Assembly (NCBI GenBank): GCA_964014485.1
Contig: CAXHAT010000082.1
Coordinates: forward strand, 1 to 33,133
DNA: 33,133 nucleotides
Direction of reading: 5' to 3'
DNA from: an uncultured Deferribacteres bacterium
GTDB taxonomy: Bacteria > Zhuqueibacterota > Zhuqueibacteria > Zhuqueibacterales > Geothermadaptataceae
Below the pieces are notes generated by a model. It made no database searches. It was given only the letters and a program-made list of their open reading frames with translations, and was not told where the DNA came from. A program made the position numbers and the translations under genes. Shown here in pieces: positions 1 to 33,133 of this stretch; positions within the stretch are counted from its first letter, which is position 1; the number at the start of each line of letters is the position of its first letter.

Positions 1-96
1 GCGAATGGAAGCCACGGATTGTTGCGCCGTTCGGACTTTATCAGGAAAGCGCTTGCGCCAGGCGCCCCCGCCGCGTTTTTTTCGTTTATTTTCCAT
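1..96 (-). CDS. 5' fragment of a probable acetyl-CoA hydrolase/CoA-transferase-like protein (runs off the window edge)
   Basis: ATG at 96-94 overlaps the hypA stop. Hand translation MENKRKKRGGGAWRKRFPDKVRTAQQSVASIR is open to the edge; W-x-x-x-(F/Y)-P-x-K-x-x-T-A...I-R resembles acetyl-CoA hydrolase family N-termini. Only 32 codons are visible. Confidence 0.45.
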   Translation of the reverse strand, partial: MENKRKKRGGGAWRKRFPDKVRTAQQSVASIR

Positions 97-460
97 GCGA
101 GTATTCCGGCTCGTCAGTTTGTTCAACTTCCAGAAAAGTAATGTCTAATTCTTGCCCGCCGTGCATCTCTATGCTGCGCGATTGACAGGCGGGACATGAA
201 AAAATGAGTTCTTGCATCGCAAATTTTTCATTGCAGTCCCGGCACTCGCCACCCACAGGCGTTCGCTCGATTGCGAGCTCCGTTTCCGCGAGAATCGTCT
301 CTTTTTTCAGCGCATCGAAGCCGAACTCCAACGCATCGGGCAGTACGTCGCTGAGCACGCCTATCTTTAAGCCAATCGTGCGCACCGGCGGCAAATTTTG
401 GCTCTGAATCTCGCCGAGAACGGTCTTCAGAATATTTTGGGCTATGGATAACTCGTGCAT
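86..460 (-). CDS. hypA: Hydrogenase maturation nickel metallochaperone HypA
   Basis: Starts MHELSIA, two CxxC zinc motifs (CRDC, CPAC), C-terminal GQEL; lies in a hydrogenase operon. Confidence 0.97.
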   Translation of the reverse strand: MHELSIAQNILKTVLGEIQSQNLPPVRTIGLKIGVLSDVLPDALEFGFDALKKETILAETELAIERTPVGGECRDCNEKFAMQELIFSCPACQSRSIEMHGGQELDITFLEVEQTDEPEYSHGK

Positions 461-484
461 CGCTCAAGTTGTTTGTCAATTTAA

Positions 485-870
485 CTGATGTTACGCACAG
501 TAACACATTTCATGGAAATCAAGAGCAAACATCGTCTCATTAGCGCCGAGCTTCAGCCCGGTGATGTGCAAACGTCCATTTTCATCTCTTCCGCGCCGCT
601 AGCGTGGCGGAAGAGAGAGGAGAGCCGTCTTCAAAAATCTCCGCTCTGAAGGGTACTGTTGGCGAATTTCGGATGACTGCCCGGGCGTCTCATTAGCCGC
701 GCGCTTCAGCGCGTGGACCCGGTCGGGCGCTCTTCTTTTTCCCCCGCCGAGTTAACTCGGCGGGGGAAAAAGGGGGGATGAGCTTGCACTCGTGCCTACG
801 CGCTGAAGCGCGCAGCTAATGAGAATCAAAAGTTGCCCACGGGCGTCAAACGAAGCATGCGTAACATCAG
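485..870. mobile_element. MITE-like element copy A (386 bp, composite interior, opposite orientation to copies B and C)
   Basis: Termini CTGATGTTACGCA (485) and TGCGTAACATCAG (870); perfect 7-bp flanking direct repeat AATTTAA at 478-484 and 871-877. Interior has a truncated (534-651) and a complete (687-824) TCTCATTAGC...GCTAATGAGA hairpin unit. Confidence 0.85.
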
Positions 871-877
871 AATTTAA

Positions 878-1480
878 TTATTCACGCCTTTTCGCGTTCT
901 GATATTCAAAAACAGCTTCTCGCACATCCTTCATTTTAAACCCGTACTTGTTTCTCAAAACGCTCAATTTTTCACCGCTGGAGGTCGTCTCCGGCAATCG
1001 CAGCGCTCTTAAAATAAAAGCGGCGGGGACGCCGGTCGTCTTTTCAATGTCCTGCAAAGTCATGGCGCCGCGGATTGTGAACTCGTCGGTTTCGTGACTT
1101 TCGTGCGAGGCCGTGGTGTTGGCGCCAAGCTCTTTCTCAACGGGTGCAAGCAACGGCGAAACGGCGATGATCAAAACGGTCAGCGCTCCAAGCAGGCCAA
1201 GCCCGAGGCGAAAGCCGGAGCTTTCCGTGCTTCTTCCCTTGATCATGCAGACGATCCACCGCCAATGCAAAACCAGATGAAGCGCGAGTACTGAAAAAAA
1301 CACCACGGCAAGCCAAAAATGGACGTCGACCCATTCATGGCGATCAAGCGCCCAAATTGTGGTGTGACGACCACTGCCGGGCGGCAAAAGATAGCGCATA
1401 ATCACGCCGGTGGAGGTCATCAAAACAAAAGCGGTAAAGGCAAGCGAATCAACAAGAAAATTTATGTGCTTACGTTTCAT
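878..1480 (-). CDS. DUF4405-like membrane protein (possible heme-b ligand His residues) with soluble C-terminal domain
   Basis: Three hydrophobic segments; motifs W-x-x-x-H-F-W and HLVLHWRWI typical of DUF4405. ATG at 1480 chosen over TTG at 1492. Confidence 0.75.
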   Translation of the reverse strand: MKRKHINFLVDSLAFTAFVLMTSTGVIMRYLLPPGSGRHTTIWALDRHEWVDVHFWLAVVFFSVLALHLVLHWRWIVCMIKGRSTESSGFRLGLGLLGALTVLIIAVSPLLAPVEKELGANTTASHESHETDEFTIRGAMTLQDIEKTTGVPAAFILRALRLPETTSSGEKLSVLRNKYGFKMKDVREAVFEYQNAKRRE

Positions 1481-1529
1481 GACGATATCCAATGAGTATT
1501 TTTTAGTGTTTCAAAGCTAGGCGGTCAAC

Positions 1530-1994
1530 TCACAAAACTTCACTCAAAACAGCTTTTATGACTACCCGCGCGGATTGACGCACGGATTCCGAGATTGCCT
1601 CGCCATTGCCAAACGCCCGCCCTTCGACGCCGTAAATGATCAGCCGTTTGGGCAGTTTATTCAACGTACGCGCCAATTCGACGGCTTCAGCCAGACTGAA
1701 TGCGTGAGTGGAGTAATTGAAAAAGCGTGCTGGAATGGGCTCTTCATCCGCGGCAAGACGGAAAATCTTGCCCGCCTCAGCGCCGGAAGAAACAGCATCG
1801 ACGACGATGACAAAATCATGATCGCGCCATGCTTCCATCAATCCGGCCCCTTCACCGGAATGTTCGATGACAGTTGCGGCGCCGGCTAGCTTTTTTCTCA
1901 ATTCTTGCGCGACAAAAGCTCCAAGCCCGTCGTCACCGCGCAATGGATTGCCGACGCCGATAACGAGCGGACTTTTTCGCGCTGCGCCAGCCAT
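1530..1994 (-). CDS. Hydrogenase maturation endopeptidase (HycI/HybD family)
   Basis: Motifs IGVGNPLRGDDGLG, VVDAV and STH; directly downstream of the large subunit. Confidence 0.95.
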   Translation of the reverse strand: MAGAARKSPLVIGVGNPLRGDDGLGAFVAQELRKKLAGAATVIEHSGEGAGLMEAWRDHDFVIVVDAVSSGAEAGKIFRLAADEEPIPARFFNYSTHAFSLAEAVELARTLNKLPKRLIIYGVEGRAFGNGEAISESVRQSARVVIKAVLSEVL

Positions 1995-1995
1995 G

Positions 1996-3303
1996 TCATT
2001 CGCGCTCAATGTCCAGTTTCAGAAAATGGGTTGCACAGGAGATGCAAGGGTCGTAGTTGCGAACGGCTTGCTCGCATTTCCAGGTGAGATCGGCGTCGGA
2101 AAGGTGCAAATGCGACGGGATAAAGTTGGCGAGATCCCGCTCGATCGTTTTTTGATTTTGAGATGTCGGCGGGACGATCTTGGCGTCCAATATCTCGCCG
2201 CGAGCATCGAAACGGTACCGGTGATAAAGAATGCCGCGCGGCGCTTCCGTGCAAGCGTAGCCTACGCCGGCGCGCGGGGAAACTTCGACGTAAGGGCGTT
2301 CCGGGGGTTCATAATTTTCTATGATTCGCAGCGCTTCGTCGCAGGCGTAGAGCGTTTCCACGCTGCGAGCGATGATGCTCTTAAAGGGGTTTCGACAACC
2401 GGGCCCAAAACCGGCTTCGCGCGCCGTTTCCTTCGTCAGATCCGACAATTGGTCGAAATTCAAGCTGGTGCGCGCCAACGGCCCGACAAAGTACGAACCG
2501 CCGTCAGTTTTATGAGATTGCAGAGCGTTTGAATGGCTGACGTGCTCTTCCACAAAATGTTGGTCGTATTCCTGAACGGGAATGTCCAGCCCTCTATTTG
2601 AAATCATTCGCCCTTCGTTAAAAGGGTATTCGTCTGGATGATGCAACGAGACAAATTCATAATCTTGCTCGAAATCGGGAAACGGCAGCGTCGCGGCCCA
2701 ACGGACGGTTTCGACGGCGGCGTCCCGCGCCCACTTCAATTTTTCGGTCAGCTCGGCAAAGTCACGCTTTTTCGGCGTTTTGTAAAATCCGCCGACACGC
2801 ACGTTGATCGGGTGAATTTCACGCCCGCCAACAAGATTCACAATGTCGTTGCCTGTTTTTTTCAATTGCAAGCCGCGCTCAACCGCTTCGGGATGATCTT
2901 TGGCCATGGCGATCACATCTTGATAGCCGAGGAAATCCGGCGCGTGCAGCATGTAAACGTGTAGTACGTGGCTTTCGATCCACTCGCCGCAGTAGATGAG
3001 GCGTCTCAGTTCGCGCAAGGCGCCGCCGACGTGCGCGCCAAATGCGCCTTCCACGGCATGCACGGCGCTCATTTGGTAGGCAATCGGGCAAATGCCGCAA
3101 ATGCGTGCGGTGATATCCGGCGGTTCCGAAAAATCCCGCCCGCGCAGAAACGCTTCAAAAAAGCGCGGCGGTTCGAAAATTCTTAGTTTGGCGTCGGCGA
3201 CTTTACCTTTTTTGATTTTTACCGAAAGCGCGCCCTCGCCTTCCACGCGCGCCAGATAATCGACCTTGATCGATCTGTTTTTACCTGTTTTTTGGGCGCC
3301 CAT
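1996..3303 (-). CDS. hydA: Group 3b NiFe hydrogenase (sulfhydrogenase-type) large/alpha subunit
   Basis: RVEGEG, L1 motif RICGICP, L2 motif [12 protein letters not shown] followed by a cleavable tail [14 protein letters not shown]. Confidence 0.96.
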
Positions 3304-3325
3304 ATTGGTTCATCCTGAGACGTAT

Positions 3326-3509
3326 TTGTGAAACCCTTTCAGGGTATTGGTTTTACATTTGGTTTCCGTTACCCAGGGCGTTGCCCTGGGCTTTGTTATG
3401 TAACGCCTTCGGCGTAACATTACCGCGAAGCGGTTTGACAACACAGCCTAGGGCAACGCCCTGGGTTTGAGAGCATTCGACGCCGTTTTACTCCGAAGGA
3501 GTTGAACAA
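3326..3509. repeat. REP/BIME-like doublet: two inverted units of three hairpins each
   Basis: ACCCTTTCAGGGT, CCCAGGGCGTTGCCCTGGG, ACGCCTTCGGCGT mirrored by ACCGCGAAGCGGT, CCTAGGGCAACGCCCTGGG, ACTCCGAAGGAGT. Confidence 0.8.
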
Positions 3510-3566
3510 GACTATCATCGATACGCCGAGGCTGAATGACCAATGCCGCGAAGCAAATGACGCTCC

Positions 3567-4349
3567 TTAATGCTCATGCGACTCGCTCTCCTTCCGAAAA
3601 GATTCCGACCAGGCGTTAAATCCGCGATAGAGACGGACAAGCTCGTTCTTGCGCATACCTTGACGCTCTTCGAGCCAAGCGCTCAACGCGGCGGGCTGCG
3701 GCGTTTCCTTTGGGCCATAGCAGCCGAAACAGCCGCGATTGTACGACGGACAAAGCGCATCGCAGCCTGCGTGGGTGACGGGGCCCAAACAAGGCGTACC
3801 GTGCGCGACCATAACGCAGACATTGCCGCGCAGCTTGCATTCGACGCAAACGCTGTGCGGCGGCGTAATCGGCTTGCGTCCGTTCAAAAATGCGTTCAAA
3901 ACTTCGAGCAATTGCTGCTTGTTGATTGGGCAGCCGCGCAGCTCAAAATCGACCGGGACATGCTCGGCAATCGGGGTCGATGTTTTCAGGGTCGAGATAT
4001 ATTCGGGCGAGGCGTAGACAATTGAGGTAAAATCACGCACGTCTTTGAAATTGCGCAATGCCTGAATGCCGCCCGCGGTTGCGCACGCGCCGATGGTGAT
4101 GAGAATTTTCGACTGTTTGCGCACGCTTCGGATGCGTTCGGCGTCATGCGGCGTGGTGACCGAGCCTTCGACGAGCGAAATATCGTACGGTCCCTTAACC
4201 ACGGCGCGCGACGCTTCAGGGAAATTGGCGATTTCCACCGCTCCGGCGACGGTCAAAAGTTCGTCTTCACAATCCAGTAAGCTGAGCTGACAGCCGTCGC
4301 AGGAGGCGAACTTCCAAACTGCCAGTTTTGGTTTTTTGGATTTTGACAT
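3567..4349 (-). CDS. hydD: Group 3b NiFe hydrogenase small/delta subunit
   Basis: SCDGC, VEGSV, IGACA, LRGCP motifs and Cys-rich C-terminus (CVEC, CLGP, CFGCYG). Confidence 0.95.
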
Positions 4350-4357
4350 TTGGCGCT

Positions 4358-5191
4358 CTAAATCTCGTGCGTGATAAACAATTCATGAATTTGATGATAA
4401 GGGAAAACCGGCCCGTCTTTGCAAATGAAGTGCGGGCCATACTGACAATGCCCGCAAAAGCCGACGGCGCATTTCATGTTGCGTTCCATCGAAACGTAAA
4501 TCCGATCCTGCGTCACGCCGCGCGTCTGCAAGCCGGAGACGCAGAAACGCATCATAATTTCAGGGCCGCAAACCATGGCGACGGCGCTTTCTTCGTCGAA
4601 AGGAATCCGTTGGATTAAATTGGTAACAACGCCAACATTGCCGTGCCACTTTTTATCCGCGACGTCTACGGTAACAAACACTTCGACGTCAAGAAGGCTG
4701 CTCCATTTGCGCAATTCGCTTTGAAATAAAAGATCGCCGGGAGTGCGTGCGCCATAAAGCAATACGATTTTGCCGTATTGATCGCGATGCGTCAGCAAGT
4801 GATAAATCGTTGGGCGCAACGGCGCCAAACCAATGCCGCCCGCAATCACGACAACGTCTTTGCCGTGCGCTTCTTCAACCGGCCAGGAACTGCCGAAAGG
4901 GCCGCGTAAACCAATCACGTCGCCTTTGCGCAAACGCTGCATCGGGTTTGTCACTGTTCCGACTGCACGGATCGTGTGAACGACTTTTTCGCTCTTTTCG
5001 GGGTCGCCGCTTATCGAAATCGGCGCTTCACCAACACCGAAAACATAGAGCATGTTGAATTGGCCAGGCCCGAAGTGAAAATCCTCGCCATTCTCCGCTG
5101 CGAGCGTCACCGTAAACGTATCGGCGGTCTCTTTTTTGTATTTTTCAACAACGAACGCTTCAGGAAGCATCGGGTCGGTCGCCGGCGTCAT
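4358..5191 (-). CDS. hydG: Sulfhydrogenase gamma subunit (FAD/NAD(P)-binding, 2Fe-2S; AsrB/PyrK-like)
   Basis: [36 protein letters not shown]...C. Start at 5191 has a GAGG Shine-Dalgarno; the alternative start is 5215. Confidence 0.94.
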
Positions 5192-5201
5192 GGATTTTTC
5201 C

Positions 5202-5660
5202 TCAATGCTGTGCATAAATATCCAGCAGTTGCAGGTTTGTTGCGGTCAGGCGTTGTTCCATCATGTGTGCGATACGGCTCATGATTTCATAGCCGAGTTC
5301 ATGATCGGATTCACATTTTCCGCGCAAGCAAGGGCCGTCAAGAGAGATCGTGCGCGTCGGCGTTATGGCTCGCACGTCGAAATGCCAACGGTACGGCGTG
5401 ATCAGCCACGACCAGCCGAGCGCGTCACCGTCGTGTAAAGTTTGAATCGTGAGCCTGCCGCGTTGCGCGCCGCTGATTTCGAGCGCCACTGTGCCTTCAC
5501 GAATAAAATAGAATAAATCCGCCTTTTTGCCTGCTCGTCCGAGGTAGTCGCCTTTGTGAAAACGCTTGTTTGAAGCGCAGCCTACCAGTAAATCGACGTG
5601 TTCTTGCGACAATCCGCGTACAAAAGGGTGTGCTTCAAGAATCGGCTTCAGGTCTTTCAT
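5202..5660 (-). CDS. Stand-alone cyclic-nucleotide-binding (Crp N-terminal) domain protein
   Basis: cNMP beta-barrel pattern (FYFIREGTV...GDALGWSWL); too short to carry an HTH domain. Confidence 0.88.
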
Positions 5661-5675
5661 CAAGTTTCTCCGCGA

Positions 5676-6794
5676 TTATTTTTTTCGCTCGTCAGTTTCA
5701 CGAATGGCGCGCGCTTCTTCGGTAATATCAATGCCCACCGGACACCAGGCAATGCAGCGCCCGCACCCGATACAGCCGCTGGTTTCGAATTGATCGTGCC
5801 AACTGGCGAGTTTGTGCGTCATCCACTGCCGGTAGCGTGAGGCGGCGGAAGGACGAATGGCGCCGCCGTGGATGTAGGAAAAATCCATCGTGAAGCACGA
5901 ATCCCAGCGCCGCCAGCGCTCGGCTGTGTCGCCGGTCAAATCAGTCACGTCTTCAACGGTGGTGCAAAAACAGGTTGGGCAAACCATCGTGCAATTGGCG
6001 CAATTGAGGCAGCGCTCCGCCACGTCGTTCCAACGGTCGTGTTCGAGATTTGCGTAAAGCAGTTCCTTGAGGCCGTCGGTTTCGAGCCGTCTGGTCATTT
6101 GCTCGCGCGTATTGTCGATGACTTTTTCGCCTTTCTCGGTCTCGGCTGCGCTTGCTTTCGTGCAGGGCAGTTTTTCCAAGATGCGCTCGCCCGCCTCCGA
6201 ACCGCTCTGCATCAAAAAATAGTGCTCGCTTTCGGTCAACACTTCCGTGAGCGACAGATCAAAACCGCTTTTTGCGGACGGCCCGGAGCCCATCGAGGTG
6301 CAAAAGCAGGTCGCCGCCGCCTGAGAACAGTTGGTTGTGATGATAAAAGCGTTTTGGCGGTTCGCCTGATAAACGGGGTCGGTGAAATGTTCGCCGAGGA
6401 AAACGCGATCCTGCACTTCAATCGCGCTGAGTTCGCAAGGCCGCACGCCCAAAAACGCGTAGCGCGTTTCTTCGCGTTCTTCTTTCGTTAGTTCGAAGCC
6501 GTTTTCAGAGCGTTTTGCCTGGAACAATCGCACCTTTGGAGGATGCAAATATTTTTTCCAGGATTGCGGCCCAAGATTATAACCGAAAAGCGCCCGATCA
6601 TCGCGTTTTCGCAGGCGATATTCGCCGGGCGCTTGTTCATCGCCCCAACCAATTGGCAAGTCTTCAACGGAGGAAATCTTGTCGTAGACGATAGCCTGAT
6701 CTTCCAGAGTCGGTCCGACAACTTCGTAGCCGTCTTCATGCAAAGCATCCAGAATTGTCTGAAAGTCGTCCGCTTCAAGCCTGAATTCGCCCAT
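5676..6794 (-). CDS. hydB: Sulfhydrogenase beta subunit (4Fe-4S dicluster, AsrA-like)
   Basis: [44 protein letters not shown] at 6794 preferred. Confidence 0.94.
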
Positions 6795-6884
6795 CGTTTT
6801 TTCTTTATTTTTTTGCATATTCGAATTTGAGAAATCTACGACAAGACACAAGTGTAATGGAACAGTCTCGTCAAAAACGTGATT

Positions 6885-7610
6885 CTAATCTTCAGGTTTG
6901 ACCAGGCTTTTCCGGGATTTTTTCAGCTTATGCGCCAGAGCGTCAATCAGGGTTTTTGCCGCGGCGTCTACATCGAGATGCTTGGTATTCAGAAAAAGAT
7001 CATACCTCAGCGGATCGTCGATATCCCGCCGGAAATACTTCCGTGTATAGTTCACCTGCTCTTCTTCTTTGCGCTTGATCAGCGTCGCGGTGCTACCCCG
7101 ACCTTGCTGCATTTCATCGGAGACATAAGTGATGCGGTCATCCAACGGCGCTGCGATCCGCACTTTCAGCGTCGTTTCATCAGGCATAATGAAATTTCCG
7201 CCGCGCCCGACAATAACGGCGCTTTCGTGGCGGCCTATCGACGCCATCGTCGCGACAAGATGCTTGAAGTACCTGTCCTTGCTTAATGAGTGACTATGCA
7301 GAATCGTCATCACCCAATCATTCAGCTCCTGGCGCGTTTTTTCATCGAACATCTCAACAATATTCGTATGAACGTCCGCGCGGCTTGCAATCGCTTCCAC
7401 CAACTCTTTATCGTAAACGGTCCAGTTCAGCGCTTTGCCCAAAGCATTCGCAATATCGACTCCCCGACTGCCGATCTCTCGCGAAACTGTGATGCATGGA
7501 AAAAAACCGCCCTTTTTCAGCTTTCCAGGGTCTTTGGCAACGTGTTCCCAAAGTTCAATCTGGCGAGACGCCAATTGATCGATGGGAATCACTCGTGATA
7601 CTTTCAGCAT
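6885..7610 (-). CDS. Cytidylate-kinase-like family protein
   Basis: ITVSREIGSRG P-loop variant, VIVGRGG, RIAAPLDDR, YDLFLNT; AGGAG Shine-Dalgarno upstream. Confidence 0.85.
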   Translation of the reverse strand: MLKVSRVIPIDQLASRQIELWEHVAKDPGKLKKGGFFPCITVSREIGSRGVDIANALGKALNWTVYDKELVEAIASRADVHTNIVEMFDEKTRQELNDWVMTILHSHSLSKDRYFKHLVATMASIGRHESAVIVGRGGNFIMPDETTLKVRIAAPLDDRITYVSDEMQQGRGSTATLIKRKEEEQVNYTRKYFRRDIDDPLRYDLFLNTKHLDVDAAAKTLIDALAHKLKKSRKSLVKPED

Positions 7611-7686
7611 GTCTCACGCTCCTGGTGATCAATCAACGGATTGTGCACGATCTCGACGAATCGGCTTGTTTTGACTCTTGGGCCAA

Positions 7687-7702
7687 CGCAATTAGCAAGC
7701 CA
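7687..7702 (-). promoter_or_regulatory. Candidate sigma54 (-24/-12) promoter for the hydrogenase operon
   Basis: Minus strand reads TGGCTTGCTAATTGCG: GG-N10-GC spacing with TTGC, about 77 bp upstream of the ATG at 7610. An IHF-like CAA-N4-TTA lies at about 7720-7732. Confidence 0.55.
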
Positions 7703-7937
7703 CAGTAGCGTCACAAACATAAACCGTTGTATTTTATGCAGTTAGCGTACACAAACGATACGCCGTCTTGTGATGAAGATTCGTAAAATCGATAAGAACG
7801 AAGAGCCTTTTCCTAGAATTGAGAACGGCGCGTCAAGGCAAGGCTCCAAAGCAACTTTTTTCGGAGTGCGGCGATGAATCGTCGTCCCGCCGGGCCGCTT
7901 CAAAACACAGAAATTGCAAAGCGTTTCACAGCGTGTT

Positions 7938-7965
7938 GTAGAGGTTCAAGATTTTGAACCCCTAC
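7938..7965. repeat. 28-bp GTAG...CTAC REP-like palindrome (family 1)
   Basis: GTAGAGGTTCAAGATTTTGAACCCCTAC; near-identical copy at 23373. Confidence 0.8.
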
Positions 7966-8217
7966 CGCAAGATGACGCTTTACAAAAAATTTATCTTGAG
8001 TCCGCTTCCACGGCAAACGCTGAAGCGCTTGACTCCAACGCCACTTTTGGAAAAGGTTTCGTTGTTTCGCGCCGAGGCGCTGCAGCTTAACGGACGACAT
8101 TTTGAGCCCGCAGCTTTGCTTTGAACACGGTGCAAGGAATTCGCAGTGAATGACTTGCGGAATTGGAAAAATGAGGTGATCTTTTCGAGATGATTCAATC
8201 GTCGGTAATTTTATTTG

Positions 8218-8459
8218 CTGATGTTACGCACGCGTTGTTTGGCACGAGCAATCAAAGCCTGCGGGTAACTTTCGGTTCTCACTAGCTCCGCTCTTCAGAG
8301 CGGAGACTTTTGAAGACGCCCGTCCCCTCTCTTCCGCCGCTCTGGCGCGGCGGAAGAGAAGAAAATGGGCGTTTTGTGCGTCACCGGGCTGAAGCCCGGC
8401 GCTAATGAGACGAGATTTGCCTCAAGATTCAGGATGTGCGTTGACGCGCATAACATCAG
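8218..8459. mobile_element. MITE-like element copy B (242 bp)
   Basis: CTGATGTTACGC...GCATAACATCAG; flanks TTATTTG and TTACTTA (5/7 match, eroded TSD). Interior is colinear with copy C. Confidence 0.85.
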
Positions 8460-8500
8460 TTACTTATCCAACGAACTCGCGCTTACAGGAGGACTACGCT

Positions 8501-11101
8501 TTGCTTACTCGATCAAAAAAAATGATTGCGGCTGTTTTGGGGTGTCTTTGGGTCGTTCCAGCATTCGGTCAGGTCGATCTTTCCTATTACATGCCTCAGG
8601 ACGTTTCATACAATTCCGACATTCCAAAACCCGCGGACTATCTTGGTTTTCAGCCGGGAGAGTGGCATTTGCGTCACGATCTGCTGGCCGGATACATGCA
8701 TCTTCTGGCGGAAAAATCGGATCGCATCACGATTGAAGAGTACGGACGGACGTATGAAAATCGTCAACTGCTCCTGCTCACCATCACTTCGCCCGAAAAT
8801 CAGCAAAACATCGACGATTTGCAGGCGGCGCATGTGCGATTGAGCGACCCTGAAAGTTCGTCATCCTCGAATATTGACGAGATGCCGGCGGTGGTGTGGT
8901 TGGGCTACAGCGTTCACGGCAACGAGCCCAGCGGCGCTAATTCAACGCCGTTGGTCGCCTACTACCTCGCGGCGGCGCAAGGCGAAAAAATCGACGACTT
9001 GCTGAACAACACGATCATTCTGCTCGACCCCAGCATCAATCCCGACGGCCTCGGACGCTTCGCGCACTGGGCTAATTCACACAAAAGTAAAAATCTCGTC
9101 GCCGATCCTTTGAATCGCGAGCACCGCGAAGCATGGCCGGGCGGGCGCACCAATCATTATTGGTTCGATCTCAACCGGGACTGGCTGCCAGTACAACATC
9201 CCGAAAGTCAGGGCCGAATCAAAAAATTTCATGAGTGGAAACCGAACGTGCTCACCGACCATCATGAGATGGGCACGAACTCGACCTTTTTCTTTATGCC
9301 CGGCATACCTTCGCGCAACAACCCGCTGACGCCGGAGCGCACTTTTGAGCTGACCGCCGAAATCGCAAAATACCACGCCAAGGCGCTCGACAAAATCGGC
9401 TCGCTTTATTACGCCAGAGAAAGTTTTGACGATTTTTATTACGGCAAAGGCTCGACCTATCCCGACGTAAACGGCGCCGTCGCCATTCTTTTCGAGCAAG
9501 GCAGCTCGCGCGGGCATTTGCAGGAGAGCATTCACGGCGATTTGAGCTTTCCCTTCACGATTCGCAACCAATTCACCGCATCGCTCTCTACGCTCGAGGC
9601 GGCGCGAAACCTGCGCACCGACTTGTTGCAGCATCAGCGCAATTTTTATACGACGGCGATGGACGAAGCGCAAAGCTCCGGCTTGAAAGCGTATGTTTTT
9701 GGCGATCCGCACGATCCGGCGCGCACGGCCGCGTTTGTTAAAATCCTGCTGACACATAAAATTCGCGTTCACAAGCTCGGCGGTGATTTGAACTTGAATG
9801 GACACAATTTCAAAGCGGATGAAGCGTTCGTTGTGCCATTGGGACAGCCGCAGCACCGCTTCATCAAAGCACTATTTGAGCGGCGCACGACTTTTCAAGA
9901 TAGTCTGTTTTACGACGTTTCCGCCTGGACGCTGCCCTTGGCTTTCAACATCCCTGACGCGGAAGTGCTCGCCGGGAATTTTTCCGCCAACCTGCTCGGC
10001 GACGCCGTCGAATCTGCTGACACGCCGAACGGCCAACTTTTTCGCAGTGACCGAACTTATGCGTATGCTTTCGAGTGGCGCGGCTATTTTGCCCCGCGCG
10101 CGCTTTACAAAATTTTGAAAGCCGGACTCAAAGCAAAAGTCGCGACGCGGCCGTTTGAGGCTGTCACGGACAACGGCCCGAAAAAATTTGATTACGGCGC
10201 TATCATTGTCCCGCTCGGCATTCAGGGCGAAGCCGCTGAAAAAGCGCACGCTTTGGCGCAGTCGATCGCGGCGGATGACGGAATCGACGTTCACGCCGTC
10301 ACGACAGGATACGCGCAATCCGGGATTGATTTGGGCAGCCGCAATTTTGAAATGATTCGCAAGCCCAAAGTGTTGATCGTCGGCGGTTCGGGCGCTTCCG
10401 GCTACGGCGTTGGCGAAGCGTGGCATCTTTTCGATCAACGCTATGACATGGACGTGAGCATCATCGAGCAGAGTTATCTGAATTTCATGGATTTGCACGA
10501 TTACACGACGATGGTGATGGCGGGTGGTTCTTACCGTGATATTAATAAATCCGGCGTTGAAAACATTGAGCGGTGGTTGCGGAGCGGCAATACGTTGATT
10601 ACATTAGGCGGCGCTGCGCGTTGGGCGGTCAACCAAAAGCTGGCGACGGCGGAATTCAAGAGTTCTCCGTCCGATTCCGGCGTAGCAAAACGGCGTTATG
10701 TCGATGCTGGAAATGATCGCGGCGCGGAGGTCATAGGCGGGGCGATTTTCGAGACGGAGCTGGATTTGACGCATCCAATTGCTTACGGTTATACGCGCGA
10801 CAAACTGGCCGTTTTTCGTCGCGGGACGATGTTCATGAAACCTTCGAAAAGCCCGTACGCGACGCCTTTGCGCTACACGGATTCGCCATTGTTAGCCGGA
10901 TATAGTTCTGACGCCAACAAAAAGGCCATTGCCAACACCGCAGCCGTTGTCGTCAGCGGCAAGGGTTCCGGCCGGGTGATTATGGTGATGGACAACGTCA
11001 ATTTTCGCGCTTTTTGGTACGGCACGAACAAGCTTTTCATCAACAGCGTCTTTTTCGGCGACGTCATCAGCGGCGGGACGTTGCGAGGCGAAGAACACTA
11101 A
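8501..11101 (+). CDS. Secreted M14 family zinc carboxypeptidase
   Basis: VHGNEPSG, NPDG, DLNRDW, DHHEMG motifs. TTG start at 8501 follows AGGAGG and gives a signal peptide; the ORF-track extension to 8405 lies inside MITE copy B. Confidence 0.92.
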   Translation: MLTRSKKMIAAVLGCLWVVPAFGQVDLSYYMPQDVSYNSDIPKPADYLGFQPGEWHLRHDLLAGYMHLLAEKSDRITIEEYGRTYENRQLLLLTITSPENQQNIDDLQAAHVRLSDPESSSSSNIDEMPAVVWLGYSVHGNEPSGANSTPLVAYYLAAAQGEKIDDLLNNTIILLDPSINPDGLGRFAHWANSHKSKNLVADPLNREHREAWPGGRTNHYWFDLNRDWLPVQHPESQGRIKKFHEWKPNVLTDHHEMGTNSTFFFMPGIPSRNNPLTPERTFELTAEIAKYHAKALDKIGSLYYARESFDDFYYGKGSTYPDVNGAVAILFEQGSSRGHLQESIHGDLSFPFTIRNQFTASLSTLEAARNLRTDLLQHQRNFYTTAMDEAQSSGLKAYVFGDPHDPARTAAFVKILLTHKIRVHKLGGDLNLNGHNFKADEAFVVPLGQPQHRFIKALFERRTTFQDSLFYDVSAWTLPLAFNIPDAEVLAGNFSANLLGDAVESADTPNGQLFRSDRTYAYAFEWRGYFAPRALYKILKAGLKAKVATRPFEAVTDNGPKKFDYGAIIVPLGIQGEAAEKAHALAQSIAADDGIDVHAVTTGYAQSGIDLGSRNFEMIRKPKVLIVGGSGASGYGVGEAWHLFDQRYDMDVSIIEQSYLNFMDLHDYTTMVMAGGSYRDINKSGVENIERWLRSGNTLITLGGAARWAVNQKLATAEFKSSPSDSGVAKRRYVDAGNDRGAEVIGGAIFETELDLTHPIAYGYTRDKLAVFRRGTMFMKPSKSPYATPLRYTDSPLLAGYSSDANKKAIANTAAVVVSGKGSGRVIMVMDNVNFRAFWYGTNKLFINSVFFGDVISGGTLRGEEH

Positions 11102-11147
11102 TTCGTAGGTGCGCATTGCGATACGCACACAAATCTCGGACGAGGTT

Positions 11148-11175
11148 GTAGAGACGCGATGCATCGCGTCTCTAC
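11148..11175. repeat. 28-bp perfect GTAG...CTAC REP-like palindrome (family 2)
   Basis: GTAGAGACGCGATGCATCGCGTCTCTAC; a degenerate GTAG hairpin precedes it at 11105-11130. Confidence 0.85.
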
Positions 11176-11256
11176 CGTCAGATCAGCGTTTTCCTAAACA
11201 AGTTTGTATTGAGGCCGCGCCCCAATCCATATTCTAATGTCACAATCGCTAAGACA

Positions 11257-12150
11257 ATGAAAACCAGCAAACCATTTAGAATTCTTCTCTACTACAAATA
11301 CATCAAAATTGAAAATCACGAGGCTTACGCCGAACTGCATTTGCGCTTCTGCAAGGCGCTAGGCGTACTCGGACGCGTCATCGTAGCGCCGGAAGGCATT
11401 AACGGCACGGTCTCCGGGACGGTTGAGCAGACGGAAGCCTACATGAACGGCATGCAAATGGATCCGCGCTTCGGCGACGTCGTGTTCAAGATCGACAAAG
11501 CGGATGAACATGCTTTCCGGCGCATTTCCGTTAAACCGAAAAATGAGATTGTTTCGTTGAAATTGGAAAACGATCTCGACCCGAATGAGTTGGGTGCGCC
11601 CCATCTCGATCCGAAGGATTTTTTCAAAAAAATGCAGGAGGAGGACGCCGTCATCCTCGACGTGCGCAACGATTACGAGTATGAATTAGGCCATTTTCGC
11701 GGAGCCGTACGGCCAGACGTTCGCGCTTTTCGCGACTTTCCCAAATGGGCCAGGCGAGAGCTAAAGGACTTTAAAAACAAGCCCGTCCTGACTTACTGCA
11801 CCGGCGGCGTGCGTTGCGAAAAATTCACCGGTTTTCTTTTGAGGGAAGGCTTTACCGACGTTGCACAATTGCGCGGCGGCATCGTTTCATACGGCAAAGA
11901 CCCGGAGGTGCAGGGGAAAAATTTTGACGGCGAATGCTTCGTTTTTGACGACCGACTGTCCGTGCAAGTCAACCGCACCGAGGGAGCCAACGTGATCTCC
12001 CATTGTCATTATTGCGGCGAGTTATCCGCGCGATACATCAACTGCTCACGCTCGACTTGCCACACGCTGTACATTTGCTGTGAAAATTGTGAAAAGGAGC
12101 ACGGCGGCGCTTGCTCGCCTGGATGCGAAGCTTTATTGAAAGAAGCGTAG
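11257..12150 (+). CDS. trhO: tRNA uridine(34) hydroxylase TrhO (YceA/UPF0176 rhodanese family)
   Basis: LLYYKY, GRVIVAPEGINGT, LDVRNDYEYELGHF, YCTGGVRCEK, CFVFDDR and Cys-rich tail. Confidence 0.92.
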   Translation: MKTSKPFRILLYYKYIKIENHEAYAELHLRFCKALGVLGRVIVAPEGINGTVSGTVEQTEAYMNGMQMDPRFGDVVFKIDKADEHAFRRISVKPKNEIVSLKLENDLDPNELGAPHLDPKDFFKKMQEEDAVILDVRNDYEYELGHFRGAVRPDVRAFRDFPKWARRELKDFKNKPVLTYCTGGVRCEKFTGFLLREGFTDVAQLRGGIVSYGKDPEVQGKNFDGECFVFDDRLSVQVNRTEGANVISHCHYCGELSARYINCSRSTCHTLYICCENCEKEHGGACSPGCEALLKEA

Positions 12151-12200
12151 CGTAACATTGTCACGCTTAACTCTTCCGATTGTCAAGTTCCAGAAGAAGA

Positions 12201-12302
12201 AGGAGTGCAAAGTTTGCTTTGCTTCTCGCTCGGCGAGACCGAATGAAACGCATGATTCAGAAGAAGCCCGCCGCTGAAAAGCAAGGCAAGCCTTGCACTC
12301 CT
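12201..12302. repeat. GGAG-footed inverted REP pair (REPIN-like) between convergent genes; possible terminator role
   Basis: AGGAGTGCAAAGTTTGCTTTGCTTCTC ... GAAAAGCAAGGCAAGCCTTGCACTCCT. Confidence 0.7.
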
Positions 12303-12404
12303 CACGCTTCGCGGATACAATCGGCGGAGACTTGAACGACAAGGTTTTATGGAAGCCGAACAGGAAAAATCAGGCGTGACAATACACAATTCAGTTTGCG
12401 CGAT

Positions 12405-13184
12405 TCAGCGAATCCCGGCCAAATAGTTTTGAATTCTTTCGCGGTAGCCACGACTAGAAGTCAGACAGACGTCGTTATTCAAAATCAAATCAAACTCTCC
12501 GCCTGGATGCGGCTTTAACTCACGAACGCGGCCAATATTGACCATGGTTGAACGATGTATTCGGAGAAATTTTTGAGGATCGACGCGCCGCTCAAAATCG
12601 TTCATCGTCGCGCGGTGCAGACAGCTTTTCGAGCCGATGTGCAGCTCAAGGTAATTGCCCGCCGCTTCAATCCAATCAACTTTTTCGAGATCGACAACGA
12701 TAATTTTTCCCGCCGATTTTACCGCCAGCCGCGATAGAAATTCTTCGGAACGCCCGGGCAAACGCTGTTTAATATTTTCAAACATTTGCCAAAGCTCTCC
12801 CCGAAACCCGTCGTGATCATTCAGAATGCGTTCGCGAATGCGCTGAATCGTTTTTGAAAATCGTTGACGGTCGAAGGGTTTGAGCAAATAATCCAGCGCG
12901 TAGTGATCGAACGCTTGCACGGCGTACTTGTCGTAGGCGGTGACGAACACGACCATTGGAGCGCTTTCTGGGGCAAGCTTCTTCAACACTTCCAAACCGT
13001 CGATTTCCGGCATTTGCACATCGAGAAAAACGAGGTCTGGTTTTGTTCGAGCCAACTCTTCCAAAGCTTCCGCGCCGTTTTTGCATTCCGCGACAATCTG
13101 GAATTCCGGTTCGTTTTGCAAGAGCGTACGAATCCGTTCCCGCGCCAACGGCTCGTCGTCAACGATGATTGTTTGAATTTTCAT
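12405..13184 (-). CDS. LytTR-family response regulator
   Basis: IVDDEPLAR, FLDVQMP, FVTAYD, DYLLKP receiver motifs; FLRIHRS LytTR domain. True ATG at 13184 overlaps the kinase end. Confidence 0.95.
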   Translation of the reverse strand: MKIQTIIVDDEPLARERIRTLLQNEPEFQIVAECKNGAEALEELARTKPDLVFLDVQMPEIDGLEVLKKLAPESAPMVVFVTAYDKYAVQAFDHYALDYLLKPFDRQRFSKTIQRIRERILNDHDGFRGELWQMFENIKQRLPGRSEEFLSRLAVKSAGKIIVVDLEKVDWIEAAGNYLELHIGSKSCLHRATMNDFERRVDPQKFLRIHRSTMVNIGRVRELKPHPGGEFDLILNNDVCLTSSRGYRERIQNYLAGIR

Positions 13185-14262
13185 AGGGAATTTTGATTCG
13201 GATATCCAGGCCGCCGCCTGCGGCTTCCAACAACTCAAACGAAAATTTCTCGCCGTAAAGCTGCTCAAGCCGGGCTTTTGTGTTTTGCAAGCCAACGCCT
13301 TCCCGGATTTTCTCAGACGCGTCGTTTTGTAGCCCGGGGCCGTTATCGCTGACGCCAAGTTGCAATTGGCCGTTTATTTTTTCTGCACTCAACCGCACAA
13401 CCCCGGCGCCGGACTTTTTCGATACGCCGTGCCGAATAGCGTTTTCAACCAACGGCTGCAAGATCAAATTTGGCACTTCCGCCGCAAGTGCGCTTTCAGC
13501 AACGTCTCGCTCGATGCGCAATCGATCCTGAAATCGCACTTGTTCGATGTGCAGGTATTTCTCCAACAGAGCGATTTCTTCGCTTAATTTCACCTTTTGG
13601 CGCGCCGGATTTTCCAGAACGAGCCGCAGCAAATCGCTCAATCGTGCGATCATTTGGTCGGCGGCTTCGGGGTCTTTGTGAATGAGCGTGGAAACGGCAT
13701 GCAACGTGTTAAACAAAAAATGGGGATGAAGCTGCATTTTCAGCGCTTGCAATTGCGCTTCGCTGAGCTGCGAGCGCAGTTTTGACGCGCGCAGTTCTCC
13801 TTCTCGAAAACGGTGGTAATAATTAATTGCCAGGACAACGAAAACGATGACCGCGTAGGTCAGAACGCCGTTGTGAATATTGCGCAATACGCCGCCAACG
13901 AGCCGCTCAGCCAACGTCTCGTTGCCATAGGCCGGAATTGGCAGAAAATCACTTGTTACGACGTATAGAGCGGACTGCGCGACAGCAAAAATCAGGCTCA
14001 ATAAAAAGTGAATCGCAACGTCGCGCGACCGCTTTTCGAAGAACGGGAATTTTCGGGTGAAATAGAGAATGGCGGGCGTAAGCAGCGCCCAAATGTAAGC
14101 GTCTACCAGCGGCAAGAATTGCTGCGCGAGGGGAATCGGCGTCGGCATGTTCGCGGCAATCATGATGTATCGACTGGAGAGAAATAACCCGACAATCGTC
14201 CAGCCGATGAAGATCAACAGAAGCCGGGCGGAGCGTTTTTGCAGAACCGGGGCTGTCAACAT
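13159..14262 (-). CDS. LytS/YehU-type membrane sensor histidine kinase
   Basis: Four TM segments, LKMQLHPHFLFNTL H-box, LQPLVENAIRHG, DNGPG, GVGLQN. Confidence 0.95.
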   Translation of the reverse strand: MLTAPVLQKRSARLLLIFIGWTIVGLFLSSRYIMIAANMPTPIPLAQQFLPLVDAYIWALLTPAILYFTRKFPFFEKRSRDVAIHFLLSLIFAVAQSALYVVTSDFLPIPAYGNETLAERLVGGVLRNIHNGVLTYAVIVFVVLAINYYHRFREGELRASKLRSQLSEAQLQALKMQLHPHFLFNTLHAVSTLIHKDPEAADQMIARLSDLLRLVLENPARQKVKLSEEIALLEKYLHIEQVRFQDRLRIERDVAESALAAEVPNLILQPLVENAIRHGVSKKSGAGVVRLSAEKINGQLQLGVSDNGPGLQNDASEKIREGVGLQNTKARLEQLYGEKFSFELLEAAGGGLDIRIKIPYENSNNHR

Positions 14263-14273
14263 TTTTGCTCAAG

Positions 14274-15197
14274 TTATTGATTTACGAGAAAGGCCCTCGC
14301 GTCAATGGCCGTCTTTCTCGGAATTTCTTCCATCGGTACGTGCCCGACGTCTTCGTAGACGATGAGTCGAGCATTGGGAAGGTCCGCCTCAAATCGGTGC
14401 GCATTTTCAACCAGCGTCCATTTATCCTCTGCGCCCCAAAGCACCAGCGCGGGCGTTTGCAAAGATTTGAGTTCCAGCGTACGATCAACAAATTTTGTCT
14501 TTGCACGAGCAATAAACGCTTCCCGATTGCCTTCGCGCAACGAAAATTCGTAATACCGCTCAACCAATTCGGGCGTGACTTTGCTGTCGTCGGCATAAAC
14601 GTCGAGCAGGCTTTTTTCGACCAGGTTGCGCGGCGTGATGTGTCGGACAACGTTATTGACGAGCGGTATTTGGGCGAGCCGGAAAACGAATGGCGTCCCA
14701 GGCGACGGGTAGCCCGCTGCGTCGAGAAGAATCATTTTTCGCACTTTGGTTGGAAATTCGAGCGTGTACGTCCATGCGATTCGACCGCCGAGAGAATTGC
14801 CTGCAATGTAGAACGAATCGACTTTCAAATATGTGAGAAATCTGTCGAGGAAATTCACATAATTTTGAATCGAGTAATCGTGCGTCTTGTTTGGCCCGGT
14901 TAAGCCGAACGCCGGCAAATCCATGCGAATAATCCGAAATTCGCTGCTCAGTTCTTTGACCCAGCCGTCCCAGGTATGCAGCGACGCGCCTGTGCCGTGC
15001 AGCAAAACCAGCGGCGCGCCCTCGCCTTCGTCGCGAAAATGCACCTGCATGTCGTCAATTTGGATAAATCTGGAGGCGTCGTTCGTGTATTTTTCTTTCA
15101 ATTGTTCGAACGGAATGTCTTCTTGAACCTGCGTGAGCATAACAACGGTCAAGATAACGAACAACGCCAAAAGAGCATAAAGCGTTTTCTTTAGCAA
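14274..15197 (-). CDS. Alpha/beta-fold hydrolase with N-terminal membrane anchor
   Basis: LLHGTG, DLPAFG, GNSLGG nucleophile elbow, WGAED, GHVPMEE. Confidence 0.92.
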   Translation of the reverse strand: MLKKTLYALLALFVILTVVMLTQVQEDIPFEQLKEKYTNDASRFIQIDDMQVHFRDEGEGAPLVLLHGTGASLHTWDGWVKELSSEFRIIRMDLPAFGLTGPNKTHDYSIQNYVNFLDRFLTYLKVDSFYIAGNSLGGRIAWTYTLEFPTKVRKMILLDAAGYPSPGTPFVFRLAQIPLVNNVVRHITPRNLVEKSLLDVYADDSKVTPELVERYYEFSLREGNREAFIARAKTKFVDRTLELKSLQTPALVLWGAEDKWTLVENAHRFEADLPNARLIVYEDVGHVPMEEIPRKTAIDARAFLVNQ

Positions 15198-15223
15198 TCC
15201 ACTCTCCGGTCAAAATGCAAGTC

Positions 15224-15292
15224 TGGAATGATGGGGTGTTGGATTATTGAAGAAATGTATCTTCCATTCATCCAAAAATCCAATACTCCAGT
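15224..15292. repeat. Head-to-head 8-mer array (TGGRNTRN then TCCAWNAN)
   Basis: TGGAATGA TGGGGTGT TGGATTAT TGAAGAAA ... TCCATTCA TCCAAAAA TCCAATAC TCCAG. Confidence 0.65.
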
Positions 15293-15304
15293 CGAAAATG
15301 AACA

Positions 15305-16408
15305 TTAGCGAATAAATGCGGCTGCTAATTGCTGCGGCAGATCGCCCCACCGCGCGCCGCCTATGTTGGTCAGAATGCTTACGACCACTTTTTGTTCCGG
15401 ATAAACGATCAGAAAAGCCGTGCCGCCTACCGAGCCGCCGCTGTGACCGACCCAATGCCTGCCTTCCGCGTCTTTATTTGTGCGCCAGCCGATCCCATAG
15501 TTTGTCGGCTTTCCGTCGTCCGTTTTTAGCGACTGCCACAAAATGTCGATGGACGTTTGCTTGAGAAATCCAGGCTGGAAGAACGCCATGCCAAAGCGCA
15601 CCATATCCGCGGTGTTTGCGATAAAACCGCCGCCCGCCCATTTATAGCTGTTATCGACGAAAGGAGCATTAATGACGGCGCCATCACCGCTTCTGGCGTA
15701 AAATCGCGTTCGATAAGCGATCAAGCTGTCGACATGATCCGCCGATGTGTGGATCATCCCAATCGGCCAGAAAACATTCTCGCGCATAAAAGCCAAAAAT
15801 TCTTCGTCAGACGCGCCTTCAATCACCGCGCTCACCAGATTCCAGCCGTAACTCGAATACGAATACTTCGTTCCGGGCTGAAAAAGCAGCGTGTCGTCTT
15901 CAAAAACATCCAATCCTTGCGCGACGGTTTTGAAGTTTTTGGATGACAAGAATTCAAGCCCGCGATAGTGCCGAATCCCGGCGATGTGCCCGGCAACTTG
16001 CCGCGTCGAGATCGGCCAGCGTTTTTCGGGGAAATCGGGCACGTATTTTTGTACCGGAGCGTCGAGGTCGAGCTTGCCGTTTTCGTGCAAAAGCATGACG
16101 GCGGCGCCGGTTAGAGATTTCGAAACGCTCCCGACGCGGAATTTGGTCAGCGGCGTTACGCGTACGCGATTTTCAACATCCGCCCAGCCAAAACCTTCCG
16201 TCCAGACAATTTTTCCGTCAACGCCGGCGGCAACGGAAAAACCGGGCAAATTATTCTTGTCCAGAAACTCATGAATAATTTGCGTCGCCTTTTCAATACT
16301 TCCCGAATATTCATGCGCAGGCGCAAAGGCGTGCTTCCCGTTCGTTTGCGCCTTGAGGGTCGAAACTGCCAGAAATATAAAAACGAAAAGTATGCGTCTT
16401 TTTTTCAT
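15305..16408 (-). CDS. Secreted serine hydrolase (class C beta-lactamase/D-aminopeptidase-like)
   Basis: Signal peptide MKKRRILFVFIFLAVSTLKA; SxxK (SVSK), YSS, HSG motifs; FQPGTKYSYS. Confidence 0.92.
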   Translation of the reverse strand: MKKRRILFVFIFLAVSTLKAQTNGKHAFAPAHEYSGSIEKATQIIHEFLDKNNLPGFSVAAGVDGKIVWTEGFGWADVENRVRVTPLTKFRVGSVSKSLTGAAVMLLHENGKLDLDAPVQKYVPDFPEKRWPISTRQVAGHIAGIRHYRGLEFLSSKNFKTVAQGLDVFEDDTLLFQPGTKYSYSSYGWNLVSAVIEGASDEEFLAFMRENVFWPIGMIHTSADHVDSLIAYRTRFYARSGDGAVINAPFVDNSYKWAGGGFIANTADMVRFGMAFFQPGFLKQTSIDILWQSLKTDDGKPTNYGIGWRTNKDAEGRHWVGHSGGSVGGTAFLIVYPEQKVVVSILTNIGGARWGDLPQQLAAAFIR

Positions 16409-16443
16409 TAACCGTTTACCTCGGTCATTTTCCACATTATTGA

Positions 16444-16686
16444 CTGATGTTACACACCGCCGTTTGGCACGCGCGATTAAAGCCCGCAGGCAACTCTTTG
16501 ATTCTCATTAGCTCCGTTCTTCAGAGCGGAGACTATTAAAGACGCCCGTCCCATCCCTTCCGCCGCGCTGGCGCGGCGGAAGGGATGAAAATGAGCGCCT
16601 TGCACGTCACCGGGCTCAAGCCCGGTGCTAATGAAACTATGTTCAAGTCTGAACAACAGGCGATGCATCGGCGTGCGCAACATCAG
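16444..16686. mobile_element. MITE-like element copy C (243 bp)
   Basis: CTGATGTTACAC...GCGCAACATCAG; flanks TTATTGA and TCATTGA (6/7 match). Same three-hairpin interior as copy B. Confidence 0.87.
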
Positions 16687-16885
16687 TCATTGAGTTAAGA
16701 ACTTCGACAAGCGGAATAAATGGAATGGTCAGTGAATTTTGTTTCAGGAATGAAAAATGAAAGGCGGGGATTTTCAATCGATTCGTGACGAAGCAAGCTT
16801 CGGCGGGGCAAAAGCGCCGCGCATTTTTAAAATACGCGGCGCACAATTCGTCAAGCGGTTTCAAACGCTGAATTACAGGATTCGG

Positions 16886-18337
16886 TCACATCGTTTTGAA
16901 CTTCCCGGCGTGAAGGTCGGCCCTAACGGCAGGGGTCAAAAGATAATCTTTCAAAAGCAAATTTCGCTCATGCAGAATGCGGCGGAAGGGGTCGAATCGC
17001 TTTCTGACTTTTTTCGCGGTTTCCAAAGTCACTTCCTTGCAATCGCGCAAATCAAGCTCGAATTGATCGCGGACGTTCGCCGGGAAATCGCCGCCATAAA
17101 CGAAAATATTGCTTTCAGAATGGTGCAGAGCTGAGCCGCGCGCGATGTTGTATGAGCCAACCGAAGCAAAAACGCCGTCGATGACGATGTTTTTTGCGTG
17201 GAATGCGCCGGGCTTTTGCCATTCAAAAACGCGAATGCCGCGCTCAATCAACCAGCGGAAATGATTACTGCTTTCCCAGTACATCCAGCCCAAAAGTCCG
17301 CCCAGCATCAGCGTCTTCGACGCCCGTTTTGAGTTCGTGATGAGACGAATTTCCACGCCTCGCGCCGCAGCTTCAGCCAAGGCTTCGGCCAAAATTCTCG
17401 GCGGGCGAATACCGTGACATCCCCAATAAATGTATCTTTTCGCTTCTCTGATAAGTTGCAAAAAAGCGTCGGTCATGGTCAATTCGTTATCGTCGTAAGG
17501 CTTGTGCGCGACGTAGCGAATTTCCTCATCGCCGGTTTTCGGCAAATACGGGAAATATTCTGAACCTTCTTCGCGCATGAAGGCCGCCTCCCGCTGTGGC
17601 CCGTCGTCGGTTTCTTCGTTCATCGCCTTGTAGCGAAAGAAATCCTTGACAAATTGCTTCTGAATGTCCGCCACAACAGGCCCGCTGATGTAAGCGTCGG
17701 AGTCACGCCAGGCTTTTGGCTTAATACCGCCGAGTGCGTACTTATCGCCCCAGTTGAGGCCGCCAAGAATCGCTTCGCGTCCGTCAACGATCAGATATTT
17801 TTCATGAAAATGTCGTTTGAGCTTGAATTTCGCCGTACGGGCAATTTGCCGGAAGGGGTGGCCTTCCCGCCATTTGGGGAACCATCCTCGGAAGAATTTG
17901 TGGTAACGAACCGTCCCCGCGCCAGCTTTTTCAAGTGTTTTCACAATACCGCCGCTAAAAGTGGAAAGCATGACGCCGTCGTCAAAAATCAGACGCACTT
18001 TTACGCCTTCGCTCAATTTTTTGAGCAAAAGATCGCGCAGTCTGAAGCTCGTTTTGTCACGCATCAGCGAAAACGCAACGATATGGATGCTGTGCTGAGC
18101 CTTTTCGAGCAACTCCCACCGCTTCGCATAAGAAGTTATTCCGCTGGGCAGGTGGACGACTTTGTTGCCTTCGCGAACTCTCGAATGCGTTAAAAAATCC
18201 GTTTCGGCGTGATTCTCGCTCTGCAAGATAGGATGGTCAGCGGCATAATCCGTCGCTTCGATTTGAGCAGGCGACGTTGACGTGGCCGTCGTGTTGCCGG
18301 CCGCTTCGATGACTTGATCGTGTATATCGTTTTGCAT
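16886..18337 (-). CDS. Phospholipase D / cardiolipin synthase-like protein
   Basis: Two HKD motifs (HEKYLIVD, HAKNIVID), GGLN, WRDSD, GSYN. No N-terminal TM segment; start uncertain. Confidence 0.9.
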   Translation of the reverse strand: MQNDIHDQVIEAAGNTTATSTSPAQIEATDYAADHPILQSENHAETDFLTHSRVREGNKVVHLPSGITSYAKRWELLEKAQHSIHIVAFSLMRDKTSFRLRDLLLKKLSEGVKVRLIFDDGVMLSTFSGGIVKTLEKAGAGTVRYHKFFRGWFPKWREGHPFRQIARTAKFKLKRHFHEKYLIVDGREAILGGLNWGDKYALGGIKPKAWRDSDAYISGPVVADIQKQFVKDFFRYKAMNEETDDGPQREAAFMREEGSEYFPYLPKTGDEEIRYVAHKPYDDNELTMTDAFLQLIREAKRYIYWGCHGIRPPRILAEALAEAAARGVEIRLITNSKRASKTLMLGGLLGWMYWESSNHFRWLIERGIRVFEWQKPGAFHAKNIVIDGVFASVGSYNIARGSALHHSESNIFVYGGDFPANVRDQFELDLRDCKEVTLETAKKVRKRFDPFRRILHERNLLLKDYLLTPAVRADLHAGKFKTM

Positions 18338-18656
18338 GACATGCTCACTTGTTTTGAAGTTAGCTCCGTCCAAGCCAGTTGGCCTGTTTGAGAAACATGT
18401 CAAGAAATTCGTCCGCGCTTCCCTGAAAAAGGGACGAAAGCGGACGATCATTCGAATACTCGCCTTCAACCATTATTATGTAAGTTTTATTTTTCTCATT
18501 TTCAACTGAAATGCAGAAGCCTTTTGTAAAAAATGTGATCAGTTTGAGCGCTATTTTCTGGGAAAAGGCGCATTAATCGAGTAATTTTTTGTAGAGACGA
18601 AAACGCAAGGCGGTGCATCAAACGCCGAGTTTCCAATCTTACCAAGAGAGGGTAAA

Positions 18657-19295
18657 ATGTCTTGCTGTCAATGTCAGGGCGTTGAACAGATGTTCGACGA
18701 CAAAAACGCTCGCAAGGAACTCAAAAGCTATCACAAAAAAGGGGCGAGTAAGACCACGCAATTGCTCGTCAACGCCGTCCGGGAGCTTGGCGACGGCAGT
18801 TCGACACTGCTTGACGTCGGCGGCGGGGTTGGGGCGATTCAGCACGCGTTATTAAAAAACGGCTTCGAAAAAGCAACGCACGCCGATGCATCGTCTGCGT
18901 ACCTTACCGTCTCCAAACAAGAGGCCGAACGCCAAGGCACGGAAGATCGGGTTGATTATCGATTTGGAAACTTCGTGGAGATCGCGCCGGAAATCAAAAC
19001 ACACGATGTTGTCACCCTAGATCGCGTCATTTGTTGTTTCGATGACATGCCGGCATTGGTGCGCTCTTCGGCGGAGCGGGCCGAAAAATTGTATGGCGTG
19101 GTTTATCCAAGAGATCGCAAAAGTACGCGGATCGCGGCGAAACTGGGAAATTTTTTCCTGAAACTGCTGCGCAAACCTTTTCGCGGATTTATCCATAAAA
19201 CCGAGGACGTTGAAGCAATTTTGCGCGAGCTTGGTTTTCAGCGAAAATTCCACAAGAATCTCTTTATTTGGCAAGTGGCCGTTTTTGCCAAGTAA
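18657..19295 (+). CDS. Class I SAM-dependent methyltransferase (BchM-like fold)
   Basis: LLDVGGGVG motif I, HDVVTLDRVICC. Confidence 0.88.
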   Translation: MSCCQCQGVEQMFDDKNARKELKSYHKKGASKTTQLLVNAVRELGDGSSTLLDVGGGVGAIQHALLKNGFEKATHADASSAYLTVSKQEAERQGTEDRVDYRFGNFVEIAPEIKTHDVVTLDRVICCFDDMPALVRSSAERAEKLYGVVYPRDRKSTRIAAKLGNFFLKLLRKPFRGFIHKTEDVEAILRELGFQRKFHKNLFIWQVAVFAK

Positions 19296-19418
19296 TGCCT
19301 GCCGGTTATTCGGCAGATTCAAAATCTAACCGAAAACTCTGGAACCAAACGCTTCGCCGTTTAATTTAGAAGGCGGCGCTGCAATCATGAATCGTCGCAC
19401 ACCGCAAAGAGTTAATCA

Positions 19419-19649
19419 CTGATAACGCAGCTGACCAATAATATGGCATTTGATTAAAATCTTTGCTCTACGCGTCATTCCTGCGTAGGCAGGAATCCAG
19501 AAAATGGTGCACGGCCACTGGATTCCTGCCTCCGCAGGAATGACCTTGAAAAACGTTTTGGGGTCAGACAGCTTTGTTTCCAATTGCAATTTTCGATTCG
19601 GCCGGAAACCAATCTACAGCATGCATTATTGGTAAGCGCCTAACATCAG
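19419..19649. mobile_element. MITE-like element copy D (231 bp, different cargo)
   Basis: Degenerate left end CTGATAACGCA, right end GCCTAACATCAG; perfect TSD TTAATCA at 19412-19418 and 19650-19656; subterminal inverted repeat ACCAATAAT/ATTATTGGT. Confidence 0.78.
19474..19544. repeat. GTCATTCC-type inverted REP pair (dRS3/RPE-like) inside copy D
   Basis: GTCATTCCTGCGTAGGCAGGAATCCAG ... CTGGATTCCTGCCTCCGCAGGAATGAC. Confidence 0.85.
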
Positions 19650-19729
19650 TTAATCAGAAGCATTCTTCAATTTTGCGGCGCTTCCCTCCCGCCCCGGCCG
19701 CACATCTCAAAAGAACTCCGCTTAGCAAG

Positions 19730-19755
19730 GCAACCCTTTGAAAAACGACGCTGTC
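19730..19755 (+). promoter_or_regulatory. Candidate ECF-type autoregulatory promoter
   Basis: GCAAC-N17-TGTC upstream of the ECF sigma gene, matching the general ECF AAC/GTC pattern. Confidence 0.5.
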
Positions 19756-19801
19756 CTACGGATGAATTTCAGATCATTCGGCACAGCAAAGCCAATATTC
19801 A

Positions 19802-20428
19802 TTGAGCGCTCAAGACAGGACAAAATCATTGCAAAACGCAGTCGCTGATAAAACACTCGAGGCGAAAAATATTGAGGCGGAATTGATCGCCGCCTGCCAA
19901 AGGGGGGAACGGCAGGCGCAGTTTCAATTTTATCAGAAGTACAATGAGAAAGTGTTCAACATTGCGTTTCGCATGGCAAACGACTCTCAGGCCGCGGAAG
20001 ATTTAACCCAGCAAACGTTCATCAAGGCATTCCAAAAGATGGGTGATTTTCGCGGCGAGGCGGCGCTCTCGTCCTGGCTTTACCGCATCACGACAAACTT
20101 GTGTCTGAATCATCTGAAAAAGGCGAATCGCTGGCGAAAGCTCGTTTCCCGCGACGCCCCGGAAGTAACGCGCCGAATCCCTGCAAAGTCTTTCGAGAAT
20201 TCAGGGAGCGCGGCGTTAAAACCGCATCTCGAAAAGGCGATTCAGAAACTGCCGGATCGCTACCGGACGGTTTTTGTCCTGCATGACGTCGAGGGATTCA
20301 ACCATAAGGAAATCGGCGATATGCTGGGCGTTGCAGTCGGTACTTCAAAATCGCAATTGCACAAAGCGCGGCGTTCGCTTCGTGAAATATTGTCGCCGGT
20401 GTTGGCCATGCATAAGTCTTTGAGTTAA
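19802..20428 (+). CDS. ECF RNA polymerase sigma-70 factor
   Basis: AEDLTQQTF, FRGEAALSSWLYRI (region 2); LPDRYRTVFVLHDVEGFNHKEI, GTSKSQLHKAR (region 4). Start may instead be TTG 19829. Confidence 0.96.
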   Translation: MSAQDRTKSLQNAVADKTLEAKNIEAELIAACQRGERQAQFQFYQKYNEKVFNIAFRMANDSQAAEDLTQQTFIKAFQKMGDFRGEAALSSWLYRITTNLCLNHLKKANRWRKLVSRDAPEVTRRIPAKSFENSGSAALKPHLEKAIQKLPDRYRTVFVLHDVEGFNHKEIGDMLGVAVGTSKSQLHKARRSLREILSPVLAMHKSLS

Positions 20429-20452
20429 AACTTTATTACGGGACGCACAAAT

Positions 20453-20578
20453 ATCTCATTCCCAATCTCCGAATTGGGAATGAGATTGGGCAAGAAACTC
20501 CGGTTTCGAACCAAAGAATATACTCGAAACTGGAGTTTCGAGAGCAAGTAGGTTCCCAATCCGGAGATTGGGAACGAG
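20453..20578. repeat. CTCRTTCCCAA-type four-hairpin REP element
   Basis: CTCATTCCCAATCTCCGAATTGGGAATGAG, GAAACTCCGGTTTC, CGAAACTGGAGTTTCG, GTTCCCAATCCGGAGATTGGGAACGAG arranged as one large inverted repeat. Confidence 0.8.
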
Positions 20579-20589
20579 CCAGAAAACGA

Positions 20590-20651
20590 TGGAATGCCGG
20601 ATTAATGGAACTTCAAATACCAACAATCCACAACTCCATTATTCCAATACT
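20590..20651. repeat. Second head-to-head 8-mer array
   Basis: TGGAATGC CGGATTAA TGGAAC ... TCCACAAC TCCATTAT TCCAATAC. Confidence 0.6.
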
Positions 20652-20704
20652 TTGCTGCTTCATCAAGACAACGGATGATAAATTTTTCTCAATTTGGTAA
20701 AACC

Positions 20705-21493
20705 ATGAACTGTAAAACTTGCCAAAACCAGCTTTCCGACTACGCGGATCAGTCGCTTTCTCCCGACAAAACCCAGGCGATTGACGAGCATTTGCGCTCA
20801 TGCGAAACATGTGCGGCGCTGCTGCATGAAATGCAAATCGTCGTTCAGAACGCCGGAGACTTGGAACGCCGACAGCCGCCGGAACATCTTTGGACGAGCA
20901 TTGCCGCCGAGTTGGACGCGCCCAGAAACGGCGTTTTTAAAAAACGGTTTTTTGAAATTATAGAAAGCGTGAAAGGCGCTCTCACCAGCCCCGGTTTTGC
21001 AGTTAAAGGCGCAGCAGCTTTTGCTCTGCTTCTTCTGGGCGTTTTCATTGGCCGGACATTCTTCCCGTCGTCCGATTCTGAAACGCAATTTGCTGAAAAC
21101 AGCGCCGATTTTGAACTGCTGAACCAACGCGCACAACAATATTTGGAAAAATCAAAACTCGTCTTGACAAGCGTCGCGCATACGGAATTCGAAACGGATG
21201 AGCCGGTCGAAATCGATTTGGAAAAGCGCATCTCCGCGCAGCTTTTGCAAGAATCCGCCTACTTGCAGGAGCATCTACCGCAACGCAAAAATGAACGGCT
21301 GCGCCGATTGATGACGCAATTAGACATGATTTTAAGCGAAATCGCGGAGCTGCAAGATCAGGAAGATTTTGAAAGCATTGAGCTCATCCGCGACGGCATT
21401 GAAAGCACCGACCTTATTCTGCAAATCAACCTCAACCGATTGCAGGAAGAGTTAATCGTGCCCGTCAAAAGTGAAAAAGATCAATTATTATAA
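20705..21493 (+). CDS. Zinc-finger (zf-HC2/ZAS) transmembrane anti-sigma factor
   Basis: MNCKTC...HLRSCETC, a single TM helix (AAAFALLLLGVFIG) and a helical C-terminal domain; follows the ECF gene. Confidence 0.9.
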   Translation: MNCKTCQNQLSDYADQSLSPDKTQAIDEHLRSCETCAALLHEMQIVVQNAGDLERRQPPEHLWTSIAAELDAPRNGVFKKRFFEIIESVKGALTSPGFAVKGAAAFALLLLGVFIGRTFFPSSDSETQFAENSADFELLNQRAQQYLEKSKLVLTSVAHTEFETDEPVEIDLEKRISAQLLQESAYLQEHLPQRKNERLRRLMTQLDMILSEIAELQDQEDFESIELIRDGIESTDLILQINLNRLQEELIVPVKSEKDQLL

Positions 21494-21511
21494 AATTCTG
21501 GAGACTCGAAC

Positions 21512-23227
21512 ATGAAAGCCCGATTCCAAAAAACAACTTTCAGCTTAATGCTTTGCCTGCTCATCCCCTTGGCTGCGCAAAGCGAGACCGCTCGTTTCAA
21601 TTCCTTCGCGAATTTCTCCTTCCTGGAAGAAAACGAGTCCGACCCGGCTTATGAAGATTTTCGAAAAGCAAAAAATTTGATGTACGACGACAAGTTTCTC
21701 GAAGCGGAGCGCGCCTTCGCGAGCATTCTTTCTCGCTACAACGAGAGCAAATACCTGGACGACGCAGCCTACTATCGCGCCTACTGCCTTGAAAAAAGCG
21801 GCGAGAACAATCAGCAGGCGTTTGCGGCTTACCAGGCTTTTGCTGAAAAGTTTTCCAGCAGCCAATACTCTCGCCGAGCGCAGGAAAATTTAGTGCGCCT
21901 TGCAACTGAGCTCTATCGCGAAACGGGCCAAGAACGATACAAGGCTTACGTCCGCGAAACGAGCTCGGAAAACGAAAACTTTGATCTCAAGCTTGAAGCC
22001 ATCACCGCGCTCGGCCACATGAACAGCGACGAGGCTCTGCCGATTCTGGAGAAGATTCTAACTTCAAGCGGCAGTTCAAGAAAAGCAAAGAAAAAGGCCG
22101 TTTTTTCAATCAGCCAGATCGGTACGCCAAAAGCGACGGACGTTCTTGAGCGCACGGCGCGAGACGCAAGCGATCCTGACACGCAACAAGAAGCGGTTTT
22201 CTGGCTGGGACAGCACGGCGGGGAAGGCGTTGTGGAAACGCTGGGGAATATCTTCGAAGCTTCGGAAAGTCGTCAAGTTCGCAAAAAAGTTATTTTCTCG
22301 TTGTCGCAAATTGGCGGAACCGAGGCGCGGAACAAACTGGCGAAAATTGCCCGTGACGACGCTGAACCGAGAAGTCAGGAAGATGCGATTTTTTGGCTGG
22401 GGCAGAAAGGTGATCACGACGCAGCAATGGATGAATTGCTGGACATCTACAAAACGACAAAAAATCGTTCGGCGCGTAAGAAAGTGATTTTTTCCATCGG
22501 GCAAATGGGCGACGAGCGAGCATTTCGAATTCTTGTCGATTTCGCGAAAGACGAAAGTGACGCCGCGTCGCAAGAAGCAGCCGTTTTCTGGTTGGGACAA
22601 AGCGCCGGAAGCCGCGCGATCAGACCGCTGCAGGAAATTTTGCGCACGACCAAAAACGCAAATGTGAAAAAGAAAATCGTTTTTTCAATGAGCCAGATTG
22701 GAGGACAAGAAACGTTCAACATCCTCAAGGACATGGCGCTGAACGACCCGGATTCCAAGACGCAGCAAGAAGCGATCTTTTGGCTGGGTCAGCGCGGCGG
22801 CGCTAAAGCCGTTGAGCCGCTGAACGAAATTTTTGAGAAGAGCGACGATCCCGCGACGCGCAAAAAAGTCGTTTTCGCACTGTCGCAGATTCGCAGTCCG
22901 GAAGCGCGCGCAAAACTGGAGAAAATCGCTCGCAACGACGCTGAACCGAAGAGCCAGGAAGAAGCGATTTTTTGGTTGGGTCAACACGGCGGCTCCGGAG
23001 CGCTGAAGCAGCTCACGGACATTTACAACGCCACCAAAAACTATTCGGCGAAAAAGAAGGTCATTTTTGCGGCTTCACAAATGCACTCCGAAGAATCGCT
23101 CGATTTTCTCATCCGAATCGCAAAGAGCGGCAAATCCGCCGAAGTCCGCAAACAAGCGATTTTCTGGCTCGGACAACGCAACGACGACCGCGCGCGTCAG
23201 GCGCTGCAAGACATTATTAATCAATAG
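21512..23227 (+). CDS. Exported TPR-like + HEAT-repeat protein
   Basis: Signal peptide (…LIPLAAQ), TPR-like DDAAYYRAYCLEK, then six pairs of alternating KKVIFSLSQ / QEAIFWLGQ repeats; GGAG Shine-Dalgarno. Confidence 0.9.
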   Translation: MKARFQKTTFSLMLCLLIPLAAQSETARFNSFANFSFLEENESDPAYEDFRKAKNLMYDDKFLEAERAFASILSRYNESKYLDDAAYYRAYCLEKSGENNQQAFAAYQAFAEKFSSSQYSRRAQENLVRLATELYRETGQERYKAYVRETSSENENFDLKLEAITALGHMNSDEALPILEKILTSSGSSRKAKKKAVFSISQIGTPKATDVLERTARDASDPDTQQEAVFWLGQHGGEGVVETLGNIFEASESRQVRKKVIFSLSQIGGTEARNKLAKIARDDAEPRSQEDAIFWLGQKGDHDAAMDELLDIYKTTKNRSARKKVIFSIGQMGDERAFRILVDFAKDESDAASQEAAVFWLGQSAGSRAIRPLQEILRTTKNANVKKKIVFSMSQIGGQETFNILKDMALNDPDSKTQQEAIFWLGQRGGAKAVEPLNEIFEKSDDPATRKKVVFALSQIRSPEARAKLEKIARNDAEPKSQEEAIFWLGQHGGSGALKQLTDIYNATKNYSAKKKVIFAASQMHSEESLDFLIRIAKSGKSAEVRKQAIFWLGQRNDDRARQALQDIINQ

Positions 23228-23372
23228 CCCACGCGACGTGAAGGGTAACCGGTCAGCTTACCAACCGCGTTTGCGGTCTTGCTCGAAGAGTGGGAGTCAA
23301 ACGCTTCAACGTTTGATTGGGAGCTTTCTGTGGGGGCTTAAAACATAATATTTATAATGGGTTACACCAAAT

Positions 23373-23400
23373 GTAGGGGGTCAAAATTTTGAACCCCTAC
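23373..23400. repeat. 28-bp GTAG...CTAC REP-like palindrome (family 1)
   Basis: GTAGGGGGTCAAAATTTTGAACCCCTAC. Confidence 0.8.
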
Positions 23401-23532
23401 GATATGCTGTATGCCTTGTATTCAGAGACCATATTTTTGAACAATCCCACTCAGGAGAAAGAGTTACTCAGAAGCACTTGGCGACTCTCGACAAATAAAA
23501 CTTTCATTGCACAAGATGGAAAGGATGACAAA

Positions 23533-24876
23533 ATGAAAACCAAGACTGTACTCATAATTTTGCTCGCGTCACTTGCGTGCGCGACGTTTTCCCAAGCGCG
23601 CCAAGCCGAGCTTCCGGAAAATTTCGTCCGGCTTTCAGGACAAAACAGCGTTGAATCAGCGATTCGAGAAGCAAATTCGCGCGCCGAAAACAACGAACGT
23701 TTTTGGGTCGGTTATCGAACGGATTTGCGGGATGATCTCGTGAGAAAAGGCCGCGTCTATATTCACGACAACGGCGGCGTTAGTTGGTATCACGGCGATG
23801 AAAACTGGTTTTGGGATGAGGACAACGATGACCTGAAAACCACGGCTTATCGCGCGCTTGCAGAAATGGGGGACGATGAAGCGAAAGAAGAACTTAAGAA
23901 ACGCCGTCGTCAAGTCGTGATGTTTTCCCCCGAGGATTACGCGATCTATTTTCTCCTTGACAAAGGCTCTTCTCAACCGCAGCGCGTGCAATTCCTGCAT
24001 TTTGACCATGTGAAAAGGCTGCGCGGGATCAAAACTTACTGGGCTGCGAAGCTTCCCGCGAACGGCAGCTTTTCTTTTCTCAAAAATATCGTCGAAAACG
24101 CCGCCGCGCCGGATCGCGTCCGCAAACCAGCGGTATTCCTGACCAGCCTGCACGACACGCCTGAGACGATTCCGTTTCTAAAACGCACAGCCGCTTCGGA
24201 CGAAGATTATGACGTTCGCAAAACCGCGACGTTTTGGCTTTCGCAAATTCCTGTAGAAGAAAGCTTTGACGCCTTGCTCGATCTATACGAAAAAGAAGAG
24301 TCCATAAAACTCAAGGGCGAGATCGTTTTCGCGCTCAGCCAACACAAAAGTGAGCGTTCAACACCCAAATTGGCGGAAATCGCCCGCTCAAAAGAACCGT
24401 TTCACGTGAGAGAAAAAGCGGTGTTTTGGCTTGGGCAAACCAATGAAGAATCAGCGCTCGACGTTTTGCAAGAAATCTACGATGAAAACGCCGACAGTCG
24501 TTTGAAGGAAAAAATCATTTTCTCAATCAGCCAACACAAGAGCGAACGCTCGCCGAAAATCCTGATTGACATTGCCGAGAACGATAGTGACCGTCACGCG
24601 CGGGAAAAGGCGATTTTTTGGTTGGGGCAAATTGCCGGCAAGAAGAGCCTGGAAGTGCTGCGCGGCATTGTCGTAGATGACGATGAGACGAAAATTCAGG
24701 AAAAAGCCGTATTCGCCATTAGCCAAAATCGGGATCGCGATGAAGCGACCAAAATCCTGCTCGACATTGCCAGAAATCACAAAAACCCGCACGTCCGCAA
24801 GAAAGCAATTTTCTGGCTCGGCCAAACGGACAAGAGCAAGGCGCTGGAGCTTTACAAGGACATCTTGAAAAACTAA
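23533..24876 (+). CDS. Exported HEAT-repeat protein 2
   Basis: Signal peptide MKTKTVLIILLASLACATFSQA, a unique N-terminal domain, and four pairs of IFSISQ / AIFWLGQ repeats. Confidence 0.88.
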   Translation: MKTKTVLIILLASLACATFSQARQAELPENFVRLSGQNSVESAIREANSRAENNERFWVGYRTDLRDDLVRKGRVYIHDNGGVSWYHGDENWFWDEDNDDLKTTAYRALAEMGDDEAKEELKKRRRQVVMFSPEDYAIYFLLDKGSSQPQRVQFLHFDHVKRLRGIKTYWAAKLPANGSFSFLKNIVENAAAPDRVRKPAVFLTSLHDTPETIPFLKRTAASDEDYDVRKTATFWLSQIPVEESFDALLDLYEKEESIKLKGEIVFALSQHKSERSTPKLAEIARSKEPFHVREKAVFWLGQTNEESALDVLQEIYDENADSRLKEKIIFSISQHKSERSPKILIDIAENDSDRHAREKAIFWLGQIAGKKSLEVLRGIVVDDDETKIQEKAVFAISQNRDRDEATKILLDIARNHKNPHVRKKAIFWLGQTDKSKALELYKDILKN

Positions 24877-24909
24877 TGGGAGCCGCCGCCGTCTGCGATC
24901 CAGGAAAAG

Positions 24910-26190
24910 TCAAACTTTTGTCAGCAGTTGGTGCTCATGGAGCAGCTTCGCCGCCGCAACCACGGTTTGAAACGAAATTTTTGAGCGCTTGGCGACGTCC
25001 AGAAGCGAGTGTTCGCTGTCGGAAAGGTTGAGCGTCCAGAGCATGGCGAGCTGCAATTCTTGCCGCGTGCCAGGGGCGCCCATCGCTTCATAAATGCCGC
25101 GTTTCCCAAGCTGCGGCTCACACTTTGGATTCGTATTTTTAAAGGTCGCGTTACTTTCCAGAATCTCGACGACCTCCACGCATTTTTTCAAAGAATCTTC
25201 CAGCGAAACGGGTTTGACAAAATCCAGATTATCGGCGGAAGTGTGATACTCGGGATATTGCCCGAACGGCGTGCGCATCAGGCAGCCCATCGGCAGATTA
25301 AAGCCCGGCGAGCAGTACTGCCGCTCATCATAGCCGTAGGGCGAGAAATCGATCATGTCGAATTTATCGCCGGAATTCTTTAAAACGTATTCAAAAGCTT
25401 TGTCAATCTCTGCGTTTCCGCGACGGCTGCGTTTGTAAGTCACATGACCGCCGTCACCGACGCCCGTGACAACCAAGCCGTGCTTGATTTTTTTGACGTG
25501 CGCTTCGTTTTTGGCCAGCCAGGTAATCGCGCCGATGGTGCCGGGAATGAAGATGATGCGGTACGACAGCCTGCGCGCTCTATTTTTTAAATGCTTCCCC
25601 AACCATGTCGCGACCGCGATCCCGGAAAGATTGTCGTTGCAAAGCGACGGGTGGCAAGCATGGCAAGAAATAAGCATTTCTTCGTCTGACTCGCCCTGCA
25701 AAAAACATTCGGCGTACGTCAGACTCCCGTTTTCCAGTGTTGAATCGATAAAAACTTCATACTCGCCCGGGGGCATCTCCCGCAACTGATTCTCACTCAT
25801 ACAAAAACCCCAATTTTCATTGTAGTACGACGTGCGGTAAGGAATCCAGTCGGGGTTTTCCGGCAGCGTGAAAAGATGCGGTTTGAGTTCATCGAGCGTC
25901 ATTTTGCGATGAATCGGCGCGCTGTAATTGAGCACGTGCAAATTGTGCTTCTTAAAATCGACGACTTTCTCGCCCGCGCTGTTTTTGATCCAGCCGTCGC
26001 GGATATTCCACTCCTTCGGCACAGTCCAATCGAAAACGCCCTCGCCGCTAGGGATTTCGAAACGTTTTAGCGGAATTTCTTTTGCGATAAAACCCAGAGT
26101 TTGCCGAAAACCGTCGCCGGTGATGCTGCGGCAAATGGGATAGAGCGTTTTGATAAATTGGTACATTTCCTCGCCGCGATTTGAAATCAT
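24910..26190 (-). CDS. DUF4910/DUF2172 M28-like aminopeptidase domain protein with C-terminal winged helix
   Basis: LYPICRSITGDG, FDWTVPKEW, IPYRTSYY, HACHPSLCNDNLSG, GYDERQYCSPGFNLP, EYHTSADN, CEPQLGKRG. Confidence 0.9.
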   Translation of the reverse strand: MISNRGEEMYQFIKTLYPICRSITGDGFRQTLGFIAKEIPLKRFEIPSGEGVFDWTVPKEWNIRDGWIKNSAGEKVVDFKKHNLHVLNYSAPIHRKMTLDELKPHLFTLPENPDWIPYRTSYYNENWGFCMSENQLREMPPGEYEVFIDSTLENGSLTYAECFLQGESDEEMLISCHACHPSLCNDNLSGIAVATWLGKHLKNRARRLSYRIIFIPGTIGAITWLAKNEAHVKKIKHGLVVTGVGDGGHVTYKRSRRGNAEIDKAFEYVLKNSGDKFDMIDFSPYGYDERQYCSPGFNLPMGCLMRTPFGQYPEYHTSADNLDFVKPVSLEDSLKKCVEVVEILESNATFKNTNPKCEPQLGKRGIYEAMGAPGTRQELQLAMLWTLNLSDSEHSLLDVAKRSKISFQTVVAAAKLLHEHQLLTKV

Positions 26191-26228
26191 TTCAGCGTCC
26201 TCAATTAATGAAAAATCTTCTGCCGCTC

Positions 26229-26256
26229 GCAGAGACGCGATGCATCGCGTCTCTGC
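26229..26256. repeat. 28-bp perfect REP-like palindrome (family 2 variant)
   Basis: GCAGAGACGCGATGCATCGCGTCTCTGC; differs from the 11148 copy by one compensatory base pair. Confidence 0.85.
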
Positions 26257-26362
26257 GTTCAATAAAGTTAAATCACTTGACTAAAAAGCGGGCTCAACCT
26301 ACCTTTCCCTCGCCGCAAATCGTTCAAAGAAATCCACCGCAATTTTTAGCTGATTACGAAAT

Positions 26363-29053
26363 ATGCATCGATCCTTTCGAATAACCAAAAGAATTGCTCT
26401 AGCCGCACTACTGATTTGGAACGCGCCTTCCATTTTCGCAGGGACAACGGGAAAAATAGCCGGTTTGGTGAAAGACGCTTCAAACGGCGAGGGGCTGCCG
26501 GGCGCCAATATCATCATTCGGGCGCAAATCGTAGACGGGCGGGAAATTCGTATAGAAAACGTGCGCGGCGGGGCGAGTAACGTCAACGGCAAGTACTTCA
26601 TTCTCAACATCCGTCCGGGGACTTATGTCGTCGAGTGCTCTTTTATTGGCTACCAGACGACTGTACAAAAACCGGTGCGCGTCCAGGTGGATCGCACAAC
26701 GACGCTGGATTTTTCTCTCAGTCCTGAAGCGATTACAGCCGAAGAAGTGGTGGTTACGGCTGAGCGACCGCTTGTGGTCAAGGACTTAACTTCAGCTTCG
26801 GCGAAGGTTTCCGGCGAAGACATCAAATCGCTGCCGGTAGAAAGATTTGATGAAGTGATTGCGCTGCAAGCCGGGATTACCAAAGACATTGGCGGCGGTC
26901 TGCACATTCGCGGCGGTCGGGCGAGCGAGGTAAAATATTACGTTGACGGCATCGCAATTTCGAGCCCGTTCAGCAATGCGCTGGCGGTTCCCGTGGAAAA
27001 CAACGCAATTCAAGAATTGGAAGTGATCAGCGGCACTTTCAACGCGGAATATGGTCAGGCGCAAAGCGGGATTGTCAACATCGTGACGCGTGAAGGCTCC
27101 GAAGCTTTGCACGGCGATTTGACGGCTTACGTCGGAGATTTTGCGACGGACAACGACGATATTTTCCAGAACATCGACGATATAAATCCAACTTCGCAGC
27201 AATATTTCGAGGGCAATTTGAGCGGCCCTTTTTTGACTAAAAGATTGAAGTTTTTTGCATCCGGGCGTTACACCAATCAAGAAAACTGGCTTTATGGACG
27301 GCGCGTTTACTTGCCGCAAGATTCGGCCAATTTCACCTCGCCCAATCCAGCCGAATGGCACATCGAGCAATCCGGCGACGGCGCATTTGTGCCGATGAAT
27401 ACCTCCAAAAGCCTTTCCGGTCAATTCAAGTTGACGTTCAATCCAACTTCAGTGATCAAGCTTGCTTACAACCTGATCGCCAACAAGAGCGAGGGCAAGG
27501 GCTACTCGAATTTTTACAAATACAACCCCGATTCGCGGCGCACGAATTTTACCACGGCGTTCAACCACCTTTTCAGCTTGACGCACACGGTCAGTTCGCG
27601 TGCTTTTTATACTTTGAAGGCCGCGTACTACGTCAACGATCTGGACAGCTACGTTTATGAAGACCCGCTCGATCCGCGCTACCAGGCGATTTTCGGCACC
27701 AACCGCCAGCCGCAGTTTGTGTTTTCCACCGGCGGCGTTGATCCGCAGCAGTTTTTTCAACGCAGCGAGACGTTTGCGGTGCGCGCTGATTTTAACATGC
27801 AAATCAACAGCACGAACTTGATCAAAATTGGCGCGGAATATCGCACGCACACGCTCGATTTGCAATCCTACAACATCGACGTTGACCCGCTGGTTTACGG
27901 CGACTACAATCCGCGCATTCCGCCGATCACTTCGATTGATCATAACGCCTACAACACCAACCCGGTGGAATTTTCGGCTTACGCGCAAGACAAGATCGAG
28001 ATCGACGATCTGATCGTCAACGCCGGTTTTCGTTTTGACCATTTTAATCCGAACGGCCAAATTCCAATCGATTTACGCGATCCGGCGAACAAGCTTTTTC
28101 CGAAAGATCCGTCGGAAGCTTTTACTGAAGTCAAAGCCAAAACGCAATTTTCGCCGCGCTTCGGGCTGGCGTTTCCGATCACGGATCAGGGCGTGATCCA
28201 CGCGGCGTACGGTCTGTTTTTTCAAATTCCTGAGTTCTCGCGTTTGTACGAAAATCCGGAATTCGAGGTTATTTCCGGCGTGGCGCAATCGTTCATTGGC
28301 AACGCCGACCTTGACGCCCAGCGTACGGACATGTACGAGATTGGCTTACAGCAGCAATTGTCGAGCTTTTTGGCGGTAGACGTCACCGGGTTTTACCGCA
28401 ATGTGCGCAACTTGCTCGGCTCGTCAATTTTCCAGACTTACCGGACTGACATTCTTTACGGACGCTATGAAAACGAGGCGCACGGCAACGTTCGCGGCTT
28501 GACGCTTTCGACCAAAATTCGCGTTCCGGATTACGGCGTGACGGCGGACATTAACTACACCTACCAAGTCGCAAAAGGCATTGCCAGCGATCCGAAACAG
28601 GCCTTCTTCGACGCGCGCGGGCGCAACGAAGCGACCATCGTTTTGAATTCGCTAGACTGGGATTTGCGCCACACCGCCAACGCATTTGTGAATCTGGCGC
28701 GCAAAAACTGGGGCGCGAGTACGATCGTGCGCTACAATTCGGGTTTTCCGTTCACACCAACTGGATTCGTAGAACTGCGCAACGCCGGACGGGACAACGG
28801 CGATTTCTTCATCGATCTGCGCGCCTACAAACGCTTCAATTTTGGCCGCTACGGCTTTGAGTTATTTACGAAAGTGGAAAACGTTCTGGACCGCATTCGA
28901 ATCAACCAACTGCCGCAAGTCGATCCGCGCCTGACGGAGTCGCACCAGATCAATGGTTATGCTCAGGTCAATTCATTGTACGAATTCCTGCTCAATCCAG
29001 CGATTCAGCCCACGCCGCGCGAGGTGCGCGTAGGGATGAAGGTGAGTTTTTGA
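26363..29053 (+). CDS. TonB-dependent outer-membrane receptor
   Basis: Signal peptide, GTTGKIAG carboxypeptidase-regulatory-like domain, plug motifs HIRGGR and GTFNAEYG...SGIVNIVT, FSPRFG, C-terminal Phe. Confidence 0.95.
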   Translation: MHRSFRITKRIALAALLIWNAPSIFAGTTGKIAGLVKDASNGEGLPGANIIIRAQIVDGREIRIENVRGGASNVNGKYFILNIRPGTYVVECSFIGYQTTVQKPVRVQVDRTTTLDFSLSPEAITAEEVVVTAERPLVVKDLTSASAKVSGEDIKSLPVERFDEVIALQAGITKDIGGGLHIRGGRASEVKYYVDGIAISSPFSNALAVPVENNAIQELEVISGTFNAEYGQAQSGIVNIVTREGSEALHGDLTAYVGDFATDNDDIFQNIDDINPTSQQYFEGNLSGPFLTKRLKFFASGRYTNQENWLYGRRVYLPQDSANFTSPNPAEWHIEQSGDGAFVPMNTSKSLSGQFKLTFNPTSVIKLAYNLIANKSEGKGYSNFYKYNPDSRRTNFTTAFNHLFSLTHTVSSRAFYTLKAAYYVNDLDSYVYEDPLDPRYQAIFGTNRQPQFVFSTGGVDPQQFFQRSETFAVRADFNMQINSTNLIKIGAEYRTHTLDLQSYNIDVDPLVYGDYNPRIPPITSIDHNAYNTNPVEFSAYAQDKIEIDDLIVNAGFRFDHFNPNGQIPIDLRDPANKLFPKDPSEAFTEVKAKTQFSPRFGLAFPITDQGVIHAAYGLFFQIPEFSRLYENPEFEVISGVAQSFIGNADLDAQRTDMYEIGLQQQLSSFLAVDVTGFYRNVRNLLGSSIFQTYRTDILYGRYENEAHGNVRGLTLSTKIRVPDYGVTADINYTYQVAKGIASDPKQAFFDARGRNEATIVLNSLDWDLRHTANAFVNLARKNWGASTIVRYNSGFPFTPTGFVELRNAGRDNGDFFIDLRAYKRFNFGRYGFELFTKVENVLDRIRINQLPQVDPRLTESHQINGYAQVNSLYEFLLNPAIQPTPREVRVGMKVSF

Positions 29054-29220
29054 AAGTGATAAGACTCAAACGTCATTTTCGGTTCAAACAAAAGCGCTTT
29101 TATACTGAGCTCAAAACCTGAAGGTTGTACAGTTCAGAATGAGCTTGAAGCAGACTTTGTTTGAGTATATTTTTGTAATAAGTCACACTGACTCAAAATC
29201 ATAGATCAAAAAGGCAAAAC

Positions 29221-29505
29221 ATGGAAACTCAGAAAGTCGACAACATCACTTTGAATCTTGACGATGTTTCCAAGACCCGAAGTGCGATATTGGATTCTGA
29301 TTTGTCTCGTGAAGAGCTAAAGACCTTGTCGCTGCAAATTTTAGAGGAATACCACTCCCTGCGACAAACAGCGGCTCTGATAGGGTTAATCCGACATAGT
29401 GAAGAGCAAATCAAAAACGGCGATGCACTCCCTTTAGACCAAGCCTTCAAAAGACTCGATGAAAGAATGCGAGCGGCGAAAGCAGACTTATGTCAAGCGT
29501 CATAA
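29221..29505 (+). CDS. Putative antitoxin (Phd/YefM-like C-terminus)
   Basis: Small protein overlapping the toxin start; EEYHSLRQTAALIGLIRHSEEQIKNG resembles Phd-type C-termini. Confidence 0.7.
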   Translation: METQKVDNITLNLDDVSKTRSAILDSDLSREELKTLSLQILEEYHSLRQTAALIGLIRHSEEQIKNGDALPLDQAFKRLDERMRAAKADLCQAS

Positions 29506-29810
29506 TTTCTGACGCCGCGCAAGATGACCTATTTGAAATATGGGAATGGTATGTCGTAAACGCCGGGCTTGATCGAGCAGACAACGTTATCGAAAAACTT
29601 AAAGATGCTTGTTTGCATTTGGAACGTTTTCCTCATCTCGGGCATGTACCCCGCGAGTTGCAAAAACGCGAAGTAAACGACTATTTACAACTCCTAGTCG
29701 GCGTCTATCGAGTTGTTTATCAAATCAAGGGCGAACACGTTTACATTCATTGCATTTTTGACGGAAGGCGCGACATCGAGACGCTTTTCAGAAAACGACT
29801 TAAGCTATAA
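29490..29810 (+). CDS. Type II toxin, RelE/ParE family
   Basis: ISDAAQDDLFEIWEW, LERFPHLG, YRVVY, IFDGRRD. Confidence 0.92.
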   Translation: MSSVIISDAAQDDLFEIWEWYVVNAGLDRADNVIEKLKDACLHLERFPHLGHVPRELQKREVNDYLQLLVGVYRVVYQIKGEHVYIHCIFDGRRDIETLFRKRLKL

Positions 29811-29845
29811 GAAACCAAGAATTTCAGACTTTGAATAATTCGACA

Positions 29846-32800
29846 ATGAAAAAAGTACTCCTCATCATCTTTTTCGCCATCAATTTTGTCAATCACCTAC
29901 TCGCCCAAGATAACGGGAACGGCATTTACATCGATCCGAATCGCAGCGATCCAAATGCGCGGCGGTCTTTGATTTTGAGCGCTAACCAAGTCGAGTCGTT
30001 CGTCGGCAATTGGGGCAACATCGGGCAGGGCGACATTCCGATTTCGGGCGTTTGGCCGCGCGGCACGGGACACGATCATATCCACGAATTGACCGGCATC
30101 ATCGGCGCTTCCGTCGTCGATACCAACGGCACGCGCATCGTCATCATTTCAGACGGCTTCCGCGACGGCGGCGGCACATCCGGGGAGCTTGATCCGATCA
30201 CCAACATTGGCTGGAAATTTCATCCTTTGCCGGGCTACGTCAATCTCGCCCAAGGGCAGGACGAATTCGCGAACAGCCTCAATTCGCGCTCGTGGCCGGA
30301 CACATGGCCGGGCAAGGACGCCACCTGGAACGGCCTCTGGAACGGCTTTTTTGGCCTGCACCAATTCAACGCCGATCAGGAAGCCTTTTACATGATGGAC
30401 GATACCTTCAACAAAGAATTCCAGTTCTTCCCCATCGACGGCGATTTCGAACGGCAGGGCCTGGGAATGCAGGTCGGCACCCGACTTTTTCAGTGGACGC
30501 ACCCGCTGGCCAAAGACATTCTGTTTATTTACTACGAAGTCACAAACATCGGCGACCACGATTATGACGCAACTGAGTCCCCGATCTATTTTGGCGTTTA
30601 CGGCGATGTCGGTCTCGGCGGGCGCGGCACCGTGGACGACGATTCCGCCTTTCGCGACGATCTTGATTTGGTTTACGGTTGGGATCATGATAACCGCGGC
30701 GTTTGGTCGCGCAATCGTGAAATTCCGCCGGGCTACATGGGCTGGAAATTTCTCGAATCGCCGGGGATTTCAGACGACGGGCGGGATAATGACATGGACG
30801 GCCTGCTCGATGAACGGCGCGATAATCCCGCCGGGAATCTCGTTTTCGGCCCAGTTGGAATTTACGGCGATCCCAAAGAACATTTTGAAGGCGACGAAGA
30901 CGGCGATTGGAATTCCGTCGTCGGCGACGTTGGTTCCGACGGCATCGGGCCGCTGGACGAAGGCTATCCCGGCCCGGATTCTGACGGCACTGAAAACAAC
31001 GGCGTTCCTGATCAAGGGGAACCCGATTTCGGCAAGCTCGACAACGACGAGAGCGATCAGGTTGGCCTGACCAGTTTCGACGCCCCGCCCTTCGCGACCG
31101 TGCTCGTTTCTGATGAAGAAGCGCTCTGGCAGCGTATCGAAGCGGGCAATTTTAAGCTCAACGTGACGCAGGCGATCAATCAGTATTGGATTTTTGGCTC
31201 AGGCCCGTTCAATCTTCCTTCGAAAAACACGGAACGATTCTCAACGGCGGTTTTGTTCGCGCCTGACGAGCTAGGCCTTTTCCAAACGGCGGGCGTGGCA
31301 CAGCGCATTTTCGACTCGGACTACCGTTTCGCCAAACCGCCCAAGCAGCCGACGCTCACCGCAACGCCAAGTGACGGAAAAGTCATTCTCACTTGGGACA
31401 ATATCGCGGAATTCAGCCGTGACCCGGTCTACGGCAGCGACTTCGAAGGCTACCGCATTTATCGCTCAACCGATCCGCAATTTCTCGATGCGGAAGACAT
31501 TACCGATGCACGCGGGAACGCAGTTTTCCGCAAACCCATCGCGCAATTTGACATTGCCAACGGCCTGACGGGGCCCCATCCATTGCAATTTGGCGAAGAG
31601 ATCGACCAACCGACCGGCATCCATTATTACATGGGCGACGACACCGGTTTGCAGCATTATTTCATTGACGACGACGTGATCAACGGGCGGACATATTTTT
31701 ATGCCGTGACATCCTATGATACCGGGTATGACGAAGATTTTTTCCAGCGTAATCTTTCAGACTTTGAGTTTCTTTTCCCGATCACGCCGTCTGAATCACC
31801 GGCGGCGATTATTGTGAACGAGGGGATCATCACTCGGCGAGACCGTAACACGGCCATTGCTACGCCAAATCCGCTGCCATCGAACGTGATCGACGGCGTT
31901 TTGCAGCAAGTTGAACATGCCGAAGGATTGGCAACGGGTTCCGTGGAAGCGGAGCTTGTCGTGACTGATTTTCTGGAAACCGGCGATTTTACGGTCACTT
32001 TCGAAACAGAGCAATCGGGTTCAGCGGTGGAATATGAAACGATCACCTTCTCGGTTTTCAATGAGACGAGCGGTGAATTTGCCGCCGAGAATGAGCGTAT
32101 TTTGTTGAATTATGCGGACGGCAAGCCGATTCGAAATTGGGCATTTGAAGCGCTGGACAAAGGTTTTGTGCTCAATTTCAAAAACCAGTTTCCAACCAAA
32201 GCTTTTGCGCGCGACAACTCCGGCTGGGAAGGTGAAGTTGAGACGAACATCCTGACCTTAGTCGAGCCGTTGTTTGAATCGTCGCCGGTAGAGCCGATTT
32301 CTTTTGTCGTCGAAGTCGGCGAAGTAGGCGCGATTGAGGACAGCGCATTTACTTCGACGACCGGACGAATTTCCAAGCCGGTCAATTTCAAAGTCTACCA
32401 GCTCGGCTCAAATGAACCGATCGATTTCGTCTTTTTCGAAGCGCGTTCCAGCGATGACGGCGAGATCGACGCTGACGAAATTATTTACATCGTTTTCAAG
32501 CCCACGCCAACCGCGCGCCGTTTTACCAGCTCGTGGAGCATTAAATTTAACCGCCCGCTCGATCTTGACGGCAACGAATTCCCGGACGAACAAATCATCG
32601 TGCCGAAAGCTGGAGACAAGTTCATTGTTCGCAATATGATTCCTTTCGAAGAGGGCGACGTCTTCACGTTCAGCACGACGGCGAAGCAAGTCTTGAGCAG
32701 CCCCGGCGAAGGCGTTTTGGCCGATGTTCGCGTTGTGCCGAACCCTTACATTGTTTCGTCGATTTTGGAACAGCAGCCGTTTCTCTCCGGGCGCGGCGAG

Positions 32801-33025
32801 CGTTTTGTGCGGTTTATTAATTTGCCGTCTCAATGCACCGTGCGCATCTACACCGTCAACGGCGATTTGGTACAAACGCTGGAACACGACGGTTTGGACA
32901 AGGGCGCGATTCGGTGGGATTTGCGCTCAAAGGACGGCTTGGAAGTGGCGTTTGGCTTGTACGTCTACCATGTCGATGCGCCGGGGATTGGAGAAAAAGT
33001 GGACAAATTCGCAATTATTAACTGA
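29846..33025 (+). CDS. Large secreted acidic protein with Asp-rich Ca-binding-like loops, an FN3-like domain and a T9SS/FlgD-Ig-like C-terminal domain
   Basis: Signal peptide MKKVLLIIFFAINFVNHLLA; DGRDNDMDGLLDE; PTLTATPSDGKVILTWD...FEGYRIYRS...YFYAVTSYD; VVPNPY...RIYTVNGDLV...WD...GLYVY tail. Confidence 0.85.
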   Translation: MKKVLLIIFFAINFVNHLLAQDNGNGIYIDPNRSDPNARRSLILSANQVESFVGNWGNIGQGDIPISGVWPRGTGHDHIHELTGIIGASVVDTNGTRIVIISDGFRDGGGTSGELDPITNIGWKFHPLPGYVNLAQGQDEFANSLNSRSWPDTWPGKDATWNGLWNGFFGLHQFNADQEAFYMMDDTFNKEFQFFPIDGDFERQGLGMQVGTRLFQWTHPLAKDILFIYYEVTNIGDHDYDATESPIYFGVYGDVGLGGRGTVDDDSAFRDDLDLVYGWDHDNRGVWSRNREIPPGYMGWKFLESPGISDDGRDNDMDGLLDERRDNPAGNLVFGPVGIYGDPKEHFEGDEDGDWNSVVGDVGSDGIGPLDEGYPGPDSDGTENNGVPDQGEPDFGKLDNDESDQVGLTSFDAPPFATVLVSDEEALWQRIEAGNFKLNVTQAINQYWIFGSGPFNLPSKNTERFSTAVLFAPDELGLFQTAGVAQRIFDSDYRFAKPPKQPTLTATPSDGKVILTWDNIAEFSRDPVYGSDFEGYRIYRSTDPQFLDAEDITDARGNAVFRKPIAQFDIANGLTGPHPLQFGEEIDQPTGIHYYMGDDTGLQHYFIDDDVINGRTYFYAVTSYDTGYDEDFFQRNLSDFEFLFPITPSESPAAIIVNEGIITRRDRNTAIATPNPLPSNVIDGVLQQVEHAEGLATGSVEAELVVTDFLETGDFTVTFETEQSGSAVEYETITFSVFNETSGEFAAENERILLNYADGKPIRNWAFEALDKGFVLNFKNQFPTKAFARDNSGWEGEVETNILTLVEPLFESSPVEPISFVVEVGEVGAIEDSAFTSTTGRISKPVNFKVYQLGSNEPIDFVFFEARSSDDGEIDADEIIYIVFKPTPTARRFTSSWSIKFNRPLDLDGNEFPDEQIIVPKAGDKFIVRNMIPFEEGDVFTFSTTAKQVLSSPGEGVLADVRVVPNPYIVSSILEQQPFLSGRGERFVRFINLPSQCTVRIYTVNGDLVQTLEHDGLDKGAIRWDLRSKDGLEVAFGLYVYHVDAPGIGEKVDKFAIIN

Positions 33026-33133
33026 TGTTACGCGACAGCAGCGACGCCGTAGAAACTCTCGTCAAAGTCATTCCCGCTCAGGCGCATTCACGTCAACCTA
33101 ATTGCAAAGCCGTTTGAAGTTATTGTTTTTTAA
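33022..33133. mobile_element. MITE-like element copy E (left end only, cut by the window edge)
   Basis: CTGATGTTACGC preceded by target-like TTATTAA (33015-33021); degenerate GTCATTCCCGC hairpin at 33067. Confidence 0.65.

Follow-up and report, generated by a model that had tools for sequence, protein, structure and literature searches.

We analysed a stretch of DNA, the window, which is an entire contig (C82, positions 1-33,133) of an 8.40-Mb assembly with 465 contigs, 50% G+C and 97% completeness. The window carries five copies of a short element (Table 1). They had been proposed in the first-pass annotation, and reading the sequence confirmed all five at their coordinates, together with their ends and flanks. 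The motif CTGATGTTA, at no more than one mismatch, was found 11 times in the window, where 3.08 occurrences are expected, and none of 100 shuffles reached 11.

Both ends of copy 1 are exact and it lies between two exact 7-bp repeats of AATTTAA (478-484 and 871-877). It was a singleton in the clustering, and its sequence is repeated up to 79 times genome-wide. The flanks of copy 2, TTATTTG and TTACTTA, match at 5/7 positions. Copy 3, the focal copy, ends on the right in CAACATCAG, with one mismatch, and its flanks TTATTGA and TCATTGA match at 6/7 positions. As single-stranded DNA it folds at -62.7 kcal/mol with a z-score of -6.2. A search of Rfam 15 gave no matches at the gathering score across the window, and the focal copy gave sub-threshold chance hits only. 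Copy 4 has a degenerate left end (CTGATAACGC), an exact right end and an exact duplication, TTAATCA; it shows 91% identity to one member of cluster 4 across 226 bp. Copy 5, which counts among the elements cut by contig ends, has the left flank TTATTAA (33015-33021) and shows 90% identity over 84 bp to an element start at C388:407-490. A nested second repeat begins inside it at about position 33093 (TCAACCTAAT...).

Table 1. Positions and properties of the elements in the window, of the MITE subfamilies and of related or rejected insertion sequences.
Feature	Position	With flanks	Strand	Description
Copy 1	485-870	478..877	.	386-bp composite; two sets of hairpin modules
Copy 2	8218-8459	8211..8466	.	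Subfamily A, 242 bp; 51-member cluster 0
Copy 3 (focal)	16444-16686	16437..16693	.	Subfamily A, 243 bp; cluster 0
Copy 4	19419-19649	19412..19656	.	Subfamily E-like, 231 bp
Copy 5	33022 to contig end	33015..33133	+	Subfamily B-like, first 112 bp only
Subfamily A	Window copies 8218-8459, 16444-16686			51 members, ~242 bp
Subfamily B	Window start at 33022 of B type			39 members, 174 bp
Subfamily C	No window copy			23 members, ~282 bp
Subfamily D	No window copy			21 members, ~172 bp
Subfamily E	19419-19649 is 91% identical to one member			20 members, ~233 bp
CTGATGTTACGCA-ended IS	Acinetobacter schindleri pHZE23-1-1
CTGATGTTACGCA-ended IS	Cyanobacterium HL-69 pCHL69-1			Annotated 'group ISAba11 transposase'
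CTGATGTTACGCA-ended IS	Polaromonas naphthalenivorans pPNAP01
CTGATGTTACGCA-ended IS	Stanieria NIES-3757 plasmid1
Near-identical end CTCACCTTACGCA	Piscirickettsia salmonis plasmid
Near-identical end CTGAAGTTACGCA	Moraxella osloensis plasmid
Relative in G093				53-60%; starts CTCACGTTACGCAC after TTATTCA
ISNCY-type copies	C50:1581-3612, C190:13452-15078, C458			85-92% identical; NF033593 361 bits

Two of the copies lie next to putative genes. The focal copy is about 29 bp upstream of a likely gene start on the reverse strand (ATG at 16408-16406, GAGG at 16422-16419) and would occupy the promoter or leader region of that gene. A 1064-aa ORF at 29831-33025 stops at a TGA within the terminal CTGATG of copy 5. 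Since this stop is inside the end of the element, the insertion at TTATTAA has replaced the original last codons or stop of the gene. Judging from such positions close to gene starts and ends, the copies may alter the expression of those genes.

Abundance and anatomy of the elements in the genome

The exact 12-mer end CTGATGTTACGC occurs 351 times in the genome (173 forward, 178 reverse), and the backwards pattern that served as a control was found 0 times. For the exact 9-mer end we counted 438 occurrences genome-wide against about 63 expected by composition. At up to two mismatches we counted 566 left ends and 568 right ends. Chance alone would give roughly 316 on either side, and the loose ends were therefore used solely as pairs. 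Pairing left with right ends up to 600 bp apart gave 222 elements of 57-531 bp (median 235 bp, 51.5 kb in total), with about 7 expected by chance. A further 160 ends without a partner are located no more than 600 bp from a contig end, where about 20 are expected by chance. These contig-cut ends were compared with the complete copies, leaving those with fewer than 45 bases unjudged. Among the 160, 20 were poorly matched to complete MITEs, most of which look like chance; no recurrent non-MITE sequence was seen, and no end stood out as a candidate insertion-sequence end.

The first-pass annotation had predicted many copies genome-wide and had noted no evident coding function in the window copies. 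The 222 complete and up to 160 contig-cut copies bear out the prediction, and the elements of 57-531 bp carry no transposase gene. Up to 160 of the 930 contig ends stop within an element, so the elements account for much of the fragmentation of the assembly.

The exact 12-mer was searched in 167 genomes of the phylum. Each of the 166 other genomes (one of which, G023, is unpublished) contains at most two matches, compared with the 351 found here. A BLAST search with the focal MITE against 40 relatives matched nothing outside its own genome. The amplification is specific to the lineage, being massive in this genome only among the 167 searched. With hundreds of copies here and no more than two exact 12-mers in any of the other 166, the element can also serve as a lineage marker.

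The complete copies fell into 58 clusters, 44 of them singletons; subfamilies A to E are listed in Table 1. Conservation covers positions 1-14 but not the interior. The subfamilies have only the terminal 12-14 bases in common, CTGATGTTACGC(A/G)C, and the interiors of at least five of them are mutually unrelated strings of GC-rich hairpins. The elements are short, lack a transposase gene and have conserved terminal inverted repeats, all of which characterise MITEs.

The 7-bp target duplication and past mobility

The flanks of the MITEs have the consensus TTANTAA (T-T-A-N-T-A-A), which is AT-rich and near-palindromic. Since such a consensus could make the two flanks resemble each other without any duplication, we ran three tests. 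In the first, direct repeats abutting the ends were exact at 7 bp in 89/222 pairs, at 8 bp in 20/222, at 6 bp in 9/222 and at 9 bp in 0/222, and shuffled partners averaged 1.7 and never exceeded 6 at 7 bp. No exact 6-8-bp duplication was present in 104 of the 222 pairs. In the second test, the central base of the flank was identical on both sides in 166/222 pairs and complementary in 19/222. As the central base is the same and rarely complementary, the flanks are a direct-repeat duplication and not an extension of the inverted repeat. The third test used the 97 pairs with matching inner five bases. Here the last base was copied in 22/28 pairs in which it was not A on both sides, and the first base in 18/20 pairs in which it was not T on both sides. 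Since the outer bases are copied as well, the duplication is 7 bp long, which excludes 5 bp plus one extra base of the inverted repeat.

Scanning the genome and tabulating the flanks, as the first-pass annotation had suggested, thus gave 7-mers that match far above chance (89 against 1.7). The flanking 7-mers in the window are as it described them, two pairs being exact (AATTTAA, TTAATCA) and the others matching at 6/7 and 5/7. Empty sites, which it proposed to look for in related genomes, were found as paralogous sites in the same genome that hold one 7-mer or 8-mer. The MITE at C6:53764-54057 lies within another repeat and has TTTGTAA on both sides; 25 other copies of this repeat do not carry the MITE, and in these empty-site copies the overlap between the two flanks is exactly 7 bp. 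For the MITE at C255:6686-6849 the paralogous empty site has a single 8-mer. These paralogous empty sites show that the MITEs were mobile in the past.

We also considered whether the elements are palindromic units of the REP/BIME kind or genes for structured RNAs, which might have spread for example through a RAYT-type transposase or recombination. Their interiors are GC-rich hairpins, the focal copy has a z-score of -6.2, and hairpin modules are also found without the terminal repeats, e.g. at window 20429-20586. However, sharp terminal inverted repeats, 7-bp duplications and clean empty sites typify DDE cut-and-paste transposition, Rfam gave no match and the unrelated interiors have only the ends in common. 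We therefore regard such units or RNA genes as extremely improbable, and as an account of the spread this route is refuted by the presence of both the terminal inverted repeats and the target duplication. Once inserted, the hairpins could still have a role in RNA or DNA metabolism. The terminal inverted repeats, the 7-bp duplication and the empty sites bear out the original proposal of a MITE that would be moved by a DDE transposase in trans.

Insertion sequences with the same ends

The search of the 167 genomes gave a candidate partner in G128, a genome of the same class that is 79% complete. On its 1667-bp contig C747, two matches in inverted orientation bound a 1140-bp element with perfect CTGATGTTACGCA repeats and a single 360-aa ORF; the assignment of this element to G128 rests on the binning of that short contig into the 79%-complete genome. 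The ORF scored 342.9 bits on NCBIfam NF049921 (transpos_IS701_2, IS701 family; cut-off 250) and matched Pfam DDE_Tnp_1 and DDE_5. On IS4 models it scored 93.5 against a cut-off of 250 and 42.9 against a cut-off of 115. Its translation contains the motif Y-2-R-3-E-6-K. Of 8,000 candidates that were scored, over 7,000 were related to this transposase at E <= 1e-10, and most of these were on contigs of 1.1-1.8 kb.

The 13-mer CTGATGTTACGCA also bounds plasmid relatives with 46-52% protein identity in four organisms, and further relatives with similar ends are given in Table 1. In all, CTGATGTTACGCA-ended insertion sequences of about 1.1 kb occur in five bacterial phyla. The insertion sequences of this clade are 1095-1148 bp long, carry one gene of 347-361 aa and are present in few copies per replicon. 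Of 15 end pairs on five plasmids, nine have exact 7-bp duplications, one more fits 8 bp and five have none; six pairs lack an exact duplication of 6-8 bp. The exact 7-mers are TTGACAA, CTTATAA, TTAAAAA, TTAATAA, AAGGTAA, TATACAC, TAATTAA, ATATTTA and TATTTAA, and some of them begin with a base other than T or have a last base other than A. A more distant relative from Fulvitalea, with ends CTGACCTTTCGC, has three copies with duplications of 6, 6 and 7 bp. In Piscirickettsia salmonis (NZ_CP039041.1) a 564-bp pair of ends at 234929-235492, whose flanks differ at 4/7 positions, lies beside 1148-bp copies, and 1436-bp variants with exact 7-bp duplications are found at 13614-15049 and 203166-204601. 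The 564-bp and 1436-bp forms may have arisen from the insertion sequence by deletion and by insertion.

Since the ends, the duplication length and the AT-rich type of target agree, the MITEs match the NF049921-type clade of insertion sequences. Both have identical or near-identical 13-bp ends and a 7-bp, occasionally 6- or 8-bp, duplication, and the targets of the insertion sequences (TTAATAA, TAATTAA, TTAAAAA) are AT-rich like the MITE sites. The MITEs differ in their length of 57-531 bp, the lack of a transposase, the interiors unrelated to those of the insertion sequences and the hundreds of copies. From these sequence comparisons, the MITEs are very probably non-autonomous elements of the NF049921-type IS701 clade that are moved in trans; the link between MITE and enzyme rests on end identity and duplication length. 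The MITE termini would be the binding and cleavage ends of this ~1.1-kb IS701-family clade with its DDE transposase. Supplied in trans, the transposase would pair both MITE ends and cut the element out or copy it. Insertion would then proceed through staggered cuts, 7 bp apart (in some cases 6 or 8), at the AT-rich, near-palindromic TTANTAA, and repair of the stagger would leave the flanking duplication. The transposition chemistry and the source of the enzyme are the parts of this model that we infer.

The first-pass annotation had not recognised the family and had noted that a match of the ends to a catalogued element would remove the novelty. The ends are identical to those of a catalogued IS701-family lineage (NF049921) that also duplicates 7 bp, so the claim of an unrecognised family fails. 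Its view that the enzyme is not of the IS10/IS50 type was correct: no exact duplication was found at 9 bp (0/222) and the partner protein is below the IS4 cut-offs. The MITE set is new and very abundant, but it belongs to a known IS lineage and is no new kind of element.

ISAba11 resembles the clade in belonging to the broad IS701 family, in its length of about 1.1 kb with one transposase gene and in the inner TTACGCA of the 13-bp repeat, whereas its outer six bases are TAGGAC instead of the CTGATG of the clade and the MITEs. An ISAba11 copy on a plasmid of A. baumannii ATCC 17978 is 1101 bp long, with ends TAGGACTTACGCA and the 5-bp duplication CATAT, and the ISAba11 protein shares about 28% identity with that of G128. 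The accessible part of a preprint calls a 5-bp duplication 'characteristic' of ISAba11 (bioRxiv 10.1101/2020.10.08.331108). With 7 bp and CTGATG against 5 bp and TAGGACTTACGCA, the MITEs do not belong to the strict ISAba11 group.

For IS701, the accessible part of De Palmenaer et al. 2008 (PMC2266710) gives a duplication of exactly 4 bp and a YREK tyrosine that is mostly missing. For the IS4 subgroups IS10, IS50 and ISPepr1 it gives 5'-CT ends and duplications of 9, 8-9 and 7-8 bp, respectively. Set against these values, as far as that part of the paper reports them, our data indicate that the clade unites a protein of IS701 type, as judged by NCBIfam, with CT ends and duplications of 7 bp. 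The ISPepr1 subgroup is described there as similar to the MITEs in its 5'-CT ends, AT-rich targets and 7-8-bp duplications, but it is 1500-1600 bp long and its consensus YT-AA-YTT---A, compared as listed, fits CTGATGTTACGCA at 6/8 positions. The end motifs are missing from the supplement text of PMC2266710, in which the alignments are probably images and may still show the ends.

Other bacterial MITEs, such as MITEAba12, Nezha and the Correia elements, are likewise small and non-coding, with terminal inverted repeats, a duplication, mobilisation in trans and many copies; they have different ends and different cognate families. In the literature searched we found no MITE for the IS701 family, including the 2024 review of prokaryotic MITEs (PMC10969869), in the main text of which 'IS701' does not occur. 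The 12-mer was not found as an insertion-sequence end in that literature either, and its hits were, by title, apparent primers in unrelated papers. Our results tie a MITE burst to an IS701-family clade. Mildly new are the size of the burst within a single uncultured lineage, with the enzyme missing from the assembly, and the 7-bp duplication of the clade in comparison with the 4-5 bp quoted for IS701 and ISAba11.

Next to the matches in other genomes, we found no autonomous element with the same ends in this fragmented 465-contig assembly. The G128 protein had 0 matches in it at E <= 0.01, the NF049921 family model gave nothing above 15 bits, and tblastn with nine proteins of the clade returned no more than two hits, both at chance level (E 0.2-0.4). 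Binned short-read assemblies lose repeats before anything else. Since a repeated insertion sequence of about 1.1 kb falls below the 1570 bp of the smallest contig retained, it may have been dropped, and its absence from the organism is not demonstrated. We therefore consider it most likely, with modest confidence, that the cognate transposase is present in the organism and was lost from the assembly. Its loss from the lineage is less likely, and we give still less weight to supply by a plasmid or another replicon.

If the cognate IS701-type element had been lost from the lineage, the MITEs would be fossils without present movement. This is possible but not our favoured reading. It agrees with the lack of a transposase in a 97%-complete assembly, with a median nearest-neighbour identity of about 90% (178/222 copies have a near-full-length partner) and with the exact 7-bp duplication being kept in only 89/222. 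Moreover, no contig across three runs joins over a MITE, although this concerns contigs only and has no bearing on polymorphism. However, completeness counts marker genes and not repeats, and the insertion sequence is below the contig minimum. Four of the 178 copies have a 99-100% identical partner, and up to 160 contig ends break within MITEs, as near-identical recent copies cause in short-read assembly. Since recent identical copies break contigs, the assembled copies are biased towards old ones. The contigs came from three runs of one marine-metagenome study and were compared with window 1-20000; none skips a MITE from duplication to duplication, and contigs drop rare variants. In these three-run contigs the MITE bins had a summed depth of 48-79 compared with about 5-8 elsewhere, as expected of repeats.

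Nested elements and other repeats

IS10 and IS50 of the IS4 family have ends that begin with CTGA, and the IS10 target is near-palindromic. For the MITEs these two subgroups were rejected, with 0/222 exact duplications at 9 bp and 20/222 at 8 bp. Two IS4-family elements in this genome lie within MITE-like ends and could have been the autonomous partners, namely C25:31228-33005 (409 aa) and an element on C388 (441 aa). Both proteins pass NF033592 (145.5 and 197.8 bits; cut-off 115), both are flanked by sequence matching the ends of MITE subfamily A or B, and 'CT' ends are tabulated for IS10 and IS50 in the accessible part of PMC2266710. We consider them very unlikely partners. The transposase segment on C25 carries its own inverted repeats (GTCACTAACTTTTCG) and sits between two copies of TGAAGCCC in the third hairpin loop of a MITE-A, and other copies have that hairpin intact. 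Among 80 metagenome loci with C25 relatives, none has CTGATGTTACGC-type ends (there was one loose match, with 5 mismatches), and the close relatives end in GCCCAATG(G/T)CACTAAC. The inner part of C25 occurs once in this genome, and the C25 protein is shorter than those of 27 relatives by about 60-90 residues at the C-terminus. The C388 locus is a nest, with the 441-aa IS4-family gene in a subfamily B hairpin, an ISAs1-like gene and a fragment of another IS. Since the C25 and C388 proteins are barely alike (31 bits), they cannot have one common end specificity.

A long member encoding a transposase, which the first-pass annotation had proposed to look for, was thus not found in this assembly. 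The 1778-bp candidate with subfamily A ends (C25:31228-33005) is a nested, unrelated IS4-family element. A scan of the genome for longer members gave five end pairs 600-10000 bp apart with at most one flank mismatch, none of them clean, and no transposase was found within 4 kb of nine orphan ends. A search of genome contigs with the C25 protein gave relatives of 28-33% identity only. The multi-copy 468-aa ISNCY-type element (Table 1) was rejected as a partner as well, since its ends, TAGTGTCCATCCG, are unrelated. Its C50 copy has a 297-bp insert that is present also on C15 and C388.

The relatives of C25 gave a further observation. In 25 loci, the 24-base stretches just beyond the core ends form inverted repeats with each other, with a mean of 14.1/24 matches compared with 9.0 for shuffled partners (maximum 10.8). 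Given these inverted repeats around C25-type cores, the clade seems to insert into hairpin loops, unless the stems are lineage-specific extensions of the clade's own repeats. The start TCAACCTAAT belongs to a second short-repeat family, which is found within the hairpin of copies belonging to subfamilies B and C (window 33093-33133). At C388:472-3500 the same start precedes the 441-aa IS4-family gene; the nest there also holds the ISAs1-like gene, on the reverse strand and 371 aa long, and an ISNCY-type fragment of 297 bp. The hairpin-targeting IS4-family set nested inside MITEs is again mildly new.

Two linked readings may be put forward together, and we hold the pair as a tentative and rather doubtful suggestion. 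According to the first, the CTGATGTTACGCA-ended insertion sequences would form a distinct, so far undelimited IS701 subgroup, defined by a 7-bp (6-8) stagger at TTANTAA, IS10-like CT ends and Y-2-R-3-E-6-K, in contrast to the 4-bp (IS701) or 5-bp (ISAba11) duplications and the mostly missing motif in descriptions of the family. According to the second, the MITEs and the IS4 elements would form a two-tier system. The MITEs would spread GC-rich hairpin modules around the genome, and their hairpins would serve as landing sites for the hairpin-loop-targeting IS4-family clade and its short derivatives.

The window holds other repeats that lack CTGATG ends. A 158-bp run of GC-rich hairpin modules (e.g. 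CTCATTCCCAATCTCCGAATTGGGAATGAG) at 20429-20586 has up to 93 genome matches, and its modules also make up the interior of subfamily C. Repeats at 23253-23476, 3371-3509, 7899-7966 and 12241-12365 have up to 54, 7, 12 and 11 genome matches, respectively. The contigs of the source runs break or rejoin near window positions 7884-8036, 11144-11177 and 12222-12302. Adapter sequence, CTGTCTCTTATACACATCT..., which we take to be the Tn5 mosaic end, was found in the first 103 bases of C35, in the last 77 bases of C201 and at a loose end at window 8434 (run X3); adapter at contig ends is an assembly artefact. Subfamilies B and E contain palindromes of the form GTCATTCC(C/T)GCG...GGAATCCAG, which resemble the dRS3 form ATTCCC-N8-GGGAAT of Neisseria.

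Follow-up and report, generated by a model that had tools for sequence, protein, structure and literature searches.

The 231-bp element at 19419-19649 (copy D) of the analysed window, i.e., of the whole 33,133-nt stretch that constitutes contig C82 of an 8.4-Mb, 465-contig, 97%-complete MAG (G000), belongs together with its relatives to the type II MITEs and is an orphan in this assembly. The ends of these MITEs are those of an IS701-family IS (NF049921 type, 1.07-1.11 kb) that we have located in other genomes, and the centre of copy D is occupied by an inverted doublet that fits the CGTC-1 family of REPs. Taken as a whole, these observations are probably best read as those of an orphan type II MITE with IS701-type ends, whose subfamily founder captured a CGTC-1 doublet that was subsequently copied along with the element. 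The same ends, associated with host-specific palindromes, recur widely across phyla.

Copy D and other repeats of the window

Read directly, copy D is a TIR-bounded element flanked by a perfect 7-bp TSD (7/7), with one copy of TTAATCA at 19412-19418 and the other at 19650-19656, the family target consensus being TTANTAA. The right TIR, GCGCCTAACATCAG (19636-19649, minus strand), shares 13 of its 14 positions with the family 14-mer. The left TIR, CTGATAACGCAG (19419-19430, plus strand), is damaged: relative to the D-subfamily end CTGATGTTACGCAG, taken from the representative of cluster 3 (the D subfamily), it shows a 2-base deletion and one substitution, and a copy with such a left end is probably immobile now. 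Inward of the TIRs lie two arms specific to the D subfamily (both plus strand), the left one (19431-19472, arm type 2) being partially complementary to the right one (19546-19635, arm type 1). Between them, the inverted pair GTCATTCC...GGAATGAC spans 19474-19544 as a 71-nt inverted doublet. REP 1 (19473-19500, plus strand) consists of a CGTC tag (19473-19476), an 8-bp stem ATTCCTGC, the 4-nt loop GTAG, the stem GCAGGAAT and the tail CCAG; it is followed by a 17-nt spacer (19501-19517), which has the lowest column identity in the D subfamily (0.55-0.68), and by REP 2 (19518-19545, minus strand), an inverted copy of REP 1 (CTGG, ATTCCTGC, CTCC, GCAGGAAT, GACC). When treated as single-stranded DNA, the entire element is predicted to form a single long hairpin (-46.7 kcal/mol, z = -5.6, equalled by 0 of 200 shuffles), and it contains 0 ORFs of 80 aa or more. 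Its neighbours are a methyltransferase gene on one side and an ECF sigma-factor gene on the other, both on one strand.

Copy D is matched over 80% or more of its length by 25 further copies, at 68-91% identity (median 82%), and D is, therefore, neither unique nor recent. Its left arm was encountered without a TIR at 0 of 35 loci. Among public data sets, the stretch is listed for one marine-metagenome study and for no RNA data set. The public contigs that include the D locus display filled junctions only and no joint across the element, and two small joints observed inside the REP of D in public contigs are derived from other copies.

Copy A (485-870) has the same ends, a TSD of AATTTAA (7/7) and an ATTAGC-type interior, and it is a composite with approximately 145 extra bases. 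Copies B (8218-8459, 242 bp, flanks TTATTTG and TTACTTA, 5/7) and C (16444-16686, 243 bp, flanks TTATTGA and TCATTGA, 6/7) are cluster-0 MITEs with an ATTAGC three-hairpin unit, and BLAST aligns them to each other at 84.5% identity across 194 bp. The description of copy D given in an earlier note on this DNA (a family right end, a degenerate left end, a perfect TSD, a length close to those of B and C, and an interior with an inverted pair that has no similarity to A, B or C) holds in all these respects. BLAST matches between D and these three copies are limited to 12-14 terminal bases (E 0.12-5). Copy E (33022-33133, plus strand, with the contig stopping inside) had been read in that note as apparently holding a degenerate unit; it is instead composed of a cluster-1-type left end and arm, flanked by TTATTAA, and of a REP hairpin whose loop is broken, after GTCATTCCCGCTCAGGC, by one end (GCATTCACGTCAACCTAAT...) of an IS that targets REPs.

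The window contains repeats of other kinds as well. A free TTCCCAA/CGAAACT hairpin unit (GTTCCCAA..TTGGGAAC and CGAAACT..AGTTTCG hairpins), equivalent to the interior of cluster-2 MITEs, occupies 20429-20580 with no family TIR within 250 bp, and fills the gap that separates the ECF sigma-factor gene (19802-20428) from a zf-HC2 anti-sigma gene (20675-21493). Two palindrome families are represented twice each, AGAGACGCGATGCATCGCGTCTCT at 11150-11180 and 26231-26261 (and also on contig C388) and TGTAGGGGTTCAAAATTTTGAACCCCTAC at 7937-7965 and 23372-23400. Two ORFs within 21512-24876 share a 96/192-nt periodic repeat with a 37-nt core present 10 times, which probably reflects a repeat protein.

The MITE family, its parent IS and the same ends in other genomes

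The exact 14-mer CTGATGTTACGCRC is present in G000 in 137 forward and 139 reverse copies (0 for a reversed control), and in 30 relatives from the same family, order or class it is found no more than once per genome. Pairing of ends by their 12-mer with up to 2 mismatches yielded 244 pairs, including 223 shorter than 600 bp, 221 of which have both flanks. In 131 of these 221 paired elements, with TSDs counted from TIR-based coordinates, the flanking 7-mers agree with at most 1 mismatch, as compared with 12.4 on average and never more than 21 when the partners were shuffled 200 times; thus, the TSDs of the family are not a product of chance. The consensus of the flanks is a palindromic target, TTANTAA. 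Many contigs of G000 end inside family elements, and hence the true copy number is higher than the counted one.

Clustering of the interiors at 80% mutual coverage (single linkage at 50% coverage merged all of them) produced 54 clusters, with 49, 40, 23, 21 and 21 members in the five largest, the rest being eight small clusters and 41 singletons. The 49-copy cluster (~242 bp) has the ATTAGC three-hairpin unit and includes copies A, B and C, the 40-copy cluster 1 (~174 bp) has the GTCATTCCCGC doublet, and the 23-copy cluster 2 (~281 bp) has TTCCCAA/CGAAACT hairpins. One of the two 21-copy clusters (~173 bp) is characterized by a long GGAGTGCAAGG stem, and the other (~234 bp) is the D type, so that D is not the sole copy with a different cargo. 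Positions 1-14 are the sole part conserved across clusters, and the at least five large subfamilies have in common the 14-bp ends and the TTANTAA target and nothing else, their arms being different. Within subfamilies, column identity amounts to 0.90-0.97 for the TIRs, 0.93-1.0 for the hairpin stems, 0.65-0.92 for the arms and 0.51-0.68 for the spacers. The idea of a transposon shell carrying palindromic cargo, which the earlier note had put forward, is sustained with respect to the cargo (many subfamilies with unrelated palindromic interiors, units that also occur free without TIR or TSD, and recurrence in other phyla) but has to be revised with respect to the shell, which is common to the family only as 14 bp and a target preference.

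A parent for these ends was found outside G000. The ends of four loci of other genomes (L028, L029, L070 and L088) are the family 14-mer, and L029 (1112 bp), L028 (1106 bp) and L070 (1070 bp) combine them with a 7-bp TTANTAA duplication. The transposase of these three is a DDE enzyme of ~320-350 aa, scoring 278-297 bits (cut-off 250) with the NCBIfam profile NF049921 ('IS701 family transposase') and also matching Pfam DDE_5, DDE_Tnp_2 (ISC1217) and DDE_Tnp_1; in the 1.1-kb ISs its reading frame terminates within the right TIR. With this group the MITEs share identical ends as well as the length and target of the TSD, and they are small, non-coding and multi-copy. The interpretation of TIR plus TSD as a DDE signature is, thus, supported by an actual DDE transposase family having the same ends. 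IS701 itself is described as making a shorter duplication, and the 1.1-kb, 7-bp group may accordingly be a distinct subgroup; a literature search for an IS701 family with 7-bp direct repeats returned no match.

The cognate transposase exists elsewhere as an IS701-family IS but is absent from the G000 assembly, in which tblastn gave no match and the NF049921 profile 0 matches. The several hundred MITE copies are for this reason orphans here, and since no transposase was found, their mobilisation in this organism is deduced from the TSDs only. ISs are often missing from MAGs and binned assemblies, and orphan status thus refers to the assembly and not necessarily to the cell. Several candidates for the cognate were considered and rejected, namely a nested IS at C25:31228-33005, which has other ends (GTCACTAACTTTTCG), ten DDE_Tnp_1 matches in G000, whose ends are different or in no case family-like, and nine ORFs beside solo TIRs, which are housekeeping genes.

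In a scan with a single genome for every species, TTANTAA followed by the first 12 end bases served as the pattern, so that the loci obtained have these features on that side by construction; the scan yielded at least 120 stretches, with ~4000 estimated in all. Among the matches listed, the pattern is found in Bacteroidota, Cyanobacteria, Methylococcales, large sulfur bacteria, Chloroflexota, Acidobacteriota, Planctomycetota, Latescibacterota, Neisseriaceae, Campylobacterales and others. A partner end (up to 2 mismatches) accompanied by the same 7-mer (up to 1 mismatch) is present in 41 of the 123 pattern matches listed, comprising 34 short elements, 5 matches of 1070-1112 bp that represent three distinct ISs, and 2 matches that belong to one 2335-bp copy with a second IS. 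The interiors of the 33 short same-ended elements listed, folded with their ends removed and compared with dinucleotide shuffles, gave z of -3 or below in 24 cases (median z -7.0), and several of the interiors among the matches listed are recognisable REP types of their own hosts. A Bacteroidetes MAG (G031), for instance, contains the family 12-mer 37 times and a CGTC-like REP of its own 39 times; when the positions were compared by hand, 10 of these 39 had a TIR within ~220 bp and the other 29 did not. A Parabeggiatoa genome contains 769 TIR matches and 559 interior-motif matches, and the figures for a Mycoavidus MAG (counts only) are 20 and 33.

The REP doublet inside and outside the elements

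The consensus of the REP in G000 is CGTC / ATTCCCGC / GCAG / GCGGGAAT / CCA. According to the sections on these repeats (section 6 for the features) in Di Nocera, De Gregorio and Rocco (2013, PMC3733652), CGTC-1 REPs are characterized by a CGTC (or TGTC/CCTC) tag, an 8-bp stem starting with AT, a 4-nt loop, a CCA tail and a mostly dimeric, inverted arrangement, and are equated with the Neisseria dRS3 repeat; tag, stem, loop and tail of the REP in copy D all match this description. A profile search of G000 with the 71-nt doublet retrieved 265 loci, of which 177 are full-length and 131 measure 70-79 nt, i.e., are doublets. Two TIRs enclose 60 of the 177 full units, a single TIR accompanies 22, another 28 are situated close to a contig end, and 67 (exclusive of loci near contig ends) have no TIR within 330 bp. 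The term 'free' here denotes the lack of a TIR (up to 2 mismatches) within 250-330 bp, under which badly decayed shells may be miscounted as free. Flanks of the free doublets are unique, a flanking direct repeat of 3-7 bp is present in 0 of 55, and, of these 55, 28 have C and 13 have T as the base preceding GTC. The REP is also present in 8 of the 30 relatives (including the unpublished G016 and G023, on which nothing rests), and its 24-mer is present 40 times in G018, where the family TIR is found 0 times. Overall, the doublet is an independent repeat family, living free both in G000 and in relatives without the MITE. The other interiors, too, occur with no TIR within 250 bp (10 of 82 copies of the ATTAGC unit, 16 of 46 of the long-stem unit and 12 of 54 of the TTCCCAA/CGAAACT unit), and the corresponding figures for free arms, taken from TIR to cargo, are 0 of 35, 0 of 54 and 2 of 85.

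Some additional observations concern the surroundings of these units. Free doublets cluster locally, a few kb apart, on contigs C114, C3 and C101, some of them having a left arm of variant sequence (GTCATTCCCGCCCCGAATAAGTCGGGAGGAATCC). A second type of shell, with ends TTAACCCAAGTTGTGACC, also encloses the long-stem unit (GGAGTGCAAGGCTTGC...), at C35:25933, C69:7480, C61:11394 and C3:28054. An IS4-like family with ends GCGCAYNNCGTCAACCTAAT (441-aa DDE_Tnp_1 transposase, C388:478-3485), together with its miniatures, hits a fixed site in the CGTC REP loop, as seen at 33083-33133 of the window and on many other contigs. Indeed, 17 of 29 exact matches to GCGCAYNNCGTCAACCTAAT are preceded by GTCATTC, in 16 of these 17 at 23-24 nt, as compared with 4.8% of random positions. 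This behaviour resembles the REP-targeting of IS1397 and IS621, yet the IS family is a different one.

Such a coexistence of free and enclosed units is what one would expect from an active two-tier system, as envisaged in the earlier note, where REP/REPIN units moved by HUH enzymes preferentially enter DDE shells and are swapped as cassettes, and the genome also has seven Y1_Tnp genes that might be assigned to this role. The anticipated enrichment is real: shells account for 51,929 bp, or 0.62% of the genome (15,069 bp when counted at one per cluster), yet they hold 60 of the 177 full units. At one shell per cluster, the density is ~0.66 units per kb of shell vs. 67-76 free units in the other 8.35 Mb, and the unit density of shells is ~9x that of non-coding DNA, given a non-coding share of ~12% of the genome that is assumed rather than measured. 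The unit is spread over 10 of the 54 clusters (68 of 221 elements) in at least 11 arm combinations. Most of the enrichment, nevertheless, reflects co-amplification of a few founders, with three of the 11 arm combinations of the 60 doublets in shells accounting for 51 of them. In cluster 1, the 17-nt spacer of the doublet runs either way with respect to the arms (GGGGCTGTGCGCGATTGA or the reverse complement), which can also be cited for a two-tier system and suggests that the part between the inverted REPs was flipped or that there were two insertions; such flips are, however, possible by recombination between inverted arms.

Other evidence speaks against an exchange of cassettes. A REP unit is present within 3 kb of 0 of the 7 Y1_Tnp genes, contrary to the RAYT link proposed earlier, and for CGTC REPs there is apparently no transposase of their own according to the sections on them in PMC3733652. 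An empty shell, having the arms of cluster 1 and no REP, is represented by 0 of the 40 members of that cluster; the deletion forms observed there have a single hairpin in place of the doublet (8 of 40) or a partial deletion (1 of 40). The stem variant ATTCCTGC of D, with changes in all four half-stems, has 27 copies: two TIRs enclose 17 of them, a single TIR accompanies 8, and the other 2 are free. This variant is nearly private to the D subfamily (25 of 27 in or beside shells), as opposed to the common REP stem variant with 47 free copies of 120. Because the D variant is near-private, same-arm empty shells are missing and no enzyme is linked to the unit, ongoing exchange is disfavoured. Each subfamily looks like the outcome of one capture or founding event followed by co-amplification, rather than a draw from a pool of interchangeable cassettes, and we consider the two-tier system unlikely.

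Origin of the elements and comparison with known systems

The capture of a doublet by the founder of the D subfamily, which we regard as the probable explanation, would involve the following steps. A transposase of the NF049921 type would recognise the 14-bp termini, make a 7-bp staggered cut and prefer TTANTAA, and it would have mobilised the elements of G000 in trans, being now absent or unbinned. The doublet would have been built into the founder and thereafter copied along with the element, and the other subfamilies would have arisen in an equal manner around other palindromic repeats, via nested insertion, recombination and deletion among the families of small elements. Sitting inside a DDE transposon, the CGTC hairpins can for that reason spread as hitch-hikers. 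Hairpin interiors might, in turn, have been kept as helpful to the element, by bringing the ends of a short stiff DNA together or by self-repair of the palindrome. The conservation and recurrence of the hairpins are the observations that point to such an aid to transposition, which may operate here; the uneven conservation could also result from hairpin-templated repair or from host selection. The capture reading would lead one to look for a REP-less intermediate with the same arms, and this was not found among the 40 members of cluster 1.

A generalization of this reading across bacterial phyla is put forward more tentatively, as a possibility to which we give rather limited credence. The IS701-type family would repeatedly yield miniature elements that inherit nothing but its 14-bp ends and recruit their interiors from REP hairpins of the host, as self-folding would be what enables an element of 100-300 bp to join its ends, and REPs without a transposase, such as the CGTC REPs, would gain a vehicle. 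If true, this would amount to a general mutual hitch-hiking of the two main classes of small repeats and would provide a partial answer to the question of how CGTC REPs spread.

Repeated founding events could be dispensed with if all REP-holding subfamilies descended from a single ancestral MITE that had captured the doublet once, with arms diverging and ends and hairpins remaining under constraint. Such common descent would be in keeping with the invariably central position of the doublet, with TIRs and REP stems being the top conserved columns and arms the least conserved, and with the age of the subfamilies as illustrated by the median identity of D-type copies to D (82%). The arms, however, range from 24 to 93 nt in length and are unalignable, and the other subfamilies have quite different interiors that occur free as well. 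Moreover, nested and chimeric forms are directly seen: in cluster 5 a small palindromic element is nested within a REP, in cluster 2 half a REP is joined to the end of the REP-targeting IS, at a locus on C351 an ATTAGC unit is located inside an IS-derived element that is itself inside a REP, and cluster 7 and copy E provide further instances. Same-ended elements of other phyla hold the REPs of other hosts, so that repeated capture would be needed anyway, and we judge a single capture to be quite improbable. Very improbable is the view of the hairpins as RNA or DNA signals selected by the host (terminators, mRNA stabilisers, protein sites), with the MITE as one of several routes of scattering, for which one could cite the location of D between two same-strand genes, the conserved and covarying stems of the ATTAGC unit and the mostly downstream-of-gene location of REPs described in the relevant part of Di Nocera et al. 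(PMC3733652), but against which speak the 0 Rfam matches in the window at gathering score and the units found in arrays and within other mobile elements too, and which leaves the palindromes in same-ended elements of unrelated hosts unexplained.

For the capture by founders of MITE subfamilies, which thus remains our preferred reading, the known systems offer partial counterparts. MITEs and REPs are customarily seen as separate classes with separate enzymes. The elements described here are similar to type II MITEs, whose conservation is confined to the TIRs (Minnick 2024, PMC10969869, section 2.2), in being small, gene-less, bounded by TIR and TSD, present in many copies and matched to an autonomous IS at the termini alone; they differ from the type II MITEs of that section in that their interiors are other palindromic repeat families, which also exist free in the same genome and are host-specific across phyla. 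Nezha MITEs of cyanobacteria offer a parallel for the missing parent, as their TIR and direct repeats match ISNpu3, an IS absent from their own genome, in the account of these elements by Delihas (2011, PMC3184786), and Cyanobacteria are among the listed matches to our end pattern. As for the IS701 family itself (NF049921), likeness in ends and duplication is combined with the difference that its copy was not found in G000. The TIR string is printed in none of the relevant papers searchable in full text, the sole match being an unrelated reovirus paper.

On the REP side, the doublet shares with CGTC-1 REPs and dRS3, as portrayed in the corresponding sections of PMC3733652, the CGTC/TGTC tag, the 8-bp AT stem, the 4-nt loop, the CCA tail, the inverted dimers and the lack of a flanked transposase gene. 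The dimers found here have their tags outward; they are distinguished from the REPs covered there in that about a third of the full units are located within a TIR/TSD element. Section 7 of the same paper presents REP dimers embedded in longer palindromes, CGTC-1 in H. neapolitanus and GTAG-15 in A. variabilis, and this regular placement inside a larger repeated palindrome is similar to ours; the outer palindromes of these two species are read in that section as targets and are other sequences, without a tie to an IS or a duplication, whereas the outer element here is an IS701-type MITE. REPINs associated with RAYTs (Bertels and Rainey 2011, PMC3116915) likewise pair two REPs in inverted orientation around a short spacer and are dispersed with no duplications. 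A REPIN-RAYT system is, however, defined by doublets that flank a cognate, single-copy RAYT gene and by a GTAG tag; the tag here is CGTC/TGTC, and no Y1 gene of G000 is flanked by the units.

For metagenomics, elements of this kind are of practical concern, as assemblies break at them and a bin may lack the transposase that accounts for them. Relative to the systems compared above, the CGTC-1 doublet is here integral to several MITE subfamilies that were amplified and whose parent IS is identified, and the interest of the case resides in that identification, in the recurrence across phyla and in a possible vehicle for REPs that lack a transposase. Overall, it offers a concrete and testable route for the dispersal of REPs, as well as a testable idea on the palindromic interiors of type II MITEs.
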